Source: an uncultured Gammaproteobacteria bacterium (GTDB lineage Bacteria; Patescibacteriota; Microgenomatia; UBA10105; UBA927). Taken from it: a stretch of 64,000 nt of DNA. This document shows, piece by piece, positions 1-64,000 of the stretch. Position numbers and translations under genes: made by a program. The DNA lies in the NCBI GenBank assembly GCA_964527425.1, contig CAZGOA010000004.1:35691-99690 (forward strand). The letters are read 5' to 3'. The stretch's first letter is position 1; every line of letters begins with the position of its first letter. The notes beneath the pieces were generated by a model. The model made no database searches. It was not told the origin of the DNA and worked only from the letters and a program-made list of their open reading frames with translations.

Positions 1-2749
1 ACTCATCACCTAAAGCTAGCGTTACTTCATCAACAACAGCCTGTTGTCTCTCGTTTAAATGGCCATGTTCATAGTTAATCGGTGAAACTCCGTTAAACGC
101 GAGTTTTTCATTAATAATTCTATACCTTCTACTTAGAGCTTCGACGAGTTGAGAAGCGTTTTGAACAGGTTCACCATTTACACCTTTTATTCCATTAAAC
201 ACACCATTCGCTCTCCATATATTAAATTGCTCAACTGCATCTTTTGATTTACCATCAATCATCACATCTAAAATTGTTTGCGGTCTGAATTCTGCAATTT
301 CATGCCACATATCATGAATTTTATGTTCCGCTTTGTGATGATCATCATGTGATTCCGCACCTAAAAAATCTGCACCTGCCATACGCAATCTCATACCCAT
401 TGCAATTCCTCTGGCGTGACCTTCCCCTTGTCCATACATTTGATCTGCCTGTTTAATATATTCTGCAATTCTCCATGTCGATGAAAAATAATCATTATGC
501 CCAGGAAATCCACCTAAAACACTTTCGCCTACTTTAGTTTTTATTGCATAAAATAAATCATCATTAGAGACATCTTCCCATCTTTTAGGGATATCTTTTT
601 CTGATCTTCGAGAACCAGTTTTCATATCTACACTATAAAAAGATTCCAAATTACCAGGGTTTTCATTAAAATATTCTTGCAAAAACTCAAGAGCTTCTGG
701 ACTTCCCTTACTGATTCCTTGCCTGCTCATGTATTCATGAATTTGATGATCGACATCTCTTCCAATGCCTGTAGAATTTGCAGCCATTAAAGAAGCTTGC
801 CTTAACATGGCTTTCTTACCTGGATTTAAACGCATGTAGCGCTCCATATGTCTAATAAGATCCATGCTTTCAATTAACATTTCGTTAGAATCACGTATGA
901 ATGATGATGGTTCCTGATCAATAGGTAACGGTTTTCTTGCTCGTAATAATGGCAATAAATCTCGTTGAGAAATTACGGCTACGTCTTCTGCTAACAACAT
1001 TAGAGATTCAACATCACTTTCTTTGATTTTTCTTTTATTATTTCTCTCCTCTATTTCATTTTCTGGTAAAATTTTGTTAAGTGGATCATTACCTTTGCCA
1101 AAGGTATTACGGTACATATCGTTATACAATTCGGCTTCTTGTAATAATTCATTCTTTAATTTCTCATTAACTTCTTTATATGTATAAGCGGTAATCCTTC
1201 TTAATTTCCCGTCTTTATCTCTTCTCGCCTCATTTAACATTTCAATATATTTTTGATACACAACATCTACCATACCGCCTTCTTGAGATAAAACGTGATG
1301 CATTCCTTTGGTACCCACACCGCTCAAGATTTTTTTTGCCGATTCTGGATCTCCTGTTTTTGAAATAATATATGAAGAATACATTACTCCCATGCGGTAA
1401 TTCAAAATATCTTTCACTTCTTCTAAATCTCTCATTCGTTGCTCCACAAATTGATCAACTAAACCATCACCATTTTGACTTAATAAATCATAATAACTTA
1501 CTCCATCAATTTTTTTTCTTCTTAAAAATGTCAAAGCGTTCTCTCTAGTATTTCGCAGTGTAATATAATCCTGAAATAAACTGATTTGTTGTTGAATTTG
1601 TTGAGCGCTTTCTTGATTGGCGTTTTCAAATTCTTTACGCACACTTCGCAATAAATTTTCAACTCCACCAAAAGGATCTTCATACAATTCTTCTATGCCG
1701 TCCTCAGTAAGTTCAAACCGGCTAAGTCGATTAAACTCTTCGTTTTGAGGTCTTCTATTATTTAAATCACGAATTGAACGTTGTATAGAATCTTCTTCTG
1801 GATCATTTGATTGAGATTCAACATATGTATTAGTTTTTTTAGGATTTATCAATGACTCTTTTCTATCGTTAACTCTTCCTTTAACCTTCATTATCATTAC
1901 TTTTTGCTCTTGAGTTAAATTGTTAAATTCTGAAGATTTTATAAGTTCATCAATTTCTCTATCATACAGGACTAGCCAATCTTCATCTTCAGATTGACCT
2001 GCATTTAACTTTTGCTCAAGCACTAAAATCTCATCTCTTATTTTTCCTACTGGTAATGATTCTAAATCAAGATCATATAAGATACCCACATCTTCTTTTA
2101 ATACCTCTGCTAATTCTTGTATTTCAGGAATGTCACCGTATACTTTTTTCATTTCTTTAAGATACTCCTTGGCTTCCTTGGCAGCTGGAGATCCAAAGCC
2201 TGTGGCAACCGCAATACTAACCAAGTCTACAGCAACCTCTTTAGCAATATCTGAATCAGTTTTTCCTTCTTCTGGTTCTGAATATAATTTATTTACTGCT
2301 GCTAAGGTGCGTGCATCACTGGGATCAGTTTTGATAACAGCTCGCGCGTTATCAAAATTTGGGTTATCAATTTTTTCTTGTTTGTTTTTTTCAAAAACAT
2401 CTAATGATTCACTATCCGGATCAATTTTTCCTAACCAATATGCCTCTGGAACTCTCGCACGAAGTTTTTGTTCCATGCTGGATTGTGCATCACGAAAAGT
2501 TTCGATAATTCCTTTAAAAGGTGGCAACACTTGTTTAACATCTTTTTCAGGTGGTGGAAACAATTTTTTAAAAACGTCTGGAATAGTACGTTTATCATCA
2601 GTTTTTAGCGGAGCTTTTACTGTTTTATCAGCTACTCTAGTAGTTATTTGTTTTGCAGCCTCAAGAAGAACCTCACCAATGGGCTTGGCTTTTTTTTCTT
2701 CTTCTTTTTTTGTGGCATCAAACCCTCCATACCGTTCTATTCTAGCCAT
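1..2749 (-). CDS. Very large hypothetical soluble protein; the N-terminus is complete (ATG at 2749) and the C-terminus runs beyond the window edge. No membrane-spanning helix was seen, and there is a His-rich patch (HDDHHKAEHKIHDMWHE).
   Basis: I translated the minus strand by hand from the ATG at 2749 down to position 1: more than 916 codons with no stop. The sequence is charged and alpha-helical in character (MARIERYGGFDATKKEEEKKAKPIGEV...). The ORF track omits it because the stop codon lies outside the window. The plus-strand ORF 2130..2813 is its antisense shadow. Confidence 0.65.
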   Translation of the reverse strand, partial: MARIERYGGFDATKKEEEKKAKPIGEVLLEAAKQITTRVADKTVKAPLKTDDKRTIPDVFKKLFPPPEKDVKQVLPPFKGIIETFRDAQSSMEQKLRARVPEAYWLGKIDPDSESLDVFEKNKQEKIDNPNFDNARAVIKTDPSDARTLAAVNKLYSEPEEGKTDSDIAKEVAVDLVSIAVATGFGSPAAKEAKEYLKEMKKVYGDIPEIQELAEVLKEDVGILYDLDLESLPVGKIRDEILVLEQKLNAGQSEDEDWLVLYDREIDELIKSSEFNNLTQEQKVMIMKVKGRVNDRKESLINPKKTNTYVESQSNDPEEDSIQRSIRDLNNRRPQNEEFNRLSRFELTEDGIEELYEDPFGGVENLLRSVRKEFENANQESAQQIQQQISLFQDYITLRNTRENALTFLRRKKIDGVSYYDLLSQNGDGLVDQFVEQRMRDLEEVKDILNYRMGVMYSSYIISKTGDPESAKKILSGVGTKGMHHVLSQEGGMVDVVYQKYIEMLNEARRDKDGKLRRITAYTYKEVNEKLKNELLQEAELYNDMYRNTFGKGNDPLNKILPENEIEERNNKRKIKESDVESLMLLAEDVAVISQRDLLPLLRARKPLPIDQEPSSFIRDSNEMLIESMDLIRHMERYMRLNPGKKAMLRQASLMAANSTGIGRDVDHQIHEYMSRQGISKGSPEALEFLQEYFNENPGNLESFYSVDMKTGSRRSEKDIPKRWEDVSNDDLFYAIKTKVGESVLGGFPGHNDYFSSTWRIAEYIKQADQMYGQGEGHARGIAMGMRLRMAGADFLGAESHDDHHKAEHKIHDMWHEIAEFRPQTILDVMIDGKSKDAVEQFNIWRANGVFNGIKGVNGEPVQNASQLVEALSRRYRIINEKLAFNGVSPINYEHGHLNERQQAVVDEVTLALGDE

Positions 2750-2818
2750 ACCTGTATTTTATCCCTTTATTACAATCTCCTCAAGCAGAAGACCTAATTT
2801 ATTGCTTTTTTAAGACAC

Positions 2819-3598
2819 TCATGGAACATACGGGAGATTGCGCTTAAATGCGTTCTTCTCTACCCTGGACAGAATCTTGTCAACTGATTGTTCATTTTTC
2901 AGAACATTTTTTACCTCTTCCTCGCTCTTTTGTTGATCAAAGTACAACTTTAAAGCACTATCTGCCTGCTCATAGGTAAAACCCAATTCCTGCTCATCTG
3001 ACTGGCCTTCCCAAAGATTTGCAGACGGCGGCTTAGTCAGAATATTAGTGGGCACTTGTAAATACTCCGCAATTGTATAAATCTGTGTTTTATACATTTC
3101 CCGTAGTGGTTCTATGTCACTTGCTTCATCACCATACCGTGTATAGTACCCAAGATAATGCTCGCTTTTATTTTCTGTTCCTATGACAAGCGCATTTCTT
3201 TTTTTAGCCATATCATATAAAAGAATCATTCGAACACGAGCCATGATGTTTCCTTTTCGTATAGCATCCATAGTGTTGTCAAGCTTAACAAATACATCCA
3301 CAATACTCTGAATATCCTGTTCTACTACGTGTTCAGCCGGTATACCACAGCTTGAAATGACCTCTCTGGCATGAAGGACAGACTGCTTACCTAATTCTCC
3401 ATACGGCATCAGAACCGGAAACACATGCTCAACACCTAAAGCATTTACAGATAGACATAAACTTGTGGCTGAATCAACACCTCCTGAAACACCAATAACA
3501 ACATCTTGAAAACCTTCTTTTGTTACAGTTGACTTGATAAATTGCGTAAGCTCATCAACAATAACACTCGGGTTAATGATAAATAGATCTTTGTTCAT
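2819..3598 (-). CDS. nadE: NH3-dependent NAD+ synthetase
   Basis: N-type ATP-pyrophosphatase motif GVSGGVDSA, about 260 aa, and overall similarity to NadE. Confidence 0.8.
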   Translation of the reverse strand: MNKDLFIINPSVIVDELTQFIKSTVTKEGFQDVVIGVSGGVDSATSLCLSVNALGVEHVFPVLMPYGELGKQSVLHAREVISSCGIPAEHVVEQDIQSIVDVFVKLDNTMDAIRKGNIMARVRMILLYDMAKKRNALVIGTENKSEHYLGYYTRYGDEASDIEPLREMYKTQIYTIAEYLQVPTNILTKPPSANLWEGQSDEQELGFTYEQADSALKLYFDQQKSEEEVKNVLKNEQSVDKILSRVEKNAFKRNLPYVP

Positions 3599-4164
3599 GA
3601 ATGATATAAGTCATGTTCTGTTATATAGTCATTAACCGTAGGGGCAACAAAACCATATAAAGACAGACGACGCATGACCCTATCTCTTACTTTAGTAGAA
3701 GAAATATTGCTGACGATTAAACTACTGTCATTTACCATAGTCATATTCTCATATAACGGCTCGTTAGGATAACCATATCGAGGAAAAACAAAAAAAGGAA
3801 GTCGCTTAAGTAATTCTTTCCAGTTTCCCCATAAATGAAAGGTGGGTAACTGATCAGATCCAATGACAAAATGATACGTATGTTCTTGAGGCAAAAAAGG
3901 CAGCAAATTAATTGTGTTTCCATCTAATTGATTATCAATTTCTAGAGAGGAAACAGAAAATCTTGGTTCCTGGGACTCTTTAACCATACGTTCTACCATG
4001 GATAAACGATGTCTGGGATCTACAGCTTCTTTTCGAAATGTATGTTTATATGAAGGAAGAAACCATATTGCTTCACAGTCTGTAAAATCTAAAACTTGTT
4101 GTGCAATTAATAAATGTCCTAAATGTGGTGGATTAAACATCCCACCAAGTAAACCTACCTTCAT
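3595..4164 (-). CDS. nadD: Nicotinate-nucleotide adenylyltransferase
   Basis: N-terminal GGMFNPPHLGHL, which is the (H/T)xGH nucleotidyltransferase motif. Its start overlaps nadE by 4 nt and its end overlaps the upstream ATPase gene by 4 nt. Confidence 0.8.
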   Translation of the reverse strand: MKVGLLGGMFNPPHLGHLLIAQQVLDFTDCEAIWFLPSYKHTFRKEAVDPRHRLSMVERMVKESQEPRFSVSSLEIDNQLDGNTINLLPFLPQEHTYHFVIGSDQLPTFHLWGNWKELLKRLPFFVFPRYGYPNEPLYENMTMVNDSSLIVSNISSTKVRDRVMRRLSLYGFVAPTVNDYITEHDLYHS

Positions 4165-6359
4165 ATAATTTTTTTGGTATACCTCTCTCTTGAAGATCTT
4201 ACTACTTTTTGTCTGTTTTGATTTCTGCTCTTTGGCAGTGGGAGTGTTATAGCAGAAAAGGGATTCGATGTTTGATTATCAATAGATAATTTTAATACTG
4301 TTTGGTAATTACCTAGCCCCACAAGTTCCTCTTCTTTATATTTTTGTCCAAACTCTCTTGACAGAATTTGTGCATCTTGTGCTCCTACGCTAAATGAAGC
4401 AATTGATCCGCAGTTACCAAAAATAGCTTTTTGAACGTCCTCATCTATTTGTCCAATATATTGATTTGCCAACATAAGATTTAGTCGATATTTTCTCGCT
4501 TCTGATAAAATTTTAATAAAAGATGATGTAGCAAAATTCTGAAACTCATCCACATATAAATAAAAATCTCGACGATCTTTTTCTTCTATATATACTCGAT
4601 TCATAGCCGCCAGCTGCATTTTGGTAATCATCATTGCACCTAATAAAGCACTATTGTCTTCACCCAGTTTCCCTTGTGATAAGTTCACTAACACAATTTT
4701 ACCTTGATTCATCATATCTTCTAGATTTATTGTCGAAACCGGACTGCCGACAATTTGACGAATTGTTTGAGAAGATAAAAACTGTCCAACTTTATTAAGA
4801 ATTGGTGATATTACTTCACTTTTCATTTGTGGACTAAACTGCCCGAATTCATTTATCCAAAAATTTTTAAGCACTTGATCCTCTAACCTTTCTACAATTT
4901 TACTTCGATACTTCTCGTTGGCTAATAATTCTGGAACCTGTAACAGGGTTGCGTTAGGAACAGAAAGTAGCGTCAGAATCGTATTTCGCAAGATATATTC
5001 CAGTCTCGGTCCCCAACTATGGGCATAGAGTTTATAAAAAATAGACACTATTCCTGATGAGACAAGCTCTTTATATACAGGATTTTTAACTTCTAACGGG
5101 TTAAGGTGAAAAGGGTGTTCAATGTCTGCTGGATCTAAATATGCCACATCATTAATTCGATATGAAGGAATAAAATCCAACAACACATCACATAAATCTC
5201 CATGAGGATCAATAATCGCTACACCTTCTCCATTTCTCATATCATTAATAACCATGTTTGCAATCATGGTCGATTTTCCTGTTCCGGTTTTTCCAACAAC
5301 ATACAGATGTTTTCTTCTGTCATCTTTTTTTATACCAAATGTAGCAGTGGTATTTTTATACTCAGTTCTAGCAAAAAAGTTTATCTTTTTCTTCTCTTCT
5401 TCATTGTCTACAGACACAGGAAGGTTGTCTGGTGCCTCCCCTATTAAACGCGATCCCCAGGAAATATTTTTTACTAAAGATAGAGACAACCCAGGGGGAT
5501 GCCAGAGAGAAGCTGTCTCAGAAACACTCAATATTTGATTTCGAGGAATAAAACCATCAGTCCGTTCCATCATTACTTTTACAAACTTATTTTTAAATAT
5601 ATTCCAAGGTTCAGATAATACCAATCCATTCCCCTCGCCCTGTGTAAAGACACCAAATGATCCAGCAAGTTCGTTGAGCACATGTTTAGCATGTTGCTGG
5701 TCTGGTCCTACCACCAACACCCGCAAAGCAGCTTTAAATCCTGTTTGTGTTGTTTTGGTTTCAATGAGTGATGCATACGGATGTGCTTTTGCCTTACCAG
5801 GATTATTGGGATCTGGAACACCTTTTGAGACAATTCGTGCCGCAGATTGTTGCCAACCATGTCCAGCTGGCCTCATCCATAATTGAATTGCTACTGCTTC
5901 TTTACTGGATAATTTAGCCATTTGACCGAACACACTGGCTAACATATCAATATCTTTTATTTCTCTATATGTTTTGAGTGGATAATAATACGAGTTTGAT
6001 AATACTAACTGCCCTACTACATGCGGATGTGCTACGAAATGACTCATATAATCTTCTACTTCTAAAAAGATTAGTTTGGGATAGTGAGCAGTCATTTGAC
6101 TCTGGACATATGTCACCAGTGTTTGGGGAATGTTAATAAACAAATGAATTCGTGTGTTTACTGAAATTATTTCAAAAGAAAACATGGGTGCAGTATGAGA
6201 ACGAAATAATCTGCCCAATACTCCCCCGTGATGAGAAGAAGAGCCTAAAGCCGCAAAAATCTGTTCCATTGCCAATGGGGACTCTTCACTATCTTTACTG
6301 TTTCTTATTTCCAGCAAAATACGCTTATTTTCCATCTGTTTAATGGTATCACACAGCAA
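4161..6359 (-). CDS. VirD4/TraG/TraD-like type IV secretion coupling ATPase (paralog 1), carrying an N-terminal extension of about 330 aa
   Basis: Walker A YVVGKTGTGKST followed by DPHGDL, and a Walker B-like YVDEFQNF. It is paralogous to 57821..60169. No N-terminal membrane-spanning helix is apparent. Confidence 0.7.
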   Translation of the reverse strand: MLCDTIKQMENKRILLEIRNSKDSEESPLAMEQIFAALGSSSHHGGVLGRLFRSHTAPMFSFEIISVNTRIHLFINIPQTLVTYVQSQMTAHYPKLIFLEVEDYMSHFVAHPHVVGQLVLSNSYYYPLKTYREIKDIDMLASVFGQMAKLSSKEAVAIQLWMRPAGHGWQQSAARIVSKGVPDPNNPGKAKAHPYASLIETKTTQTGFKAALRVLVVGPDQQHAKHVLNELAGSFGVFTQGEGNGLVLSEPWNIFKNKFVKVMMERTDGFIPRNQILSVSETASLWHPPGLSLSLVKNISWGSRLIGEAPDNLPVSVDNEEEKKKINFFARTEYKNTTATFGIKKDDRRKHLYVVGKTGTGKSTMIANMVINDMRNGEGVAIIDPHGDLCDVLLDFIPSYRINDVAYLDPADIEHPFHLNPLEVKNPVYKELVSSGIVSIFYKLYAHSWGPRLEYILRNTILTLLSVPNATLLQVPELLANEKYRSKIVERLEDQVLKNFWINEFGQFSPQMKSEVISPILNKVGQFLSSQTIRQIVGSPVSTINLEDMMNQGKIVLVNLSQGKLGEDNSALLGAMMITKMQLAAMNRVYIEEKDRRDFYLYVDEFQNFATSSFIKILSEARKYRLNLMLANQYIGQIDEDVQKAIFGNCGSIASFSVGAQDAQILSREFGQKYKEEELVGLGNYQTVLKLSIDNQTSNPFSAITLPLPKSRNQNRQKVVRSSRERYTKKII

Positions 6360-6436
6360 TCAAGAATGAGAATTTGTGGTTAATCTACGTGAAATGAAAA
6401 AATATTAGTTTTCACGATCAGTACGCGACATTCTGC

Positions 6437-7669
6437 TTGCTTGAACACAAAAAAGCACTTACAATGATACATATGCTAGAACAGCACCCTGTTCCTCAAA
6501 ATGTCACGACGTTTCAGTTTAGATTAATTGGTGACATGACGCTAAAACAATTCGGCTATCTTGCCGGGGGGGCGATATTGGCATACATTTCTTATAATTT
6601 ACCTCTGCCATTCTTTTTTACGTATCCGTTAACTGCAATTTTTGCTTTTGGTGCAATTGGATTTGCCTTTATTCCTGTAGAAGAACGCCCTATGGATGTA
6701 TGGTTTGTTTCTTTTGTAAAAAGCATCTATAGTCCTACTCAATATGTATGGCAACGTGAAGAGATGAGTTCTCCTAAACAATCTTCGCCAGTTATTGGTA
6801 TGGGTCCATTAACTCAAATTATTGACCGCATTCTGCCTATCCCAAAACCACGTCAGGTGCCATCCACTTCACAACCTACAACAACGACACAGACTCAGTC
6901 ACCACTTGCTCCGCTATCACAAGGTTTGTCTTTTTTAAAATCAAAATCTCTAAACCTGAACACTTCACAAAAGCCAGCGTTTCAATCACTAACTCCCGTT
7001 ATGGCTAGTACACCTATCCCTCAAAAAACTGCAGGACAAACAAATCCACCACCAACTCCTGAACCTGCACAACAACCCGATGATTCCAAGCCGACTCTTA
7101 CGAGTCTAGAGCAACGCCTAAAACAAATGGAGGAACAGCTGGAGAAAGAACGTCAAGAGAAACAACGCTTAGCCACAATCCACGAACAACTTTTACAAAC
7201 TCAACAAGAAAAAAAATTATTAGAAGAAGAGCTGCAAAAAATTAAACAAAACATACAACCTTCTGTGCCAGATAAAAAGGATGATATTGTAAAGCAGGCA
7301 GGAATACCGGTTCCACCACAACAACCAGTAGTTTCTAGTTTATCGAGTCAACCAAATGTGATAACCGGCATTGTCCGTGAACAAAATGGTAATCTGCTGG
7401 TAGGCATTTTGGTCACAGTAAAAGACAAAGATGATATTCCAGTTAGAGCTCTTAAAACCAATAAATTGGGCCAGTTTGCTTCTTCTACTCCCTTAAACAA
7501 TGGAACATATACGATAGAAGCAGAAGATCCCAAAAAACAATTTTCGTTTGATTTGGTTGATGTAACACTCTCTGGTCAAGCCTTAACACCACTTCAGCTT
7601 ATTGCAAAATCAAAACAGCAACTCGAAAGACAACAACTTGAACGTGCTCTGTTTGGAAACAAACAATAA
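6437..7669 (+). CDS. Membrane protein with two N-terminal membrane-spanning helices (PrgI/VirB3-like position), then a Pro/Thr/Gln-rich low-complexity region, a coiled coil and a C-terminal beta-sandwich domain resembling a carboxypeptidase-regulatory domain
   Basis: Hydrophobic helices LAGGAILAYISYNLPLPFFFTYPLTAIFAFGAIGFAFIP. The gene sits immediately upstream of the VirB4 homolog. The C-terminal segment ITGIVREQNGNLLVGILVTVKD...GTYTIEAE fits the pattern of a CarboxypepD_reg-like domain. Confidence 0.45.
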   Translation: MLEHKKALTMIHMLEQHPVPQNVTTFQFRLIGDMTLKQFGYLAGGAILAYISYNLPLPFFFTYPLTAIFAFGAIGFAFIPVEERPMDVWFVSFVKSIYSPTQYVWQREEMSSPKQSSPVIGMGPLTQIIDRILPIPKPRQVPSTSQPTTTTQTQSPLAPLSQGLSFLKSKSLNLNTSQKPAFQSLTPVMASTPIPQKTAGQTNPPPTPEPAQQPDDSKPTLTSLEQRLKQMEEQLEKERQEKQRLATIHEQLLQTQQEKKLLEEELQKIKQNIQPSVPDKKDDIVKQAGIPVPPQQPVVSSLSSQPNVITGIVREQNGNLLVGILVTVKDKDDIPVRALKTNKLGQFASSTPLNNGTYTIEAEDPKKQFSFDLVDVTLSGQALTPLQLIAKSKQQLERQQLERALFGNKQ

Positions 7670-7685
7670 TTTTTAATAAACATAT

Positions 7686-8348
7686 ATGTCTCAACCTGTC
7701 ATTCCGATTCGTTCTTCATCACAACAATTTACCGAAATTGAAGATATTGACAGAGACTTAGTTATGTTTCGCGATGGTTCTTGCGCAATGATATTATCTA
7801 CAACTGCTGTAAACTTTGGCCTGCTTTCTGAAAAAGAACAGGAATCATTGATATATGCTTATGCGGGGTTGTTAAATTCTCTGACGTTTCCCATGCAATT
7901 GCTCATTAGAACACAACAAAAAGATATTACTTCTTATCTTGAGGCACTCAAAGAACAAGAGCAAAAACAAAAAAACCCAAAGCTTGCGTACAGTATTCAT
8001 GGATATAGAGAATTTATTTCTCAAACAGTAAAAGAAAAAAATGTCTTAGATAAAAAATTTTATTTGGTTATTCCCTTTTCCAGCCTTGAAATTGGGAATT
8101 CGGCAAATGTTCTTTTTGGCAGCAAACAAAAAGGCCTTCCTTACCCAAAGGCACATATATTTGACAGAGCACAGATGGTGTTAGCACCGAAGAAAGACCA
8201 GATGATTCGCTTGGTGAGCAGACTGGGTTTAAAAGTAGATCAACTCAATACGGCTCAGTTAAAACGGTTTTTCTTTACTGTATACAATCCTGGAATACCC
8301 ATACCTGAAAGCATGACCGAAGAAAATTCTATAAAGGATACTCCATGA
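7686..8348 (+). CDS. VirB4-like ATPase, N-terminal domain fragment (about 220 aa)
   Basis: FTEIEDIDRDLVMFRDGSCAMILSTTAVNFGLLSEKEQESL matches the conserved N-terminal domain of VirB4/CagE/TrbE. The gene ends in an ATGA overlap with the next ORF. Confidence 0.55.
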   Translation: MSQPVIPIRSSSQQFTEIEDIDRDLVMFRDGSCAMILSTTAVNFGLLSEKEQESLIYAYAGLLNSLTFPMQLLIRTQQKDITSYLEALKEQEQKQKNPKLAYSIHGYREFISQTVKEKNVLDKKFYLVIPFSSLEIGNSANVLFGSKQKGLPYPKAHIFDRAQMVLAPKKDQMIRLVSRLGLKVDQLNTAQLKRFFFTVYNPGIPIPESMTEENSIKDTP

Positions 8349-10285
8349 AAGTAACAGATATAGTTAAAAAGTTTCTGAATCCAATGCCTGAAAACACACC
8401 CGTTAAACACACGACGTCTGGCCCGCTTCTTGTTCGTGATATTATTGCCCCACCGGCGATAGAAGTTGATTTTGACTATATTAAAATTGGAGAATATTAT
8501 TTTCGAACGCTTTTTGTTGCTGGATATCCACGTTTTGTTTCTGCAAATTGGCTAGAGCCGATTATCAGCTTTGATCACACGCTTGATATTTCAATGTTTA
8601 TATATCCCAGCAGATCTGAAGAAATTTTAAGCAATCTAAAACGAAAAGTCGGAGAGATGGAGGCGACCATTCAATCAGATCTTAAACGAGGAAGGGTTAT
8701 TGAACCATCCGTTCAAATAGCACTCGAAGATGCACTCACACTGCAACAGGAGTTGGCCAAGGGAGCAGAACGCTTTTTTCAATTTGGTTTGTATATAACC
8801 ATTCCCGCTAAATCAAAAGAGGATCTTGATAAAACAACAAAACAGGTAGAATCAACGCTTGGATCTTTATTAATTATTGCCAAACGCGCCATTTTACAGA
8901 TGGAAGAAGCGTTTAAGACAACACTTCCTATGGGTCAGGACAGACTGGTTGTTACAAGAAACATGGACACAACCTCACTTGCCACCACATTTCCTTTTAC
9001 AACCTCTGAGCTGACAGCAAACGAGGGGATTTTATATGGCATCAATGAACATAATGACAGTTTGGTAATTTTTGACCGTTTTAGCTTAGAAAACGCAAAC
9101 ACCCTGGTGTTTGGAAAGTCTGGATCAGGAAAAAGCTACACAGTAAAACTAGAAATTATTCGAAGCCTCATGTTTGATACTGAAGTGATTGTTATTGATC
9201 CTGAAAACGAATATGAGTCTTTGACGCATACGCTTGGCGGAGAATATATACGATTTAGTTTTGATAGTCCCACTAAAATTAATCCATTTGATTTAGCCTT
9301 ATTAAAAAATAGCGAAGAAAGTGAACTGAATCAAAAAATATTATCTTTACACGGCTTTTTTAAAGTAGTTATGGGAGAACTTAACCCATCAGAAGACGCT
9401 CTTTTAGATCAAGCTCTTATTCTTACATATAAACTACGCGGTATTACTCCAGATCCCTCAACACAATCACAAGAACCGCCTCTTATGGAAGATCTCTATA
9501 AAGTATTAATTGGCATGGAAAACACCATGGCAAAGAGCTTGGCAGACAGAATTGAAAAGTTTGTAAAGGGCAGCTTGGTGGGAATATTTGATAAACAAAC
9601 TAACATTGAAATACGAAACCACCTGACCGTTTTTTCGATAAGGGATCTTGAGGATTCTCTGCGTCCAATTGCTATGTATCTTATTTTGGATTACATTTGG
9701 ACTCGGGTTAAGCGTGAGAAAAAACGACGAATTCTTATCGTAGATGAGGCTTGGTATATGATGAGGTTTCCTGATTCTGCAGAATTTCTCAACTCAATAG
9801 CAAAAAGAGCTCGAAAGTACTATTTAGGAGTAACAACAATTACTCAGGATGTAGAAGATTTTCTTTCTGTTGATTTGGGTAAAACGATTATTTCTAATAG
9901 TAGTTTGCAGTTTCTCATGAAGCAATCACCTTCCGCTGTAGATAAGGTCGCAGAAGTGTTTAATTTATCTGAGGGAGAAAAACATTTGTTAATGGCTGCC
10001 GACGTTGGCGAGGGGTTGTTGTTTGCGGGCCCTGCACATGCTGCAATACGTGTTATCGCCTCTCCTGAGGAACATGCGCTTGCAACCACAAAGCCTCAAG
10101 AATTAGAGCAGAGAGCCAAAGAAGAAGAAAGAAAAGAACAAAACAGTAAACCCCCTGTGTCTCCTACCCCACCTTCTGCCCCACCATCTCCTTCAAATAC
10201 AACAACTGTTGTAGATGTGTCTCCATCTCAACAGCAAAACAGACCAGTTTTTACTACAGAAACAGTAAATATAAATTCCACATAA
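8345..10285 (+). CDS. VirB4-like type IV secretion ATPase, ATPase portion (646 aa)
   Basis: Walker A VFGKSGSGKSYT and a Walker B region ILIVDEAWYMM, which is the VirB4/TrsE/PrgJ-like architecture. The C-terminal tail is Pro/Ser-rich. Confidence 0.75.
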   Translation: MKVTDIVKKFLNPMPENTPVKHTTSGPLLVRDIIAPPAIEVDFDYIKIGEYYFRTLFVAGYPRFVSANWLEPIISFDHTLDISMFIYPSRSEEILSNLKRKVGEMEATIQSDLKRGRVIEPSVQIALEDALTLQQELAKGAERFFQFGLYITIPAKSKEDLDKTTKQVESTLGSLLIIAKRAILQMEEAFKTTLPMGQDRLVVTRNMDTTSLATTFPFTTSELTANEGILYGINEHNDSLVIFDRFSLENANTLVFGKSGSGKSYTVKLEIIRSLMFDTEVIVIDPENEYESLTHTLGGEYIRFSFDSPTKINPFDLALLKNSEESELNQKILSLHGFFKVVMGELNPSEDALLDQALILTYKLRGITPDPSTQSQEPPLMEDLYKVLIGMENTMAKSLADRIEKFVKGSLVGIFDKQTNIEIRNHLTVFSIRDLEDSLRPIAMYLILDYIWTRVKREKKRRILIVDEAWYMMRFPDSAEFLNSIAKRARKYYLGVTTITQDVEDFLSVDLGKTIISNSSLQFLMKQSPSAVDKVAEVFNLSEGEKHLLMAADVGEGLLFAGPAHAAIRVIASPEEHALATTKPQELEQRAKEEERKEQNSKPPVSPTPPSAPPSPSNTTTVVDVSPSQQQNRPVFTTETVNINST

Positions 10286-10289
10286 CCCA

Positions 10290-12635
10290 ATGGCTTTTTC
10301 TTTACAACAACTACAACGATATCAAAATGTTTTAGAATCTCCTCTCGAAGGAGGCCTATCACCAGATCCTTATTTATTTATAGAATCTATCGCCTATCTT
10401 TCTAAGTTTCATGAAGGGAGAGCGGCCATTAACATTCTTCCACGAGAAAAACGTCAACTCATAGAAACTAAACTCTTAAAAGAGGTTCCCCTGGAACAAG
10501 ATGAAATTTCGATGTTTTATGAGCTGCAAAAAGCGCTTCTTGATAATTTAACTGTTATTAAAACACTGTTGGAAGACGGGATTGATCCAGAAATAAAACA
10601 GCAAGCCGATATTTCAAGAAATACCGTAGAGGCTATAAACAGTGTTTCAACAGACAAAGAACAAACCAGACAACAATGGAAGCAAACCAAAGAAGCGATA
10701 ATAAAAGATTGGATAAGATTTTCCAGAGCTGATATTTCAGATAGTCAAAGGCAGGAACTTGAGCGAACGCTTAATAAGCTTAACCAGTTTACGTCCTCAC
10801 GAGAAGTGTTTTCTTTTTTAGACACAGAATCAGAACGCATAACAGCTCATTCACCAGCGAATTATTTAAACAACCGCTCCAGTGTTCCAGTTCAAGAGTA
10901 TCGGGAAGCAGAAGAAGCCATTACTTACGCTAATAATCGGATAGCCTTGCTTTCCGCTATGACAGATACAGTAGAATTTTCTTCTCGGGATGTGCCCCTT
11001 GTTGATCCTCACCTTCCTGCTGGAAAATCATCTTATCCGGACATGCGTCTCTATTTAAAAGCACAAGCGGTGTTACATAAAGACCCGAGGTTAAAACAGC
11101 TTAACAAAGAGAGAGAACAGATGGCTTTGTTAGCAGTAAACGCCGCAGCTCTTTCTCAAAGCCAGCTCCCTGAATCATTAACAAGAAATGATCCGGAAAT
11201 TGCTGAACAGACACTGCGAGCGGTGCTTGAACAGAAGTTTGGTGTTCTAAATGATAATCGCCTTACTCAGCTCATTGGCGACACCAGCAATCCAGAGACT
11301 GTTCAAAAAACATTAAGGGCAGTATTGTTTATTGATGCTGCTGTAACAGCGCAAGAAAATAAAACAACAAAACTGGCAAGACTTTTTTTTGAATCAACAG
11401 CCTTTGATCAATTTCAGCAATTCATTAAAAAACAGGCTCAAGAGAACAACAGTGCGTCTCTGTTGGGAATCACACAGGAACTGTTTTCAAGTTTAACAAC
11501 CGCTGCTCAAAATCCAGAAACCAATACGTTTTTACCGTATATTATGGGAATATACCTATCAGAAGGAACTGGAAAACCCAAAAGCCTGTTGGAACAACTA
11601 CTTAATAAAGGACAGCAAGCTGGAGATAACCAACTACTATTACTAGAAGGAGCAAAAGAATTCGTTTTCGCTTCACTAAACGATTCAAACAACAAAACCA
11701 TCTACATACCTCATCAGTTCCTACTCTCTTCTCTTTTGTCACAACAAAACCTTTTTTTCCGTGTTGCTAATCGGTTTTTTTCCTTTGGTAATTATATTAC
11801 CCCAGATAATTCAACTAAACGAGAACTAAGATCAGTGGGTGTTCAGACACGAAATGTATTGCTAGATGGATTAAGTGTTGCTGGACGTTCCTTCCCGAAG
11901 CCTTTTTCCTTGGTTTCTCGCGCTTTGGGCAGTCTATTTTCTCCTTCTCCGGGCAGGATGGCAGTAAATGCAGCTGCCTTTTTTGTAAAGAAAAACCCTG
12001 TGTTTTGGATTGTGACAGGTGTAATTATTGTGCTAATTACACTAATTATACTTCCTCAACTCTCTTCTCTGGATTCTCTACAAAGAAACATGATGGGTGA
12101 GTCTATTCAAACGGGAGGCGGCGGCGGAACAAATTACAGTAGTTTTGTTTGCGAAGCAGACGATCCTTCTTGTCAGCCTTGTGATCCAGCAACAGAAAGC
12201 TGCAGTTGGCCTGTAAACAACGGGTGTATAACCAATGGACCTGGTCCACAACACAAGACTAGTCCAGGCGGGGCAGCGATAGATATTAACGCACGTTTTG
12301 GTACAGGTGTGACTGCAACACATGATGGCGTGGTAGTTGGATTTAAATTTACAGACCCGGAAAACAAGTTTTCTTCAACGCCAGACTATGGAAACTACGT
12401 CAAGATCCGTGGTGTTCGTGCAGGAAAAACCTTCTATACAATTTATTCTCATCTTCGTCCTGTTGATCCTATTGGCATGTTTAATGGTTTACCTGTCAAA
12501 TCTGGTGAAGTTATTGGTTTTGTAGACAATACCGGATATTCTTTTGGAACACATTTACATTATGAGGTTATTGGACTTCCTCTTGAAGCGTTGTTCCCTT
12601 TTCCAACGACTCGGGGAACATGTGTGAACCGCTAG
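10290..12635 (+). CDS. Large membrane protein with a C-terminal M23 (LytM-type) metallopeptidase domain; a putative cell-wall hydrolase associated with the T4SS-like block
   Basis: M23 motifs GGAAIDINA...GNYVKI...YSHL...GEVIGFVDNTGYSFGTHLHYEV. There is a single membrane-spanning helix (VFWIVTGVIIVLITLIILP) after about 570 aa of helical N-terminal domain, followed by a cysteine-rich segment CEADDPSCQPCDPATESCSWPVNNGC. Confidence 0.7.
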   Translation: MAFSLQQLQRYQNVLESPLEGGLSPDPYLFIESIAYLSKFHEGRAAINILPREKRQLIETKLLKEVPLEQDEISMFYELQKALLDNLTVIKTLLEDGIDPEIKQQADISRNTVEAINSVSTDKEQTRQQWKQTKEAIIKDWIRFSRADISDSQRQELERTLNKLNQFTSSREVFSFLDTESERITAHSPANYLNNRSSVPVQEYREAEEAITYANNRIALLSAMTDTVEFSSRDVPLVDPHLPAGKSSYPDMRLYLKAQAVLHKDPRLKQLNKEREQMALLAVNAAALSQSQLPESLTRNDPEIAEQTLRAVLEQKFGVLNDNRLTQLIGDTSNPETVQKTLRAVLFIDAAVTAQENKTTKLARLFFESTAFDQFQQFIKKQAQENNSASLLGITQELFSSLTTAAQNPETNTFLPYIMGIYLSEGTGKPKSLLEQLLNKGQQAGDNQLLLLEGAKEFVFASLNDSNNKTIYIPHQFLLSSLLSQQNLFFRVANRFFSFGNYITPDNSTKRELRSVGVQTRNVLLDGLSVAGRSFPKPFSLVSRALGSLFSPSPGRMAVNAAAFFVKKNPVFWIVTGVIIVLITLIILPQLSSLDSLQRNMMGESIQTGGGGGTNYSSFVCEADDPSCQPCDPATESCSWPVNNGCITNGPGPQHKTSPGGAAIDINARFGTGVTATHDGVVVGFKFTDPENKFSSTPDYGNYVKIRGVRAGKTFYTIYSHLRPVDPIGMFNGLPVKSGEVIGFVDNTGYSFGTHLHYEVIGLPLEALFPFPTTRGTCVNR

Positions 12636-12656
12636 TGTTGGTGATACAATATTTTT

Positions 12657-13595
12657 ATGAAGCATGGCAAAAAAGTTCTGTTTGTTGCAGTAATACTAGT
12701 TGTTGGTATTGCTGCGTTTGTGTACACAAGAACACAACAAACCGCGTCTCCCCAGCAACTACCAGTCGTTTCTGACACCCAAAGCCTGGGTGTTTCTCCT
12801 AATTATTCAGACATATCACTCTCTCCTGTGTTTGTTTTGCCACAGAATGTAAACGTACCAGAATCTCTCCCGGAATATGCAGTAACATATGATATAAACG
12901 TGACTGGTTCTCTCCAGGAATTAGCAGATTTATTATTAATAAACACTCCTTCTAGAGAAAATTATGGTCTCGTTGAATGGAATAGCGAAGATTTTTTTCT
13001 TTCCTACAATACTCGTGACCAATCCGTTGCAATTACTCGTTTAAATCCTTCTTCTGATTTATTACAAAACCAAACCGAGCTGTTTGATGTGCTTAGACGC
13101 TCTGGGTTTCTTTCTTCAAATATTACGTTTAAAGAAGTATTAAACACTACTCTCAAAGGTGTTGATGGTGGAATTGGACCGCTGGCGGTTCAACAGTTTT
13201 CCGCGCATATTGACGCTTATCCTCTTTTTTTCTCTCTCGCTGATTCTGTATGGTTGTCTCTTAGAAAAACTCCTCAAGGGGCTGTGGACACTGTTTCTTT
13301 TACTATCCCCCCAAATCAGGCGACGAAAGAACAAACAAAAAAAACATTTTCTCTACCTCAGATATTAGAACTTTTAAACTCTGGTAAAGGAACACTGTTT
13401 TCTGCAGATTTTCAGGTAAATAAAGAATTTGGCACAATACCTAATTTTACAACAGTAACCGTTTCCTCCCTCTCTGTTGCGTATCTTCTTTCCGCAAATA
13501 ATACTCTGGCAAAACCGGTATTCGTGTTGCAAGGAATAGGCACGGGTTCAGGTAGAGCACAAGAGGTTATCTATCTCCTTCCTGCAACAAATTAG
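12657..13595 (+). CDS. Hypothetical secreted or membrane-anchored protein (N-terminal membrane-spanning helix or signal anchor)
   Basis: N-terminal KKVLFVAVILVVGIAAFVY. It is co-directional with the T4SS-like genes and directly follows them. The function is not recognisable; a VirB8-like role is speculation. Confidence 0.4.
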   Translation: MKHGKKVLFVAVILVVGIAAFVYTRTQQTASPQQLPVVSDTQSLGVSPNYSDISLSPVFVLPQNVNVPESLPEYAVTYDINVTGSLQELADLLLINTPSRENYGLVEWNSEDFFLSYNTRDQSVAITRLNPSSDLLQNQTELFDVLRRSGFLSSNITFKEVLNTTLKGVDGGIGPLAVQQFSAHIDAYPLFFSLADSVWLSLRKTPQGAVDTVSFTIPPNQATKEQTKKTFSLPQILELLNSGKGTLFSADFQVNKEFGTIPNFTTVTVSSLSVAYLLSANNTLAKPVFVLQGIGTGSGRAQEVIYLLPATN

Positions 13596-14701
13596 CCCTG
13601 GATTCTAACCGGCATGATTATGTGCAAAAAGTCTTCTCTTTTGGGTATTCTAAACACCACCGGACTAAGCGCTCCTGAAAGCCGAATGATTAATTGATCA
13701 GACTTTACATTCGATAAAAACTCTATGAGAAACCTGCTGTTTAAGGCAACGGTAGCATCTTCCCCTTCTACTTCTGCCTCTAGCTCTACTTTGTTTTCTC
13801 CTATTTGTGGCGTATTAGCGCTTACTTCTAGCGTTCCTGGAGAAATTGAAAAACGAAGAACCCCTGCACTGTCTCTTGCAAAAATACTTGCAGACTTAAC
13901 TGCTCGCGTTAACTCTTCGGTGTCTATGGTTACTGCTGTCTCATGAACAGAAGGAATGATTTTTTTATAATTAGGATAGTCTCCCTCTATTCTTCTGGTT
14001 GAAAGTTGTGTGTCTCCAAATGTAAAAGTTAATTGTCCATCTATTGATTCTGTAATGCGTATGCGTTCTGCTTCTTTTTCATCATTTCCTTGTTTAATTA
14101 CCTCTGTTACAGCTCTTGCTGGAATCACTATTGGTTGTGAAGAAACCTTGTCTTTCCCCTTTAAAGAAGCCATAGACATTCTATAGCCATCGGTTGAAAC
14201 GACGGTCGTTCCTTCTTCTGTTGGCTCCATTCTAACCCCCGTCAACAACGGTCTTGCTTCGTCTGTTGCAGCAGAAAACGAAACTAAGGAAAGAGAAGTT
14301 AATAGTTCTTCTTTTACCAGGTCTGTTCCTGTATTGCTAGTAACTTCTGGTGTTGGTGGAAACTCTGCTGCTACAAAGCTGGGTATTTTTGCTTTACTTC
14401 TGTTACTTTCGATTACTATCGTTTCTTTTTCTACCACTACAGAAACTGTTCCCCTAGAAAGAGAGGATAAAAATTCCTGAACTATTTTGGCCGGTAGACA
14501 ACAACGTCCTTCTTTTTCTATTTTTCCCGGTAATGCAGTTTTGATGGTTGTTTCAAGATTTGTTGCGGTTATTGAAATTGCACCATTTTCTGCTATGAGC
14601 AAACAATAACTCAGTATTGGCAGTTGAGGTTTTGTCTGTATAATTCTCGTTACTTTATTCATTGCTTTTATAAAGTGTTCCTGAAGACAAGTAATGTTCA
14701 T
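13592..14701 (-). CDS. dnaN: DNA polymerase III beta subunit (sliding clamp)
   Basis: The N-terminus MNITCLQEHFIKAMNKVTRII...LIAENGAISITATNLETTIKT is typical of beta clamps. The gene lies immediately downstream of dnaA. Confidence 0.85.
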   Translation of the reverse strand: MNITCLQEHFIKAMNKVTRIIQTKPQLPILSYCLLIAENGAISITATNLETTIKTALPGKIEKEGRCCLPAKIVQEFLSSLSRGTVSVVVEKETIVIESNRSKAKIPSFVAAEFPPTPEVTSNTGTDLVKEELLTSLSLVSFSAATDEARPLLTGVRMEPTEEGTTVVSTDGYRMSMASLKGKDKVSSQPIVIPARAVTEVIKQGNDEKEAERIRITESIDGQLTFTFGDTQLSTRRIEGDYPNYKKIIPSVHETAVTIDTEELTRAVKSASIFARDSAGVLRFSISPGTLEVSANTPQIGENKVELEAEVEGEDATVALNSRFLIEFLSNVKSDQLIIRLSGALSPVVFRIPKREDFLHIIMPVRIQG

Positions 14702-14891
14702 GCGTTCCTTTCTTAATTAAATTAAATAGTAATAGTATATAGAAATGGTCGTGGAAAAGTGTATATCTTTTTGATTTGTTTATCAAATCAACAAAATTCC
14801 TCTTTTCTTTTTTGGATATTTCGGTTTTTTCTGTTGATAAAGACGTGGATAAATCAGGTCTCCTTGTTGATATGTGGAAAAACAAAAAAAT
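14702..14891. promoter_or_regulatory. Candidate oriC segment: AT-rich dnaA-dnaN intergenic region with a cluster of DnaA-box-like 9-mers
   Basis: TGTTGATAA (14832-14840), cGTGGATAA (14844-14852), TGTGGAAAA (14873-14881), cGTGGAAAA (about 14750) and TTTGGATAT (about 14812). An AT-rich stretch at 14711-14750 is a possible DNA unwinding element. Confidence 0.55.
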
Positions 14892-16316
14892 CTACGTGAA
14901 TAACTGAGACCTTATCCCCACAAGAGCGTCTTTCATTTGTTGATTTGTTAACAACTCCTTTTCGATTGTTTCAATACCATGAAGGACTGTTGAATGATCC
15001 CTTCCTCCCAAAAGCCCACCGATATCATCAAGCGTTACTTTTAGCTCTTTGTAGCAAAGGTACATAATCAATTGACGTGGGCGGGCGATTGGTCTATCTC
15101 TTTTGGGTCCCTTAAGGTGCATTGGTTTAATTTCAAAATACGCAGAAACAGCCTCCAAAATGTCTAGAGGAGTTACGCGTTTAGAAAATGACTGTTTAGA
15201 AGAAACAGCCTGTGGTTGAGGACTTTCTGGGTCTATGTTTAACATCCTTCCTACTGTTTCCGGAGAAATTTCAATTTTTTTGATCGCAACCTCATTTAAT
15301 AGTTTTCGTAAAAATCCTTCTAACGCACGCGTGTCTGTGTGGGCAGAAGCTATTAGTTGAGCAACCTGGCTTGAAACAGGTATGTTTAATGCCTGTGCTT
15401 TTATGTTTACGATAGCAACTCGCAGCTCAAAATCTGGTGCTGCTACATCGACGGTTAAACCACCCTCAAAACGAGACCTGAGCCTGTCTTCAAGTTTTGC
15501 TATTTCTGAAGGGGGTCTATCGCTTGTAAGGATAATTTGCCCTCCTTCTCTGTGCACCGCATTAAACGTATGGAAAAACTCTTCTTGAGCAGTTTGTTTG
15601 CCAGCAATAAATTGAACATCATCTATAAGAAGAAGCTCTGCCGAGCGATAGCGCTGCTTAAGCTGAAGGCCCGTTTTTTTTTGTATTGCCTCAACTATCT
15701 GGTTTAGAAACTCTTCACCCATAGCGTAGACAATTTTTATATGTGGTCTTTTTTTTAGCACTTCATTTGCTACTGCATGCATAAGGTGTGTTTTTCCCAC
15801 ACCAACACCACCATATAAAAACAACGGGTTGTATGCTGTTCCTGGAGAACGTGCCACCGCTGTTGCAGCAGCGTGTGCCAGTTGATTGCTGGGAGACACA
15901 GCGAACGATTCAAATGTTGCATCTGGTCGAATATGCAGTTTTTTTGCTATGGAAGCAACATCTTGAGAAGAACGAACCACCTGTTCTGCAAACAACGGGC
16001 CAGCTAATTCTGGTTTTAAATCAGATTTTTTTACCAAAGAAGTAAACACGAGACTTGTGTTTTCTTTTGTTAGTTGGTCTAGAATTCCCTTTATCAGTGA
16101 ATAGTACCGTGATTCTACCGTAAGCCGCATCCCTGGATTTATGGCTATAGTGGCTACTCCCTGATGAAAGCTTTGGAGTTCTGATTTTGCGAACGCTGTT
16201 TTATAAATTGCCTCAGAAACACTCATTTCCAACTCTGATTGTACTGATTTCCAAAGTTTGACTGTATCCATAGAAGAAACCACAAGGGGCAAACACAAGT
16301 GGGTAAAAGTATCCAC
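14892..16316 (-). CDS. dnaA: Chromosomal replication initiator protein DnaA
   Basis: AAA+ Walker A GGVGVGKTHL and the C-terminal DNA-binding helix-turn-helix region (LKVTLDDIGGLLGGRDHSTVLHGIE). Confidence 0.9.
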   Translation of the reverse strand: MDTFTHLCLPLVVSSMDTVKLWKSVQSELEMSVSEAIYKTAFAKSELQSFHQGVATIAINPGMRLTVESRYYSLIKGILDQLTKENTSLVFTSLVKKSDLKPELAGPLFAEQVVRSSQDVASIAKKLHIRPDATFESFAVSPSNQLAHAAATAVARSPGTAYNPLFLYGGVGVGKTHLMHAVANEVLKKRPHIKIVYAMGEEFLNQIVEAIQKKTGLQLKQRYRSAELLLIDDVQFIAGKQTAQEEFFHTFNAVHREGGQIILTSDRPPSEIAKLEDRLRSRFEGGLTVDVAAPDFELRVAIVNIKAQALNIPVSSQVAQLIASAHTDTRALEGFLRKLLNEVAIKKIEISPETVGRMLNIDPESPQPQAVSSKQSFSKRVTPLDILEAVSAYFEIKPMHLKGPKRDRPIARPRQLIMYLCYKELKVTLDDIGGLLGGRDHSTVLHGIETIEKELLTNQQMKDALVGIRSQLFT

Positions 16317-16383
16317 ATCTTATGAAGAATTATCCACACTCGCAAGAGGCAGATTTAAGGTTTTTTGAAAACTTATCCACTGT
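16308..16383. promoter_or_regulatory. Three DnaA boxes upstream of dnaA (second oriC module, or an autoregulatory site)
   Basis: TATCCACA at 16311-16318, a perfect TTATCCACA at 16330-16338 and TTATCCACT at 16373-16381, all in the same orientation. Confidence 0.6.
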
Positions 16384-16388
16384 CTTTT

Positions 16389-17054
16389 TTATTCTTGTTT
16401 GGATTCTTCAGAAGAAGCCGCTTCTGTTGTGGGTGTCTCTTCTGTCTCCTCTTTTGCTTCTGATTCTGCAGCTTCTGTTGCAACTGGCTCTTCTTCTACA
16501 ACAATTGCGCCGATTTTTACAACAGTTTCTTCAGCGTCTGATAAAACGGTTACCCCTTCTGGGACAACGAGGTCTTTCACCGTTTTTTCACTGTCAACCA
16601 CAGCCAGAGCATCAATGTTGATAACTAAAGATTCTGGAATTTCTGAAGGAAGGGCTTCAATTTCTATTTCTTGCAGGACCTGAATAAGGGTACCTAAGCC
16701 CTCTTTAACAGCAGGCGCTTCTCCTTCTATCGTGATCGGGATCATGGTTTTCATTTTTTCCTTTAAGTTTACCTTCAACAATTCAACATGTAACACTTCT
16801 TTTGTAACGGGATGTTGTTGGACGACATGAATTAAAACCGGATGTTTGGATCCATCAATGAGCAAATCAACCAGGTGTGTTTGCCCAGCTTCTTCATATG
16901 CTTTTTTGAAATTTACTGTTGGAATTTCGATTGATATACTTTCAAACCCTTTTCCATAAACAGATGCAGGAAGTTTACCCTCTTTGCGAAGGTGTTTTAC
17001 CTTGTGTCCAAGGGTTTTTCTTTTTTCTGCTTGTAATGAAATTGTTTTATTCAT
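16389..17054 (-). CDS. rplY: 50S ribosomal protein L25 / general stress protein Ctc
   Basis: KRKTLGHKVKHLRKEGKLPASVYGKG...FKKAYEEAGQTHLVDLLIDG, which is the L25 fold, with an acidic C-terminal tail. Confidence 0.8.
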   Translation of the reverse strand: MNKTISLQAEKRKTLGHKVKHLRKEGKLPASVYGKGFESISIEIPTVNFKKAYEEAGQTHLVDLLIDGSKHPVLIHVVQQHPVTKEVLHVELLKVNLKEKMKTMIPITIEGEAPAVKEGLGTLIQVLQEIEIEALPSEIPESLVINIDALAVVDSEKTVKDLVVPEGVTVLSDAEETVVKIGAIVVEEEPVATEAAESEAKEETEETPTTEAASSEESKQE

Positions 17055-19471
17055 GGGTCCTCCGAAACAAACGAAACAGATAGTAATTCGTCGCGTTGTA
17101 ACTTCGTATTGTACGTAATTTGGCCGTTGTTTGCAACTAAATCACCAGGAAGGGTTTTTTGTATAGTATAGTTGGGAGATAGGCTGGCAACCAGAGTAAA
17201 AGGAGTTGAATGAGTTCCGGGCTGCTTGTATACAGAAAGGGCATATGAGCTGGGTACAAAAGAAACAGGTTGTGAAGACAAAACGGTGACGTTGGTTTTT
17301 TCGTTTTGTTTCGTGGTCAAAGCTAGTCCAAGTGTTAGTAATCCAGGTTGTTCGTCTAGTATTTCAGCATAAGGCAGAGGTGTTGCACTCGTTGTAGCCA
17401 CCTGTAGAGAAAGCTGAACACCGTTTACTTGAACAGATTGAATTGATGTTCCTGTTGGATAGTAGACCCTGGTATAAGATGTATAGTCCCCTCCCCCAAC
17501 AGATTGCCTGTTTATATCATGTTCCCACTCAAGTGAATCTTTTCTGTTTAGTTCCAGTGGAGAGAGAGACACAAACCTACTAAAAGAGCGTTCTACATGA
17601 GTATTGGATTTGTTAACTCCCAGATTTGCTTCAACCACAGCAAACAAGTCTTTTAGGCAGTACGTCTCACTGTCAACAGTACATACTGTTTCTGGAGGAA
17701 ACTCTCCACTCCACCTTAATGAAGTAAATTCTTCTTGAAGACCAGCTTCTGTTGAAAACAACTGAATGTTTTTATTTTCTAAAGAGGTTGATAAAAGAAC
17801 CCCAAGCTTAAGGTATTCAGCAAACGACAAACCGGTTAGTTTGTTTTTTAGTACATACGCCAAGTTGGTAATTATATTCTTTTTTTGTTGTGATCCAGGG
17901 AAAAAAGAGTCGTGTATGGTTGTGTGAAGATGTTCAAACACAGAATCCGAAGTAACAGAAATATTATATTCGGGTATTGATAAAGGTCCAGTAATGTTGA
18001 GAAGCTCCTCAACAAACGGTAGTGTTATGGCAATGACACCATCTACAGATTGACCCGTAGATTTTTCATAAAACCAGACAGCCTTCTTTGCGCTATCCTC
18101 AAAATTTGCAGACCAGTTACTGTCTCTCAGGTACCAGTGTTCTTGATTAAGTATTGTTCTAATAGGTAAAGGAGGGTCTACGTGGCCTTTTAGTTGGCCA
18201 TCTATGCTATACACATCTTCAATAGTTAACGTTTTTATCTGGTTTTGTTCAAAGCGTAAAAGACCGACTGTTCCTATAAATCCCCCGGTAGGACGGAGCT
18301 CCCTGTTGTTTTGTAGTAAAATTAAATAATGCTTGTTTTTCGAACCCCCAGAAATCGAAGGATAGAGATTTGCTAAAAAAGATAACGAGTTACCACTTTG
18401 TTGAATTGATGTTAAATATGACACTGTTGATGTTAACCGAGAGCGTATTGGGCTTTTGTTAATCACCATATTGCTTGATGATGTCAACACTTTTAAATCA
18501 CTGAGTAGCAAGGAAAAGTCTGGCGCAAGTTCTCTCCAAACCTCTCCCAACTGATTAATGTTTATAAGCAAAGACCCATTTTTCTCTGCTAACGCCTGGA
18601 TTACGCCTGTTGTTGTGTGGTGTTTTGATACTACGTCTAACATGTGGTAAGCGCGGTCGCTTATGGCCAATACTCGCTTGTATGGAGTTGAAAAAGAAAA
18701 TGGGCTAACAGGTAGTACAATTGCCGCGCCGGTAACGGTAGATACTCTAAGAGCAATTTTTGTTACCTGTATAAGTGGTATTGAGGGTTTTTCTATCAAG
18801 CTGTTTAAAAGAAAGAAGCTTAGTACAGATGAGCCAATATGTAAACAGAAGACCGTGACTAAAGCAACAAATGTGTGCCTAATAAACAATCCAGCCGGGA
18901 AAGCTTTTCTTGATTTGCGTTGATAGGTCGTTTTTAAGAGTTGATCTATCAGTAATTCCTTTTGCTGCCAGTTGACATGGTGCTTTTCTCTTGTGCTGTT
19001 TTGCTGGTCAGAAAACGTGGGTTTGGCAGCAGGAGTCGTTTCCTTAATAATCTCGTTTTCAGACGAGACAGGATGTATCTGTAAAACCCTCTCACTTCCT
19101 GAAAAAAGGAACCCAAAAACCACACGAGCATCATCCCTTTTAAGAACACTATTGGATATTATCGCAACCTTTGCGTCAAAAACTGACGAGAGTTTGTGTG
19201 CTTCATCTATGTTTGTGTTTATTGCCAATATAAGGCGCCGATTTGCTTTTCTTATGGGAAATGCGTTAATTTTTTTTAGTTCATCTGCTGTTCCGGTAAT
19301 AATCTGATATAAACAGGCTTCTCCTGCCTTATAATTATCTATTACAGTTAGATTGTAAGACAAAAAATAATCCCGTAATTTTTCTAGATAGTGAAGATTT
19401 GTCCCATCAAAACAAACCAAACTAGCCTCATTAGGCAGTGGTGTGTTATTAATGGTGAGACTGGTTGACAT
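17051..19471 (-). CDS. DUF4012-domain-containing envelope-associated protein (806 aa)
   Basis: LLQNNRELRPTGGFIGTVGLL matches the conserved ELRPTGGF core of DUF4012, which I recall from memory. There are membrane-spanning helices around residue 200. Confidence 0.5.
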   Translation of the reverse strand: MSTSLTINNTPLPNEASLVCFDGTNLHYLEKLRDYFLSYNLTVIDNYKAGEACLYQIITGTADELKKINAFPIRKANRRLILAINTNIDEAHKLSSVFDAKVAIISNSVLKRDDARVVFGFLFSGSERVLQIHPVSSENEIIKETTPAAKPTFSDQQNSTREKHHVNWQQKELLIDQLLKTTYQRKSRKAFPAGLFIRHTFVALVTVFCLHIGSSVLSFFLLNSLIEKPSIPLIQVTKIALRVSTVTGAAIVLPVSPFSFSTPYKRVLAISDRAYHMLDVVSKHHTTTGVIQALAEKNGSLLININQLGEVWRELAPDFSLLLSDLKVLTSSSNMVINKSPIRSRLTSTVSYLTSIQQSGNSLSFLANLYPSISGGSKNKHYLILLQNNRELRPTGGFIGTVGLLRFEQNQIKTLTIEDVYSIDGQLKGHVDPPLPIRTILNQEHWYLRDSNWSANFEDSAKKAVWFYEKSTGQSVDGVIAITLPFVEELLNITGPLSIPEYNISVTSDSVFEHLHTTIHDSFFPGSQQKKNIITNLAYVLKNKLTGLSFAEYLKLGVLLSTSLENKNIQLFSTEAGLQEEFTSLRWSGEFPPETVCTVDSETYCLKDLFAVVEANLGVNKSNTHVERSFSRFVSLSPLELNRKDSLEWEHDINRQSVGGGDYTSYTRVYYPTGTSIQSVQVNGVQLSLQVATTSATPLPYAEILDEQPGLLTLGLALTTKQNEKTNVTVLSSQPVSFVPSSYALSVYKQPGTHSTPFTLVASLSPNYTIQKTLPGDLVANNGQITYNTKLQRDELLSVSFVSEDP

Positions 19472-19596
19472 AGACTACGGAGAATCCTTTCATTAGTATG
19501 CCACAGCTGGTGACCGAAAAAAACGCCCCACATTACTCTAGGTTATGCTATTTATTGAACGCTACATGAGCAAGAAAGAAGAAGAATATAAGAGAA

Positions 19597-20007
19597 TTAT
19601 AAAGAACTATTATCAAGAGCTTCGTTAACAAGTCTGTCTGCTTGTTTGTTTTGTTCTCTTTTTACATGGGTAAAACGAACTTCTCTCCCCCACTTTGTTA
19701 TAAGAATTTTTATATCAGAAGAATACGTTTGTAAGGTTTTATCTTTTATTTTATAAACACCATTTAATTGTTTGACAACTAATTCTGAATCAAGAAAAAA
19801 ATCAATGTCATCTCTTTCCATATTGTTAGAAATCACAAACAGTAACGCGTCTTTCACAGCGAAATATTCTGCAACATTGTTAGTTGTTACACCGAGACGT
19901 TTTCCGTAATTAGCAATGAGTGAAGATTGTTTTTGAATAACAACGCCGATTGCTGCCTGGCCCGGGTTGCCTCTTGATCCCCCATCTGTATGAATGATGT
20001 ATGTCAT
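19597..20007 (-). CDS. rnhA: Ribonuclease HI-like protein
   Basis: HTDGGSRGNPGQAAIGVVI...NNVAEY...TDSELV, the type 1 RNase H signature, at 136 aa. Confidence 0.65.
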   Translation of the reverse strand: MTYIIHTDGGSRGNPGQAAIGVVIQKQSSLIANYGKRLGVTTNNVAEYFAVKDALLFVISNNMERDDIDFFLDSELVVKQLNGVYKIKDKTLQTYSSDIKILITKWGREVRFTHVKREQNKQADRLVNEALDNSSL

Positions 20008-20031
20008 AAGAACGAAGTATAACAGTGTAAT

Positions 20032-21255
20032 TTAGTTACGAAAAGAACGAAGCGATAAAACACCAGCGATCAACACCAGTACTTCTGCAACCACTGTAAT
20101 TAACGCTGCTGCTTGTGGACCGTACGTTGGTATAAACAGCAAGTTAAAGGTTATGTTGAGAACTGCGGCAACGCCATATATAAGCGTCAAAGATTTATTT
20201 TTACCTTTCGCTATTAACGTCCACATCACCAGGTTTGATAAAAAGAAAATCGGAAACGCTACAGAAAGCAGTCTGAGTAAAGAAACAGCATTAACAAAAG
20301 CCGGATTTATATATGTAAGTATTGGAGAAATAAACCAGGTTCCAAGAGACGCTATAAAACCCAAAGAACATAGGATAAAAGCAGCTTGACTCACTGTGGA
20401 CTGGAATTGTTTTGGCTGTTTTGCATCTCTTAACATGAGCGGGTATAAGCTGTTCATAAAAAAGACTGGAATAACTAACGGGAACTCGAAAATTTTAAAC
20501 GCTAAATTATATGCACCAACTTCAACCGTTGATCTACTGAGAGTAAGGATGATGCTATCAATACGAAAGTAGAGGAGGTTAAAAAACAATGTAATACTTA
20601 ATGGTGCTGCATCTCGCAATAGATAGGCAAAATGCCTAAGGTGCCAAACAGGTAGGGGAGAGGTAAACTTTTTTACGAGTAAGAGTGATAATAACGCTGT
20701 ACCAAACGTGCCGATACCCAACAACGATACTGCCCAAAGGACGGAATTAGAAAGAAAAAAAACACTTGCCAGAGTAAAAAGGGAACCAATCGTTAACGCA
20801 ATTGCTCCCCTGTCATATCTCAACAGTTTTTGAAACTGCGCATTTGTGGTTGTTATGACTGCATGACTAAGTATGGAAAAAGAATATATAAGAATACCCC
20901 ATCGTACGAGCGTTGTATAACCCTGGTTTTGACCTGTTGGTAAAAAGAAAAGCAATGCTAAACAAAGGGCAATTGCAAGAAAGGCTATTGTTAAGCGGAG
21001 ACCCAGTAGTTCCTGCCATGTAACGGTTTCTTTTTCCTTATTAATTCGCAGATAAGAGGCGTTTAATCCTAAATCAACCAACAGATAAAAAAATGGAACG
21101 TAGGTAATAATTTTACTAAAATCTCCAAACCCTTCAGCACCAAGTATTTTTGCAAGGTAAATACTAATAATAAACATTGTTCCAGAAGAAACAAATCGAG
21201 CAAACAGTTGGACAATGGTGTTATCAGCAATTACTCTATATCGAGAAATTCCCAT
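20032..21255 (-). CDS. Polysaccharide biosynthesis protein / Wzx-like oligosaccharide flippase (multi-pass membrane protein)
   Basis: Hydrophobic polytopic protein whose N-terminal region matches the pattern of the polysaccharide transporter (PST) family. It neighbours an O-antigen-ligase-like gene. Confidence 0.55.
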   Translation of the reverse strand: MGISRYRVIADNTIVQLFARFVSSGTMFIISIYLAKILGAEGFGDFSKIITYVPFFYLLVDLGLNASYLRINKEKETVTWQELLGLRLTIAFLAIALCLALLFFLPTGQNQGYTTLVRWGILIYSFSILSHAVITTTNAQFQKLLRYDRGAIALTIGSLFTLASVFFLSNSVLWAVSLLGIGTFGTALLSLLLVKKFTSPLPVWHLRHFAYLLRDAAPLSITLFFNLLYFRIDSIILTLSRSTVEVGAYNLAFKIFEFPLVIPVFFMNSLYPLMLRDAKQPKQFQSTVSQAAFILCSLGFIASLGTWFISPILTYINPAFVNAVSLLRLLSVAFPIFFLSNLVMWTLIAKGKNKSLTLIYGVAAVLNITFNLLFIPTYGPQAAALITVVAEVLVLIAGVLSLRSFRN

Positions 21256-21304
21256 GGATTAATTGTAGACGCATTTCTTACAAAAGAGAAATCAAAAAAA
21301 CACC

Positions 21305-22597
21305 TTATGCGTGCTTGTTTAGGATATAAAAAGAAGACAGCACAACAGTCAAGAGTAATTGACCCTGGTGCAACGAGTAGAAATAATGATCTGTTATCCC
21401 AATAAGTATAATTGGAATGAAAACATATGAATGTTCGGTAAGAATTCGTTTCATACTATATAAAAAATGTTGCATGAGGAGAATAATAATTAATACACCA
21501 AATAAACCAAATTCGCTTAAGAAAAGTACATATATGTTGTGGACCGGCTGTAAAAAATAAATTGATCTTGAAACCAAATACTCAGGTAGAACAGTTAAAA
21601 AATTACCAAGTCCAACTCCAGTAAGCCAGTAGTCTGCAATTATAGAAAAAGCCGCTTCATTTAACTGTCTTCTTACAAGAAACGATTCTGTGTTAGATAC
21701 CTGTATAAGAGAAAAGGGTAGCGTGGAAAAGATCATTGTGCCTGCAATGAGTAATCCCACTATCGATTTTTTTGTTTGTGATAGAGAAGACATGAAAACG
21801 AGACCAACTATAAAGCTAATCCAGGCAGTACGGCTGAATGTAAGCAGCAGAGCCATTAGAGGTAACGATAAAACGCTAAGAAACATCACTTTTTCATTGG
21901 GAAGGAGAGAGTAGAGTTGTGAGGTTTTTAGCCATGCCACAAGAAGTTTTTTTTGTTTTATAGTCATGAGCAGCATTAATGCGAGAAACCCACCGAAGAC
22001 ATTGGGATGTGCAAAAGTCCCATACGCTCTTATGGTTTGCCAACAGGCAGATGATACCTCAAAAGGATAACAAAAGAAAAACTTGGCAATGTTCAATGTT
22101 TGATTATCAAACGAACGTTCTCCTAACCAGTAAAATCCCACTGATTGTTGTTTTAATACCTGCAAAATACCTATGCCTGATACCCAAAAAGATGAAAGTA
22201 ATAAAGGAATGGTTACTTGAAGGATTGAAAAGTTGTTTTTTATAATATATACACTTAAAAAACACAGTTTAATAACCACCAGCCATTTAAATGCACTAAC
22301 AATAGGAACCGAAGAAAAGAATATGTTAACAAACACCAGAAGGCATAGAGGTAAAAAAACACGCATCGCCATTGAGTTTTTTAGAGTAAGCAACAACTTT
22401 TTTTGTTCCAATGCCCAACAACTCAACATAATTACTAACACTATGTCTGTAGCGTAGAGGATGGGGGAGAGGTAATCGACCTGCCTGCCCAATACATAGG
22501 CCCAATCAGGCCAAAAGTAATAATTTAGTTGTACAGGAAGAAAAAAGAGAAATACATAAAACAGTTTTTTATGGTAAGAAAAAATACTCACTCGCAT
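21305..22597 (-). CDS. O-antigen ligase / Wzy-like polymerase family membrane protein
   Basis: Polytopic, with the segment FSRTAWISFIVGLV characteristic of the Wzy_C / O-antigen ligase domain. Confidence 0.5.
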   Translation of the reverse strand: MRVSIFSYHKKLFYVFLFFLPVQLNYYFWPDWAYVLGRQVDYLSPILYATDIVLVIMLSCWALEQKKLLLTLKNSMAMRVFLPLCLLVFVNIFFSSVPIVSAFKWLVVIKLCFLSVYIIKNNFSILQVTIPLLLSSFWVSGIGILQVLKQQSVGFYWLGERSFDNQTLNIAKFFFCYPFEVSSACWQTIRAYGTFAHPNVFGGFLALMLLMTIKQKKLLVAWLKTSQLYSLLPNEKVMFLSVLSLPLMALLLTFSRTAWISFIVGLVFMSSLSQTKKSIVGLLIAGTMIFSTLPFSLIQVSNTESFLVRRQLNEAAFSIIADYWLTGVGLGNFLTVLPEYLVSRSIYFLQPVHNIYVLFLSEFGLFGVLIIILLMQHFLYSMKRILTEHSYVFIPIILIGITDHYFYSLHQGQLLLTVVLSSFYILNKHA

Positions 22598-22650
22598 TAT
22601 ACATCATGCTATCACTCTTCTTTGAGAAAAGTAGAGTTGTAAAAAATAGA

Positions 22651-23145
22651 TTATTTTAAAGGAGTATCTTCTGAGGGCGTTGTTTCTTTTGGTTTAACGA
22701 CCAATACTCTTCTCGTTCCATCACCTTCAGATTCAGTTTGTACTCTGTCGTCTCCTGAAAGTGTTAAGTGAACGACTCTTCGTTCTGAAGGAGATAAATT
22801 CGTAAGTTCAACTGGTCTACCCGTTTCAAGAACTCGTTCTGCGGCTCTTTGTGCTAAATACATTAATGACTCTTCTCTTTTTTCTCGGTAATCATTTACA
22901 TTTACGTATGCTTTTACAGAACCAAGTTTTTTTGCAATGATCATGGAAAGAATAATTTGAAAGCTTTCGAGTGTGCGGCCATGATACCCAATGAGAATAC
23001 CAGTTTCTTCTGTTGAAATATGAATTCTGTAGGCATCGGTTTCATCAGTATTTACTTCAACAGAACCATCAATGCCAAGCAAAGATAAGAAATCAGTTGT
23101 AAGGTCTTTTACGATTTGTTTTGTTTCGTCTGTTGGTTTATCCAT
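22651..23145 (-). CDS. jag: Jag/KhpB-like RNA-binding protein (KH + R3H domains)
   Basis: RRVVHLTLSGDDRVQTESEGDGTRRVLVVKPK is an R3H motif, and the gene occupies the conserved position downstream of yidC. The start is probably the MDKPTDE ATG at 23145 (the ORF track start at 23196 would overlap yidC by 59 nt). Confidence 0.7.
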   Translation of the reverse strand: MDKPTDETKQIVKDLTTDFLSLLGIDGSVEVNTDETDAYRIHISTEETGILIGYHGRTLESFQIILSMIIAKKLGSVKAYVNVNDYREKREESLMYLAQRAAERVLETGRPVELTNLSPSERRVVHLTLSGDDRVQTESEGDGTRRVLVVKPKETTPSEDTPLK

Positions 23146-23968
23146 ATTTTTTATTAATGATACGTTGCTGAATAATACCAAAAATCCCAAAAACATTCCA
23201 GTAGAGGGCTAAACCGATAGGGAATTGGTAAGCAAAAAACCCAAACATTAACGGTGATATGATGGCCATCTGTTTTTGAACTTCAGCTGCCATATCTTCT
23301 GTTTTTGGTTCTTCCTTTTCTGCTTTCTTGGGAGCGGTAATGGCCTGTGATGCTGTGTTTTGTTTAATCATTAATTGGGTTTGATACCATTGTAGTAGGG
23401 CTGTAAGTATAGGGATAATAAAAAGCCAATATCCTGCAGTTTGCCATTGACTTGGCTTTAGGGCTAAGTTTATGCCAAGAAACGATAAATCAATTGTTTC
23501 CAGACGCAAAAAAGGAAAATAGACGACTTGATTGATATTTGCAAGCATTTGTGACATGTCAGTATTACTAAAAACCTGATAAAACACATTATACAGAGCG
23601 ATTAACACAGGCATCTGCAGAAGCAGAGGAAGACAACCTGCTGCAGGGTTTACTCCATGTTCTTTGTATAATTCCATTTGAGCTTTTTGAAGTGCTGTTC
23701 TATCGCCTTTGTGTTTTTTTGCCAACTCATCCATGTGTGGCTTGAGTTTCTGCATTTTTTTTGCGGATTTCATCTGAACAGCCATAAATGGCCATAGTAT
23801 GAAACGCATTGTGATGGTCATGGCGATAATTGCAAAACCTAAAGGCCCAGGTATTCCAAAAGATTCAAAAAGTTTGTAAAAAGCAACCAGCGCATTTAAG
23901 ATTGGCCAAATAAAAACCTGATTCCAAAAAATAGGGTCTGTCATAGATGAAATGTAAAAATACCTCAC
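23138..23968 (-). CDS. yidC: Membrane protein insertase YidC/Oxa1 (short form)
   Basis: KLKPHMDELAKKHKGDRTALQKAQMELYKEHGVNPAAGCLPLLLQMPVLIALY is the conserved YidC core. Confidence 0.85.
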   Translation of the reverse strand: MRYFYISSMTDPIFWNQVFIWPILNALVAFYKLFESFGIPGPLGFAIIAMTITMRFILWPFMAVQMKSAKKMQKLKPHMDELAKKHKGDRTALQKAQMELYKEHGVNPAAGCLPLLLQMPVLIALYNVFYQVFSNTDMSQMLANINQVVYFPFLRLETIDLSFLGINLALKPSQWQTAGYWLFIIPILTALLQWYQTQLMIKQNTASQAITAPKKAEKEEPKTEDMAAEVQKQMAIISPLMFGFFAYQFPIGLALYWNVFGIFGIIQQRIINKKYG

Positions 23969-23986
23969 AATATGGTGGGTATATGT

Positions 23987-24223
23987 TTATGTTACAGGAT
24001 CATATCCTCCTGGATGAAAAGGATGACAACGAAGTATTCGTTTTATTCCTAATGCTACGCCTTTTATTATACCATAGCGTTTAACAGCGTCGTACATGTA
24101 ATCACTACAGCGAGGTGTAAAGCGACATGTTTTTCCGATTGGCAGGATATACCTAAATAATCCTGTGTCCAGAGAAAGAAAACGTTGATAAAAACGTATA
24201 CTAAGCAATAAAAAAGTTTTCAT
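23987..24223 (-). CDS. yidD: Membrane protein insertion efficiency factor YidD
   Basis: C-terminal HPGGYDPV and the conserved Cys pattern, at 78 aa. Confidence 0.8.
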
Positions 24224-24571
24224 TTACGTAGAGTGTTTGTGTGAATTAACATGTTGGAATAGTGTGTTTAGGTCTTGAGTGATCAGATCTTTATTTAGTT
24301 CAGTTGTGTGTTTTTTTAGAATGACGACTGCATCTATTGAATTATGTAACAGTTTCATCGAATCCAGAACTGCATTCCGAAGCCAACGTTTATTTCGGTT
24401 TCGAACTGTTGCTTTTTTAATTGTTTTCTTGGCTATAATAAAAGAAAAACGAGAAACAGAGCGATTATTAAAAGAGAATTTAATTTGTAATAAATCAGAA
24501 GAAACTAAGAGTCCTCGTCTACTAACGACTCTTACTAGTTCATTTGGAAGGCGAAACTCCCGGGGGAGCAT
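24224..24571 (-). CDS. rnpA: Ribonuclease P protein component
   Basis: Basic 115-aa protein (MLPREFRLPNELVRVVSRRG) in the conserved rpmH-rnpA-yidD-yidC context. Confidence 0.8.
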   Translation of the reverse strand: MLPREFRLPNELVRVVSRRGLLVSSDLLQIKFSFNNRSVSRFSFIIAKKTIKKATVRNRNKRWLRNAVLDSMKLLHNSIDAVVILKKHTTELNKDLITQDLNTLFQHVNSHKHST

Positions 24572-24575
24572 GAGA

Positions 24576-24713
24576 TTATATAGTTAGGCGTTTTCGTCCT
24601 TGAACGCGGCGGCGTTTAAGAACTTTTTGTCCACCTTCAGTTTTCATTCTTGATCGAAATCCATGTGTTTTTATTCTTGCTTTTTTCTTCGGCTGATACG
24701 TTCTTTTTGGCAT
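24576..24713 (-). CDS. rpmH: 50S ribosomal protein L34
   Basis: Translated by hand: [45 protein letters not shown] (45 aa). It falls below the ORF-track length cutoff. It matches the L34 consensus and sits upstream of rnpA. Confidence 0.85.
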
Positions 24714-24743
24714 AGTAACGAATTATAGCATATTTGAGTGACT

Positions 24744-25220
24744 TTATTCCAGACCGATAAGTTTTGCCAATTGTGAAGTTGAAGGGGTCTGAACTTTGTC
24801 TACTATTACAAGGGAAGCCCCAATGTTGTCTGCTTGCAGTTTTTTTTGAGAATAATATGGGTCTCCCTCTGTTATAGCAATGATATGTGGAGTAAGTGAT
24901 GTGACCATAGATTCATAATCCTTGTCTGAGGTGAGTGTTGGTAGCGATATAACTTCGTCAACAAATAAGAGAGATTCTACCATTTGTTTTCTTTGATGTT
25001 GTGTATGAATTGGACGGAGATGTCCTTTCCTTCTTGTAACATTTTCATCAGATTCAAGTGCAACTATTAAATAATTTCCTAACAGTTTTGCTTGGCGTAA
25101 AAATTCTATATGACCGAAATGCAAAACATCAAAACAACCGCCAACTAAGACTATATGTTTTTTTATATGGTGTTTGGTGTTCATTAGATTTGTGGACCCC
25201 GCAAGTAAACGGCTTGCCAA
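24744..25220 (-). CDS. Cytidylyltransferase-like nucleotidyltransferase (TagD / RfaE domain II-like)
   Basis: GGCFDVLHFGH is the HxGH motif of the adenylyl/cytidylyltransferase family, at 158 aa. Confidence 0.6.
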   Translation of the reverse strand: MASRLLAGSTNLMNTKHHIKKHIVLVGGCFDVLHFGHIEFLRQAKLLGNYLIVALESDENVTRRKGHLRPIHTQHQRKQMVESLLFVDEVISLPTLTSDKDYESMVTSLTPHIIAITEGDPYYSQKKLQADNIGASLVIVDKVQTPSTSQLAKLIGLE

Positions 25221-26617
25221 GGTCTGTAGTTAGCGACGAATTGCCTGTCTGTTAAAATTTCATTTCCTCTGGTCACTTTGTATGAAAATATTGTTTTTGC
25301 ACCCGAAGCAGCCCAGTCTACTTGTTTAACAACGCCTGGAGCGAGTGTGGGATCATCTTGATAGAGTGGGGGAGGAGCAGGTGACTGGCTCAATATCTGG
25401 TGATTAAGTATTTCTGACTTTCTTCCATCATACGTTCCGTAGAGGTCGATCGTAAGAGATAAATTCTTTTTGTCAGTCGTAGTTTGAATTAAGATGGAAT
25501 GTGAGGTGTCGTTTTTAAATTTTAAATCTACACTTGGTACAAAAATGGTTGCGTCAAGACCGGGTTTATAGCCAGCTTGCTCATAATAAGACACTCTATA
25601 AGCGTGAGGAGACCATTCAACAATCGGTAGCCCGGCATTTAATGCAGCTCTAAAAAGTGTGGTAGACACCTGGCAAACTCCACCTCCATCACCAAGTACC
25701 GTTCTGCCTTCCTTTATTATATAGGCAGTTTGGTACCCTGTTTCTTTCGATATGTCTCCTATTAATTTATTAAATGAAACGATCTCACCTGGAGCTATAA
25801 GAACGCCATTGAATTTACTGGCTGCGAGTGAAATATTATGAATTCTACCAGGGATTGAGCCTATGAATTCTGAATATCCTCTTCCGATTTGCTCTTGAAT
25901 TCCATATTGATTGCTTTGAGAGGTTGCTATCGTTGGCTGTATTGTTTCCACGCTTAATACGATTGGAAATATTTTGTTAGAAGAATAGGGGATTTCTTTT
26001 ATAATGTCATTAAATTGTTGCTTGGCTAATGATTGATTTAGCTTTTTGCCTGGAGTTGCAGGTTTAAATTCATTGACACGGCCATTAATAAAAGAAAATT
26101 TTGCGTCTTCTGGCGGCACATCAACAGAGTCAGCGAGTGCTGAAAGGGTCGAGTCTAGAACATCTTGATTCCATCTAAAATATGGAGTAAGCACTGTTTT
26201 TTCTTTGAGGAGTTTGGTATACATGTCGCTTAAAATATTTCCAGATCGGGAAACTAAGTAGGATTGTTTAGCGATGAGTTGTTCATCGTACCCCAAGTTG
26301 AGTTGTTCACCTGAGATTGTCGCAATGGTTGTTCCTAAATGTAATTCAAAAAATGTGTTTTTATAGACGAGGTTATTTGCTTTCCAATCATTTACGATTT
26401 CTTGAGGTGTTTTGCCGCCTGCATTATACGTACCAATGTAAGTTTTAGGATAGATCTTATTGGTGAATGTTATATCCAGATACAACAAATATAAGGACGT
26501 ACCTAGCACAACTGCAGAAGTACTGATAACCATAAAAAAGACAGCTTTACTAAAATTTCTTAGAATCTGTCGTTTTTTTGTCTGTGTTTCTTTTAGTGCA
26601 GAATGGTGTTTTGACAT
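25184..26617 (-). CDS. VanW-family protein with an N-terminal membrane-spanning helix
   Basis: The GDGGGVCQVSTTLFRAALNAGLPIVEWSPHAYRVSYYEQ block matches the VanW domain. Confidence 0.7.
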   Translation of the reverse strand: MSKHHSALKETQTKKRQILRNFSKAVFFMVISTSAVVLGTSLYLLYLDITFTNKIYPKTYIGTYNAGGKTPQEIVNDWKANNLVYKNTFFELHLGTTIATISGEQLNLGYDEQLIAKQSYLVSRSGNILSDMYTKLLKEKTVLTPYFRWNQDVLDSTLSALADSVDVPPEDAKFSFINGRVNEFKPATPGKKLNQSLAKQQFNDIIKEIPYSSNKIFPIVLSVETIQPTIATSQSNQYGIQEQIGRGYSEFIGSIPGRIHNISLAASKFNGVLIAPGEIVSFNKLIGDISKETGYQTAYIIKEGRTVLGDGGGVCQVSTTLFRAALNAGLPIVEWSPHAYRVSYYEQAGYKPGLDATIFVPSVDLKFKNDTSHSILIQTTTDKKNLSLTIDLYGTYDGRKSEILNHQILSQSPAPPPLYQDDPTLAPGVVKQVDWAASGAKTIFSYKVTRGNEILTDRQFVANYRPWQAVYLRGPQI

Positions 26618-26643
26618 GATATGATTATTTTATACAAAAACAT

Positions 26644-28647
26644 ATGGCCAACACAAAGCAGTCGCAGTCCGGTAACATACAGACGGGCGGGACTATTCCC
26701 CCAGAACCCTCTCCTACGCCACCAGAACAACCTTCTGGTTCATTTGTTATAGCAGATTTACCTGCTACACCGCCACCAGAGACTACGCCGTCCTCTCAAG
26801 GGAGTGACATTTCGCCACCACTACCGCCCCCCGTTACGTCTGGACCAATGTCTCCGCCTCAAATGACTGTTGAATCGATACCAGATTTACCTGCTCCTCC
26901 ACAACCAGAGACTGCGCCATTCTCTCAAGGGAGTGACAATTCGCCGCCACTACCGCCCCCCGTTACGTCTGGACCAATGTCTCCACCTCAAATGACTGTT
27001 GAATCGATACCAGATTTACCAGTCACATCGCCATCTCAGGGAGTGAACGATTCGTTAACCAATATGTCTCCACCAACGTCAGAGATACCAGGAAACAATT
27101 CTCCAAGCACTGTTTCACCGCCACCTCAAATGAAAGTGGAACCAATACTTGATATGCCAGAGCCGATTCCGTCTTCATCGTATACTCCTAATGTGGAAAT
27201 TCCTTTACCTCCTCCAAATCAAACTGCTGGGAACACCTCAAATACTGCCCAGACTAACAGCTTTATGCCACAGGGGTTGATGTCGGAACAGCCACCAGCT
27301 TCTCCACCATTTGTCTCTCCACCTATCTCTGTGCCTTCGAGGAGTAACCCTTTAAAGTGGATTTTTTTATTGTTAATTATTGTGTTGCTAGGATTGGGTG
27401 CATTTTTAGGAATTCGTTTAGGAGGTCAGGCAATTAATAATAATAAGGAAGTAACCTTGACATATTGGGGATTATGGGAAAATGATGCAATAGTTCGACC
27501 AATTATTGAAGCATTTGAAGCAGAGAATCCCAAAATAAAGGTCTCCTATGTAGCTCAAAATCATAAAGAATATCGACAGCGACTAGAGGCTGCTATTAAC
27601 AGAGGTGATGGCCCAGATTTATTTAGGTACCATGCAACCTGGATACCAATGTTGAGAAATCAAATAGAACCAGTTCCTGGCGAAGTCATGCCGGCAGCAG
27701 AATTTAGCTCAAAGTATTATCCAGTGATTGTAAATGATTTATTAGCTGGATCAACCCTTTGGGGAATTCCCTTTATGATTGATGGGTTAGGTCTTTATAT
27801 TAATGAAGATCTTTTTGCATCAGCTGGAGTGTTTCCTCCGAAAACGTATGAAGAGTTGTTGTCTATTGTCCCTCGATTAACTGTTAAAGACGGTGATACG
27901 ATAGTGACATCTGCAATAGCTCTTGGTACTACAAATAATATTGACCATTTTAGCGATATTCTTGGGTTGATGATTATGCAAAATGGAGGTTCATTAGCTC
28001 AGCCAATTGGCGAAGAAGCAGAACAGGCATTAATTTTCTATCGCAAATTTTCAACACCAAGTGATCCTCAATATACATGGAATGAGCTTCAGGATAATGC
28101 AGTTTCTGCCTTTGCCAACGGTAGATTGGCTATGATGATTGCTCCTTCATGGAGAGCATTTGATATTCGCAAGATAAACCCTACTATTAACTTCCGCATA
28201 GAACCTGTTCCGCAGTTGCCCGGAAAACCACTTACCTGGGCTAGTTATTGGGTGGAGGGTGTATCAAGTCAAAGTAATAACAAAGAACAAGCATTTACAT
28301 TTCTAAAATATTTAACCAGCGAGGAAACTGTTAAGCGTTTATATTCTGAAGCCGTAAAAACGCGTTTATTTGGTCCACCTTACGCCTTAAAAAATATAGG
28401 TACTCAGCTTGAGAGCGATCCGTTTGTTGGTGCATATATTCAGCAGGCAGAATATGCAAGATCGTTTCCGCTTGCCTCAAAAACACATGATAATGGCTTA
28501 AACGATCAAATGATCGGATATATGGAAGATGCGATTAATTCAACTATTCAAGGAAACGCGCCTTCTGAAGCGTTAAATACCATGTCACAAGGATTTCAAC
28601 AGGTGTTATCTCGGTTTGGACTTGCTACATCTCGCTCAACTCAGTAA
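26644..28647 (+). CDS. ABC transporter extracellular solute-binding protein (family 1, sugar-type) with a roughly 230-aa N-terminal proline-rich repeat region and a membrane-spanning anchor
   Basis: The C-terminal 400 aa match the pattern of MalE-like solute-binding proteins (LTYWGLWENDAIVRPIIEAFEAENPKIKVSYV...). The membrane-spanning helix is WIFLLLIIVLLGLGAFLGI. No permease or ATPase genes lie adjacent. Confidence 0.65.
   Translation: MANTKQSQSGNIQTGGTIPPEPSPTPPEQPSGSFVIADLPATPPPETTPSSQGSDISPPLPPPVTSGPMSPPQMTVESIPDLPAPPQPETAPFSQGSDNSPPLPPPVTSGPMSPPQMTVESIPDLPVTSPSQGVNDSLTNMSPPTSEIPGNNSPSTVSPPPQMKVEPILDMPEPIPSSSYTPNVEIPLPPPNQTAGNTSNTAQTNSFMPQGLMSEQPPASPPFVSPPISVPSRSNPLKWIFLLLIIVLLGLGAFLGIRLGGQAINNNKEVTLTYWGLWENDAIVRPIIEAFEAENPKIKVSYVAQNHKEYRQRLEAAINRGDGPDLFRYHATWIPMLRNQIEPVPGEVMPAAEFSSKYYPVIVNDLLAGSTLWGIPFMIDGLGLYINEDLFASAGVFPPKTYEELLSIVPRLTVKDGDTIVTSAIALGTTNNIDHFSDILGLMIMQNGGSLAQPIGEEAEQALIFYRKFSTPSDPQYTWNELQDNAVSAFANGRLAMMIAPSWRAFDIRKINPTINFRIEPVPQLPGKPLTWASYWVEGVSSQSNNKEQAFTFLKYLTSEETVKRLYSEAVKTRLFGPPYALKNIGTQLESDPFVGAYIQQAEYARSFPLASKTHDNGLNDQMIGYMEDAINSTIQGNAPSEALNTMSQGFQQVLSRFGLATSRSTQ
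26757..27022 (+). repeat. Near-perfect tandem duplication (about 129-bp unit, roughly 2 copies) inside the solute-binding-protein gene, encoding the repeated peptide SPPLPPPVTSGPMSPPQMTVESIPDLP
   Basis: Copy at 26811-26893 against copy at 26940-27022 shows only a few mismatches, read directly from the sequence. Confidence 0.8.
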
Positions 28648-28655
28648 ATTCATCC

Positions 28656-29558
28656 ATGATGTGGACAATTAAACAAAGTATTCATGCAACCCTTATTTAT
28701 TCCGGGATATTTGAGTATCCCCTTAATGAATCTGAAATACTACGATATCTCATTAGACCGAATAAACAGCTGTTAACCAAGAGGGTAAAAGGATTACTTA
28801 AACACTTTCCTCAAAAGAACACGTTTTTTTCAGATTCAGATATTGCCAAAAGAGTAAAGTTAAGAGAGCAGAGAAAGGAAATTTCTATAACCAAATGGAA
28901 CACTGCTAAAAAGGGTTCATATTGGTTAAGTTATATTCCAACTATTGATTTTATCGGTGTAAGCGGAAGCTTGTCGATGAATAATGCAAAGACAGAAGAT
29001 GATATAGATTTATTCATTGTTTGTTATGCAAATACGATATGGTCAACCCGATTATTTGTTTTATTAATATTGACGCTACTGCGCAAAAGAAGAAAATTCG
29101 GCGATACAATAGAAAAAGACCTGTTGTGCCCTAACATGTTTGTCGCCAGTAGTCATTTGCGATTACCATATAACGAGCAGGATTTATACAGTGCACACGA
29201 AGTTGTGCAGGTTGAACCACTGTTTGTTAGAGGATTTACCTATCATAGATTCATCCTTGAGAATGAGTGGGTATCGACAATGTTACCGAATGCCTGGAAG
29301 TGGTCAATGAAAAAAGCACAATTAACTACCGTCTATCCAGTACATCTCGGAATAATAATTGGGAGAATATTGTTTTATCTACTTAATCCAGTCTGTAAAA
29401 TTCCCCAGCGTCTATTAATTGGGGTACATCGAACTTCAGAGATCATATCTGATTCAGTGTTGAGGTTTCATCCAAAGGATGTTCGGCCGTATATACACGA
29501 TAAATTTATACAGAAATTAACTAAAGCAGAGATCCCTCTTGACAGTCAATTTTTTTGA
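28656..29558 (+). CDS. Hypothetical protein with a possible polymerase-beta-type nucleotidyltransferase fold
   Basis: GVSGSLSMNNAKTEDDIDLFIV resembles the GS...DxD nucleotidyltransferase motif. This is a weak assignment. Confidence 0.3.
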   Translation: MMWTIKQSIHATLIYSGIFEYPLNESEILRYLIRPNKQLLTKRVKGLLKHFPQKNTFFSDSDIAKRVKLREQRKEISITKWNTAKKGSYWLSYIPTIDFIGVSGSLSMNNAKTEDDIDLFIVCYANTIWSTRLFVLLILTLLRKRRKFGDTIEKDLLCPNMFVASSHLRLPYNEQDLYSAHEVVQVEPLFVRGFTYHRFILENEWVSTMLPNAWKWSMKKAQLTTVYPVHLGIIIGRILFYLLNPVCKIPQRLLIGVHRTSEIISDSVLRFHPKDVRPYIHDKFIQKLTKAEIPLDSQFF

Positions 29559-29662
29559 GTGCTAAGATAGCAGTTACTTCAATTGACTGCCAAAAACAGT
29601 TCAATTTTAAGGTTCTGTTCAACTGTTTATATTAAATGTTTCATACTCTGAAAGGAGGTCAT

Positions 29663-29962
29663 ATGGCAAAAATGAATGTAAAGCCATTATTTGATCACGT
29701 ATTAATTCAGCCTTCAAAAGCTGAGGAAAAACTTCCCTCTGGGATAGTTCTACCAGATTCAGCAAAAGATAAACCCCAAATGGGTGTGATTATGGCTGTG
29801 GGTCCAGGTGCTGTCGATGATGGAAAAATTGTAGCTGGAAGTATGTATGTGAAAGTAGGACAAAAAGTAATGTATAAGAAATGGGGAGGGAATGAAATTA
29901 AAGTAAATGGAGAAGAGATGATGATTGTGGAACAAAAAGATATTTTAGCAATTGTTGAATAA
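29663..29962 (+). CDS. groES: Co-chaperonin GroES
   Basis: MAKMNVKPLFDHVLIQP...GIVLPDSAKDKPQMGVIMAVGPG. The start is taken at the ATG preceded by GGAGG (the ORF-track start at 29636 is probably too far upstream). Confidence 0.9.
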   Translation: MAKMNVKPLFDHVLIQPSKAEEKLPSGIVLPDSAKDKPQMGVIMAVGPGAVDDGKIVAGSMYVKVGQKVMYKKWGGNEIKVNGEEMMIVEQKDILAIVE

Positions 29963-30000
29963 TACTAACCTTCCGACGTTATGCATTAGGAAGGATTTAA

Positions 30001-31695
<1,695 letters not shown>

Positions 31696-31714
31696 AAATA
31701 ATTCAGGTATTAAT

Positions 31715-31750
31715 AAAGCCTCTGGATGTGCGCATTCAGAGGCTTTTGTT
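31715..31750 (+). terminator. Rho-independent terminator after groEL
   Basis: AAAGCCTCTG-(13-nt loop)-CAGAGGCTTT followed by TGTT. Confidence 0.7.
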
Positions 31751-31763
31751 ATAGTAAAGACAT

Positions 31764-32639
31764 ATGTTTGTTCTTGAAGAGTTAATAACACCAGATGGAT
31801 ACATTCATCAAGGAATTGCTGCTTACCCTAATAAGAAAGCAAAGCGAGCAATTGTGTGGGTTCATGGTTTAACTGGTACGTTTTATAGCAATAAAATATT
31901 GCTTACAGCCCTTGCTCAGAAATCAATAGAGGAGGGGATAGTATTTGTATCTTTTAACACACGTGGTCATGACATGATTGCAGGAATGAAAATTGTGGAT
32001 AACACCCAAAAAAAAGGATACAGGCATGGAATTGGTGGAGCTGGGTACGAGATTTTTGAAGAGAGTGTGTATGATATTGAAGGTGTTATTCATTTTTTAG
32101 AAGAAAAAGGTGTTAACGAAGTCGTTTTATTCGGACATAGTACAGGAGCAAATAAAGTAGCATACTACGCTGCAATAAAACAAGATAATCGAGTAAAGGG
32201 AATTATATTAGGTTCACCATTATCAGATAGATATGGACCTGAGGTTGATAGGTCAAAACTTACACAAGATATTCATATGATGAAAGAGTTAATTCAAAGT
32301 GGGAAAGGAGATGGACTTGTGATGGGAAAAACATTCTTTCCACTAACTCCTAAGCGATTTTTGTCTTTAGTAGTTCCCGGAGCAGAAGATCAAATGGGAT
32401 ATGGTGAAAATCCTCCGTATTTACCATATGTTTCAAAGATCACAATGCCATTATTCGTTTTGCTGGGCAGTAGTGACGAATATCTTGATAGGCCAGCTCA
32501 AGATGTATTAAGAGTGTTTAAGCAAGTATCGACAAGTAAGGCTTATACTGAAGATCTGCTACCTAATGCGTTACATAGTTATAACGGATTAGAAGATATG
32601 GTTGCAGATAAGGTTGCATCATGGGTTTTGGGATTATAA
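31764..32639 (+). CDS. Alpha/beta hydrolase fold protein
   Basis: Nucleophile elbow GHSTG, with HG upstream (IVWVHGLTG). Confidence 0.6.
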   Translation: MFVLEELITPDGYIHQGIAAYPNKKAKRAIVWVHGLTGTFYSNKILLTALAQKSIEEGIVFVSFNTRGHDMIAGMKIVDNTQKKGYRHGIGGAGYEIFEESVYDIEGVIHFLEEKGVNEVVLFGHSTGANKVAYYAAIKQDNRVKGIILGSPLSDRYGPEVDRSKLTQDIHMMKELIQSGKGDGLVMGKTFFPLTPKRFLSLVVPGAEDQMGYGENPPYLPYVSKITMPLFVLLGSSDEYLDRPAQDVLRVFKQVSTSKAYTEDLLPNALHSYNGLEDMVADKVASWVLGL

Positions 32640-32936
32640 ATATTGCTCACTCCACTGATGCATAGCTAAAATAATTTGTTTTAAGGCTGAACCCTTCGGT
32701 GTGAGTGAATACTCTACTTTTAATGGAACCATAGGATATATTTTTTTCTTTACTATTCCCTGTTTTTCTAATTCTTTTAGCCTAACTGATAGTGTTTTAG
32801 AAGAAATACCTGGTAGGCTTTTTTCGATTTCACCAAAACGTTTTGTACCTTCACAGAGTTCACGTAATAGAAATATTGTCCATTTACTGCCAATAATTTT
32901 CAAGGCTTTTTGAGTAGCAAATTGGTTATGATACAT
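32634..32936 (-). CDS. HxlR-family winged-helix transcriptional regulator
   Basis: GSKWTIFLLRELCEGTKRFGEIEKSLPGISSKTLSVRLKELE is the HxlR signature. Confidence 0.75.
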   Translation of the reverse strand: MYHNQFATQKALKIIGSKWTIFLLRELCEGTKRFGEIEKSLPGISSKTLSVRLKELEKQGIVKKKIYPMVPLKVEYSLTPKGSALKQIILAMHQWSEQYL

Positions 32937-33013
32937 ACTTACTTTATTGTAACTACTTTACAAAAGAAAGTATAGAGTGTATTGTAATTTTACTTATACG
33001 AAAGGATACACAT

Positions 33014-33628
33014 ATGTCACAATGGAACATCTTAGCAGAACAATCTTCTATAGAAAATACAGTTCAAGCTTTAAAAAGAAACGGAATAACAGCTGTTATT
33101 GTCGAAACAGCTGAAAAAGCAAAAGCATATGTTGCTTCGCTTCTACCTAAACAAGCAGAAGTGATGACAATGACCTCAGTTACACTTGATAGTGCTGGTA
33201 TCAGTGAAATGATTAATGAATCTGCAACGTTTAATGCTGTCAAACCCAGACTATTTTCTATGGACAGAGAAACCCAGGGTAATGAGATGAATAAACTGGG
33301 AGCAGCACCGGAATATGCTGTAGGAAGTGTTCACGCCGTGACAGAAGATGGAAATGTGATTATCGCTTCAAATACAGGAAGTCAGCTTCCGGCATATGCG
33401 TATGGATCACCGCATGTTATCTGGGTAGTTGGAACGCAAAAAATTGTTAAAAATGTCGATGAGGCGATGAAGAGAATTAACGAATATGTATTACCCTTAG
33501 AATCTGAACGAGCGAAAAAAGCGTATGGAGTTGAAGGCAGTAATGTAAGTAAAGTATTGATTATAAGCAAAGAAATTAATCCGGAAAGAATAACAATCGT
33601 CTTTGTAAAAGAAGTATTGGGGTTCTAA
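33014..33628 (+). CDS. LUD-domain (LutC/YkgG-like) protein
   Basis: The size and pattern resemble the LUD/DUF162 family. It is divergent from the HxlR regulator. Moderate confidence. Confidence 0.4.
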   Translation: MSQWNILAEQSSIENTVQALKRNGITAVIVETAEKAKAYVASLLPKQAEVMTMTSVTLDSAGISEMINESATFNAVKPRLFSMDRETQGNEMNKLGAAPEYAVGSVHAVTEDGNVIIASNTGSQLPAYAYGSPHVIWVVGTQKIVKNVDEAMKRINEYVLPLESERAKKAYGVEGSNVSKVLIISKEINPERITIVFVKEVLGF

Positions 33629-34215
33629 AAGATATCTTCTGCTTGTAAATCTCCAGTCATTGTAAAAGGTCGACCAATTATCGTTAGTCTATTTTGTCCA
33701 ATTCTCTCTGCTAAACCTTGTGTTACTGCAACACTATTGTCATTAGGGGGTTCGATATTGAACGTATTAATTCTCACACTGCCTTTGGTATCTCCTATTT
33801 GTATTGGAATCTGAGTTCTCGGTCTCTCAGATCCGAAACTAATTTGCCCACCATACAGTCTTTTTATTATCTTCGCTTGTTCATCACTTAAGCAAATCCC
33901 TTCAAGTGGTCCTTTGATTTGTTCCTCAGGGTTTCTATTGAATCCTGCTTCTATATGAATTGGTGATTCAGGATCTATTTCTTCATTCTTTTCTTTTGCA
34001 AGTTTTGCTCTAATGAATTCGCTGAAACTCAGGGGAGTTCTGTTGCCAGGTAAAGTCCCGACACTCCTATCATTCAAGCTTCTTCGATATTGTGTGTAGT
34101 CGCTATCAAAAGTAATTAAATCCTCCAGCCTAACTACTATTGGTTGAGGAAGTAGGCTTTCATAATTAAAATCTCCCTCTCCAGGTGGAGGTGAACCTTC
34201 TCCATGATCGTTCAT
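33625..34215 (-). CDS. Hypothetical protein (196 aa) with an acidic/Pro-rich N-terminus
   Basis: ORF only, no recognisable motif. It is preceded by an (AAG)8 microsatellite. Confidence 0.4.
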   Translation of the reverse strand: MNDHGEGSPPPGEGDFNYESLLPQPIVVRLEDLITFDSDYTQYRRSLNDRSVGTLPGNRTPLSFSEFIRAKLAKEKNEEIDPESPIHIEAGFNRNPEEQIKGPLEGICLSDEQAKIIKRLYGGQISFGSERPRTQIPIQIGDTKGSVRINTFNIEPPNDNSVAVTQGLAERIGQNRLTIIGRPFTMTGDLQAEDIF

Positions 34216-34225
34216 AGAACAATTA

Positions 34226-34250
34226 TCTTCTTCTTCTTCTTCTTCTTCTT
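34226..34250. repeat. Trinucleotide microsatellite, (CTT)8 on the plus strand and (AAG)8 on the minus strand, in the 38-bp gap between the valS stop and the start of the 196-aa ORF
   Basis: tcttcttcttcttcttcttcttctt, read directly. It lies 11 nt upstream of the ATG at 34215 on the minus strand. Confidence 0.9.
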
Positions 34251-34253
34251 ACG

Positions 34254-36530
34254 TCAAGCAGCTGTTGGCCATGGTTGAGTTATTAATAATGAGGTGTTTT
34301 GTTCTATTTTTTGCCATATCGCTTCTGTTACAAATGGCACAAATGGGTGGAGAAGAATGAGAAATGTTTTTAATCCTTCTGTTAAGACAGGAAGTGATAT
34401 TGAGCCTGTCTTGCTTTTCTCAATTGCTTCATCACAGAAATAGTGCCAGAACTCTTGATATAAAGTCTCTGCTGCTAGACCAATTTGGAGATTATCGAGT
34501 TGTTTTGTTACTGTTTTTACCACTGCATCGACGTGTTTTTGAAATTGTTTATCCTCTGGACCTCCCTGGTTTTGTTGTGATTGTTCTTGTTGTTTGAGTT
34601 GGATAAAACGGGATGCGTTCCAGAGTTTGTTGGTAAAATTGCGCATACCTCGAATTTTCTCTTCACCTGTATTACTGTCTTTTCCAGCAGTTGTACTCAT
34701 GACTAGAGCTAAACGCAGTGCATCCGCTCCATATTTTTCTATCACAGTAATAGGATTAATCACATTTCCTTTACTTTTACTCATCTTTTGACCTTTTTCG
34801 TCTCTGACTAATCCATGAAGATACACTTTTTCAAACGGTACAGTGCCTGTCATCTCCAGTCCCATCATGAGCATTCTCATGACCCAGAAGATTAAAATAT
34901 CATAGGCAGTTTCCATAACTTGGGTAGGATAAAACCTTTCAAAATCCTTTTCTTGGTTTACTTTTAGTGTGGCAAAGGGCCATTGTCCTGAAGAAAACCA
35001 TGTATCAAAAGTATCAGTTTCTTGGATATACTCTGGCCCAGGTGAGGTTTGAGAGACAACAAATTTGGCATTTATAGGTGCTTTTACTGATTGAATTCCT
35101 TCTATAATCTCGTCCAGAGAATACGTTTTTAGGAGAGTCGAAACCGCGTCAGTTATAAGCTGTTTATCTTTTGTGAGAAAAGTAACGATTAATGATGGAT
35201 ATTCTTTTGTTGAATACCACGCAGGAATTTGAATACCCCATACAATTTGACGACTGATATTCCAATCTTTTAGAGTTTTTAACCAATGAGTCAATATTTT
35301 GTCATAACCAGGGCCATAAATGTTAACTTTTTTATCTTTGATGGCTTTTAAAACCTTTTTTGTCATTGGTTCGACTTTTAGGAAAAATTGAGGGAGAGGA
35401 AGTGGTTCAAGAATACTACCGCAACGATAACAGGTAGAGATAGTATGTTCATACTGTTCATCAACTTTTTCTAACAATCCATCTTCTTTAAGATGTTCAA
35501 TCATAAGAGGTCTCATTTTTGATACATGAAGACCATGATATTGTTGAGCTCGTTGTTGATATTTCTCTGGAACATCTTTTTGTGAAAGAAACCAGGAAAA
35601 ATCCATTTTGCCGTTCAGGTCAATTATGGGAGTTACCGGTAAATTGTGCGTTTTGCCAAGTTCAAAATCATGAAAATCGTGTGCAGGAGTTACCTTCATA
35701 ATTCCTGTTCCAAAGTGAGGGTCAACATCGGGATCTGCAATTACGGTCATTGTAATTGGTCCCAAAAGACCTTGGATCTCAAATGATTTTCCGATATGGT
35801 CTTTATAGCGTTTGTCTGTGGGGTTAACAGCCATTGCAGTATCTCTAAATTTTGTTTCGGGTCTTACTGTTGCAATCGTAAAGGGTCCGTACTTTATATA
35901 GATCATTGGATCTTTTCTTACTTCATGTTTCACTTCAAGTTCGGAATATCCGGTTCCGCAACGTGTACAGTAATTAATGAGTTTTACATCACGATAAATC
36001 ATATCCCGTTCATGAAGCGTTTTAAACGTTTCTTTCACTAAGGAAACAATTTTTGGATCTAATGTGAATGTAAAACGACTCCAGTCAGCAGAGGCGCCGA
36101 TTTTTTTCATTTGGGTTTTGGCAACACCAGCATTTTCTTGAACATAATCCCAAATCATTGTATAGAGTGTTTTTCTGTCAAAATCAAAACGGCTTTTTCC
36201 TTCTTTTTTAAGTTTCTTTTCGAATAAATATTGTGTTTCTATTCCAGCGTGATCAGCTCCCGGAAGCCAGAGTGTTGAAAATCCTTTCATTCGATGGTAG
36301 CGAATGAGGATATCTTCGAGTGTAATAAACATGGCATGACCAATATGAAGTGGATCATTTGCATTAGGCGGGGGCATAATGATGGTATAGGGTTTAGTAC
36401 TGGAATCTTTTGAAGGAGAAAATGTATTAGATTGTTCCCATACCGTATATATTCTATCTTCAGTGAGTGAAGCATTATATTGAGATTCCATGAGGGAATT
36501 GTAATAGAATTTTATTGTTACATCAAGCAA
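34254..36530 (-). CDS. valS: Valyl-tRNA synthetase (short form lacking the C-terminal coiled coil)
   Basis: PPPNANDPLHIGHA (the HIGH motif), the KMSKS motif (QKMSKSKGN), and the class Ia editing-domain architecture. Confidence 0.8.
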   Translation of the reverse strand: MLDVTIKFYYNSLMESQYNASLTEDRIYTVWEQSNTFSPSKDSSTKPYTIIMPPPNANDPLHIGHAMFITLEDILIRYHRMKGFSTLWLPGADHAGIETQYLFEKKLKKEGKSRFDFDRKTLYTMIWDYVQENAGVAKTQMKKIGASADWSRFTFTLDPKIVSLVKETFKTLHERDMIYRDVKLINYCTRCGTGYSELEVKHEVRKDPMIYIKYGPFTIATVRPETKFRDTAMAVNPTDKRYKDHIGKSFEIQGLLGPITMTVIADPDVDPHFGTGIMKVTPAHDFHDFELGKTHNLPVTPIIDLNGKMDFSWFLSQKDVPEKYQQRAQQYHGLHVSKMRPLMIEHLKEDGLLEKVDEQYEHTISTCYRCGSILEPLPLPQFFLKVEPMTKKVLKAIKDKKVNIYGPGYDKILTHWLKTLKDWNISRQIVWGIQIPAWYSTKEYPSLIVTFLTKDKQLITDAVSTLLKTYSLDEIIEGIQSVKAPINAKFVVSQTSPGPEYIQETDTFDTWFSSGQWPFATLKVNQEKDFERFYPTQVMETAYDILIFWVMRMLMMGLEMTGTVPFEKVYLHGLVRDEKGQKMSKSKGNVINPITVIEKYGADALRLALVMSTTAGKDSNTGEEKIRGMRNFTNKLWNASRFIQLKQQEQSQQNQGGPEDKQFQKHVDAVVKTVTKQLDNLQIGLAAETLYQEFWHYFCDEAIEKSKTGSISLPVLTEGLKTFLILLHPFVPFVTEAIWQKIEQNTSLLITQPWPTAA

Positions 36531-36541
36531 AATAAAAATTA

Positions 36542-36820
36542 TTATCTACGCCATGGAGGAGGTGGACTTGGTTCTTCAGACAAATCATATGCTGCTCTGG
36601 AATAAGAGCTTGGTAAATGATGAGGTCTGCTCTGTGGAGATTGAAATTCTGTATGATGCCACTTAAGCTTGCGATTATGTCTTAATGCTTTCTCCGCATG
36701 CTTTCTATTTTGCTCTTCAATGAAAGTAGCAGTGTTAAGAATCTCAATACTTGCTTCTGGAGATTTTTTATTATTGATGGATCGTTTAATACCGAGTATT
36801 ATTTGTTCAATATTTGACAT
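36542..36820 (-). CDS. Hypothetical small basic protein (92 aa)
   Basis: ORF only. Confidence 0.3.
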   Translation of the reverse strand: MSNIEQIILGIKRSINNKKSPEASIEILNTATFIEEQNRKHAEKALRHNRKLKWHHTEFQSPQSRPHHLPSSYSRAAYDLSEEPSPPPPWRR

Positions 36821-36892
36821 TGTCCAGAATTATATGCAGAGAATTTTAAAAAATAAAGGGTCTAAATAAATACTAAGTAGAGAATTTTGAAG

Positions 36893-37933
36893 TTATTGGA
36901 ATTGTGTAACAGAAAGAGTAGGCTTTGCGGAGATTAATCGGTAATTATGCGGTAATTGGTGATAATATGCATATGAACCAGTAATCACAGCATTATCTGT
37001 ACATATTTCTATGGGAGGAATATGAAGAACAATATTATGTTCTTGACATAATTCAGAAAATTTTTCTCTTAAGCGGGTATTTGCTGCAACACCGCCGCCC
37101 AAAAGAATAGAAGTAGCATTATGTATTTCTGCTGCTCGTATAGTTTTTTTTACTAATACGTCGGTAATTGCTTCTTGAATTTCATATGAATAGAGACGTA
37201 TTACATCTTCGTTCGTTTTATCAGTTTGTCTCATCCAGTTTCGTTGAACTGCTGTTTTTAACCCACTAAAAGAAAAATTAAAATTATCTTCATGAATAAG
37301 AGGACGGGGGAGTGACAATTGCTGTTGTTTTGTAAGATTATGTTTTGTGGCTGACTGTTGTATTGCCAGACCACCACCATTACCAAACCCTAAAAGCCGA
37401 GCAGTTTTGTCAAAAGCTTCTCCTGCAGCATCGTCGATAGTTCCTCCTAGCCAAGTCATTTCTTCCAGTGATTTCATGAGAAACAATTCTGTATGACCTC
37501 CGCTAACAATAAGTGCAACCGCCGGGAATGAAATAGTGGGAGAGTTAATAACATTGGCATAAACATGAGCAAGTACATGATTTACTGGGATTAGAGGTTT
37601 GTTTACTAAAAAAGATATTGTTTTAGCTGTTTCAACACCCATGAGTAATGATCCTATGAGGCCAGGACCAATGGTTACAGCTATTGCATCAATGTGTTGT
37701 TCAATGGTTTTAAAAAGGTTTTTTTCCTGTGGAAATGCTACTTCTAGGGCTTGTTGAATAACGGGAAGCATAAAGGTCAACTGTTCTCTGGAAGCTAATT
37801 CTGGCAAAATGCCGCCATATTTACTGTGAAGATCATGAGACGTTGATATAACTGAAGACAGTATGTTAGTCCCATCTTGCACTACTGCCGCAGCGGTTTC
37901 ATCACAAGATGATTCAATGCCAAGTATATTCAT
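36893..37933 (-). CDS. tsaD: tRNA N6-adenosine threonylcarbamoyltransferase TsaD (Kae1/Gcp)
   Basis: MNILGIESSCDETAAAVV and the conserved His/Asp metal-binding sites of the family. Confidence 0.85.
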   Translation of the reverse strand: MNILGIESSCDETAAAVVQDGTNILSSVISTSHDLHSKYGGILPELASREQLTFMLPVIQQALEVAFPQEKNLFKTIEQHIDAIAVTIGPGLIGSLLMGVETAKTISFLVNKPLIPVNHVLAHVYANVINSPTISFPAVALIVSGGHTELFLMKSLEEMTWLGGTIDDAAGEAFDKTARLLGFGNGGGLAIQQSATKHNLTKQQQLSLPRPLIHEDNFNFSFSGLKTAVQRNWMRQTDKTNEDVIRLYSYEIQEAITDVLVKKTIRAAEIHNATSILLGGGVAANTRLREKFSELCQEHNIVLHIPPIEICTDNAVITGSYAYYHQLPHNYRLISAKPTLSVTQFQ

Positions 37934-37935
37934 GG

Positions 37936-39384
37936 TTATATTTTAAGTGGACGTCTTTGATCATGAGAACCAGGTGGAAAAACTTGTAACTGTGATTTTT
38001 TGTGCATTTCGTCAATTGTATGTGCTCCTACATAACTCATACCGGAGCGCAAACCCCCTTCTAGATTCGTAAGTATCTTTACAACACTTCCTTTATATGG
38101 AGTGAACGTCGTTCTGCCTTCTGGTACATAACGATCTGCATTTGTGGTTGATCCTCCGATATCTTTCCTCTTCATAAAGGCAGATGCTGACGCCATACCT
38201 CTCACCATTTTTTGCAATGTGCCATCGACAACAACTGCTTCTCCTGGACATTCTAAGGTTCCAGCAAATAAAGAACCAATCATAACGGCGTGAGCGCCTG
38301 CAGCAATAGCGATCGAAACATCTCCTGGGACCCTAATACCACCATCGGCAATAAGAGGAATGTGTTCTCGTTTGAGAGCCTGGGCAATATGTATGATCGC
38401 AGTTACTTGAGGAATACCTGCACCTGCTACATCGCGGGTTTCACATACAAAACCTGGTCCAATACCGATTTTTATCCCTTTTGCTCCGTTATCTGCAAGA
38501 AATAGTGCTCCTTCTGCAGTAGCAACGTTTCCTGCAATAATTGGAGTTTTTATTTTTTCTTGTACTATCAGTTTTCGCAACATTTGTTTTGTATATACAT
38601 GATGACCATGAGCAATATCTAAAACCAGCACATCCACGCCAGCTTTAACAAGTAATACAGCTCTTTCTATGTCTGATTCTTTAACGCCTATTGCACCGCC
38701 AACAAGCAAACGTCCATGCGTATCCAATGATGCGCGAGGGTATGAAGTAAAATAATGAGCGTCTCTTAAGGTATATACGCCATATAGTTTATGTGAAGCA
38801 TCAATGATTGGAAGTTTTTCTATTCTATTTTTTTTCATAAGTTGAACTGCTTCAGTTAAGGTTGTTCCCGGTTTTGCAGTTACTAATTTTTTAAGCGGTG
38901 TAAAAACGGAATTAAGAGGTTTGTGTTCCTCACCGGCTAATAAATCTCTTGGAGTAACAATTCCTGAAATTGTTCCATTAAATTCTCTATCTTTATATAC
39001 CATTAAGTATCCGCGTTTATGTTTGTCCATTAAGGAAAGAACGTCCTTTATTATTGTGTTTTCGGAAACTATAGGGGGTATTTCCTCCATTGTTCTCATG
39101 TGTTCTTTTACTTTTAGTATTTCGTCTGCTTGTTCTTGTGGCGTCATAAATCTATGAATAATACCAATACCCCCATGAAGCGCCATTGTTATCGCCATTG
39201 GTGACTCTGTCACGGTGTCCATGTTGGCTGAAATAATAGGGAGTTGAAGTTTTGGACAACCCAAAGCGATAGATGTTTGTGTTGATATTTGGTCATTATA
39301 TCGTGATGTTATATCGGAAAAGGCTGGTACTAATCTGACATTTTCAAAAGAATATCCCTCTGTAATGAGTTTTTGTTGCTTCAT
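37936..39384 (-). CDS. guaB: Inosine-5'-monophosphate dehydrogenase (with CBS pair)
   Basis: Catalytic loop GIGPGFVCETR, the CBS domain region, and the IMPDH-like start FENVRLVPAFSD. The start is taken at the ATG at 39384 (MKQQKL); the ORF-track start at 39435 would overlap purB. Confidence 0.8.
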   Translation of the reverse strand: MKQQKLITEGYSFENVRLVPAFSDITSRYNDQISTQTSIALGCPKLQLPIISANMDTVTESPMAITMALHGGIGIIHRFMTPQEQADEILKVKEHMRTMEEIPPIVSENTIIKDVLSLMDKHKRGYLMVYKDREFNGTISGIVTPRDLLAGEEHKPLNSVFTPLKKLVTAKPGTTLTEAVQLMKKNRIEKLPIIDASHKLYGVYTLRDAHYFTSYPRASLDTHGRLLVGGAIGVKESDIERAVLLVKAGVDVLVLDIAHGHHVYTKQMLRKLIVQEKIKTPIIAGNVATAEGALFLADNGAKGIKIGIGPGFVCETRDVAGAGIPQVTAIIHIAQALKREHIPLIADGGIRVPGDVSIAIAAGAHAVMIGSLFAGTLECPGEAVVVDGTLQKMVRGMASASAFMKRKDIGGSTTNADRYVPEGRTTFTPYKGSVVKILTNLEGGLRSGMSYVGAHTIDEMHKKSQLQVFPPGSHDQRRPLKI

Positions 39385-39412
39385 AGTATTATCGTAAAAC
39401 AGGATGATTACA

Positions 39413-40822
39413 CTATTGAGTGGTATGTCTGTCAATGGTTAGAATTTGGTTTATTTCTTTTATGGCCATTTCAGTCAATTTGACTGCATTGCCAATATAA
39501 TTAGATGGAGTTACATCGGTCATCGATTTTTGTTGCTGCTGGGTTAATGGCAATTTTTTTATTAGGTCATGCCATTCATGTTGATTAAACACCTGTCCCT
39601 TAATATTTTGAGCGACCTGTTCATACGCATGTTCAATTTGTAATGAGCGAATATACGTCTGTAAACCTTCTCCTAAAATAGTCCAGTTATGAGAAAGAGA
39701 TTCTTCAATTTGTTTTTTGTTTGCTTCAATACGTTTTAAACCTTCTTTTGTGTTTGTATATGCTATAAGACAATATCCCAAAACGGAACTCATATTGCGC
39801 ATTACTGTACTACCTGACAAGTCTCTTTGCAGTCTTGATACAGAGAGTTGTTTGTTTATAGTTTCTAGTAATCCATTAGCTAGTATTAGATTTCCTTCAC
39901 TATTTTCAAAATAAATTGGATTAATTTTTTGTGGCATTACTGAGGATCCAATTTCGTGTTCTACGTTTTTTTGAGAAAACCAATCATCACTTATATATCT
40001 CCATAAATCCTGGTTGAGGTTAAGAATAATACCGTTGATGCGAAGATATGTTTGATGAAATTCAATAATATCTTCGGGAGTATTGATTTGTGTAGTAATT
40101 AAGGAAGGAGTTAAATCCAATGACGAAATAAAGTATGTAGTGAAATCTATCCAGTCAATGTGGGGATAGGAAAGTGATAACGCATTATAATTACCAACTG
40201 CACCATTCAGTTTTCCTGTTAGTGGCTGGAACACAAGTTTTTTATATTCTTTTGCTAAACGATGAGTAAAAACGACGAGTTCTTTCCCTAGCGTTGTTGG
40301 TACAGCTGGTTGACCATGAGTACGTGCTAACATTGGTTGAGATTTATAGGTATTAGCCATGCGTATTAACTCTTGAATAAGTTCTTTTACTATCGGAATT
40401 AATACCTGTGTTGTTGCATTTTTTAACATTAAGCGATAAGCAATATTATTAATATCTTCTGAAGTAAGTCCTAAATGGATTGCATATGTTAGATTTTTGA
40501 GCGAAGTATTACTTAACCATTCTGCGAGAGTATATTCTACGGCTTTGACATCATGACGGTATGTTTCTTCTCGTTGTTTTATAGAGACAATATCTTCCGT
40601 ACTGAGTGATTCGTTTAGATGGGTTAAATAATGTATTTCTTTTTTTGTGAGTGGACGAATGACCTTATATTTGCTTAATGCAAGTAAATAGTTCGTTTCT
40701 ATAGCAATTCTATTTCGAATTAATGCAGATTCAGAAAGAAACGGAGAGAGTTGTTGTGTGATATTGGAATATCGACCATCTATCGGAGATATGGCAAAAA
40801 ACGAATCATTCATTGTATGCAC
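39413..40822 (-). CDS. purB: Adenylosuccinate lyase
   Basis: ISPIDGRYSN is the N-terminal signature, and the fumarase/lyase family signature is present across 469 aa. Confidence 0.8.
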   Translation of the reverse strand: MHTMNDSFFAISPIDGRYSNITQQLSPFLSESALIRNRIAIETNYLLALSKYKVIRPLTKKEIHYLTHLNESLSTEDIVSIKQREETYRHDVKAVEYTLAEWLSNTSLKNLTYAIHLGLTSEDINNIAYRLMLKNATTQVLIPIVKELIQELIRMANTYKSQPMLARTHGQPAVPTTLGKELVVFTHRLAKEYKKLVFQPLTGKLNGAVGNYNALSLSYPHIDWIDFTTYFISSLDLTPSLITTQINTPEDIIEFHQTYLRINGIILNLNQDLWRYISDDWFSQKNVEHEIGSSVMPQKINPIYFENSEGNLILANGLLETINKQLSVSRLQRDLSGSTVMRNMSSVLGYCLIAYTNTKEGLKRIEANKKQIEESLSHNWTILGEGLQTYIRSLQIEHAYEQVAQNIKGQVFNQHEWHDLIKKLPLTQQQQKSMTDVTPSNYIGNAVKLTEMAIKEINQILTIDRHTTQ

Positions 40823-40900
40823 ATAGTATCACGCCCTCTGTTGCATACAAAGATTCAGAGTAGTAGTCTTTGATATGGTTATTGTAAGAAAGGAAATATC

Positions 40901-42346
40901 ATGAATGTGTATACAAAACGACGGCCCAATTCAATTGCTATTGTGGGAGTTGGATTAGGGGATGAAGGAAAAGGACGGATAGTTGATGATACGATTGGAT
41001 CGTTAGTAAAGAAGAAAAACATTAATAAAGTATATGTAGTACGCTTTCAAGGGGGTAGCAATTCGGGTCATACGATCGAATTTAAAGGTAAACGAATTGC
41101 TTTGCATCAAGTTCCTTCAGGAATTTTTTATTCTCAAGTTACTGGATTTATCGATAGAGGAATGGTTATTCATCCTGAAGATCTTTCTGTAGAAATTGGA
41201 TATGTTGAAAAGATAATTGGTGATACCAGGGGTAAATTGTATCTTTCTGAAGAAGCAATTTTAGTAACAGATTTAGAGCGAGCAGAGGAACTTCTTAATC
41301 GTAAGAAACAGGGAAAAGCCTCCGGTGGAACAGGAAGGGGCATAGGACCATCGTATGCACATCACTACGATCGTTTAGGATTACACATACACGATTTAAT
41401 GCATACTGCGTGGAAGGAAGTATTGGGTGCTCATTACGATAGATACACGAAAGAATTTGAGGCGTTTGGAGAAAGTATTGCCGATATTCAGGTTCCTGAT
41501 TTTGAACAGTCGAAAACATTAAATAAACCAGTGTTAAAAGCTATTGGTTCGAAAAAGCACTTTCTGGAACGAATGGGTGAAACTCGTTCATGGTTACAAA
41601 GAAGAAAAATAGTTACCAATCTATATCCCTTGCATCATGAAATATATTCGAATATGAGGGCTGCGGTTGTATTTGAAGGAGCTCAGGCGTTAGCGTTGCA
41701 TCCCTGGTTGGGAACAATTCCTGATACTACTGCGTCAAACACGTCAGCTTTTGGTATTCAGGAAGGCACCGGATATTGGCTTTTAAGCATGTTAGAAGAA
41801 GTTATTGGTGTGTTTAAATTAACGTACACATCAAGTGTTGGTGCACGACGTATGCCCACACAAATATATATTCCTAAGGAAAAAGAGTTGCCATTATCAA
41901 ATCCAACGGAAGATCAAGAATGGGCTACGTATGTTATTGAAAAAGCACATGAATATGGTACTACTACAAAACGGAGAAGGGATATTCTTCATTTAGACTT
42001 ACCGATGTTACTCTACAATTGCAAAATGAGTGGTATTACTTCTTTGGCAGGTACACATTTAGATATTGCACGACCGAATACTAATATAAAAGTATGTATT
42101 GGGTATAAAGATAAGAAAGGTAATACAGTTTTGTATCAGCCGGGATTACGGTATTTAGAGGGAGTCGTTCCTGTCTATAAAGAACTAGCAGGTTGGGGGG
42201 GAGAGACAGTATCAAGTATTAAAGAAGCAAAACAATTTCCTAAACAAGCACTACAGTACTTAACATTTATTGAAAAATATTTAGGTTTACCTTTTTCTCT
42301 TGTAACAACGGGACCTGCTCGTGATCAATTAGTAACTATGCGATAA
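40901..42346 (+). CDS. purA: Adenylosuccinate synthetase (long, divergent form)
   Basis: P-loop VGLGDEGKGRIVD corresponds to the GDEGKGK motif. It is paired with purB. Confidence 0.7.
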   Translation: MNVYTKRRPNSIAIVGVGLGDEGKGRIVDDTIGSLVKKKNINKVYVVRFQGGSNSGHTIEFKGKRIALHQVPSGIFYSQVTGFIDRGMVIHPEDLSVEIGYVEKIIGDTRGKLYLSEEAILVTDLERAEELLNRKKQGKASGGTGRGIGPSYAHHYDRLGLHIHDLMHTAWKEVLGAHYDRYTKEFEAFGESIADIQVPDFEQSKTLNKPVLKAIGSKKHFLERMGETRSWLQRRKIVTNLYPLHHEIYSNMRAAVVFEGAQALALHPWLGTIPDTTASNTSAFGIQEGTGYWLLSMLEEVIGVFKLTYTSSVGARRMPTQIYIPKEKELPLSNPTEDQEWATYVIEKAHEYGTTTKRRRDILHLDLPMLLYNCKMSGITSLAGTHLDIARPNTNIKVCIGYKDKKGNTVLYQPGLRYLEGVVPVYKELAGWGGETVSSIKEAKQFPKQALQYLTFIEKYLGLPFSLVTTGPARDQLVTMR

Positions 42347-42358
42347 GAACGGCAGTTT

Positions 42359-43501
42359 CTAGTAATTTTTACCAGGATTTGTAATTATTAAATTGTGAGG
42401 GTGGCTTTCAGTAAGCGAAGCAGTAGTAATTTTTATAAATTGAGAGTGTTCATTCAGTTCTTTAATAGTTTTGCATCCTACATAATAGCATCCTGATGTA
42501 ATTCCACCGGTCATTTGGTTGATTACATCCTCAACAGTTCCGGTTATGGGAACTAGTCCTTCTACCCCTTCTGCAACAAGAACTCTTTCAGAGTAATTTT
42601 TTCCATGAAATTCATCTTCTGACTTTATTTTTGTTCCTTGTTCCATGGCTCCAATAGAACCCATACCTCTATATGCTTTAAAAGAATATATTTCCTGATC
42701 GTCTTTAAGTATATCTTTAAATCGAGCGGGAACATGCTGTTTTTTAAGCATCACTTTCTCTCCTGGTGATTCTTCTGTCTGTGCAAACATTCGTCCCATC
42801 ATAACCATTGATGCACCAGCTGCAAATGCTTTAACCATGTCTCCTGAATATTTAATGCCCCCATCAGCAATCACGGGAATACCAGCTGGGTTACCTGCCC
42901 TGGAAGTTTCTGCTATAGCGGTTAATTGCGGAACTCCCATCCCAGAAATTATTCGTGTTGTACATATCGCTCCCGGGCCCATACCCACACGCAAACAATC
43001 TACACCTGCCTGTATGAGTGCTTGTGCCCCATCGTAGGTAGCTACATTTCCAGCCATAATTTGTATAGACGGATGTTGAGATTTAAGCCACGAAACTGCC
43101 TTAATTATTGAACTAGAGTGACCATGAGCTGAATCGACACAAAGGATATCAACATTCGCTTGAATAAGTGCGAGTGCTCGTTCTTCAAAACCAGATGAGG
43201 CACCAATTGCAGCACCCACTAATAGATTTTTATTTTTTACTTTTTTTATTTCTTCTACTTGATGCTCAACAGTAAGATTTCTGTGAATAATCCCAATTCC
43301 TCCAAGTGTAGCTAAGGAAATTGCTAATGTGCTTTCAGTGACAGTATCCATGGGTGCAGAAACAAACGGAGCATCTAGCGTAATTGTTTTCGTAAGATTT
43401 GTTTTGAGGGAAATGTCTTGTCTTTGAAAATCAGCAAAACGGGGCAATAAAAGGACATCGTCGTATGTTAAGTATTCTGGTAAGTTTGATAGTTTATTCA
43501 T
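42359..43501 (-). CDS. guaC: IMPDH/GMP reductase family protein without CBS domains (likely GMP reductase)
   Basis: [11 protein letters not shown] catalytic loop, TIM barrel, 380 aa, and no CBS insert. Confidence 0.55.
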
Positions 43502-43527
43502 AAGCCTCCTTAAAGAATAGTTATTAG

Positions 43528-44877
43528 TTATATATCTTCTGAATTATCATCACTGACTAGCGTTGCTAAGTTTCTAAGTTTTTCCTGGATGGTATTTAGA
43601 AAGCGTTGTCTTGTCGTTTTATCTTCAGAAGCACGCATCTGTACAGTAAGAATGATGATATCTTTATACAAGTCAACTAAAACATTATGGCCAGAAGGTA
43701 AAAAATCAATGATAGATTTGTACATGGCAGAGTGATCTACATAAATATCTCCTAATAAACGTAAACACATGGTCTCCGCCAGGTCAACCTGTTTTGCAAC
43801 TGGAATTTTGGGAAATATTGCATAATAGTGACGTTGTATATCTTTTAATACATCTGGATTATCCTGTTTTAAGGTCGTTTTATCGAAATCAATTGCTCGA
43901 ACAACAGGGGTCCACTCGTCGGGAGCTTCAAGCCAGACTGCAGGATTAAAATCAATGGTTTTTTGACCTTCATATTCAACTGGAAGTGTATTAATGTTAT
44001 ACCCTTGCTGAGATAGAGATTCTAATGCGCTTCTTCTCACAAATTCAACTGTCATGTTGGTTAAATGCAAATGACCATGTATAACGCCGGCACCTACAAA
44101 ACTATTACCAATTTCCATAAATTGACTTTGTAGTTCGTTTTTAAGCGTTATTATGCGTGACTGTAGTAAACCATTTTTTATGCCATTATTGGCTATAAGT
44201 TCATCTAATTTCGTTTGTATAAAATGGTATGAAAGACCACAAAAGCGCGAAACTATCGTAGTCTCTAGTGTTTCGGGAGAAATATTTAATCGGAATGGTT
44301 CTGGATGATTCTTTCGAGTTTTTTGCAGAATTGGTGCTACCGGGATCACATTCTGAAAACGGGTAGGAGCTGTGATTGAGCCCGTTACAAGATTTTTCCA
44401 GATAAAGGGGGCTTCTGGAGAAGTAGTCAGATTCAATTTATTGATTATTACCCCATGCATGGGATTTTTTTCATTTCCCACAAGGAAAAAAAGAGCACTG
44501 CCATCCTTAATCAATTGTTTAATAATGATTTGATCGTCAGGAATATCTTGCTCTAGTAACGACGAATCTGTGATAGGCAACCAGTATTTGGGTAGTCTTT
44601 GCTCAGTACCATCTGAATAGCCTAAATGCTGGTAGTATATTGCTGAATCTGTGTCTGAGCCAACCCGAAGTTTTCCTTGATCTCGGTAAAACCCATAGGG
44701 CTTTGCTTCATCAATAATAGCTTCATTATTCGATCTGTCAATTTCTATTGATTGTTGGTTGACCATCTGGATTATTAGTCGATAGACAGAAGGGAATGTT
44801 GCATTGACTACTGTATGTTCTTCAGCAAGTAATTCAGTAGCTGATTGTGTTGATTCGTTAGATGCTACTTCTGCCAT
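43528..44877 (-). CDS. Hypothetical protein (449 aa) embedded in the purine-salvage cluster
   Basis: ORF only, with no recognisable motif. Confidence 0.4.
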   Translation of the reverse strand: MAEVASNESTQSATELLAEEHTVVNATFPSVYRLIIQMVNQQSIEIDRSNNEAIIDEAKPYGFYRDQGKLRVGSDTDSAIYYQHLGYSDGTEQRLPKYWLPITDSSLLEQDIPDDQIIIKQLIKDGSALFFLVGNEKNPMHGVIINKLNLTTSPEAPFIWKNLVTGSITAPTRFQNVIPVAPILQKTRKNHPEPFRLNISPETLETTIVSRFCGLSYHFIQTKLDELIANNGIKNGLLQSRIITLKNELQSQFMEIGNSFVGAGVIHGHLHLTNMTVEFVRRSALESLSQQGYNINTLPVEYEGQKTIDFNPAVWLEAPDEWTPVVRAIDFDKTTLKQDNPDVLKDIQRHYYAIFPKIPVAKQVDLAETMCLRLLGDIYVDHSAMYKSIIDFLPSGHNVLVDLYKDIIILTVQMRASEDKTTRQRFLNTIQEKLRNLATLVSDDNSEDI

Positions 44878-44887
44878 AGAGGAGTGG

Positions 44888-45886
44888 TTAGTTTAGAAAA
44901 CTTGTTTTGGTTGCCATGTCGTTACAATGCAATATTTCTTGCGGAGTCAATATATTGTTATCCAGTAATTTTTCATATTCCTTTTTCAGTGAAGTTCTCT
45001 GCATTTCTGGTCCATCGGTATTTATCGTGAATGGAACGTTATGTGCCAGCATTATCTGATAGTTTTTACGCATGTGATCAAAGTTTTTTACCAGTTTGGT
45101 ATGAAGATTAGATGTGGGACATGTTTCTAAAACGATATTATGTTGAGATAAATACTTCATCAATTCCTGATCCTCAACACACGCAATACCGTGACCAATT
45201 CTGTCAGGCTTTAGTTCATCAATCACTTCCCACATTTCATCAATACTAGTTGCTTCTCCAGTATGAATAGTTACACCTAAACCAGCTTCTTTTGCTTGTT
45301 TGGTTAAATGTGCAATATCTTTCGGTTTAAATGCTTTACTACCATCTGTTCGTTCTATTGGTCCAGCTAAATCTATTCCAACAACACCTCGAGATTTATA
45401 CTTTATAGCTTTTTTAACAATAGCCGAGTTTTCTTGATCATTAAATCTTCTATCCATCATTAAGATGATTCCTGCTTTGACAGGATATTTCAGCATAGCT
45501 CTTTCCATTCCTTGAAGTGCAAAGACTATTAAGTGATCTAAATCTCGTTCTCCATTTCTTGAACGTAAAATAGGGTTAAAACGAATTTCTAACCTGGTAA
45601 TATTATTGGTTTTATATGCTCCAGCTACTGCGTGTTGGGCTGCTTGAAAAAGAGCATCAGGAGAAGATTGAATTTTTTCAGTGAGGTCGTATAGCATTAA
45701 GTACTCTTCGTATGATTTTTTTTCATAAATAGTAACCATTTGTTCGAACCCCCAGTAATTTTTTGTGGGGAGTTTTAATCCTTGATCATGTGCCATTTCC
45801 CAGAGCATAGTCGGGGAGACACAAAATCCTAAGTGAGTATGAAGTTCTGTGAGTTCTATGTTTTGTAAAAAGGTTAAGTCTGCCAT
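44888..45886 (-). CDS. add: Adenosine/adenine deaminase family protein
   Basis: TELHTHLGFCV is the metal-binding HxHxxG motif of the adenosine deaminase family. Confidence 0.7.
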   Translation of the reverse strand: MADLTFLQNIELTELHTHLGFCVSPTMLWEMAHDQGLKLPTKNYWGFEQMVTIYEKKSYEEYLMLYDLTEKIQSSPDALFQAAQHAVAGAYKTNNITRLEIRFNPILRSRNGERDLDHLIVFALQGMERAMLKYPVKAGIILMMDRRFNDQENSAIVKKAIKYKSRGVVGIDLAGPIERTDGSKAFKPKDIAHLTKQAKEAGLGVTIHTGEATSIDEMWEVIDELKPDRIGHGIACVEDQELMKYLSQHNIVLETCPTSNLHTKLVKNFDHMRKNYQIMLAHNVPFTINTDGPEMQRTSLKKEYEKLLDNNILTPQEILHCNDMATKTSFLN

Positions 45887-45890
45887 AATA

Positions 45891-47408
45891 TTATTCCCAT
45901 CTTACTGTAGCTGGTGGTTTACTGGTAATGTCGTACACTACACGAGACACATCGGCTACTTCATTTACAATTCGAGAAGAAATTTTCCCTAATACGTCAT
46001 ATGGTATCTTTGACCATTCTACAGTCATTAAATCGTTAGTATTTATCGATCTAATGGCAACAACTTCAGCAAATGAACGTCCATCTCCTTTTACCGCAGT
46101 AGAATAGGCACCCGTCATCACTGCAAAACACTCAAAGACACTGTTATAGAGTCCAGCTTTTTTCATTTCCTCTACGACTATTTCATCTGCTTGGGTTACT
46201 TGATTGAGTCTTTTTTCTGTAACTTCACCCATGATATTGATGGCATATCCAGGTCCTGGCCAAGGTTGTTGATTTACTATCTCTTCAGGTAAACCTGCAA
46301 GTCGACCCAATTCACGAACCTCATCTTTGTAATATGTACGAATTGGCTCAAGAAGTGTAAAGGGTAGTTCTTCAGGCAGTCCACCAACATTATGATGGGA
46401 TTTAATTTGAGAAGCATGTTTACTCCCTTTGCTTTCAATCACATCAGAATAAATAGTTCCTTGTCCTAAGAATGCAACATCAGTATGTTGTTTAGAAATT
46501 TCATCAAAAATATCGATATACAGTTTTCCAATCGTTTTCCTTTTTTGTTCAGGTTCATTAATCCCTTTTAATGCCGTTAAAAAGCGTTCTTTTACAGATA
46601 CAATAATCAGATCAGCTTGAATTAGTGTGGTAAACATCTCTTTAACGCGTTCGGTTGTTCCTGGGCGCATCAATCCAGAATCTACATACACAGGAATAAG
46701 GTTTTTGCCTATGGCTTTGCCAATTAAAAAAGCTGCAACACTGGAATCAACACCACCAGAGACTGCCATAATAACTTTTTTATCACCAACAGTTTTTTTG
46801 ATATCTTCAATAATGGTTTGTGGATCGAGTGAAATAGGGGAAAGAGTCTCTTTACAGACATCAACAACAAAATTTTTAAGAATATCTAATCCCTTTTCAG
46901 TATGATCTGCTTCTGGATGAAACTGAACCCCATACTGTTTTTTCTTTTCATTCACTACAGCGGTATACGGAACATGGGGTGTAGATCCTACAACGGTAAA
47001 TCCTTCCGGTAATGTAGTTACTGAATCACCATGAGATAAAATTGCTGTAATTGTGTTTGGAAGATTATAAAATATTGAATGTTGGTGCTGAAACGATACT
47101 GTCTCTGGACCATATTCTTTCGTAGCATTTTGTACTGTTCCACCAGTTAAATGGGCCATCAACTGCCAGCCATAACATATACCGAGTATCGGAATACCGA
47201 GGGAAAATAGTTCTTTTGAAATTGTGGGAGCACCAAGTTCATAAACAGATGAAGGTCCCCCTGAAAGAATAATCCCCTTGGGGTTTAGCTCTTTTATTTT
47301 TTGTAATGCTTCTTCTGGATACACATACTCATTTGCTACACCGAGTTGTCTGATTCTTCTTCCGATTAAATGAGCTGTTTGTGATCCAAAATCAACAATA
47401 AGTATCAT
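45891..47408 (-). CDS. guaA: GMP synthase (glutamine-hydrolysing)
   Basis: N-terminal class I glutamine amidotransferase domain (MILIVDFGSQ...), SGGVDS ATP-pyrophosphatase motif and the C-terminal dimerisation domain. Confidence 0.9.
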   Translation of the reverse strand: MILIVDFGSQTAHLIGRRIRQLGVANEYVYPEEALQKIKELNPKGIILSGGPSSVYELGAPTISKELFSLGIPILGICYGWQLMAHLTGGTVQNATKEYGPETVSFQHQHSIFYNLPNTITAILSHGDSVTTLPEGFTVVGSTPHVPYTAVVNEKKKQYGVQFHPEADHTEKGLDILKNFVVDVCKETLSPISLDPQTIIEDIKKTVGDKKVIMAVSGGVDSSVAAFLIGKAIGKNLIPVYVDSGLMRPGTTERVKEMFTTLIQADLIIVSVKERFLTALKGINEPEQKRKTIGKLYIDIFDEISKQHTDVAFLGQGTIYSDVIESKGSKHASQIKSHHNVGGLPEELPFTLLEPIRTYYKDEVRELGRLAGLPEEIVNQQPWPGPGYAINIMGEVTEKRLNQVTQADEIVVEEMKKAGLYNSVFECFAVMTGAYSTAVKGDGRSFAEVVAIRSINTNDLMTVEWSKIPYDVLGKISSRIVNEVADVSRVVYDITSKPPATVRWE

Positions 47409-47451
47409 GCGGTACTCCTATTTGTATTGGTATTGTTTTCATAAAACTATT

Positions 47452-47715
47452 TTAATCTGATTGTTCCCCTGTTTCACCAATTTGAATGGTTAATTCAGGG
47501 GAATTTGTTCCCCAAATAGTTCCTTTTTGTAATGTTACGCTGGAACTAAATCTGTTTCTTCCGTTAATAGGGTCATCTGTTTTATGTAGAGATGTTACCG
47601 TTAATACGGGTTTGCCATTTACATTGATACACGAAGCGATCACTTGAGAATTAATGCCAGTGTCAATAACAATATCTTGTCCTGGCTGTATAATAATTTC
47701 CTTATTTGTACTCAT
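47452..47715 (-). CDS. Hypothetical small protein (87 aa)
   Basis: ORF only. Confidence 0.3.
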   Translation of the reverse strand: MSTNKEIIIQPGQDIVIDTGINSQVIASCINVNGKPVLTVTSLHKTDDPINGRNRFSSSVTLQKGTIWGTNSPELTIQIGETGEQSD

Positions 47716-47721
47716 AAATAA

Positions 47722-48438
47722 TTAGACAAATTGAATAGGTTTTCCTTTTCCTTGCGTATTGGTTACAGTAATTACTATACTCATTCCCTTTATTAAGCTG
47801 CTTTTTTTTAGTCGTATAATTCCGCCTTGCATCTGTTTTGCTAAAGGGGAGGCAAAATAAATGGTATCCTGTGAAAATTGATTCTTTAGAAACTTAGCAA
47901 GTTCTATAGCTGTATATCCTTCTGCTAAAGCATCATCTACGATTAAGGTTGTTCCTTGAGGTTTATAGAGTTCTCTATCATAAAAATACATAGTATTTGT
48001 TCCTCTCGTGCCATCCATATTCCTGTTGTGAACATATGAGGGCACTTCTAGTGTGATTGGGAGGGGGAGATTTTCTTCAGGGTGTTTTGTTACACGAGGA
48101 TAAACTGCATTGGGGAATATCTTTTTTAGAGTATCTTGGTACCATGATGCAGAACTTGGTACACAAAGAATAGTTAGGTTGTTATCACTGAGTTGTAGTT
48201 CATGTTTAGCAATACTACCCGTTAAAGCTGCAAGCCATGGTTGTGGCTTTTGGTTAATTGCTGGCCAAAGAATAAATGGAGCATTTTTATTATCATTCAT
48301 TACCTGTGCTTCTGTACTAAAACGAAACCGGGCAATGGTTTTTAATACTGGAACGGAATTTTCTCGCATAACCAAATCAAACAGTTCTTCAGAGGTTAAT
48401 GAAGACACATCAGTATTTATCGATGTTGAATCGTTCAT
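47722..48438 (-). CDS. Phosphoribosyltransferase-domain protein (type I PRTase fold at the C-terminus)
   Basis: TTLIVDDALAEGYTAIELAKFL resembles the PRPP-binding motif VLIVDDxxxTGxT. Confidence 0.45.
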   Translation of the reverse strand: MNDSTSINTDVSSLTSEELFDLVMRENSVPVLKTIARFRFSTEAQVMNDNKNAPFILWPAINQKPQPWLAALTGSIAKHELQLSDNNLTILCVPSSASWYQDTLKKIFPNAVYPRVTKHPEENLPLPITLEVPSYVHNRNMDGTRGTNTMYFYDRELYKPQGTTLIVDDALAEGYTAIELAKFLKNQFSQDTIYFASPLAKQMQGGIIRLKKSSLIKGMSIVITVTNTQGKGKPIQFV

Positions 48439-48477
48439 ATAAAGTAGCCACAGCGTTAAGCACCGCGATTTTGCATA

Positions 48478-49068
48478 TTATTTGCTCTTTCGAGCAAGAT
48501 GGTATTTCCTTGTAAAGGCTATTTGAGAGTTGGTAAAACCTATTTTATTTAGAACTTCTTGAATGTCTGCTTTTGATTTTTTGTGCTTAGTCATTTGTTG
48601 TGTTATGGAAAGAATAGTCTCCGTTATTTCATGTGGGAAAATAACCCATTTTGTTGTCTGTTTGGCAAAATAATCTGGACGAACAACAGAATGAGGTTTA
48701 TAAAACATAGTCATCGTAGTAATTTTTTTGGCGCCTACATCTTGTAAATATTGAATTGCTTTTTTTAACGTTTCTCCAGTATCTGCAATATCATCTACCA
48801 ATAATATATGTTTTCCTTCTATAGAGGTTTGTAATTTCCCGTTTATATTAATTTCACCTTGTTGTTGAATATCTGTATAACTTTTTATAGAAATAGTCCA
48901 AATAGGGATACGCAGAAAATCGGAAAGAACATGTCCAAAAGTAAGACCACCCCGAGAGATAGCAACAATTTCCTGAATAGAGGGGTCATGGGAAAGAAGC
49001 GTGGCAGCAAGATATTGGGAAAATGTTTGGTAATTGTTCCACGTAACAAGAAGATATTTGATTGCCAT
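48478..49068 (-). CDS. gpt: Xanthine-guanine phosphoribosyltransferase-like purine PRTase
   Basis: YLLVTWNNYQ...AISRGGL...ILLVDDIADTGETL aligns with E. coli Gpt (YIVTWDMLQ..AVSRGGL..IVIDDLVDTGGT). Confidence 0.65.
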   Translation of the reverse strand: MAIKYLLVTWNNYQTFSQYLAATLLSHDPSIQEIVAISRGGLTFGHVLSDFLRIPIWTISIKSYTDIQQQGEININGKLQTSIEGKHILLVDDIADTGETLKKAIQYLQDVGAKKITTMTMFYKPHSVVRPDYFAKQTTKWVIFPHEITETILSITQQMTKHKKSKADIQEVLNKIGFTNSQIAFTRKYHLARKSK

Positions 49069-49122
49069 ATTACATTATGGGATATATCTTGACCTGAGTC
49101 AATATACGACTATAATTAGTAC

Positions 49123-49737
49123 ATGGTAGAGCCCTCTAATAATCCAAAACCACTTAAATACTCAAGTATCGCTATATCTGGGCCTCCTGGAGCTGGGCGT
49201 TCAACACTTTTAAAAAATCTTAAGCCAATTGTTGAGGCTCTTGGCTGGGAAACATTTTCCGGCGGTGAATGGGCAAGGCAGTTTGCTATTGAACAAGGAA
49301 ATCACGATCCTAATGATCCTACTCATCATTTAGCAACAGACTATGGTGAAGATATTGATCATCAAATAGATTTGGCTCTTCGAGAAAAATTAACAAATCC
49401 TCAGATTCATGTTGCCGTAGAATCCTGGATTGCTGGTTGGAACATGAGAGGACTTCCTCATGTATTAAAAGTACTGTTAATATGTGACAATTCACTAAGA
49501 ATAGATCGTGTTGTAAATCGAGATAACCTTACGGTAGAAGAAGCAAAAAATCATTTACGGGAAAGAGAAGATACAAATTTAGGCAAATGGAGTCGTATGT
49601 ACAATGTTTCCGCTACTGAGTTTTGGGATTCTAAACACTATGATCTTATTATTAATACGTTTTCTACTGGACCAAAGGAAACAGTAAACATTGTCCTTCA
49701 GGCATTAGGGTATTTTAATAGAGACGAACATCAGTAA
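49123..49737 (+). CDS. P-loop nucleoside/nucleotide kinase (cytidylate-kinase-like)
   Basis: IAISGPPGAGRSTL Walker A, at 204 aa. Confidence 0.45.
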   Translation: MVEPSNNPKPLKYSSIAISGPPGAGRSTLLKNLKPIVEALGWETFSGGEWARQFAIEQGNHDPNDPTHHLATDYGEDIDHQIDLALREKLTNPQIHVAVESWIAGWNMRGLPHVLKVLLICDNSLRIDRVVNRDNLTVEEAKNHLREREDTNLGKWSRMYNVSATEFWDSKHYDLIINTFSTGPKETVNIVLQALGYFNRDEHQ

Positions 49738-49745
49738 GTTTAATT

Positions 49746-50903
49746 ATGTCTCACAAAAAACCTGCCAATTCTCGAAACATTCTGTTATTGTCTACTGTTT
49801 CGTTTTTGAATGATATAGGTGGCGAGACGATAAAAAAAATTATTCCTCTTTATTTATCAAATGTATTAGGTGTAAAACCCAGTGTTATTGGTTTAGTTGA
49901 GGGTATAGCTGATGCATTGCCTCAAATTTTTCAACCCATAGCGGGAGTATTGTCTGATACGTTTAAAACAAGAAAACCCTTAATCATAGTAGGTCAAAGT
50001 CTTCGTTCTTTGGTTTTGCTATTATATGTTGCAACTTCATGGCCTCAGATTTTACTTATACGTTTTTTAGATAGAAGTGGAAAAGGAATTGCTAATTCTC
50101 CTCGAGATGCGTTGATAACAGATTCAAGCGCGGCAAAGCATGTTGGTAGATCATTTGGTATTAATCGAGCGTTTGATAATGCAGGGGCAGTATTTGGATT
50201 TTTATTAACGAGTGCTTTCTTTGCGTATATTGGAGGAACAGTAATGACGAAAGGGTTGTTTCAAGGTCTAGTATTATTAGCGATAATCCCATTAATCATA
50301 GCGTTTGGAATAGTAACATTTGGTATTCATGATATTAAAAAGAAGTCAGTTACAAGATCTATCCCAAAACCATTAGGGAGAAAATATTGGTTTTTGATCT
50401 GTTGTTGTTTTGTTTTTACATTAGGAAATTCATCAGATGCATTTTTAATTCTTAGAGCACAGCAGTTAGGAGCACCGTTAAGTGTATTGTTTTTGTTACT
50501 CGCTTTGTATAGTGGTGTTTCTGCAGTAGCTGGTTATCCTATTGGAAAGCTGTCTGATCAAATTGGCAGGAAAAAACTTCTCGCTTTAGGGTGGATTATT
50601 TATAGTAGTATTTATTACTTGTTTTCATTAAGTTCTGGTTTGTCATCCATGACATTGTTGTTTATTTTATATGGTGTGTATTTAGGATTAACAGAAGGAG
50701 TAATTAAAGCTTGGGTTGCAGATGTTGTGCCTCAAGAGAGCAGAGCTACAGCTTTTGGTGTATACAATATGGTTATAGGATTAACTCTTATTCCTGCATC
50801 ACTCTTGGCCGGATATTTTTGGCAATTGTGGGGTTTATCAGCAGCTCTTCAGATTGATGCAATTTTTGCTGTAGTAGCAACTGTCATGCTTTTTTTCCTA
50901 TAA
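49746..50903 (+). CDS. MFS transporter
   Basis: Polytopic membrane protein with a two-times-six-helix layout and an MFS-like loop motif. Confidence 0.6.
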   Translation: MSHKKPANSRNILLLSTVSFLNDIGGETIKKIIPLYLSNVLGVKPSVIGLVEGIADALPQIFQPIAGVLSDTFKTRKPLIIVGQSLRSLVLLLYVATSWPQILLIRFLDRSGKGIANSPRDALITDSSAAKHVGRSFGINRAFDNAGAVFGFLLTSAFFAYIGGTVMTKGLFQGLVLLAIIPLIIAFGIVTFGIHDIKKKSVTRSIPKPLGRKYWFLICCCFVFTLGNSSDAFLILRAQQLGAPLSVLFLLLALYSGVSAVAGYPIGKLSDQIGRKKLLALGWIIYSSIYYLFSLSSGLSSMTLLFILYGVYLGLTEGVIKAWVADVVPQESRATAFGVYNMVIGLTLIPASLLAGYFWQLWGLSAALQIDAIFAVVATVMLFFL

Positions 50904-50915
50904 TAGAGTGAAGTT

Positions 50916-51482
50916 ATGATACCCACACCTGATGAGGCAAGACAACTTTGGAATAAATATAACTTACCAGAGCGTAAACGAGTTCATGTACAATTAGTGG
51001 CTGATGTTGCCCTTTTTCTGTCTGGAAAGCTACACATAATTGATCATTCGATACATATTGATACGAATTTGTTAGAAGCTGGAGCCTTACTACATGATAT
51101 AGATAAGGCTATTCCCAGACTTCCTGGAGAACACCATCCAGAAACTGGTGTTAGAATTTTACGGGAAGAAGGGATGAAAGAGGTAGCTGATTTAATACAG
51201 TACCATTCTGTTCAATATATTGGAGATAGTAAAACAGAACCAAAGACTTGGGAAGAAAAACTGTTATTTTTATCAGACAAAATGGTGAAACAGGAAGTAA
51301 TTACGGTGGATAAACGATTTGATTTGTGGTTTTCAGAAGCAGATTTACCAGAAGCACAAAAAGAAATGTTGAGAGCCGTTTTTCCTAAAGTGAAACAACT
51401 TGAAAAAGAAATTTTTGATAAGATTGGCATTCAACCACAAGATGTGGGACAATTACTATTGAGATTAAAGGAGGGAGTATGA
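50916..51482 (+). CDS. HD-domain phosphohydrolase
   Basis: H...HDIDK metal-binding motif. Confidence 0.6.
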   Translation: MIPTPDEARQLWNKYNLPERKRVHVQLVADVALFLSGKLHIIDHSIHIDTNLLEAGALLHDIDKAIPRLPGEHHPETGVRILREEGMKEVADLIQYHSVQYIGDSKTEPKTWEEKLLFLSDKMVKQEVITVDKRFDLWFSEADLPEAQKEMLRAVFPKVKQLEKEIFDKIGIQPQDVGQLLLRLKEGV

Positions 51483-52096
51483 AAAATTACACCACCATAG
51501 TGTTACTTATAGCAGTGCTCGGTATTGTCGTTGGAGGAAATGTTCTATATGGCAGCCTGAACAATACTGTACAAGCAGCAGTTGAAGAGTCATCTACAGG
51601 AAATAGTGGCAGTATGAAAGTTGAAATGGCAACCCCCGGTGCAATGATGGAAGAGGGGATAAGTAAAAAATCGGAATATGTCCTTCCTTATCCGGGTATA
51701 TTACAAAATCATCCCCTATATTTTTTAAAAGAGTTTCGAGATCAAATTATCGAAGTTCTTATTGCTGATCCTTTAAGAAAGAGTGAGTTTTACTTGTTGC
51801 AGTCTGACAAATGGATTGCAGCATCAGATTTATTAATTGTCCAAGAACAGACAGATTTGGCAGAGAAAGTATTGAATAAATCTGCTGATAGAATGAATGA
51901 TTCGATAAAAGCATTGAAGTCTATTAAGGCTGACGGTCGTGAAGTTCCATCAGGAGTAATTGATAAGGTTGAAAAATCTATAGAAAAACATCTTGAGATG
52001 GTTGATGAATTTTCGATAGAAAAGAAGATTAATCCTGATCAAGCACGGCAAACATTATTGACTGCGCAAGAGGAATTAAATAAAGTAAAAAATTAA
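51479..52096 (+). CDS. Hypothetical secreted or membrane-anchored protein (N-terminal membrane-spanning helix)
   Basis: N-terminal helix IVLLIAVLGIVVGG. ORF only. Confidence 0.35.
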   Translation: MKNYTTIVLLIAVLGIVVGGNVLYGSLNNTVQAAVEESSTGNSGSMKVEMATPGAMMEEGISKKSEYVLPYPGILQNHPLYFLKEFRDQIIEVLIADPLRKSEFYLLQSDKWIAASDLLIVQEQTDLAEKVLNKSADRMNDSIKALKSIKADGREVPSGVIDKVEKSIEKHLEMVDEFSIEKKINPDQARQTLLTAQEELNKVKN

Positions 52097-52248
52097 TACT
52101 ATATTTTCCGCAGTTTCACCTCAACAAAACCTTCTGAGGCAAGCGAGATACTTTGATACATTTTGTATCAATTGACCCAACGTATCGTGTGTCATAGGAT
52201 GGAAACGCACCATATGTGGTGTAAAAAATTTCACGATATATTTAGGGA

Positions 52249-52695
52249 ATGAAATGTCCATATTGTTCTCATGATCAAACTGATGTAATAGAAAAGAGAG
52301 ATACGAAGGAAGGTACTGTAACAAGACGCAGACGTACATGTGTGCATTGCCAAAAGCGATTTACCACATACGAGCGTGTTGAACATGTGCCGATTACAGT
52401 AATTAAAAAGGATCAACGTAGAGAAACGTTTGATCGAGAAAAATTAAAACGAGGAATATGGAGAGCAAGTGGAAAGACAAAAATTACAGCATCTGATGTC
52501 GATAGAATTGTTGATGAGGTAGAACGAGAATTAATCGGGGGAGAAAGTACTGAAATTAAGAGTCAACAGATAGGAGAACTAGTTGCAAAAAGATTAAAAT
52601 CGTTAGATAAAGTAGCATATATTCGATTTGCTAGTGTATTTAAACGATTTGTAGACGTTGAGGAGTTTGAAAAAGAACTCAAAAAACTAATTTAA
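52249..52695 (+). CDS. nrdR: Transcriptional repressor NrdR
   Basis: MKCPYCSHDQTDVIEKRD...RRRRTCVHCQKRFTTYERVE is the zinc ribbon plus ATP-cone arrangement. Confidence 0.9.
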   Translation: MKCPYCSHDQTDVIEKRDTKEGTVTRRRRTCVHCQKRFTTYERVEHVPITVIKKDQRRETFDREKLKRGIWRASGKTKITASDVDRIVDEVERELIGGESTEIKSQQIGELVAKRLKSLDKVAYIRFASVFKRFVDVEEFEKELKKLI

Positions 52696-52707
52696 CACAA
52701 ATCAAAA

Positions 52708-52736
52708 AATAACAAATTGTAAAATTGTTATTTTTT
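52708..52736 (+). terminator. AT-only hairpin plus a T-run after nrdR (weak terminator, or an NrdR-type operator)
   Basis: AATAACAA-(9-nt loop)-TTGTTATT followed by TTTTT. The stem contains only A-T pairs, so terminator strength is doubtful. The ACAAATTGT palindrome resembles an NrdR half-box. Confidence 0.35.
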
Positions 52737-52755
52737 GAGCACAAATTTATTATTA

Positions 52756-52769
52756 TGACAACATATTGT
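52756..52769 (+). promoter_or_regulatory. Putative NrdR box upstream of nrdJ
   Basis: gACAACATATTGTc. The arms ACAA/TTGT flank an AT-rich centre, resembling the NrdR-box consensus acaCwAtATaTwGtgt. It lies 42 nt upstream of the nrdJ ATG. Confidence 0.4.
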
Positions 52770-52810
52770 CTGCTAGCCATTGTTTGGATGGTCATTGCAA
52801 AGGAGGTTTT

Positions 52811-55225
52811 ATGGAATTAACAGGAATTCGAAAACAAGTATTTCTTGACAGGTATGCCGTTAAAGATGAACATGGTAAACCAGTAGAACAAACACCAGAA
52901 GAAATGTGGCGACGTGTTTCTCGTGCTGTAGCAGGGATAGAAAAAACGAAAGAGGCGAAACAGTATTGGGAAGAACAATTTTATGGAGCCATGCAGGATT
53001 TTGTTTTTGTTCCCGGAGGACGAATCTTAGCTGGTGCAGGCACTGGATTTAAAGTTACCTTCTATAATTGTTTTGTTATTCCTAGTCCTCATGATTCAAG
53101 AGGTGGGATACTAAAAACACTTTCAAACATGGTTGAGATTATGTCTCGAGGAGGTGGAGTAGGGATTAATATGTCCAGTTTGCGTCCCAGAGGCACCCGT
53201 GTAACAAAAGTCAATGGATTTTCTTCAGGACCATGCAATTGGGCAGAACTGTTTTCTGTAGCGACCAAAGATATTATCCAGCAAGGTGGTTCAAGACGTG
53301 GTGCGTTAATGTTGATGTTGTGGGACTGGCACCCAGATGTTGAAGAATTTATTACAGTAAAACAAGATTTAACCCGTATTAATGGTGCAAATCTTTCCGT
53401 TTGTGTATCTGATGCGTTTATGGAAGCAGTTAAAAAAGATGAAGACTGGCAATTAGTATTCCCCGATAAAAATGATCCAGATTACGACACAAAATGGGAT
53501 GGATATATGCCAAATTGGTTAGCCTTAGGTAAAAAACCTATTGTTCATAAGACTATTAAAGCACGAAAATTGTGGGATCTTATTGCAGAGGCAGCATGGA
53601 AAAGTGCAGAACCAGGAGTTGTATTCATGGAACGATACAACAAATGGTTTAACAATTACTATTGGGAATATGTCAACTGTGTGAATCCGTGTGGTGAAGA
53701 AGGATTACCCAATTGGGGAGTTTGTAATTTATGTTCTATCAATTTATCAGCTTTAGTTAATGAAAAAGGAGAAATGAACTATAAAAGACTAGCAGAAGTT
53801 GCCAAGATAGGTGTTCGTTTTCAGGACAATGTTGTTGATGCCGATTTTTACGTGTTTGATGAAATTAAGAAAGTTCAATTAGAAGGTGAAAGACGAATTG
53901 GATTGGGAACGATGGGACTGGGTGATGCACTTATTAAAATGAAACTGAAGTATGGTTCTAAGGAAAGTCTTCCTGTGGTTGATAAAATTTATGCCACCAT
54001 ACGCGATGCAGCGTATGAAGCATCAGCAGAAATTGCTGCAGAAAAAGGACCATTTCCAAAAATTGATATAAAAAAGCATTTAGAAGGGTATTTCGTAAGC
54101 CAGTTACCCGAGGAAATTAAAAAGAAGATAAAAAAACATGGAGTGAGAAATAGTGTTTTATTACAACAAGCTCCAACAGGAACAACATCTCTTCTAGCGG
54201 GTGTTTCGTCAGGAATTGAGCCTGTGTATGAGTTTGAATTTTTACGCAGGTCAAGATTAGGTGAGCACATCTTGCGTCATCATTTGTACGAAGAGTGGTA
54301 CAACGAATTTAAAAAAGAACACGGGAGAGAACCAGTAAAAGAAGAACGTCCTGAATGGTTTGTGTCTGCCAATGATTTAACCCCAGAAGATCATGTATAT
54401 ATTCAAGCAACGATTCAGAAGTATGTAGATGCATCAATATCAAAAACAGTAAATGCACCAAGAGCTCATACTATTGAAGATGTAAAGCGTTTATATACAT
54501 TAGCCTATGACTTAGGGTGTAAAGGTATTGCATATATGAGAGAGGGAAGTAGGCAAGGCGTTTTGGAAAGAATGCCAGCTGACGCCAAAGCTTCTGATGG
54601 TAAAGAAGAGCAAAAAATACAGCAGATTCCAGAGGTAAAGCCAAGACCGATGATTGTTCATGGGTCAACGTATCAAGTATCAACCCCTGTTGGTCAAGCG
54701 TTTGTAACAATTAATACAAATGGTGATACTCAACCGCTAGAAATGTTTATAAACGTAGGGAAAGCCGGTAGTGATGTAACTGCAATGGCTGAAGCGTTGG
54801 GAAGAATGATTTCTCTTACGTTGCGAATGCAATCACCAATTCCACCAGCCGAGCGAATGAGAAAAATAGCTTCAGAATTAGTTGGAATAGGAGGAGCACG
54901 ATCAATGGGATTTGGTGAAAATAGAGTGCGTTCACTTCCTGATGCAGTTGCAAAAGTAATAGATAGACATTTTACTAATTATCCAAAATTTCAGGCTGAA
55001 ATAATGGTGCAACCACATGTGACAAATGGTCACACTAATGGAAAAGCGCATGCGCAAGGAGTTGCAGAGGGAGATAATACAACTTCTCAATTACCATTAA
55101 TGGCAGCACAACTACCTCAACAAAAAATGGTGACAGTAGATTTGTGCCCTAAATGCGGAGAGGGTAGTTTAGTGTTTGAAGAGGCGTGTAAGAAGTGTTA
55201 TAGCTGCGGATATAGTGAATGCTAA
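52811..55225 (+). CDS. nrdJ: Adenosylcobalamin-dependent ribonucleotide reductase (class II, NrdJ)
   Basis: N-terminal VFLDRYAVKDEHGKPVEQTPEEMWRRVSRAV is typical of class II RNR. There is a C-terminal Cys4 zinc ribbon, and no nrdB partner. The start is taken at the MELTG ATG preceded by AGGAGG. Confidence 0.8.
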   Translation: MELTGIRKQVFLDRYAVKDEHGKPVEQTPEEMWRRVSRAVAGIEKTKEAKQYWEEQFYGAMQDFVFVPGGRILAGAGTGFKVTFYNCFVIPSPHDSRGGILKTLSNMVEIMSRGGGVGINMSSLRPRGTRVTKVNGFSSGPCNWAELFSVATKDIIQQGGSRRGALMLMLWDWHPDVEEFITVKQDLTRINGANLSVCVSDAFMEAVKKDEDWQLVFPDKNDPDYDTKWDGYMPNWLALGKKPIVHKTIKARKLWDLIAEAAWKSAEPGVVFMERYNKWFNNYYWEYVNCVNPCGEEGLPNWGVCNLCSINLSALVNEKGEMNYKRLAEVAKIGVRFQDNVVDADFYVFDEIKKVQLEGERRIGLGTMGLGDALIKMKLKYGSKESLPVVDKIYATIRDAAYEASAEIAAEKGPFPKIDIKKHLEGYFVSQLPEEIKKKIKKHGVRNSVLLQQAPTGTTSLLAGVSSGIEPVYEFEFLRRSRLGEHILRHHLYEEWYNEFKKEHGREPVKEERPEWFVSANDLTPEDHVYIQATIQKYVDASISKTVNAPRAHTIEDVKRLYTLAYDLGCKGIAYMREGSRQGVLERMPADAKASDGKEEQKIQQIPEVKPRPMIVHGSTYQVSTPVGQAFVTINTNGDTQPLEMFINVGKAGSDVTAMAEALGRMISLTLRMQSPIPPAERMRKIASELVGIGGARSMGFGENRVRSLPDAVAKVIDRHFTNYPKFQAEIMVQPHVTNGHTNGKAHAQGVAEGDNTTSQLPLMAAQLPQQKMVTVDLCPKCGEGSLVFEEACKKCYSCGYSEC

Positions 55226-55282
55226 ATTAATGTATTTTACTTTAGTAAAATTTTTACTAATCTATACTATTAAAAAATAGTT

Positions 55283-55822
55283 ATGCCAATTTATACAAAA
55301 ACAGGTGATAAGGGAGAAACCTCTTTATTTGGAGGAAAACGAGTATTAAAAAGCTCGGAACTTGTTGAGGTGTATGGATCAGTAGATGAATTAAATTCCT
55401 GGATTGGAGTTATTGTTGCTTCTATTGACCACGAAGAAAAAATAGATTTTTTACACAAAATTCAAGGTGATCTGTTTATAATAGGCGGAACATTAGCAGG
55501 ATGGGAAACAGAACTGAGTGGACTTACAACCAGAGTAACTGAAATGGAGGTTGAAATAGATGCGATGGAGAGTCAACTTCAACAGCTTACTAATTTTATA
55601 TTACCGGGTGGTACTAAGGAGTCTGCAACTGTACATTTAACAAGAAGTGTTTGCAGAAGGGTAGAACGTCAAATAGTGGCTCTTTCTCAAAAAAAATCTA
55701 TTTCTGAAGAAATACTCATATATATTAATCGTTTATCTGATTTGCTTTTTGTATTTGCAAGATTTATAAACAAACAAGCTGGAATTACTGATGTGATTTG
55801 GCAAGGAATTCGAAAACAATAG
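55283..55822 (+). CDS. pduO: ATP:cob(I)alamin adenosyltransferase, PduO-type
   Basis: MPIYTKTGDKGETSLFGGKRVLKSSELVEVYGSVDELNSWIG is the N-terminal signature of the PduO/MMAB family. Confidence 0.85.
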   Translation: MPIYTKTGDKGETSLFGGKRVLKSSELVEVYGSVDELNSWIGVIVASIDHEEKIDFLHKIQGDLFIIGGTLAGWETELSGLTTRVTEMEVEIDAMESQLQQLTNFILPGGTKESATVHLTRSVCRRVERQIVALSQKKSISEEILIYINRLSDLLFVFARFINKQAGITDVIWQGIRKQ

Positions 55823-55827
55823 TACGA

Positions 55828-55945
55828 ATTGAGGAATCACGTTTGAATCGTGAGCTGTGCCGCAACTGTGAACCCTTAAATTGTGTTGAAGGGAAGTCAG
55901 GAACTCCTCGTACTTAATCCCGAGCAGGGTGTTTAGTAACAATAG
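55828..55945 (+). promoter_or_regulatory. Cobalamin (adenosylcobalamin) riboswitch aptamer
   Basis: GAGGAAUCACGUUUGAAUCGUGAGCUGUGCCGCAACUGUGAA matches the conserved core GGAA..GAAnnC..AGCnnG.ACCCGCnACnGUAA, which I recall from the E. coli btuB leader. A downstream AGUCAGGAACUCC segment resembles the B12 box. The element sits in a 165-bp intergenic region adjacent to the B12 genes. Confidence 0.7.
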
Positions 55946-55990
55946 CAACAAAGAGGAAACATTTCTTTTTGCTCTTACTGATCATTAATG

Positions 55991-56017
55991 CCTTCTTGGG
56001 AACAAGAAGGTTTTTTT
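55991..56017 (+). terminator. Riboswitch expression platform: a terminator hairpin that also sequesters the ribosome-binding site
   Basis: CCTTCTTG-GGAA-CAAGAAGG is a perfect 8-bp stem, followed by TTTTTTT and then the ATG at 56018. The 3' arm AAGAAGG is the only plausible ribosome-binding site. A possible antiterminator partner CAAAGAGG lies at 55949-55956. Confidence 0.65.
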
Positions 56018-57337
56018 ATGCCCATGTTAGAGTTGCAACAACTATTAGATCAAGTCAAATTTCGTTTACCTGATACTATTCAAGCACAACGACAGCAATT
56101 GTTAGAAGCAATTAGAACTGAACAAATACACTTTTCAGAAGCCTTAGGTAATACAAAAGACTCTCAAAACTATCTCGGTAGATCGTATGACGTAGTAACA
56201 GATTATGTCACGTTGCGCTGGTACAGAGAACGAGGTGAATGGGAAAAGTATAGACAGCATATAGAGTTAATAAACGCCAATCTTCAGACCAACTTAATGG
56301 AGAGATATAAGGTTACAGAAAGTAGTCTTGAATACGATATAAAGGATAATTTATACCCAAAAGGGTCTTTGACACCATCTTTGTATATGATTCTCAACGG
56401 AGTAGATTACAGAAAAAATTTAGGTTCTGTTGAACAAGAAAGAGAGTTGGCGGAACTGATCGGTTTTCAAGTTATAGATGAGTTTATGGTAAATGTGCAA
56501 ACGCCTATTGGTTCAACTATCGTATCGTTTTCACCTAAAGGAAGTGCTGAGCATACAGAATATAGATATAGATTTGTTGATATTTTTGTCAAACAAAAAC
56601 GAGATCAGGATGAATATGTTCAGTTTACCCGTAAGTTTGTTCGTTATAACAATGATGAATATAGAGAAAAAGCCCTAGAATTGGACCCAACTTTTTTTGA
56701 TGGATATGATGGTCAAGGAGCAGAAGATGCATGGTTTCTCTCTCATCCTGTTGTCACCAATAAAGATGTATCTTCGTTCTTTGATTTAGCTGAAGGAATG
56801 GACTTTACATCATTCCAGAATATTTATCATGACGAGATTCTTCAGTACTTAATACATGATTACTTGAGAATTATTCAAGAGACTACTGTTGATAGAGTAG
56901 CTGTAGCAGCAAGTTTTAACTGCATTATTAACAGAGCCGATGAAGTAAAAGAAAACGTTTCAAATGAACTTAATAAACCATTTTTCCAAAGTAGTTTATT
57001 CTATGATGATTTAGAAACATCTAAAATGTTTTATAGCTATCTTCAAAGTTTAGCAATAAGAAATCCCAAAACTCATAGTGGTACAGGATGCCCTTCTAAT
57101 AGAGGATATAATTTAGGAAATTCTCTTATAGACTCAATTGATGTGTACCGGGCCAATAGTGTAGTTCAATTTATTCCTGATAGATTAGACTACAAAGATG
57201 ATCCCAATTTATGTAGATGTAGTGGACGAGAACCACACTTTCACTGTCCAGGTAAAAATGGTACGTGTAGACATATTATTATTGTTGGTAAAGGAATAAC
57301 AACGTGTCCTATTTGTGGACAAGGGAAGATATGTTAG
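56018..57337 (+). CDS. Hypothetical protein (439 aa; 449 aa if started at 55988) with a C-terminal cysteine-rich, zinc-ribbon-like cluster; predicted to be controlled by the riboswitch
   Basis: ORF with no recognisable catalytic motif. C-terminal CRCSGREPHFHCPGKNGTCRHIIIVGKGITTCPICGQGKIC. The ATG at 56018 lies 7 nt after the ribosome-binding site; the in-frame ATG at 55988 is inside the hairpin. Confidence 0.55.
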   Translation: MPMLELQQLLDQVKFRLPDTIQAQRQQLLEAIRTEQIHFSEALGNTKDSQNYLGRSYDVVTDYVTLRWYRERGEWEKYRQHIELINANLQTNLMERYKVTESSLEYDIKDNLYPKGSLTPSLYMILNGVDYRKNLGSVEQERELAELIGFQVIDEFMVNVQTPIGSTIVSFSPKGSAEHTEYRYRFVDIFVKQKRDQDEYVQFTRKFVRYNNDEYREKALELDPTFFDGYDGQGAEDAWFLSHPVVTNKDVSSFFDLAEGMDFTSFQNIYHDEILQYLIHDYLRIIQETTVDRVAVAASFNCIINRADEVKENVSNELNKPFFQSSLFYDDLETSKMFYSYLQSLAIRNPKTHSGTGCPSNRGYNLGNSLIDSIDVYRANSVVQFIPDRLDYKDDPNLCRCSGREPHFHCPGKNGTCRHIIIVGKGITTCPICGQGKIC

Positions 57338-57374
57338 AACAGAAGCTTTTATTAATTTATGCTATTATTAGCCT

Positions 57375-57818
57375 ATGAACGATCTGCCCGTTCCAGCGCC
57401 ACCTACTGATCCATCACAACAAGATCAACAAGGCAATCAACAACAATCAACTACGAGTGTTTCGTATGGAAGTAAAGAAGGAGAATCTTTTACAATACAT
57501 AGTCCAGAAGCATCGCTTAAAGCAGTTGGTCAAGAAGTTGATTTACCCAAAGAAGTTCAATCAGCGGGGGTACAGATTCAATCGACAACGGTTGCTTTAC
57601 CTCAAGCAGTTTCTGATCAAGGAGTTACATCAGTAGGGTATAATGTATCATCTGTTCCTACACATGGTTCAACAATTACATTGCCGTTGAGTGATAGTCA
57701 AATAGAGTTGGCTCTGAAGAAAAATACGAAGCAATCAATTCGATGGCTTGCAGAATGGTGTGTATATCAAATTAAAAAAATGCATGAAAAGATAATTCCC
57801 AATAAAAGACATTCGTAA
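57375..57818 (+). CDS. Hypothetical protein (147 aa) with a Gln/Ser/Thr-rich N-terminus
   Basis: ORF only. It ends 2 nt before the VirD4-like gene. Confidence 0.4.
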   Translation: MNDLPVPAPPTDPSQQDQQGNQQQSTTSVSYGSKEGESFTIHSPEASLKAVGQEVDLPKEVQSAGVQIQSTTVALPQAVSDQGVTSVGYNVSSVPTHGSTITLPLSDSQIELALKKNTKQSIRWLAEWCVYQIKKMHEKIIPNKRHS

Positions 57819-57820
57819 TT

Positions 57821-60169
57821 ATGAACATCCCTTTCACCGATATTATCTATCAGATTCAAGTTTTCTTCGTTGCGTTTTTGTTTATGACGCTCTCGTTGGC
57901 TGGATTAGTTGTATTAGCGTATATTCTTTTTCTGTTATGGAAATACCGAAACAGAGAGCATCATTCTTTAGAATATGTAACACTTCAAATTGCCGTACCC
58001 AGAGATAATGAAACAAAAATTGATGCGGCTGAACAATTATTTTCAAGTTTACATAGTATTCATCACGGAGGATTTTGGTCGTTTTTAAAACCTGCTGAGC
58101 ATATTTCTTTTGAAATAGTAGCAAAGCGGGAAGATATTCGGTTTTATGTATCTGTTCCGCATCATTTGATGGATTTAGTGGAAAAGCAAATTCATGGGGC
58201 TTATCCAGGAGCTGATATAAAAGAAGTTGAGGAATATACTATTTTTTCTGAACATGGCGAAGTAGCATTTGCAGCATTAATGCCAACAGGTGCGCCTTAC
58301 ATGCCGATTAGAATTTATAGAGATTTACCGGTAGATCCTTTATCGTCTCTCACCTCTGTGCTTGCAAAAATGCAAGAAGGCGAAGGAGCGGCAGTTCAAA
58401 TACTCCTTCAACCAACAGGGGAGAAATGGAGACACTTAGGACAATCATTTATTTCTGGTACTAAAAAAAATGAGGCAAATCCGGAAAAAGCGAGTTTTAA
58501 GGTGGATCATAAAACTCTTGAACAGGTTGAACAAAAAATAAGCAAGCCAGGGTTTAATGTTGTTGTTCGTATAGTAGTTTCTTCTCACAATCATGAAGAA
58601 GCTGAAGCACATCTACATAATATTGAGGCGTCATTTCATCAGTTTACTTCGGAACAAAATCATTTTGGAAAAGTAAGAACACCAATAAAATCTTTTTTCA
58701 TGAAAGATTTTATTTATCGATATTTTCCTATTTTTAATATTCCCTTTTTTAAGCAATATGGAGTGTTAAATAGTGATGAATTAGCAACGGTATTTCACAT
58801 GCCGAATAAGTCCATAGAAACAGCACATATTTATTGGTTAAATGCTAAAAGAGCTCCCGCCCCATCTCAAATACCCAACGAAGGATTATATATAGGTAAA
58901 TCAAAATATAGAGGAGTGGAGCGCCCAATTTTTATTGGAGAAGATGACCGCAGAAGACATACATATATTATTGGGAAAACAGGCACAGGAAAGTCACAGC
59001 TGCTTGAAGAAATGATTATTCAAGATATAGAAAACGGAAAAGGAGTAGGAGTAGTGGATCCACATGGTGAACTTATTATGGCGGTATTAAAAAGAATACC
59101 ACCATCAAGAGCAGAAGACGTGATTTATTTTGATCCTGCAGATATTGAGAGACCGTTAGGACTTAATATGCTTGAAGCCTCTACTGAAGAACAAAAACAT
59201 TTTGTCGTGACATCAATTGTAGGTTTAATGTACAAACTCTATGATCCGATGAAAACCGGTATTATTGGACCGCGGTTTGAGCATGCGATACGAAACGCTA
59301 TGTTAACGGTAATGAGTGAACCTGGAAACACATTTATCGAAGTTGTTCGTGTGTTAACTGATAGTGCTTTTGTACAAGAGTTATTACCTAAGGTACAAGA
59401 TCCGATTATTCGAAGATATTGGACAGATCAAATTGCGCAAACATCTGATTTTCATAAATCCGAAGTTCTTGATTATATTGTTTCAAAGTTTGGTAGATTT
59501 GTTACAAACAAGTTAATGCGAAATATTATTGGTCAATCTGAGTCATCTTTTAATTTTAGAAATGTAATGGATGAAGGGAAAATATTGCTTTGTAATTTAT
59601 CAAAAGGAACATTAGGTGAAGAAAACAGTAATTTTTTGGGGTTAATTTTGGTTCCTCGTATTTTACTCGCTGCGTTATCAAGACAAGATATGCCAGAGGA
59701 GAATAGAAGAGATTTTTATCTCTATGTTGATGAATTTCAAAACTTTGCAACGCCAGATTTTGCTCAAATACTCTCCGAAGCTAGAAAGTACCGTTTAAAT
59801 TTAACGGTTGCCAACCAGTTTATCGGTCAAATGGATGAAGAGGTGAAGAATGCAATTTTTGGTAATGTAGGTAGTGTTATTGCGTTCCGTGTGGGAGTAA
59901 CTGATGCAAATTATTTACAGCATGAATTTACGCCCACGTTTAATGAAATAGATCTAATAAATATAGACAAATATAACGCGTATGTAAAAACAATCGTCAA
60001 AAATGAACCTGTTAAACCATTTAGTATGGACTTAACTAAAAACATGGATGAGGTGAACGCAAAAAAGAATGTTCAAGTAGCAAAAGCAATAGTCCAATTA
60101 TCGCGACTAAAATATGGACGGTCTCGCGAGTTAGTTGAAGCAGAAGTGTCTCAGCGAGCAAGACTGTAA
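57821..60169 (+). CDS. VirD4/TraG/TraD-like coupling ATPase (paralog 2), with an N-terminal membrane-spanning helix and a roughly 330-aa N-terminal domain
   Basis: Walker A YIIGKTGTGKSQ then DPHGEL, and a Walker B-like YVDEFQNF. It is collinear with 4161..6359 along its full length. The membrane-spanning helix is VFFVAFLFMTLSLAGLVVLAYILFLLW. Confidence 0.7.
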   Translation: MNIPFTDIIYQIQVFFVAFLFMTLSLAGLVVLAYILFLLWKYRNREHHSLEYVTLQIAVPRDNETKIDAAEQLFSSLHSIHHGGFWSFLKPAEHISFEIVAKREDIRFYVSVPHHLMDLVEKQIHGAYPGADIKEVEEYTIFSEHGEVAFAALMPTGAPYMPIRIYRDLPVDPLSSLTSVLAKMQEGEGAAVQILLQPTGEKWRHLGQSFISGTKKNEANPEKASFKVDHKTLEQVEQKISKPGFNVVVRIVVSSHNHEEAEAHLHNIEASFHQFTSEQNHFGKVRTPIKSFFMKDFIYRYFPIFNIPFFKQYGVLNSDELATVFHMPNKSIETAHIYWLNAKRAPAPSQIPNEGLYIGKSKYRGVERPIFIGEDDRRRHTYIIGKTGTGKSQLLEEMIIQDIENGKGVGVVDPHGELIMAVLKRIPPSRAEDVIYFDPADIERPLGLNMLEASTEEQKHFVVTSIVGLMYKLYDPMKTGIIGPRFEHAIRNAMLTVMSEPGNTFIEVVRVLTDSAFVQELLPKVQDPIIRRYWTDQIAQTSDFHKSEVLDYIVSKFGRFVTNKLMRNIIGQSESSFNFRNVMDEGKILLCNLSKGTLGEENSNFLGLILVPRILLAALSRQDMPEENRRDFYLYVDEFQNFATPDFAQILSEARKYRLNLTVANQFIGQMDEEVKNAIFGNVGSVIAFRVGVTDANYLQHEFTPTFNEIDLINIDKYNAYVKTIVKNEPVKPFSMDLTKNMDEVNAKKNVQVAKAIVQLSRLKYGRSRELVEAEVSQRARL

Positions 60170-60201
60170 AGACGATGATATAATCCTTCCATTCAATATT
60201 T

Positions 60202-60274
60202 GCGCTGGTAGCTCAGCGGTAGTAGCACCACTCTTATAAAGTGGGGGTCGATGGTTCGAATCCATCCCAGCGCA
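60202..60274 (+). tRNA. tRNA with a UAU anticodon (putative tRNA-Ile reading AUA)
   Basis: Folded by hand into a cloverleaf: acceptor GCGCUGG/CCAGCGC, anticodon stem CCACU/AGUGG, loop CUUAUAA giving anticodon UAU, T-arm GAUGG-UUCGAAU-CCAUC, 73 nt. Confidence 0.7.
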
Positions 60275-60308
60275 CACTATTTCAACTATTTACTGGTATG
60301 CTGTAAGT

Positions 60309-60842
60309 ATGGAAGAACTTGTTGTATTAGTAGATGAACAAAATAATGTACAAGGCACAGCTCCAAAAGCTACTGTACACACAACCACGACACCTCTTCA
60401 CAGAGGTTTTTCTGTTTTTTTATTTAATGAAAAAAAAGAATTTTATGTAACCAGGCGGTCTTTAGTAAAAAAAACTTTTCCTGGAGTATGGACAAATTCT
60501 TATTGTGGGCACCCTGCAATTTCTGAAACAGCTGAAGAAGCAGCAAAACGACGAGCACAGGACGAATTAGGTATTTCTTCTATTGAGATTCATAAGGTAT
60601 TACCTTATCGGTATCGGTATGCAGACCAGGGTGGCATTGTTGAAAACGAAATATGTCCTATTATTATTGCAACTACAAACCAGCAACCTATTATTAATCC
60701 AAATGAAGTTGAAGAAGCATTCTGGACTCCCTGGCAAACTTTTTATAAAGATATACAGCAGACTCCTCAAAAATACTCTCCATGGAGTAAAGATGAAGCA
60801 GAGATAGTTTCAAAGGAAGTGCAGACATTATGGTCGATATAA
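60309..60842 (+). CDS. idi: Isopentenyl-diphosphate delta-isomerase, type 1 (Nudix fold)
   Basis: HRGFSVFLFNEKKEFYVTRRSLVKKTFPGVWTNSYCGHP is the catalytic Cys/Glu arrangement of type 1 IDI. Confidence 0.75.
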   Translation: MEELVVLVDEQNNVQGTAPKATVHTTTTPLHRGFSVFLFNEKKEFYVTRRSLVKKTFPGVWTNSYCGHPAISETAEEAAKRRAQDELGISSIEIHKVLPYRYRYADQGGIVENEICPIIIATTNQQPIINPNEVEEAFWTPWQTFYKDIQQTPQKYSPWSKDEAEIVSKEVQTLWSI

Positions 60843-61501
60843 AAAGAATTTTTGAAGTATCTGATTTTAATTTTCCCTATACAGATTTGCATTTTCCCGG
60901 GATGAATACAGGTGAAAAAATTCTTTTCGCAACGCGAGAATCAATAATTATTTTATGGATTAGACGGATTGTTTTAGCGGTAGTAATACTCACATTATTA
61001 CTATTAAGTGTATTATTGCTTCAGTTTTTAGAAAGATTATTGATTTCAATATGGTTTATTTATCCGCTTTTAATCGTGACAGTAATTAGTGCAGCGATAG
61101 GTGGATATTGGTGGATAGGGCAGACGTATCGAAAATCTATTTTTATAATAACTACACGACGCTTAACGAAAATTATATACACAACACCATTTACCTGGTA
61201 TCAGTTTTCATTAGGCTTAGATGAAATTGCGGATACTGGATCATATTCTTCAAGTTATTTTGAAGCGTTACTACATTTAGGGTATTTTGTTGCACGTTCT
61301 GGTGCTGCAGCAATTAAGAATTTTAAAATAATCAATATTACGTTTGCAGCTGATCTTCATAATTATGTGAATAAGCTATTGTATGTATTTAAACATACCC
61401 CTGAAAAAGTTAATGAATTCCGTCCGTTTATTCCACATTTAAAAGGAGAAAAGAGAAAGAAATTTTTAGAAGCCTACCCTCATTACAAAACAGAGTTTTA
61501 A
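60830..61501 (+). CDS. Hypothetical membrane protein (2-3 membrane-spanning helices)
   Basis: ORF with helices IVLAVVILTLLLLSVLLLQFL and LLISIWFIYPLLIVTVISAAIGGYWWI. Confidence 0.4.
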   Translation: MVDIKRIFEVSDFNFPYTDLHFPGMNTGEKILFATRESIIILWIRRIVLAVVILTLLLLSVLLLQFLERLLISIWFIYPLLIVTVISAAIGGYWWIGQTYRKSIFIITTRRLTKIIYTTPFTWYQFSLGLDEIADTGSYSSSYFEALLHLGYFVARSGAAAIKNFKIINITFAADLHNYVNKLLYVFKHTPEKVNEFRPFIPHLKGEKRKKFLEAYPHYKTEF

Positions 61502-62367
61502 AGCTCTTCCAGTTTTACAGAATCAATTTGTTTATCTTTTATTAGATCCATGTATTTTTCTGTAGTTGAAAGTCTTTTGTGACCTACAAGCTTAGAAAGT
61601 GTAGTGATTGGTGTTCCTGCCATTAAATGATGAGCGATAAATGTATGTCGTAAATCATTTACTTTAGCGCCTTCAATTCCAGCGGCTCTAAAATATCGGT
61701 CAATAGAAGTTCTAATGTTTCTGATTAACAGTGCTTTTCCTGATTTTGTGATAAAAAGTGGAGCGTTTGCTTCTTTTGGACCTGTACGGATATCTAAATA
61801 TCTATTCAATGCTTCTTTTGCTGCTTTGTTGAGAGGTACTGTTCTTTCAGCATGACCTTCTTGAGCTGCAATATGAAGGGTATTTTCTCCAATATCTGAT
61901 AATGATAAATTAGTAAGTTCACCTATTCTGATGCCTGTTTGAAGGAATAACTCTACAATTGAATATGTTCTAATATCTGCTCTGCAGGCATCTCTCAATG
62001 CTCTATATTCTATTTTTGAGAGGACTCTGGGAGGTTTTACTTCATATTTAGGATGTTCAATATCTGCTGCTGGATCATTTACCACGATACCTTGGTTTTT
62101 CATGAATCTAAAATAGGTTTTGATTGAGTTAATTTTTCGGGAAATTGATTTTGCTGTATATCCGTCTGCGGAAAGTTTGCTTAAAAAGCCTTCAATATCT
62201 TCTTTTGCAATTTCTGTTATTGCTTTTTTGCCAATATGCGTCATGAAGATAGTTAGTTGTTCAATATCTTTTTTATAGGCGATAATAGTAGCACGTGCAC
62301 GTTTTTTACTGAGTAAAAATTCGTGAAAAGAATTTAGATTTGCGTTAAGATCAAGTGATGGTTCCAT
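61498..62367 (-). CDS. xerC: Tyrosine recombinase, XerC/XerD-like site-specific integrase
   Basis: N-terminal SAM-like domain (ARATIIAYKKDIEQL), catalytic R...H..R...Y region (LRHTFIAHHL...GHKRLSTTEKYMDL), at 289 aa. Confidence 0.7.
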   Translation of the reverse strand: MEPSLDLNANLNSFHEFLLSKKRARATIIAYKKDIEQLTIFMTHIGKKAITEIAKEDIEGFLSKLSADGYTAKSISRKINSIKTYFRFMKNQGIVVNDPAADIEHPKYEVKPPRVLSKIEYRALRDACRADIRTYSIVELFLQTGIRIGELTNLSLSDIGENTLHIAAQEGHAERTVPLNKAAKEALNRYLDIRTGPKEANAPLFITKSGKALLIRNIRTSIDRYFRAAGIEGAKVNDLRHTFIAHHLMAGTPITTLSKLVGHKRLSTTEKYMDLIKDKQIDSVKLEEL

Positions 62368-62456
62368 ATTAGTAAATAATAATTATAGTAAAAATGATAA
62401 AGGCAGGAAAACAATAATTATAGGTCAAAACTAGCGTATAATATCACACTTATTTT

Positions 62457-62849
62457 ATGCACACAAGTATGCAACAGCCTCAAAAACCAAAATACCTTGT
62501 AATACTACATATTGGGATTGTTTTATTTGGTCTTTTTCTTCTTTTTAACTTCAGTTATTCTATTTATTCTTTATGGAGACGAGGCGACATTGTATCAGAG
62601 CGTGAAGAGTATTTGAGAAGATTAGAGAAAGAACAAGATGAACTCAAAACTGAACTTTCGTATACTATGAGACCTGAATTTATAGAGGAAGAAGCAAGAA
62701 ATAAGCTAAATCTAGTTCGTCCAGGAGAGACACTTGTTGTATTGTCGGAACGTGAATCGAGTGAAAGTGCAAATATGAGTATTAATAAAGAAAGTATGCC
62801 TGAAAAAAGAGTTTTATCTGAGTGGTTTCAGTTGTTTGTTGGAGATTAA
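62457..62849 (+). CDS. ftsB: Septum formation initiator (FtsB/DivIC-like) protein
   Basis: N-terminal membrane-spanning helix, coiled coil (EREEYLRRLEKEQDELKTEL) and a C-terminal IEEEARNKLNLVRPGETLVV block, matching the family pattern. Confidence 0.6.
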   Translation: MHTSMQQPQKPKYLVILHIGIVLFGLFLLFNFSYSIYSLWRRGDIVSEREEYLRRLEKEQDELKTELSYTMRPEFIEEEARNKLNLVRPGETLVVLSERESSESANMSINKESMPEKRVLSEWFQLFVGD

Positions 62850-62853
62850 CGTG

Positions 62854-62926
62854 TGCCAGCGACAGGATTCGAACCTGTGACCTATGCCTTATGAAGACAC
62901 CGCTACTACCGCTGAGCTACGCTGGC
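62854..62926 (-). tRNA. tRNA-Met (CAU anticodon; elongator-like)
   Basis: The reverse complement folds as acceptor GCCAGCG/CGCUGGC, anticodon loop UUCAUAA giving anticodon CAU, and a T-arm ACAGG-UUCGAAU-CCUGU. The GGUCACAGGUUCGAAUCC.GUCG segment resembles E. coli elongator tRNA-Met. A tRNA-Ile(LAU) identity cannot be excluded from sequence alone. Confidence 0.7.
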
Positions 62927-63048
62927 ATCGAGTATCCATTGTACGGAAAACAGCTTGAAAAGGCAAGAAAAACCCATAATTCAGGTGATTATAATTGCGG
63001 GATCTGATCCTCTTTTCTAAAGGTATGGTGGTTTAATTAGTCAAAAGA

Positions 63049-63082
63049 AATAAAAAAACCTTCGTAATGAAGGTTTTTTTAT
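63049..63082. terminator. Bidirectional rho-independent terminator
   Basis: AAAAAAACCTTCG-TAAT-GAAGGTTTTTTT: an 8-bp GC-containing stem flanked by A- and T-runs. Confidence 0.7.
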
Positions 63083-63167
63083 GTGTTGCGGGGATTGGAA
63101 GAAATCAGAACCTATTTTTTGACCGTAAATGAGAAATATTACCTTATAGGTTCGTAAATAGAAGTAA

Positions 63168-63437
63168 TTACTTTTTGTAGACTTCGTCATGTGTTCCTAT
63201 GAGGAAAAAAACTGTTTCATCATCGTGTGTAAAGTAGAGCATACGGATGTTGCGTTCGATTGAAATACTCCAACTATTTGATAAGTTGCCTTGCAGTTTC
63301 TGTGTTCGGAGTGATGGGTGTTTGGGATTTTCTTTGAAAAGCGTGAGTTGCTTATGAATTTTTTTATAGAGAAGTGGTTCTCGTGTTTTTAATCGTTTCA
63401 GTTCACGTGTAGTTTCAATGGAAAAGGATATATTCAT
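63168..63437 (-). CDS. RelE/ParE-family type II toxin
   Basis: 89 aa. The C-terminal segment RMLYFTHDDETVFFLIGTHDEVYKK resembles the pattern of the RelE/ParE family. It sits directly downstream of a small partner gene. Confidence 0.55.
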   Translation of the reverse strand: MNISFSIETTRELKRLKTREPLLYKKIHKQLTLFKENPKHPSLRTQKLQGNLSNSWSISIERNIRMLYFTHDDETVFFLIGTHDEVYKK

Positions 63438-63442
63438 GTGTA

Positions 63443-63703
63443 TTAGAGTTCATCAAAGAATGTATCCAAGTCGTCAACCTTGATTATTTTACTAGTTTTT
63501 TCATCTTCTTTCGCTTTCTTATATGCTTCTTCTGTTTTTGCAGAAACTTGATAAACAGGATGTTCCATATCAGTTACGTCTTTAAGAATTAAATGCTTCA
63601 CATAACCTGCAAGAGGCATACCAAACCGGCTGGCTTTGCTTTCTAGGTATTCTTTAAGTTCAAGAGGAAGATTGAGTTTTATCTGTGCTTGTTGAGTGAG
63701 CAT
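63443..63703 (-). CDS. Putative type II antitoxin (partner of the RelE-like toxin)
   Basis: 86-aa acidic protein lying 5 nt upstream of the toxin gene on the same strand. Assigned from operon architecture only. Confidence 0.45.
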   Translation of the reverse strand: MLTQQAQIKLNLPLELKEYLESKASRFGMPLAGYVKHLILKDVTDMEHPVYQVSAKTEEAYKKAKEDEKTSKIIKVDDLDTFFDEL

Positions 63704-64000
63704 AATGACGCTATATTACCACTAATCCAAGGACTTTTCAAGGACTTATTGCGGTGTTTAGCTTTGCTTGAGGTTAGATTGGTTTGATGGTCTATAGTGC
63801 AGGTTGTTGCAGGGGAGTCCAAGAAATTAGAACTTATTTACTGTCACACTACCAGCAAGTAGATGATTGTTTTTTCCTGAATTTTACGGTCGGAGGTGCC
63901 TGATCATTCTCATAGAAGGTATGATTTTTCCATTTTTTAACTTTTTTGCAGGGATTTGGTCGTCAGTTAAACGAAATCCGTGTTTTTCATAAAACTTTAT

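Follow-up and report, generated by a model that had tools for sequence, protein, structure and literature searches.

The block at positions 4161–13595 of the window (the whole 64-kb stretch of DNA analysed) is, with near certainty, a chromosomal T4SS of the Patescibacteria type, descended from the MPF-FATA conjugation machinery of monoderm bacteria; it is equally close to certain that the locus has become fixed beside oriC and has lost its membership in a mobile element. The source organism is an ultra-small CPR bacterium of the Microgenomatia, close to Candidatus Gottesmanbacteria. For the explanation as a whole, i.e., the identity of the block, the full locus, a working model and a function in host contact, a probability of about 0.78 is estimated. 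Patescibacterial T4SSs are already known from studies published in 2023–2025, including their proximity to the origin in Microgenomatia and their essentiality in Southlakia epibionticum. New here are the predicted YycH/YycI-like, rather than VirB8-like, fold of the exported protein, a coupling-protein-like ATPase (T4CP) without an anchor next to the T4SS together with an anchored paralog at 57821–60169, and the hypervariability of the hydrolase N-terminus and of a giant neighbour gene.

The sequence-only reading had proposed a conserved CPR-type apparatus on the chromosome rather than a conjugative element. This is supported, because the closest relatives of VirB4 are chromosomal, the gene order is conserved, none of the products of the window matches a relaxase family, the sole tyrosine recombinase is XerC/D-like and adjoins divIC, and no att-like direct repeats flank the block; the literature agrees. 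Neither an element integrase nor a compositional break was found at the block. The VirB4 relatives belong to Gottesmanbacteria and other Microgenomatia (62–81% identity; 73–81% to Gottesmanbacteria proteins), whereas the best plasmid-borne ones, from Firmicutes and Actinobacteria, share only 31–38%. Across 80 related loci from several candidate Microgenomatia lineages, the arrangement PrgI-TrsD-VirB4-(M23)-(exported protein)-dnaN-dnaA is seen again. The ATPases are the slowest-evolving genes of the neighbourhood (dN ~0.03 versus 0.045 for dnaA), with VirB4 diverging more slowly than DnaA, and the predicted envelope or host-facing parts of the locus evolve fast. All the genes named from sequence at the outset (the VirD4-like ATPase, PrgI, VirB4, the M23 hydrolase, the secreted protein, dnaN and dnaA) are indeed in place, but a TrsD-like ORF had been overlooked (Table 1).

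Table 1. Features of the T4SS locus, the origin region and the distal coupling-protein region, in window coordinates.
Feature	Position	Strand	Evidence
Giant hypervariable protein "big", N-terminal 916 of ~1196 aa	1..2749	-	C-terminal anchor; full gene at L001:815-4405(-)
nadE	2819-3598	-	Pfam NAD_synthase
nadD	3595-4164	-	Pfam CTP_transf_like
T4CP1, coupling-protein-like P-loop ATPase	4161-6359, likely start ATG 6335 (724 aa)	-	Pfam
Divergent intergenic region T4CP1/prgI	6336..6463	.	gene positions only
PrgI/VirB3-like membrane protein	6437/6464-7669	+	PF12666 E 6.8e-8
TrsD/TraC-like protein, 220 aa	7686-8348	+	NCBIfam TrsD E 1.6e-6; PF26593 TraC-like
VirB4 ATPase, MPF-FATA/CD1110 type	8345-10285	+	NF045971
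Bitopic cell-wall hydrolase, 781 aa, C-terminal Peptidase_M23	10290-12635	+	PF01551 E 4.4e-14; PDB M23 matches
sec312, membrane-anchored extracytoplasmic protein, 312 aa	12657-13595	+	N-terminal TM helix
dnaN	13592-14701	-	TIGR00663 above cut-off
dnaA	14892-16271/16316	-	TIGR00362 above cut-off
DnaA-box clusters, two	14832-14920 and 16309-16381		DnaA-box matches
449-aa gene upstream of T4CP2	55988-57337	+	
147-aa gene upstream of T4CP2	57375-57818	+	
T4CP2, anchored T4CP paralog	57821-60169	+	Pfam and NCBIfam T4CP families
XerC/D-like tyrosine recombinase	61498-62367		

The proximity of the block to the replication origin, also claimed from sequence, is borne out: seven of the 24 near-consensus DnaA boxes of the 64 kb sit in two clusters of ~90 bp, and the cumulative GC skew reaches its minimum at ~15–17 kb, so that the region 13592–16381, with dnaN, dnaA and both clusters, marks the origin. 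The end of the T4SS operon abuts dnaN-dnaA, the stop of sec312 overlapping that of dnaN. At its other end, the intergenic region between T4CP1 and prgI presumably contains the promoters of both divergent operons, as judged from gene positions.

The gene set had appeared "minimal", with relaxase, VirB6, VirB8 and pilin genes missing. Profile searches show that this is true of the window itself, yet the impression of a minimal locus is an artefact, because the pilin and VirB6-like genes sit just beyond the window edge. A near-identical contig (one base different from the window in 20,100) carries six divergent VirB2-like T4SS_pilin genes and a 7-TM VirB6-like candidate 0.9–4.8 kb to the left of window base 1; no VirB8-like protein was found. 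The full order is six VirB2-like pilins, the VirB6-like candidate, a hypervariable giant protein, nadE, nadD, T4CP1, PrgI, TrsD, VirB4, the M23 hydrolase, the YycI-like protein, dnaN and dnaA, where the genes from the giant one to T4CP1 lie on the strand opposite to the other genes of the T4SS locus. Within 10 kb of virB4, pilin arrays occur in 32 loci and the p493 family, which follows such arrays, in 40. The polytopic protein is a VirB6-like candidate by topology and position; two of the 24 members of its family give a weak TrbL/VirB6 match (E ~0.013).

The giant gene, within which the left edge of the window falls, is located between T4CP1-nadD-nadE and the VirB6-like/pilin module. Its product has no Pfam or NCBIfam match and ends, like its positional orthologs in the Gottesmanbacteria clade, with one hydrophobic helix followed by a Gly/His tail. 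Its alleles are only 20% identical between strains whose flanks are 99.7% identical. By its position, the giant protein may belong to the T4SS.

VirB4 scores 408.5 bits against NCBIfam NF045971 (cut-off 325) over model positions 178–730, bears the Walker A (GKSGSGKS) and Walker B (VDEAW) motifs, and has no counterpart of the N-terminal region (positions 1 to ~177) of this CD1110-family model. The TrsD-like protein, encoded separately, is homologous to the N-terminal region of VirB4 and matches positions 126–233 of the VirB4_plasma model; its gene overlaps the virB4 start by 4 nt, is found in 79 of the 80 loci, and differs from that of a sister species with a dN of 0.029. In PrgI, a two-helix hairpin (residues ~37–72) is followed by a linker rich in Pro and Gln, then by a coiled coil and, at the C-terminus, by a β-sandwich of the CarboxypepD_reg-like type that matches PF13620 below the family cut-off (E 2.7e-6). 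Such a C-terminal extension is present in 78 of 80 loci in a single-pass phmmer search; by homology, the β-sandwich would be cytoplasmic, an unusual placement.

The cell-wall hydrolase consists of a hypervariable N-terminal part of ~565 aa (predicted to be cytoplasmic), a TM helix at ~570–590 and an M23 metallopeptidase domain predicted to be extracellular. The H...D, H and HxH motifs of M23, with their flanking cysteines, are conserved in 39 aligned orthologs, while the N-terminus has no detectable homolog among the 80 loci. Between sister species, the N-terminus is 22–68% identical and the C-terminus 84–96%.

The last gene of the operon, sec312, encodes a protein in which a single TM helix at the N-terminus precedes tandem α/β domains; its family is present in 41 loci (in 13 by a single pass). 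In the AlphaFold2 model (pLDDT 86.4, pTM 0.74), the predicted fold is YycH/YycI-like: YycH and YycI head the Foldseek comparison with the PDB (probability 1.0, E 2.5e-6 to 2.4e-5; TM-scores 0.36–0.49, rmsd 8–9 Å) and are the sole confident structural matches. No VirB8, TcpC or PrgL appears in the Foldseek PDB top 50. Five family members weakly match the YcdB/YcdC repeat. In Bacillus subtilis, YycH and YycI are membrane-anchored extracytoplasmic regulators of the kinase WalK, which controls autolysins. Both sec312 and the B. subtilis proteins share the same build and a gene context of cell-wall hydrolysis, though no sequence similarity between them was detected and no WalK/WalR-like genes lie near sec312. 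By analogy, it may be proposed that sec312 regulates the hydrolase; whether its partner is the M23 protein or the T4SS is a matter of speculation.

T4CP1 joins a DUF8128 N-domain to a VirD4/TraD-like NTPase; it passes the Pfam cut-offs for TrwB_AAD_bind, DUF87 and TraG-D_C, matches the NCBIfam T4CP families weakly (≤37 bits), and is aligned with TrwB in the PDB across the Walker A region. No TM helix is predicted in it or, except for a lone, weak hydrophobic stretch in a single protein, in its 28 full-length orthologs. T4CP1 is 94.6% identical to its sister-species ortholog (dN 0.033). Its gene and its neighbours nadD and nadE are linked by 4-nt start/stop overlaps; the two NAD genes are transcribed with T4CP1 and represent context genes rather than secretion components. 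The arrangement T4CP1-nadD(-nadE) is kept in Gottesmanbacteria-clade loci, and, given the operon shared with NAD synthesis, the role of T4CP1 may be unrelated to the T4SS. T4CP2 shares 36% identity with T4CP1 across 702 aa and starts with a hydrophobic segment of ~38 aa that T4CP1 lacks; the two genes upstream of it have no match in Pfam, NCBIfam or the PDB, and this distal group (55988–60169) might be tied to the T4SS. The role of T4CPs in this T4SS is uncertain because the matches to curated families are weak and S. epibionticum can do without its T4CP homolog, though not without its other T4SS genes (PMC12102498).

Inferred by homology, the T4SS would be a host-contact translocation device, required for an epibiotic lifestyle and not used for self-transfer. 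In the working model, a VirB4 hexamer with its split-off N-terminal module TrsD would dock onto the membrane hairpin of PrgI/VirB3, and this motor would pull pilins out of the membrane and power the polytopic VirB6-like channel. The membrane-tethered M23 endopeptidase would locally perforate the peptidoglycan of its own cell; the anchored YycH/YycI-like (PepSY-like) protein, encoded right after it, may, by analogy, restrain or position the hydrolase. A VirB2-type tube would then extend to the host cell, and the choice of cytoplasmic substrates would fall to the two coupling-protein paralogs, the soluble and the anchored one. A 2026 preprint describes tubular structures penetrating the host, possibly T4SS pili. 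As to what the device does, we lean slightly and tentatively towards pilus-mediated contact with export of substrates selected by the T4CPs.

An inward-working T4SS is somewhat less likely. Like ComB of Helicobacter pylori or the archaeal Ced system, it would serve a cell unable to make nucleotides as a conduit for host RNA, DNA or cytoplasm, with the T4CP-like ATPases as pulling motors. ComB and Ced likewise lack a relaxase and have ATPases of the VirB4 family and of the FtsK/TraD-like kind; the window encodes two FtsK/TraD-like translocase paralogs and weakly matches the NCBIfam models of CedB and CedD. These matches (54 and 36 bits) are, however, much weaker than that to the bacterial conjugative VirB4 family (408 bits), and neither ComEC coupling nor a Ced-specific component is found in the window. 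The window is rich in genes for nucleotide salvage and interconversion, with NrdR and ribonucleotide reductase; a preprint on a cultivated patescibacterium reports host RNA uptake and host-penetrating tubes, and a PNAS perspective lists the T4SS as a candidate route for nucleotide acquisition. However, no experiment ties a patescibacterial T4SS to import, the preprint itself leaves the mechanism open, and the dispensability of the T4CP homolog in S. epibionticum also speaks against it.

It is improbable that the essential output is only an adhesive VirB2-type filament, with no translocation and with T4CP-like genes nearby that are functionally unrelated. In Gram-negative bacteria, pilus biogenesis requires VirB4 but not VirD4. 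Also in favour of such a filament, six divergent pilin genes adjoin the locus, the S. epibionticum pilins are essential while its T4CP is reportedly dispensable, and T4CP1 is co-transcribed with nadD-nadE and not with the T4SS operon. Nevertheless, in each of the 28 Gottesmanbacteria-clade loci whose flanks are long enough, T4CP1 stands beside that operon; it is conserved as strongly as VirB4, and, according to the literature, type IV pili already serve adhesion in these organisms.

An ordinary conjugative element, integrated near the origin by chance and moving its own DNA, or a recent remnant of such an element, is close to refuted: although the components derive from monoderm conjugation systems (CD1110-family VirB4, PrgI, TrsD, a T4CP-like ATPase) and the window holds a tyrosine recombinase and two tRNA genes, that recombinase is 48 kb distant, and the relaxase, repeat, composition, synteny and VirB4 data given above all speak against it.

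The T4SS described here corresponds well to the Microgenomatia arrangement of Quinonero-Coronel et al. 2025 (PMC12102498): a Patescibacteria clade of VirB4 nested within MPF-FATA, TrsD and PrgI adjoining VirB4, no relaxase, abundant VirB2 arrays, no clear homolog of VirB6 or VirB8, and a location near dnaA/dnaN. In that survey, 148 of 5,713 T4CP homologs are near virB4 and 22.6% of Microgenomatia VirB3 homologs are VirB4-associated, whereas a T4CP paralog without TM helices is adjacent both here and across the Gottesmanbacteria clade, and 79 of 80 loci have a PrgI-family gene ahead of trsD-virB4. A term search of its main text gives no mention of YycI, DUF8128 or a CarboxypepD_reg extension in PrgI, and no description of the YycH/YycI-like terminal gene or the hypervariable genes was found there.

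The same order of functions is seen in Candidatus Southlakia epibionticum ML1 (Saccharimonadia; Wang et al. 2023, PMC10633639), which needs most of its syntenic cluster SEML1_0004–0019 to grow as an epibiont: a pilin array, a VirB6-like protein, a large unknown protein, PrgI, a TrsD-like protein, VirB4, a large protein ending in a peptidoglycan peptidase domain, small exported proteins (one of them BT0923-like, beside dnaN) and dnaN-dnaA. Both loci are without a relaxase and converge on dnaN, but they belong to different classes, and their accessory proteins have no detectable sequence similarity. The single M23 protein here contrasts with a 1113-aa peptidase protein and a separate lysozyme/CHAP-like protein in ML1, and the YycH/YycI-like terminal protein with PEGA and BT0923-like ones; the NTF2/VirB8-like protein of ML1 has no counterpart here, whereas T4CP1-nadD-nadE is inserted beside prgI and the ML1 cluster has no recognised coupling protein. 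Essentiality has been demonstrated for ML1 only.

With the conjugative MPF-FATA systems of monoderms (pGO1 Trs, pCF10 Prg, Clostridioides CTn elements), the locus shares a CD1110-family VirB4, a PrgI/VirB3 homolog, a membrane-bound wall hydrolase and the absence of a VirB7/9/10 outer-membrane core; TrsD is also common to both, being otherwise specific to the pGO1 subclass. It differs from them in being chromosomal and vertically inherited, without a relaxase or oriT, in its distant VirB4, and in its hydrolase, which is of the M23 rather than the SLT/CHAP type. VirB2-type pilins, which to our knowledge Gram-positive T4SSs lack, are present here.

The T4SS genes lying beside dnaN-dnaA in the window represent a further instance of the system already described in Patescibacteria. 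In an analysis of 3,035 Patescibacteria genomes (Quinonero-Coronel et al. 2025, PMC12102498), nearly all VirB4 proteins formed a clade nested in the monoderm MPF-FATA type; VirB4 was accompanied by TrsD and PrgI, and relaxases were almost absent. The same study found VirB2-like pilin arrays to be abundant and VirB6/VirB8 hard to detect in Microgenomatia, and located the T4SS genes of Microgenomatia and Paceibacteria near dnaA/dnaN. An MPF-FATA VirB4, adjoining TrsD and PrgI, pilins, the lack of a relaxase match and the proximity to dnaA/dnaN are shared by the locus described here. Moreover, its complete gene order mirrors that of SEML1_0004-0019 in Southlakia epibionticum (tables of PMC10633639), a saccharibacterial T4SS cluster which Tn-seq revealed as essential for epibiotic growth (Wang et al. 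2023, PMC10633639).

Features of the T4SS locus and of other parts of the window (window coordinates; negative values lie left of base 1)
Feature	Position	Strand	Remarks
six tandem small two-TM genes	-2361 to -4760		T4SS_pilin PF18895
p493, VirB6-like candidate, 493 aa	-878 to -2359	convergent with giant gene	signal peptide, ~140-aa ectodomain, 7 TM helices
giant gene	1-2749, continuing leftwards off base 1 (L001:815-4405; L002:660-4406)	-	product 1196 aa, complete on L095; no known domains
nadE	2819-3598	-	overlapped by nadD
nadD	3595-4164	-	4-nt overlap with T4CP1
T4CP1, coupling-protein-like ATPase, 724 aa	4161-6335	-	Pfam TrwB_AAD_bind, DUF87/HerA, TraG-D_C; N-terminal DUF8128 (precomputed Pfam)
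prgI	6464-7669	+	PF12666; C-terminal extension at 6800-7669
TrsD/TraC-like, 220 aa	7686-8348	+	matches N-terminal region of VirB4 models
virB4	8345-10285	+	NCBIfam CD1110 family NF045971, 408.5 bits, cut-off 325
781-aa protein	10290-12635	+	C-terminal M23 peptidase domain
312-aa exported protein	12657-13595	+	single N-terminal TM helix
dnaN	13592-14701	-	stop codon overlaps that of 312-aa gene
DnaA-box clusters	14832-14920; 16309-16381		
dnaA	14892-16271	-	beyond dnaN
nucleotide salvage/interconversion genes	37900-48500; 52200-55300		
T4CP2 region	55988-60169	+	449-aa and 147-aa genes, then T4CP2
T4CP2, paralog of T4CP1, 782 aa	57821-60169	+	N-terminal hydrophobic membrane anchor
tRNA-Ile	60202-60275	+	anticodon TAT
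recombinase	61498-62367		XerC/D-like, beside divIC
two adjacent small ORFs, 89 and 86 aa	63168-63703	-	window right end

The sequence-only reading had listed a VirD4-like ATPase, a PrgI/VirB3-like protein, VirB4, an M23 hydrolase and an exported protein, and the ORF map and profile searches bear out this list, adding a TrsD-like ORF that had been overlooked. For T4CP1, gene callers and ortholog lengths favour an ATG start at 6335, the previously proposed TTG at 6359 being possible. The start and stop codons of T4CP1, nadD and nadE overlap, so that the three genes form one apparent operon (2819-6335, minus strand), separated from the plus-strand genes by a divergent gap of 128 bp. The alignment of VirB4 with the NF045971 model spans positions 178-730; thus, the canonical N-terminal part is missing from VirB4 and provided by TrsD. 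Judged from its sequence, VirB4 is of the monoderm MPF-FATA type.

The position of the block close to the replication origin, also claimed at the outset, is well founded. The end of the operon overlaps the dnaN stop, seven of the 24 near-consensus DnaA boxes of the 64 kb fall into two clusters of ~90 bp, and the cumulative GC skew has its minimum at 15-17 kb. Since both box clusters and the skew minimum lie 1-3 kb from the operon end, the T4SS block adjoins oriC. The operon (6464-13595, plus strand) reads towards oriC (~14.8-16.4 kb) and converges on dnaN, so that it meets the leftward replication fork head-on; the gene table of S. epibionticum displays the same convergence on dnaN. Consensus scans were uninformative both for promoters, where promoter-like sites stayed below shuffle counts, and for terminators (14 terminator-like sites vs 9.5±3.0 in shuffles).

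The gene set had been called minimal, with no recognisable pilin or VirB6. This holds within the window, where pilin genes are indeed lacking, but the impression of a minimal set is an artefact of the window edge, as a pilin array and a VirB6-like candidate (p493) are found just left of base 1. The left extension was read on a near-identical contig (L095) that shows 1 difference to the window in 20,100 bases (window coordinate = 13599 minus L095 coordinate); the locus is found on many public contigs. The pilin array occupies the stretch 2.4-4.8 kb left of base 1, and five of its six genes exceed the PF18895 cut-off, the sixth scoring 24.1 vs 26.6 bits. In 40 of the 80 related loci, a member of the p493 family lies no more than 10 kb from virB4 (single-pass phmmer), usually with a pilin array ahead of it. 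The complete order is thus pilins, VirB6-like protein, large protein, (T4CP1 unit), PrgI, TrsD, VirB4, peptidase, small exported protein, dnaN-dnaA.

The protein p493 is a candidate VirB6-like channel protein. Only 2 of 24 members of its family match TrbL/VirB6, and these weakly (E 0.013); p493 itself has no match in the PDB. Neither p493 nor the polytopic stretch preceding M23 in sister lineages gave a convincing VirB6 match in Pfam or the PDB. A pilin-like hairpin inside p493 that emerged from jackhmmer was discarded as profile drift, because a pilin-only HMM and BLAST match nothing there.

To collect relatives of the locus, each GTDB species was scanned through a single genome, which gave 80 loci with VirB4 62-80% identical. 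All derive from Microgenomatia (Gottesman-, Woese-, Shapiro-, Curtiss-, Beckwith- and Chisholmbacteria). The VirB4 of the window shares 73-81% identity with proteins that carry the label Candidatus Gottesmanbacteria or Patescibacteria, and the best plasmid-borne relatives, CD1110-family proteins of Firmicutes and Actinobacteria, reach 31-38%. Pairwise identity (62-81% vs 31-38%) is strongly suggestive of a VirB4 that belongs to a Patescibacteria-specific clade and to its own class. PrgI-TrsD-VirB4 is present in 79 of the 80 loci, as determined by ORF calling and BLAST/HMM searches, and VirB4 is usually followed by a large membrane protein with a terminal M23 domain, then by a protein of ~340 aa with an N-terminal TM helix, and then, on the other strand, by dnaN-dnaA. 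A divergent T4CP1-nadD(-nadE) unit occurs only in the Gottesmanbacteria clade (29 loci), where a secretion-type ATPase is thus kept in an apparent operon with NAD biosynthesis genes.

The synteny comparison, which had been proposed as a check, places the T4SS block at the same position in all related loci. That the block is an integrated conjugative element is therefore very unlikely: no relaxase family matches any product called in the 64 kb or in the 7-kb extension to the left, the sole recombinase of the window is XerC/D-like and lies 48 kb away beside divIC, the only att-like direct repeats around the block are short A-rich chance matches, there is no compositional break, and the closest plasmid VirB4 proteins are as distant as stated. 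A very divergent relaxase is conceivable among the unannotated genes. The initial reading of a conserved CPR-type T4SS rather than a conjugative element, including its claim that no relaxase is recognisable, was correct on the grounds of conserved synteny and the lack of a relaxase match, att repeats and an element integrase. The remainder of the window is devoted to housekeeping, with groES/EL, IleRS, purine and pyrimidine salvage, NrdR, ribonucleotide reductase, YidC, RnpA, VanW, a flippase, a solute-binding protein and a Wzy-like protein among its genes.

Both coupling-protein paralogs, T4CP1 and T4CP2 (36% identical to each other), match TrwB_AAD_bind, DUF87 and TraG-D_C above the Pfam cut-offs and bear intact Walker A (GKTGTGKS) and Walker B (VDEFQN) motifs. 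The curated NCBIfam T4CP families match them weakly, with best scores of 37-55 bits vs cut-offs of 250-650. No N-terminal TM helix is predicted in T4CP1, nor, one isolated weak segment aside, in its 28 full-length orthologs. The 449-aa and 147-aa genes preceding T4CP2 were considered as a hidden relaxase or accessory proteins but matched nothing in Pfam, NCBIfam or the PDB. In two Curtissbacteria-like loci, homologs of the 449-aa protein lie less than 10 kb from virB4.

PrgI carries, after the VirB3-like hairpin, a Pro/Gln-rich linker, a coiled coil and a CarboxypepD_reg-like beta-sandwich, and this C-terminal module is conserved in 78 of the 80 Microgenomatia loci. Homology with VirB3 would place the extension in the cytoplasm, an unusual site for a domain of this kind.

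The M23 domain of the 781-aa protein scores 52.9 bits against PF01551 (cut-off 28.7). All four positions of the zinc/catalytic motifs (H...D, H, HxH) are kept in the 781-aa protein and across 39 aligned orthologs, in which the flanking cysteines are conserved as well; a few divergent orthologs deviate at one motif site, and H and D are spaced further apart, resembling M23A-type enzymes. According to the positive-inside rule, ~565 (560-600) N-terminal residues are predicted to be cytoplasmic and the M23 domain to lie outside. This N-terminal region (10290-12000) gave no homolog in the 80 loci by BLAST, jackhmmer or profiles seeded from a 30-member Gottesmanbacteria cluster, made up of the equivalent regions of 30 other loci of that clade, which cluster together. 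Compared with the sister species, the region is 22-68% identical (dN 0.56), and the TM+M23 part is 84-96% identical (dN 0.055).

The 312-aa protein that ends the operon belongs to a family found at this position in 41 loci by iterative searches (13 in a single pass). Homologs for structure prediction came from a library-wide profile search, which gave 35 representatives, and with the resulting 44-sequence alignment AlphaFold2 gave a model with pLDDT 86.4 and pTM 0.74, compared with pLDDT 37.7 from a 10-sequence alignment. The sole confident Foldseek matches of the model in the PDB are YycH (9a5d_B, 2fgt) and YycI (2o3o) of Bacillus subtilis, with probability 1.0, E 2.5e-6 to 2.4e-5 and TM-scores of 0.36-0.49, the low TM-scores probably stemming from differing domain orientations. 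The modelled protein thus consists of an N-terminal TM helix and tandem alpha/beta domains of the YycH/YycI type. Searched against PDB sequences, the family profile gave only TM and Pro-linker noise; five family members weakly match the YcdB/YcdC repeat. A VirB8/TcpC-like scaffold was also considered and rejected, as VirB8, TcpC, TraM and PrgL are absent from the top 50 PDB matches, and of the VirB8-type architecture the protein has the N-terminal TM helix and not the NTF2-like fold. YycH and YycI regulate a kinase controlling autolysins; the annotated genes of the window include no WalK/WalR-like gene. Given this autolysin link and the location of the gene directly after that of the M23 protein, it is proposed, by analogy, that the 312-aa protein may position or restrain the hydrolase.

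The comparison with the sister species revealed unequal rates of evolution across the locus. T4CP1, TrsD and VirB4 are 95% identical with dN ~0.03, slower than DnaA (dN 0.045); PrgI, dnaN and the YycI-like protein are 77-81% identical, and the whole M23 protein 52%. The N-terminus of the M23 protein evolves more than 10 times faster than its TM+M23 part and than the motor ATPases. The giant protein, which has one C-terminal hydrophobic helix and a Gly/His tail, is not alignable with that of the sister species. Even within the species, an alternative allele of 1248 aa that is only 20% identical is present on contigs whose flanks are 99.7% identical, with the break falling exactly at the start codon of the giant gene, and the adjoining VirB6-like proteins of the same strains are 30% identical. 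Across Microgenomatia, a large minus-strand gene separates the VirB6-like gene from prgI.

A strongly constrained motor with a swappable or fast-evolving periphery fits a host-interaction machine. A more specific idea is that of a Gottesmanbacteria-type T4SS with a swappable host-specificity cassette, which is suggested by the 20-30% identity of the VirB6-like and giant alleles between near-identical flanks and by the fast evolution of the cytoplasmic M23 N-terminus relative to the motor ATPases; as a whole, it is rather doubtful. If the giant protein were an effector or host-range determinant recruited by T4CP1, and if the YycI-like protein gated the M23 enzyme, concrete candidate substrates and regulators would be at hand.

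By homology with studied T4SSs, VirB4 and TrsD would dock on PrgI, and their motor may drive pilin extraction and the channel of the polytopic protein; the M23 enzyme would open the cell wall, a VirB2-type tube would contact the host, and the T4CP paralogs could choose substrates. Reviews treat the role of the T4SS as unknown and mention proposals of effector export as well as of nucleotide import, and a 2026 preprint describes host-penetrating tubes, possibly T4SS pili, together with uptake of host RNA, leaving the mechanism open. Export combined with host contact is the slightly preferred reading, with a probability of roughly 0.4. Import, to which the reported RNA uptake is pertinent, is a possible though less probable function, and an apparatus serving only as a pilus is improbable. 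The window contains a dense nucleotide salvage and interconversion cluster comprising adenylosuccinate lyase and synthetase, two IMPDH-like genes, GMP synthase, adenosine deaminase, UPRTase and a cytidylate-kinase-like gene, as well as NrdR and ribonucleotide reductase, and this cluster is relevant to the idea of life on host nucleic acids.

Few machines are known to be indispensable for epibiotic life in the Patescibacteria, a huge, mostly uncultivated group, and the T4SS is one of them. The window reveals no new type of system; it provides a clean and well-conserved example from Microgenomatia whose parts list is complete. Incremental to the descriptions of 2023 and 2025, it offers four leads, not discoveries, for searches for substrates and host-specificity determinants: a terminal component that is YycH/YycI-like instead of VirB8-like, a coupling-protein paralog that lacks a membrane anchor and is fixed next to the operon, a hydrolase whose cytoplasmic domain is hypervariable, and a strain-variable cassette of the VirB6-like and giant proteins.

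Many GTDB records with a Microgenomatia-type locus (L013-L092) bear the title "uncultured Gammaproteobacteria bacterium"; a single record is entitled "Bathyarchaeia" and another "Nevskiaceae". Both the gene content of these records and a VirB4 identity of 62-79% point to Patescibacteria, so that such titles are placeholders or mislabels. Downstream of T4CP2 lies a tRNA-Ile with the anticodon TAT; in most bacteria, AUA is read by a lysidine-modified CAU tRNA. Finally, the two adjacent small ORFs, taken from the ORF list, could be a toxin-antitoxin pair.

Follow-up and report, generated by a model that had tools for sequence, protein, structure and literature searches.

The window, the whole stretch of 64,000 nucleotides analysed here, contains two genuinely paralogous genes for a coupling ATPase of type IV secretion. 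The proteins fall into one established, uncharacterised branch of the type IV coupling proteins and are built from an optional N-terminal membrane anchor, the domain DUF8128, and a P-loop domain of the TrwB/VirD4 type that includes an all-alpha insertion. Databases already list the N-terminal domain that the two have in common, and it stands in a published type of locus; the finding is mostly ordinary apart from the predicted fold of DUF8128: structural models suggest a coupling protein that carries a VirB4-type N-terminal domain ahead of a TrwB/VirD4-like C-terminal half. The best explanation, in which we have good confidence, combines a DUF8128 branch of coupling proteins, a paralogue 1 that belongs to a secretion locus, docking through DUF8128, and nadD and nadE as passengers.

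Paralogue 1 (minus strand, 4161..6335, 724 aa) is the soluble form and paralogue 2 (plus strand, 57821..60169, 782 aa) the membrane-anchored one. The reading frame that the sequence-only reading assigned to paralogue 1 is real and reaches upstream to a TTG at 6359, but its start is likely the ATG at 6335, because orthologues are about 724-729 aa long and the 95%-identical P0124 has exactly 724 aa. On the minus strand, paralogue 1 comprises DUF8128 (PF26449; aa 2-307, 5415..6332) and the TrwB-like nucleotide-binding domain with its all-alpha insertion (4236..5384), including Walker A GKTGTGKS (5271..5294) and Walker B YLYVDEFQNF (4533..4562). Paralogue 2 is built, on the plus strand, from a hydrophobic anchor (57848..57940), DUF8128 (57962..58879) and the ATPase (58883..60055), with Walker A at 58973..58996 and Walker B at 59717..59746. 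Both proteins share the two motifs, typical of P-loop NTPases of the FtsK-HerA superfamily, and the Walker A residues are invariant across alignment A3. No 19-residue segment of paralogue 1 exceeds a Kyte-Doolittle hydropathy of 1.6 (maximum 1.34), in agreement with the earlier claim that it lacks a membrane helix, and paralogue 2 contains a single hydrophobic segment at about aa 3-42 (maximum 2.66). A two-helix anchor directly before the nucleotide-binding domain is found in neither.

Alignment by BLASTP confirmed the proposed paralogy: the two proteins are 36% identical over 702 aligned residues (E 3e-152). The first residues aligned are 14 in paralogue 1 and 53 in paralogue 2, so that the region ahead of Walker A is included. 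The N-terminal regions alone are 27.5% identical over 306 aa (104 bits, E 1.4e-30), well above the scores of 200 shuffles of the partner sequence (best 24.3 bits, mean 15.8), and the C-terminal halves are 43.8% identical. The conserved N-terminal region of about 300 aa common to both proteins is thus related sequence, as the sequence-only reading had it. The motifs quoted there (HHGG..., SFEI..., IHLF/IRFY) line up between the paralogues in the BLASTP alignment and are conserved family-wide only in part, as SFEIV and IRFYV; residues invariant in the DUF8128 family are E54, D128, K139 and Q149.

The ATPase half identifies both proteins as coupling proteins. In Pfam, paralogue 1 scores 34 bits with TrwB_AAD_bind (cut-off 20.5) and 31.9 with TraG-D_C (cut-off 22); paralogue 2 scores 27.6 and 25.6, respectively, and 24.7 with T4SS-DNA_transf (cut-off 20.1). 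DUF87 also lies above its gathering cut-off in the paralogues, and the NCBIfam equivalogs TraD and CD1115 remain far under their cut-offs in both, none being reached. TrwB (1e9r/1gl6) is the only PDB sequence match. Matches to coupling proteins in Pfam and PDB begin only at about residue 320-375, which upholds the claim that the region ahead of them is without counterpart in TrwB/VirD4. The full-length AlphaFold model (pLDDT 88.4) shows the all-alpha insertion as helices at 419-529. Foldseek aligns this model with TrwB chains over about 410 columns (TMt 0.60-0.68, rmsd 4.4-6.5) and also finds resemblance to DotL and Cag-beta.

The N-terminal domain had been thought novel; it is in fact Pfam family PF26449 (DUF8128), a precomputed match on the exact paralogue 2 protein and on every listed paralogue 1 orthologue, one of them 95% identical. 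Our scans of the N-terminal regions against NCBIfam and a copy of Pfam without PF26449 gave no match at E<=10. A DUF8128 profile of our own (A2) gives E 1e-102 for paralogue 1 and E 1e-171 for paralogue 2, values which mainly show that one family profile fits both, since both window domains are among its input sequences. At E<=1e-3 this profile finds 4,727 representatives of 50%-identity clusters, of which 2,890 remain at E<=1e-10. The many matches of 350-600 aa that seemed to consist of DUF8128 only were rejected as evidence of stand-alone domains in Patescibacteria, being partial gene calls or genes split by frameshifts, the latter reading resting on two inspected long contigs (L024 and L025). 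Literature searches on PF26449 and DUF8128 returned no papers.

Coupling proteins encoded on plasmids carry the domain as well. The Bacillus subtilis NRS6116_2 (WP_144625398.1) and Shouchella clausii ENTPro (WP_248290882.1) plasmids carry a homologue of 883-913 aa that lacks membrane helices; the next gene downstream belongs to the replication-relaxation family, and TcpD/TcpE and VirB4-like genes are nearby. An Embleya plasmid shows the order PrgI, VirB4, a protein with membrane anchor, DUF8128-like domain and ATPase (WP_331738717.1), and a replication-relaxation protein. On Haloterrigena pHTS138 a pilin gene is followed, further along, by a VirB4-like gene, a separate 399-aa DUF8128 protein and a coupling ATPase (WP_204749458.1 and WP_204749459.1). 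A window-derived profile covers the plasmid homologues over their full length with E 1e-78 to 1e-83. Because they are plasmid-borne and adjoin a putative relaxase gene, they are presumably true conjugative coupling proteins. An assignment of the Bacillus plasmid matches to pLS20 was rejected, as the coupling protein of pLS20, gene 48, has two N-terminal helices and the ordinary IPR003688 architecture. The best plasmid match of the ATPase half, from Sulfitobacter, is uninformative on architecture; it is a 395-aa ATPase-only protein with transposases beside it and no DUF8128.

Modelling of the domain, a step the sequence-only reading had proposed, yielded a confident predicted fold (pLDDT 93.9, pTM 0.91) nearest to TrwK/VirB4. 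The 14 best PDB matches in Foldseek are all chains of TrwK/VirB4 from R388 (E 8e-9 to 1e-5, TMq 0.45-0.51); the first unrelated match has 5e-4. Paralogue 1 and the paralogue 2 model agree in the order of secondary-structure elements of DUF8128, and the full-length model is colinear with the whole of TrwK over about 830 columns (E 8.5e-16). Sequence and profile comparisons, on the other hand, lent no support: hhalign detected no N-terminal-domain similarity between alignment A1 and the VirB4 and TrsD of the window, nor any similarity between A2 and alignments of the VirB4 and TrsD orthologues from the loci, and searching all PDB sequences with the DUF8128 profile at E<=10 gave no link to VirB4. 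A VirB4-like fold of DUF8128 was not found in the literature searched.

The window comes from around the replication origin of a Patescibacteria chromosome (Microgenomates, Gottesmanbacteria-like), with the minimum of the cumulative GC skew at dnaN (13592..14701) and dnaA (14892..16316), both on the minus strand and together (13592..16316) flanking the secretion locus. The sequence-only reading saw in paralogue 1 an unusual context for conjugation, a view that its surroundings do not support. Divergent from it, beyond a 78-bp spacer and on the plus strand, lies a cluster encoding a PrgI-family (VirB3-like) membrane protein (6437..7669), a TrsD/TraC-like relative of the N-terminal part of VirB4 (7686..8348; NF041427 TrsD E 1.6e-6), a VirB4-family ATPase (8345..10285; P-loop_TraG 4.8e-28, AAA_10, CagE_TrbE_VirB), a cell-wall hydrolase with a C-terminal M23 peptidase domain and a VirB1-like role (10290..12635), and a conserved unknown gene that closes the cluster (12657..13595). 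Orthologues of the TrsD/TraC-like protein in relatives carry PF26593. This divergent arrangement is kept in nine of nine close relatives. Relatives have VirB2-like pilin genes on the other side, at a place that here would fall beyond the window start. Among the scanned window ORFs of at least 100 aa, Pfam gave no relaxase family. PrgI/VirB3, TrsD, VirB4 and a hydrolase near dnaA, with no relaxase, mark the MPF-FATA-like loci of Patescibacteria, and the locus of paralogue 1 is this published arrangement. In a survey of the phylum, such loci lie near the replication origin and are without relaxase, and 5,713 VirD4-like homologues are counted in 2,918 genomes, about two per genome (PMC12102498). 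The passages of that survey found by term search contain no discussion of an N-terminal domain of the coupling-protein homologues. Paralogue 2 has no linkage to mating-pair-formation genes. It is some 45 kb away from virB4 and sits in a conserved neighbourhood of housekeeping genes, tightly packed among unrelated genes (RNR, cobalamin adenosyltransferase, idi), and a 147-aa ORF (57375..57818, plus strand) ends 2 nt before it, with a homologue in the matching position on contig L024.

Downstream of paralogue 1 and on the same strand follow nadD for nicotinate-nucleotide adenylyltransferase (3595..4164; TIGR00482 124.8 bits, cut-off 112.45) and nadE for NAD+ synthase (2819..3598; NF010587 295.8 bits, cut-off 255). 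The overlaps noticed at the outset are real: ATPase stop and nadD start share ATGA at 4161-4164, nadD stop and nadE start ATGA at 3595-3598. Co-transcription of the three genes, the second part of that claim, is likely because of these 4-base overlaps; moreover, no terminator-like site is found on the minus strand between the genes, and promoter-like matches there are at chance level. From the gene arrangement, nadD and nadE are therefore probably co-transcribed with the ATPase and would be translationally coupled to it. A large ORF of unknown function (2..2749, minus strand, at least 916 aa, running off the window start) continues 69 nt downstream of nadE, and relatives have a gene for 1174-1353 aa at its position. 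A plus-strand ORF at 2130..2813 was rejected as a gene, since it runs antisense within this positionally conserved minus-strand ORF.

The operon could be taken as a functional link in which the secretion-type ATPase acts together with the last two steps of NAD synthesis, for instance in a T4SS-dependent uptake of pyridine-nucleotide precursors from a host cell, or by providing NAD for a secreted effector that consumes it, for which the large downstream protein would be an example. The translational coupling implied by the overlaps, the lack of a terminator-like site, and the large gene continuing on the same strand would fit this idea, as would the position of nadD directly after the orthologous ATPase in eight of ten informative relatives, four of these eight also having nadE. 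However, the spacing between ATPase and nadD ranges among relatives from overlap through gaps of 3 to about 450 bp, L017 has a 23S_rRNA_IVP gene inserted between them, nadE is often missing, and both genes are absent in L002, L004 and around the more distant, about 50%-identical orthologues L007-L011, whose neighbours are unrelated housekeeping genes. Tight packing is also what compact Patescibacteria genomes offer in general, paralogue 2 being packed just as closely among its unrelated neighbours, and no family or structural feature ties the ATPase to nucleotides beyond ATP. We consider a functional link very improbable. Since their presence and spacing vary among relatives, nadD and nadE are probably housekeeping passengers within the secretion locus of this compact genome, presumably with no functional link to secretion.

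The structural matches also raise the question of whether the paralogues are additional VirB4-type ATPases with a VirB4-like two-domain architecture instead of coupling proteins. The best full-length PDB matches are indeed TrwK/VirB4 (E 8.5e-16 to 1e-12), the N-terminal domain is closest to TrwK, and paralogue 2 has a weak match to TIGR00929 VirB4_CagE (E 4e-5). Yet CagE_TrbE_VirB, P-loop_TraG and AAA_10 hit the VirB4 of the window and neither paralogue, whereas coupling-protein models pass their cut-offs, and the C-terminal half fits TrwB far better than the whole protein fits TrwK (TM about 0.3). In addition, the locus already encodes a bona fide VirB4 with its TrsD partner, and in Bacillus, Shouchella and Embleya the homologue adjoins the replication-relaxation gene, with VirB4 encoded separately, all of which makes a VirB4 identity unlikely. 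Doubtful, though deserving more weight, is the idea that one or both paralogues, especially paralogue 2, have been decoupled from secretion and exapted as independent, membrane-associated translocases of DNA or protein, with roles such as DNA uptake or export or chromosome handling. The distance of paralogue 2 from virB4 amid conserved housekeeping genes and the lack of a relaxase among the scanned window ORFs point in this direction; in the survey of the phylum, only 148 of the 5,713 homologues are near virB4, the homologue of S. epibionticum is non-essential, and exaptation is raised by the authors (PMC12102498). Archaeal CedD, with a comparable architecture, works in DNA import (PMC11868833). 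Against exaptation, the same survey describes coupling-protein genes as often away from virB4 (PMC12102498), both paralogues retain a full DUF8128 and intact Walker motifs, and paralogue 1 stays tightly linked to the secretion cluster in all nine close relatives.

We therefore return to the DUF8128 coupling-protein branch as the preferred explanation. With Walker A and Walker B kept in both, each paralogue would form a hexameric ATPase. In R388, the VirB4 N-terminal domain binds VirB3 and VirB8 and pairs VirB4 protomers. Because the predicted fold of DUF8128 is that of this domain, DUF8128 probably serves docking and could be the module that joins the motor to the platform of PrgI, TrsD and VirB4, either in place of transmembrane helices or in addition to them. 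Paralogue 1 is, on this reading, the soluble copy of the chromosomal MPF-FATA-like secretion locus: prgI-trsD-virB4-hydrolase lie on one side of it, and on the other come the large protein of unknown function and, as seen in relatives, VirB2-like pilins. Paralogue 2 is the membrane-anchored copy amid conserved housekeeping genes. More tentatively, the DUF8128 coupling proteins might represent a distinct old branch of the VirB4/VirD4 superfamily, common to Firmicutes, Actinobacteria, haloarchaea and Patescibacteria, which kept the VirB4-type N-terminal domain as a living intermediate from VirB4 to the canonical membrane-anchored VirD4 and docks on the VirB3/TrsD/VirB4 platform through it and not through transmembrane helices. 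If the VirB4-like fold reflects real homology, the coupling proteins of Patescibacteria, like those of the MPF-FATA systems in monoderms and archaea, have a mode of attachment to their channel that differs from that of textbook TrwB/VirD4. Such homology would bear on the origin of coupling proteins from a VirB4-like ancestor and on the cargo of the essential but relaxase-less Patescibacteria secretion system.

Compared with TrwB of R388 and the VirD4 and TraG proteins, the window proteins have the same P-loop nucleotide-binding domain with all-alpha insertion, and paralogue 1 shares the genetic linkage to virB4. They differ in the DUF8128 of about 300 aa ahead of the ATPase, in the absence of a nearby relaxase, and in the anchor, for which TrwB has two helices, paralogue 2 one hydrophobic segment and paralogue 1 none. 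They resemble VirB4/TrwK of R388 (7o41-7o43, 8rtb, 8rtd) in the predicted fold of DUF8128, for which TrwK is the best match, and in the colinear whole-protein alignment. They differ from it in that their ATPase half is of the VirD4 type, that neither sequence nor profile comparison detects any likeness between the N-terminal domains, and that the locus has a separate VirB4. The architecture published for CedD of the crenarchaeal Ced DNA import system (CedD/CedB), a membrane anchor followed by an N-terminal domain with structural homology to a portion of that of VirB4 and by an ATPase of the FtsK-HerA superfamily, is analogous to that of paralogue 2 (PMC11868833). The Ced ATPases are, however, of the HerA/VirB4 type and those of the window of the TrwB type, and the NCBIfam CedD model hits the Walker A region only (36 bits, cut-off 600).

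The DUF8128 proteins of monoderm and archaeal plasmids have in common with those of the window the two-domain architecture, the occurrence of soluble and membrane-anchored forms, and PrgI, TrsD and VirB4 as neighbours. The plasmid genes adjoin a putative relaxase gene of the replication-relaxation family; the window copies belong to the chromosomal core and have no relaxase, and the single fused gene of the window corresponds in haloarchaea to two adjacent genes for DUF8128 and ATPase. The homologues surveyed by Quinonero-Coronel et al. 2025 agree in phylum, in the number of about two copies, and in the MPF-FATA-like near-origin locus without relaxase (PMC12102498). Set against the few survey homologues that lie near virB4, this lineage has one copy that consistently adjoins the cluster.

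The two genes at 4161..6359 (minus strand; paralogue 1) and 57821..60169 (plus strand; paralogue 2) are present as described in the sequence-only reading, and both encode coupling ATPases. BLASTP aligns them at 36% identity across 702 residues (E 3e-152), starting at residue 14 of paralogue 1 and residue 53 of paralogue 2, far ahead of Walker A. The N-terminal parts of about 300 residues, proposed to be related, indeed are: on their own they share 27.5% identity (104 bits, E 1.4e-30) against a top score of 24.3 bits among 200 shuffles; identity between the C-terminal ATPase halves is 43.8%. Walker A and Walker B are retained in both proteins, both pass the Pfam cut-offs of the coupling-protein models TrwB_AAD_bind, TraG-D_C and DUF87, paralogue 2 also that of T4SS-DNA_transf, and their sole PDB sequence match is TrwB, the VirD4-type coupling protein of R388. 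These Pfam matches start only at about residue 330-375, and none reaches the N-terminal region. Paralogue 1 is devoid of a membrane helix, as had been claimed (no hydrophobic 19-mer; Kyte-Doolittle maximum 1.34), and paralogue 2 has a single strongly hydrophobic segment at about residues 3-42. Paralogue 1 probably starts at the ATG at 6335, since the resulting 724 residues agree with orthologue lengths of about 724-729.

The N-terminal domain had been taken to be novel. It is real and conserved but already catalogued: it gave no match in our local Pfam copy, one without the model PF26449, and in a large protein database every homologue carries a precomputed PF26449 match, labelled DUF8128 in the entry for the exact paralogue 2 protein. 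Searched against 1.84 billion proteins, a profile built from this domain alone, with both window domains in its input, found 4,727 representatives of 50%-identity clusters at E<=1e-3, of which 2,890 reach E<=1e-10. Close homologues bear the source names Gottesmanbacteria for paralogue 1 and Levy-, Roizman-, Curtiss-, Woese-, Pace- and Collierbacteria for paralogue 2; both therefore belong to Microgenomates within Patescibacteria. A published Patescibacteria census counts 5,713 VirD4-like homologues in 2,918 genomes, from which about two copies in each genome could already be deduced (PMC12102498). The domain is known, and the paralogy and the locus type are published.

The genomic setting of paralogue 1, previously judged unusual for conjugation, turned out otherwise. 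Opposite the gene, across a 78-bp spacer, lie secretion genes on the other strand, encoding a PrgI-family protein (6437..7669), a TrsD/TraC-like protein (7686..8348), VirB4 (8345..10285) and an M23 cell-wall hydrolase (10290..12635), followed by a conserved gene without known function and then dnaN and dnaA. The cumulative GC-skew minimum falls at about 14-16 kb, in the dnaN/dnaA region, and the secretion locus abuts the replication origin, as reported for some Patescibacteria. The stretch 13592..24571 is itself a typical origin neighbourhood, with dnaN, dnaA, ribosomal protein L25, a Jag/KhpB-like R3H protein, yidC and rnpA. All nine close relatives keep the secretion block, with orthologues 64-80% identical. 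[quoted passage not shown]

On the other side, the ATGA overlaps of four bases between ATPase and nadD (4161-4164) and between nadD and nadE (3595-3598) were confirmed, and both NAD genes exceed their NCBIfam equivalog cut-offs. Co-transcription of the three genes is likely, because a scan for sequence patterns detected no terminator-like site on the minus strand, and matches resembling promoters were only at chance level (16 seen, 16.5 expected); this part of the earlier claim stands, and its reading as an unusual context does not. Of the 10 informative relatives, 8 have nadD 3' of the ATPase, at gaps of 3 to about 450 bp, and nadE was found in four of these eight; a 23S_rRNA_IVP gene separates ATPase and nadD at locus L017, and both NAD genes are absent at L002 and L004. 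Such variation speaks for a compacted genome and an inherited gene order, not for NAD synthesis being functionally tied to secretion, and nadD and nadE are most likely passengers. Besides nadD, the window contains a small cytidylyltransferase-like gene (24744..25220, minus strand; 158 aa, PF01467) that could be coaD or another nucleotidyltransferase.

The minus-strand run continues 69 nt 3' of nadE into a long gene without assigned function (2..2749, minus strand; at least 916 aa, C-terminus outside the window), with a hydrophilic N-terminus and no Pfam, NCBIfam or PDB sequence match. Relatives have a gene of 1174-1353 aa at this position, followed by one of about 490 aa and four VirB2-like pilin genes; thus nadD and nadE are embedded in the secretion locus. 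phmmer recognises only the counterpart at L019, beside an 80%-identical ATPase orthologue. The gene thus evolves fast, and its product could be T4SS-associated or secreted. The 227-aa plus-strand frame at 2130..2813, antisense within it and lacking a family match, is probably no gene.

Paralogue 2 has a conserved neighbourhood of NrdR, class II ribonucleotide reductase, cobalamin adenosyltransferase, small ORFs without known function, the ATPase, idi (NUDIX), a tyrosine recombinase and DivIC. It has the look of a core gene inherited vertically, and it lies far from the secretion cluster. It may serve the same secretion machine or may have been exapted. Hexameric, ATP-driven substrate delivery would be the default expectation for both paralogues, because Walker A, Walker B and a TrwB-like fold are retained. 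Directly 5' of paralogue 2 lie two plus-strand ORFs of no known function (55988..57818), one of 449 aa with a Cys-rich C-terminus containing several CxxC-like pairs, the other of 147 aa and ending 2 nt ahead of the ATPase start; the latter may encode a partner of paralogue 2, since a homologue keeps its position at locus L024. The orthologue of paralogue 2 is called as two adjacent genes at L024 (7001..9350; 486 and 306 aa) and L025 (7001..9392; 590 and 201 aa), most likely through assembly frameshift errors rather than genuine splitting. Elsewhere, 36893..47408 holds a dense purine interconversion cluster (IMPDH with CBS domains, an IMPDH/GMP-reductase-like gene without them, purB, purA, adenosine deaminase, guaA) that includes a 449-aa ORF without known function (43528..44877). 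A YafQ-like toxin gene (63168..63703, minus strand), assigned by a weak Pfam match of the identical gene at L013, and an 86-aa gene upstream are probably a toxin-antitoxin pair.

Relatives of the domain also occur on plasmids outside Patescibacteria. tblastn with the N-terminal domain as query returned 38 plasmid records from Bacillus, Priestia, Pontibacillus, Shouchella and many haloarchaea at 24-31% identity, with query coverage of at least 80% in 33 and 95-99% in most of those listed. Proteins of B. subtilis NRS6116_2 (913 aa, E 1e-78) and S. clausii ENTPro (883 aa, E 1e-83) match the full-length profile derived from the window, and both lack a membrane helix; their genes lie directly 5' of a 'replication-relaxation family protein', then TcpD/TcpE-like and VirB4-like genes. 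An Embleya (Streptomycetaceae) plasmid has the order PrgI, XF1762, VirB4, DUF8128-like coupling gene (812 aa: membrane anchor, DUF8128-like region, ATPase), replication-relaxation protein and NlpC/P60, and on Priestia megaterium pFDU301A TrsD and VirB4 diverge from the DUF8128 gene, like the window arrangement. On Haloterrigena pHTS138 (L022, 7758..12051) the two domains are naturally split: DUF8128 has its own gene (399 aa), flanked by a VirB4-like gene and by the gene of a 1034-aa TraM-recognition coupling ATPase, the start of which it overlaps. The coupling protein thus has this architecture repeatedly, in several conjugation clusters of monoderms and archaea, in agreement with the descent of the Patescibacteria system from MPF-FATA concluded in the census (PMC12102498).

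AlphaFold2, given an alignment of 108 sequences, modelled the paralogue 2 domain confidently (pLDDT 93.9, pTM 0.91). In Foldseek against the PDB, places 1-14 are all R388 TrwK/VirB4 chains (E 8e-9 to 1e-5, probability 1.00, TMq 0.45-0.51), and unrelated matches begin at E 5e-4. The full-length model of paralogue 1 (pLDDT 88.4, pTM 0.61) has the same order of secondary structure in this domain. Its alignment with TrwK is colinear and takes in the whole of both proteins (about 830 columns, E 8.5e-16). For its C-terminal half alone, the superposition on TrwB is much better (TMt 0.60-0.68, rmsd 4.4-6.5), and this half superposes on DotL and Cag-beta too. These models lead us to infer, at the level of fold only, that a VirD4-type motor is joined to an N-terminal domain of VirB4 type; profile comparisons of the domain gave no similarity to the window VirB4 or TrsD families or to PDB sequences.

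Because in R388 the N-terminal domain of VirB4 brings protomers together in pairs and touches VirB3 and VirB8 (PMC12857230), we propose that DUF8128 docks the motor to the PrgI/TrsD/VirB4 platform. Such docking would account for the working of paralogue 1 and of the Bacillus and Shouchella homologues, all soluble, without membrane helices. No relaxase was detected among window ORFs of at least 100 aa scanned against Pfam, consistent with published Patescibacteria data (PMC12102498). The new point, not found in the literature searched, would be that DUF8128 is predicted to fold like VirB4 and recurs in coupling proteins of several conjugation clusters from monoderms and archaea. The closest published analogue is the crenarchaeal CedB/CedD pair: the N-terminal domains of these two proteins are reported to be structurally homologous to parts of that of VirB4 (PMC11868833).

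Follow-up and report, generated by a model that had tools for sequence, protein, structure and literature searches.

A predicted cobalamin OFF switch of Cbl-II architecture precedes an orphan gene pair in Patescibacteria

In this study, we have analysed a 64,000-nucleotide stretch of DNA (the window), in which an RNA between a pduO gene and an orphan gene is confirmed, on the evidence of sequence and covariation, as a genuine cobalamin riboswitch of a known class. This RNA is very probably a P13-based cobalamin OFF switch that would act on both transcription and translation, placed before the genes for orphan protein A, orphan protein B and a TraD-like ATPase. Aptamer membership and covariation, the conservation and covariation of P13, of the downstream hairpin T and of the P13:T pairing, and the near equality of the state energies were computed here; ligand binding and the identity of the ligand we infer from the sequence. 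The genes of the locus are listed below.

52249-52695: gene for the NrdR repressor (Pfam Zn_ribbon_NrdR and ATP-cone), preceding nrdJ
52766..55225, plus strand: NrdJ, class II (B12-dependent) ribonucleotide reductase (Pfam Ribonuc_red_lgC, 3.2e-123; Ribonuc_red_lgN; TSCPD)
55283..55822, plus strand: gene for a PduO-type ATP:cob(I)alamin adenosyltransferase (Pfam Cob_adeno_trans, 8.3e-56)
56018..57337, plus strand: orphan family A, 439 aa from ATG 56018 (public calls start at 55988)
57375..57818, plus strand: orphan family B, 147 aa, the constant partner of A
57821..60169, plus strand: TraD/VirD4-like P-loop ATPase, membrane-anchored, 782 aa, with a DUF8128 N-terminus (Pfam DUF87, TrwB_AAD_bind and TraG-D_C; NCBIfam SXT_TraD, 6.6e-15)

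A promoter scan of the plus strand from 55283 to 55990 found no sigma-70-like site; since there is no promoter-like site between pduO and the switch, read-through from the nrdJ-pduO transcript is probable, and the switch would probably be read as part of that transcript. The pduO stop codon (TAG, 55820-55822) shares bases with the start of P1. The TraD-like ATPase gene begins 2 nt past gene B and is probably carried on one transcript with it; this gene also comes after A and B in the related loci L005, L013, L014, L015 and L021, and in L029 it lies 2.5 kb downstream. A Pfam scan of 39 window proteins detected no enzyme of cobalamin biosynthesis, and NrdJ and PduO are both present, so that the statement in the preliminary description that only B12-using enzymes are carried holds within the window.

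When the 64-kb window was compared with 4227 Rfam families, RF00174 matched positions 55787-55926 of the plus strand with 35.1 bits (E = 3.2e-05 for the whole window). The match that the preliminary description had predicted is therefore significant, at only 3.6 bits over the gathering score of 31.5. Rfam's alignment of P1/P2 is poor: its 5' extension (55787-55820) falls in the PduO coding region, contains many non-canonical pairs and was rejected as P1/P2. Both R1, a model built in this study, and a manual parse place the beginning of the true P1 at 55821. The motifs quoted earlier were all found in place (GGAATC, 55833-55838; GAATC, 55845-55849; AGCTG, 55853-55857; GCCGCAACTGTGAA, 55859-55872; and AGTCAGGAACTCC, 55895-55907). 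The parts of the aptamer are as follows.

55821..55914, plus strand: cobalamin aptamer of predicted Cbl-II architecture (RF00174, 35.1 bits; R1 model, 100.5 bits on 55823-55934)
55821-55825 / 55910-55914: P1, extendable to 7 bp (AGUACGA/UCGUACU)
55826-55830: J1/3 bulge, 5 unpaired nt
55831-55834 / 55906-55909: P3
55837-55841 / 55849-55853: P4, with the T-loop-like L4 at 55842-55848
55856-55857 / 55863-55864: P5, with L5 (UGCCG) at 55858-55862
55866-55868 / 55898-55900: P6a
55873-55877 / 55889-55893: P6b hairpin, 5 bp
55895-55907: B12-box-like AGUCAGGAACUCC

All 24 aptamer pairs are canonical, and the helices are recovered by unconstrained minimum free energy (MFE) folding. In Cbl-I riboswitches, which are AdoCbl specific, P1 and P3 are separated by a P2 loop-stem-loop module, and P6 carries a large extension, P7-P11; Cbl-II riboswitches lack the P2 module, their J1/3 is short and P6 is extended only slightly, by a loop in IIa and by a short hairpin in IIb (PMC7367189). 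The window aptamer has no P2 module, a short J1/3, no P7-P11 and a P6 extension that consists of a single 5-bp hairpin (55873-55893); as parsed, it is of Cbl-II architecture. The subtype traits are mixed, since the bulged J1/3 is IIa-like and the short P6 hairpin is IIb-like; in the close relatives L013, L014 and L021, P6 has a loop only (IIa-like). The preferred upper ligand is left between the IIa and IIb types. The preliminary description had called this an adenosylcobalamin aptamer: the cobalamin riboswitch class stands, but the classical AdoCbl (Cbl-I) architecture does not, and because the architecture is Cbl-II, AdoCbl specificity is not established.

Because the Rfam score is close to the threshold, it is the comparative evidence that gives firm support to the aptamer. 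The same aptamer lies directly before the homologue of the downstream gene in all 18 independent loci with upstream sequence. Cobalamin-clan matches occur directly upstream of family A in L005, L006/L007, L008, L009, L012, L013, L014, L016, L018, L019, L020, L021, L022 and L025, and RF00174, RF01482 or RF01689 give the orthologous leaders scores of 29.3-58.5 bits. The best Rfam match of L013, L014, L015 and L021 is RF01689, and that of the window's own aptamer is RF00174. The R1 model finds the aptamer in every locus with a cobalamin-clan match and also, at 38-70 bits, in L011, L015, L020, L028 and L029, which were outside its training set.

The aptamers were aligned by anchored per-helix parsing and covariance-model alignment, MAFFT having misaligned P1/P3 between architectures. 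Over 20 aptamers, pairing was 82.6%, compared to 64.4% for shuffled controls (0/500), and the covariation score was 0.416, compared to 0.139 for shuffled controls (0/500) and no more than 0.117 with slid partners. Pairing in P4 reaches 96%, and compensatory changes occur in all five of its pairs; P5 and P6a are 100% paired, and P6a has a U-A to G-C exchange (11:9) with zero exceptions. P3 is 56% paired, and its alignment is poor across architectures. The pairing of P1, P3, P4, P5 and P6, on which the preliminary description had made the aptamer depend, is consistent with covariation in the homologous leaders. The conserved core is present as well: the L4 T-loop region, the GCCGCAAC.G element (P5/L5/P6) and the B12 box. 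Sequence parsing of 16 family-A leaders found the pattern CUGUGCCGCA[AG]C[UG]GU in each; the variant CUAUGCCGUAACUGU, in which P5 changes from G-C to A-U and L5 stays the same, is carried by L029 and three rs1 leaders; and every leader parsed contains AG[UC]C[AC]G.

It can be envisioned that the aptamer has decayed to a remnant and that T is a constitutive terminator of the nrdJ-pduO operon, as the low Rfam score and a site directly after pduO might suggest. However, the aptamer precedes family A even in eight loci whose upstream gene is one other than pduO (L008, L009, L012, L016, L018, L019, L020 and L025), compensatory changes keep the helices, and the terminator loop stays complementary to P13; we consider decay very unlikely. 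A functional switch would be built from the following elements, downstream of the aptamer.

55919..55929, plus strand: P13 hairpin CCC-GAGCA-GGG, with a 3-bp stem, 3' of the aptamer
55918..55928, plus strand: predicted antiterminator 5' strand UCCCGAGCAGG, the same bases as P13
55930..55985, plus strand: spacer hairpin H2, long and A/U-rich, seen in every fold
55990..56017, plus strand: hairpin T (predicted terminator, SD-sequestering), with the stem 55990-55998 / 56003-56011
55991-56001, plus strand: predicted antiterminator 3' strand, the 5' arm and loop of T
56004..56010, plus strand: SD-like AAGAAGG, wholly in the 3' arm of T, 7 nt before ATG 56018

The P13 stem covaries (CCC/GGG, CUUC/GAAG and ACA/UGU). 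In all 20 aptamers, the L13 core CG-N-GC is invariant and L5, (U)GCCG, is complementary to L13, CG-N-GC(A), with one bulge; only the bulged L13 base varies (A, AA or C). Relative to the consensus UCCCG, L5 carries a C-to-G change, which is matched by a G-to-C change in L13. Since neither L5 nor the L13 core varies, covariation lends no support to an L5-L13 kissing loop, which is a candidate that rests on complementarity and precedent. In the relatives that do not have T (L008, L009, L011, L012, L016, L018, L019, L020 and L025), P13 itself bears the RBS or the AUG. Such placement within P13 is the classic kissing-loop translational design. A pairing of the P13 loop GAGCAGGG with UUUUGCUC (55967-55974, in H2) was rejected, as by eye it has no equivalent in L005.

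Hairpin T was located as the preliminary description had claimed: CCTTCTTG (55991-55998), the loop GGAA (55999-56002) and CAAGAAGG (56003-56010), with an optional G55990-T56011 pair, are followed by a T7 run (56011-56017) and then by ATG (56018-56020). With 9 bp, of which 4 are G-C pairs, a U7 run and a folding energy of -13.2 kcal/mol, T is the best terminator-like site in the 40 kb scanned. Its stem covaries, CCUUCUUG/CAAGAAGG being replaced by CUCCUC/GAGGAG in L013, L014, L015 and L021. The SD sequence is kept in the 3' arm and the spacer is pure U7 (or U6) followed by AUG in seven lineages with diverged stems; the terminator-like stem and U7 with the SD sequence in the 3' arm, as first described, thus recur in seven lineages with compensatory stem changes.

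Based on these data and on the folding energies given below, a mechanism can be proposed. In the ligand-free RNA, P13 would be too weak to last, and 55918-55928 would form a helix with 55991-56001, in the 5' arm and loop (GGAA) of T. This antiterminator would form first during transcription, which would block T, leave AAGAAGG free and allow the genes to be transcribed and translated. Upon cobalamin binding, the L5-L13 kissing loop would lock P13, so that no antiterminator could form and T (55990-56011) would fold; T and its U7 run would halt transcription, and in the transcripts that escaped, the SD sequence would be buried 7 nt before ATG 56018. The regulated proteins would then be those required at low B12.

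All folds were thermodynamic, leaving out ligand, tertiary contacts and kinetics, and on that basis the state with terminator and P13 (-29.2 kcal/mol) and the antiterminator state (-27.2 kcal/mol) are nearly isoenergetic. For nascent RNA ending at the T loop, the antiterminator fold reaches -27.6 kcal/mol, compared to -18.0 kcal/mol with P13 forced. The P13:T duplex (55918-55928 with 55991-56001) has an energy of -19.1 kcal/mol, compared to -6.7 +/- 2.5 kcal/mol for shuffles (0/500). The MFE structure of the nascent RNA pairs CCGAG with the 5' arm and loop of T in each of the seven terminator-type leaders, the contact being CCC:GGG in the window group and UUCC:GGAA in the L013 group; in three of the seven lineages the duplex is barely better than shuffles (fractions 0.03-0.11). 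In the predicted structures, H2 places P13 close to the 5' arm of T and forms the base on which the antiterminator helix stacks. A hairpin like H2 but of other sequence occurs in L005 and L006, and because H2 is missing from the L013 group, it is not essential to the design.

The preliminary description had proposed a different antiterminator, namely CAAAGAGG (55949-55956) paired with CCTTCTTG (55991-55998), and seven of the eight positions can indeed pair. However, because forcing this pairing breaks the long hairpin H2, the resulting energy is only -10.9 kcal/mol, compared to -29.2 (terminator state) and -27.2 (P13-based antiterminator); moreover, no equivalent of CAAAGAGG exists in the leaders of L006, L013, L014, L015 and L021, though they share T. 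That pairing is abandoned here as highly improbable: as judged from the folds and their conservation, the conserved antiterminator is the P13 strand with the 5' arm and loop of T.

Hairpin T is a predicted terminator, and its effect on transcription is proposed from sequence features. Sites of this class, a hairpin followed by a U-run, show no enrichment in the scanned DNA of this genome (11 versus 11.2 expected and 13 versus 12.5), which leaves termination at T a prediction. One explanation may be that the riboswitch is genuine but that T only masks the RBS, with no termination and with a U-run that is a mere A/U-rich spacer. This lack of enrichment is in keeping with such a role, as are the location of the switch within an operon-like gene array and the nine relative lineages that regulate purely via P13 overlapping the RBS or AUG. 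Against it, a spacer needs no particular composition, yet U7 (or U6) is exact in seven lineages with diverged stems, and T outranks every other terminator-like site in the scanned 40 kb. Masking by itself is a reading that we regard as rather unlikely, and the dual transcriptional and translational switch is preferred.

The position of the SD sequence also bears on the start of gene A. The gap after pduO is 165 nt, as first described, when measured to the annotated ATG at 55988; the real start, however, is ATG 56018, and the untranslated stretch is 195 nt. AAGAAGG, named in the preliminary description as the ribosome-binding site of 56018, is SD-like and lies in the 3' arm of T 7 nt from that ATG; no SD-like sequence lies upstream of ATG 55988. 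AAGAAGG is an imperfect SD sequence; a modest share of the ORFs (12 of 42) has an SD sequence, and that of the strongly expressed genes in the window is AAGGAGG. If instead the gene started at 55988, the hairpin would be coding and PSWEQEGFF would be a conserved N-terminal peptide; the frame is open from 55988, and PSWEQ[EG]GFF is common to four database proteins. Nothing is conserved on either side of this peptide, however, and the upstream extensions vary in length and sequence. In addition to the missing SD sequence, the L013 group keeps the hairpin structure, the U7 and the AUG although its hairpin sequence is different, and in all lineages the conserved protein starts past the U7-AUG (MER.. 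in L006, L013, L014 and L015). There is very little chance that the hairpin is coding, and the comparison shows that public gene calls for family A begin too early and translate a regulatory hairpin. A leader peptide from GTG 55929 to TAA 55986-55988 was rejected, as its SD-like bases abut the start codon and it has no conservation.

These data are reminiscent of the Priestia megaterium metE corrinoid riboswitch, also a repressing switch, in which formation of an L5-L13 kissing loop stabilises P13, a helix that is by design less stable than the antiterminator, and the P13/antiterminator/terminator logic was shown by compensatory mutagenesis (PMC10327014). The mechanism is thus already known, and the RNA described here is a further member. 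The logic is shared; unlike in metE, however, the entire P13 (both arms and loop) would pair with the 5' arm and loop of T, P13 has just 3 bp, L5 is UGCCG and not the consensus UCCCG, and the 3' arm of T is the SD sequence and the U-tract the SD-AUG spacer, which would place two control levels in one hairpin. The cargo is also not metE, and whereas the metE model is mutagenesis tested, ours is a prediction from sequence and folding. Like the env8 hydroxocobalamin riboswitch (Cbl-IIa, PDB 4FRN) and RF01689 (AdoCbl-II), the window aptamer has no P2 module and a minimal P6 extension; in contrast to these, it matches best with RF00174, has the short P6 hairpin that is a Cbl-IIb trait (PMC7367189), and carries a spacer hairpin and predicted terminator inserted between P13 and the start codon. 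The bulged L13 of the candidate kissing loop has a known counterpart in env8 (PMC10327014), and env8 has its RBS in P13, as do L008, L009, L011, L012, L016 and L020. With Escherichia coli btuB and Bacillus subtilis yvrC (Cbl-I and hybrid), the switch shares the P3-P6 core, the B12 box, the L5-L13 kissing loop as a candidate, and B12-related genes that would be off at plentiful B12. The P2 module of both and the large P7-P11 extension of btuB are absent here, and the cargo of btuB and yvrC is B12 transporters.

As no riboswitch class is more widespread than that of cobalamin, and as Rfam can detect this RNA, the RNA by itself adds little. As a platform, it is compact: P13, antiterminator and terminator/SD hairpin overlap within about 100 nt, with covariation in seven lineages, and one hairpin would serve as terminator, SD mask and spacer, with its loop as part of the switch. 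To our knowledge, kissing-loop-to-antiterminator coupling has been dissected so far in one or two riboswitches, and this RNA offers a natural minimal test case.

The riboswitch is also a reliable function label, here placed on an orphan pair for which databases and folds give no clue. Profile, sequence and fold searches gave no Pfam, NCBIfam, PDB or fold match for A (about 440 aa) or B (about 145 aa), which bears out the earlier remark that the downstream genes are of unknown function. The conserved motifs of protein A include SPPG, NFYD and G-C-G/P-x-S, and it has a C-terminal Cys/His module (DYKDDPNLCRC..PHFHCPG..C.H.IIVG.GI..CP.CG.GK.C); inspection by eye shows no hydrophobic segment at its N-terminus, and AF2 models it as globular. 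An alignment of 15 orthologues, from the same position in each locus, gives B a disordered N-terminal half, an invariant LP.SD..I and a hydrophobic C-terminal helix (S.RWLA...Y.L). A reading of IIVG.G and the zinc ribbon as glycyl-radical or class III RNR-like was rejected, as the model has no RNR/PFL barrel, B has no radical-SAM cysteine motif and the C-terminus differs in distant members; likewise, an HUH-nuclease reading of PHFHCPG was rejected, as the motif is missing from most of the family.

The orphan family comprises 776 clusters (50% identity), behind the riboswitch and usually near PduO and NrdJ. With BtuB, BtuFCD, ECF-CbrT, BtuM and DUF4430-type binders, A and B share regulatory logic and neighbourhood only, and they have no sequence or fold similarity to these proteins. 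It is most likely that the regulated proteins acquire, process or deliver corrinoids for PduO/NrdJ in a step not recognised so far. The riboswitch marks A and B as part of the response of the CPR (Patescibacteria) to B12 shortage. They adjoin the only recognisable B12 genes of tiny, host-dependent CPR symbionts that cannot make B12, and with candidate genes named, the question of how the CPR manage B12 becomes testable. A literature search found no paper that joins a cobalamin riboswitch, or B12 and adenosyltransferase, with Patescibacteria/CPR, and none that joins DUF4430, cobalamin and riboswitch; for Saccharibacteria, cobalamin and riboswitch, it returned only a TPP-riboswitch study in another organism.

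A more speculative proposal, which we advance as doubtful, is that A (with a novel fold and a Cys/His metal module), the tail-anchored-looking B and, in many lineages, a TraD/VirD4-type coupling ATPase of the membrane form a Patescibacteria-specific B12-starvation module, a new kind of system. If so, the module could be episymbiont machinery that draws corrinoids from the host; the other option is a bypass of B12-dependent dNTP synthesis when NrdJ is idle, for example by taking up DNA or deoxynucleotides of the host. In the relatives L018, L019 and L025, the recognisable B12 binder and transporter genes and pduO have no riboswitch, whereas A and B have one, which speaks for A and B as a specific response to low B12 and against a part in routine B12 handling. 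Transcobalamin-type binders have DUF4430 as their C-terminal domain (PMC4350170). Neither DUF4430 nor DUF6580 was found in the window; in relatives, a sister riboswitch precedes DUF4430, DUF6580 and PduO.

The RNA element in front of gene A, the first of two orphan genes in this region, belongs to a known kind, the cobalamin riboswitches; both the subclass and the switching helix of the preliminary description have been corrected. All of the motifs that it quoted are present on inspection of positions 55820-56020, and a scan of the whole window with 4227 Rfam families gave three matches above the gathering score, two tRNAs and RF00174 (Cobalamin; 55787-55926, + strand, 35.1 bits against a gathering score of 31.5, E 3.2e-05), so the significant match on which it had made its claim depend was obtained. 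Since this score is near the threshold and the 5' 35 nt of the alignment were forced into the PduO coding sequence, with many noncanonical pairs, it was not relied on alone.

Relatives of gene A numbered 19 by word-indexed search, and a full profile search gave 776 clusters at 50% identity (334 at E <= 1e-30). Comparison of the DNA surrounding relatives with 20-75% identity placed a cobalamin-clan aptamer directly 5' of the gene A homologue at 18 of 18 independent loci where the upstream sequence is preserved, with Rfam scores of 29.3-58.5 bits (RF00174, RF01482, or RF01689). A covariance model (R1) trained on 13 of the loci's aptamers recovered those of all the loci, including L011, L015, L020, L028, and L029, loci outside the training set, at 38-70 bits. 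The association persists where a gene other than pduO lies upstream; thus, the aptamer is the 5' leader of the gene A family rather than a 3' feature of pduO. The riboswitch is real, and the original interpretation was essentially right. The relatives' organism names are Patescibacteria and Candidatus Levyibacteriota; several TPA_asm records are titled "uncultured Gammaproteobacteria," but their gene content is nonetheless that of CPR loci.

Elements of the window aptamer and the gene before it
55283-55822, PduO adenosyltransferase (Cob_adeno_trans, 8.3e-56), stop TAG at 55820-55822
55821-55825 / 55910-55914, helix P1 (7 bp possible)
55826-55830, junction J1/3
55831-55834 / 55906-55909, helix P3
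55837-55841 / 55849-55853, helix P4
55856-55857 / 55863-55864, helix P5
55858-55862, loop L5 (UGCCG)
55866-55868 / 55898-55900, helix P6a
55873-55877 / 55889-55893, helix P6b
55895-55907, B12 box

All 24 aptamer pairs are canonical in the window, and unconstrained MFE folding recovers the helices. Neither the P2 module nor the P7-P11 extension is present in the window aptamer, whose architecture is Cbl-II by the published definitions (PMC7367189). Its bulged J1/3 is IIa-like and its short P6 hairpin IIb-like, and because these traits are mixed, a preference for AdoCbl or for HyCbl/MeCbl is not readable from the sequence; of the adenosylcobalamin riboswitch originally proposed, the cobalamin riboswitch stands, and the AdoCbl label is not established.

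The preliminary description had named covariation-consistent pairing in homologous leaders as a test, and such pairing was found by two routes. In a model-based alignment of 20 aptamers (A3), which was fitted to the structure and therefore favors the pair statistics, 82.6% of cells were paired, compared to 64.4% after shuffling (0/500), and the covariation score was 0.416, compared to 0.139 for shuffled alignments (0/500) and 0.013 to 0.117 for slid partners; double changes occurred in every P4 pair (five of five) and in one pair each of P5 and P6a. Helices were also parsed one by one, anchored on invariant motifs and independently of the covariance-model alignment: the nine different arm sequences of P4 all pair fully, P6a swaps CUG/CAG for CGG/CCG with no exception, and P1 is formed from unrelated sequences across leaders. 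The slid controls, the anchored parse, and the nontraining R1 matches agree with the A3 covariation.

A motif 3' of P1, aligned by eye, is found in all leaders (CC(C)GAGCAGG in most, UUCCGAGCAGAAG in the group L013, L014, L015, and L021), although in L018, L019, and L025 only its core, CGAGC, precedes the AUG. The motif forms a small hairpin, P13, whose stem covaries (CCC/GGG, CUUC/GAAG, ACA/UGU) around an invariant loop core, CG-N-GC, of which the middle base alone varies (A, AA, or C). The core is complementary to GCCG of L5, and an L5-L13 kissing loop is common to all cobalamin riboswitches (PMC10327014, PMC7367189). Since both loops are invariant in this set, the candidate kissing loop is proposed from complementarity and precedent; its bulged base resembles the L13 bulge of env8. 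In nine lineages (L008, L009, L011, L012, L016, L018, L019, L020, and L025), the P13 3' arm is the RBS or contains the AUG, a design that would be purely translational. In seven others (the window, L005, L006, L013, L014, L015, and L021), a second hairpin, T, lies 3' of P13.

Hairpin T in the window
55991-55998, 5' arm CCTTCTTG; loop GGAA; 56003-56010, 3' arm CAAGAAGG; 56011-56017, T7; 56018, ATG

The hairpin, T7 run, and ATG lie where they had originally been placed, and T ranks first among terminator-like sites across the scanned 40 kb. In all seven lineages, its 3' arm is the SD, with U7 (U6 in some) and the AUG directly after, and its stem covaries (CCUUCUUG/CAAGAAGG versus CUCCUC/GAGGAG).

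A third helix, mutually exclusive with P13 and T, pairs UCCCGAGCAGG (55918-55928) with CCUUCUUGGGA (55991-56001) through 7 bp, one C-U mismatch, and 3 bp. This antiterminator duplex has an energy of -19.1 kcal/mol, compared to -6.7 +/- 2.5 for shuffled P13 segments (0/500). The platform is nearly isoenergetic in its two folds (terminator plus P13, -29.2; antiterminator, -27.2), as it is with the aptamer included (-50.4 versus -48.4); in RNA ending at the T loop, the antiterminator fold reaches -27.6, compared to -18.0 with P13 held, and this nascent fold is identical in 7/7 lineages. The pairing covaries, from CCC:GGG in the window group to UUCC:GGAA in the L013 group, which accounts for the conserved T loop. 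The antiterminator originally suggested is strongly disfavored: when both states were folded, it was 18 kcal/mol costlier, because the spacer hairpin H2 (55930-55985) must open, and L006 and the L013 group lack an equivalent.

In the proposed mechanism, the kissing loop would lock the weak P13; without this lock, P13 bases would invade T. Compensatory mutagenesis established the same P13/terminator logic in the metE riboswitch of P. megaterium (PMC10327014); unlike that system, the window has a tiny P13, a terminator loop that participates in the antiterminator, and a terminator hairpin that also masks the SD. Long A/U-rich spacer hairpins between P13 and T differ in sequence in the window (55930-55985), L005 (5941-5997), and L006 (~5968-6045), and the L013 group has the same switch logic without one. 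The spacer hairpin brings the two antiterminator strands together.

SD masking by T would follow directly from the modeled structure. Because terminator-like hairpins showed no enrichment in this genome and an SD-like tetramer lies upstream of only 12/42 ORFs, we infer termination at T from the strict conservation of the pure U7 spacer. No promoter-like site was found between pduO and the switch, which probably acts inside the nrdJ-pduO transcript, deciding read-through into the next genes. The real start of gene A is ATG 56018. Public gene calls begin at ATG 55988 or farther upstream (window 55988-56017; proteins P0001-P0004), and since this early start translates the hairpin and U7 as codons (PSWEQEGFF), PSWEQ[EG]GFF occurs as a spurious conserved peptide at the N terminus in at least four database clusters.

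Genes downstream of the riboswitch
56018-57337, gene A, 439 aa
57375-57818, gene B, conserved partner of A; disordered N-terminal half, LP.SD..I motif, hydrophobic C-terminal helix
57821-60169, membrane-anchored TraD/VirD4-like ATPase, 782 aa

Searches of Pfam, NCBIfam, and PDB sequences gave no match for gene A, in keeping with the original description of the downstream genes as being of unknown function. Its AF2 model has a pLDDT of 75.4 (>85 across residues 70-320), and its strongly conserved C-terminal Cys/His module is replaced in distant members by a simpler CP.C...C..C ribbon. The ATPase starts 2 nt after gene B, and the same gene follows in several lineages. It matches phrog_5156 (unknown function; 1.7e-98) and the PADLOC model mad8 (1.1e-16), so its position behind the riboswitch would put under B12 control a family that phages or mobile elements also carry.

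Gene A is almost always accompanied by PduO and usually by the B12-dependent reductase NrdJ. Apart from these two, none of the 39 window proteins scanned with Pfam is B12-related, and no cobalamin biosynthesis enzyme was found among them; over these 64 kb of the genome, the result is consistent with the original claim that only B12-using enzymes are carried. In some relatives, a sister riboswitch of the same design (P13 and then T, with the terminator/SD platform of the gene A leader) precedes a DUF4430 protein, a DUF6580 membrane protein, and PduO.

Sister riboswitches
L013, 1731-1830
L014, 2752-2845
L015, 1933-2055
L021, 222-340

DUF4430 is a transcobalamin-type B12-binder domain (PMC4350170), and the set is a candidate operon for B12 uptake in CPR bacteria; neither DUF was found in the window. 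In L018, L019, and L025, DUF4430, DUF6580, and pduO have no riboswitch in front and only A and B sit behind one, which argues that A and B are specifically a low-B12 response. We rank first, and consider somewhat probable, an unrecognized step by which corrinoids are acquired, processed, or delivered; a role tied to the coupling ATPase, either as a bypass or in exploiting the host, ranks second and seems rather unlikely. What makes the finding interesting is the conserved minimal platform and, still more, a large orphan family labeled B12-responsive in Patescibacteria, of which no description was found in the searchable literature.

A type IV secretion-like cluster has a second TraD-like ATPase (4161-6359, - strand) next to it, the two together spanning 4161-12635, and directly adjoins dnaN and dnaA (13592-16316), near what is likely the replication origin.

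Type IV secretion-like cluster and a tRNA gene
6437-7669, PrgI-like
8345-10285, VirB4/TraG P-loop
10290-12635, M23 peptidase
62853-62926, - strand, tRNA-Met(CAU)

Directly after the ATPase gene behind the riboswitch is a tRNA-Ile with anticodon UAU (60202-60275), which is uncommon in bacteria, where AUA is mostly read by a lysidine-modified CAU tRNA. Two IMPDH/GMP-reductase paralogues, one with CBS domains and one without, flank purB and purA (37936-43501), a purine interconversion cluster that fits a nucleotide-salvaging lifestyle. Beside the tRNA-Met gene, a perfect palindromic hairpin, AAAAAAACCTTCATTACGAAGGTTTTTTT (63050-63082), is flanked by an A run and a T run and resembles a bidirectional terminator; canonical sites of this kind are very few in the genome, which is not enriched for them.
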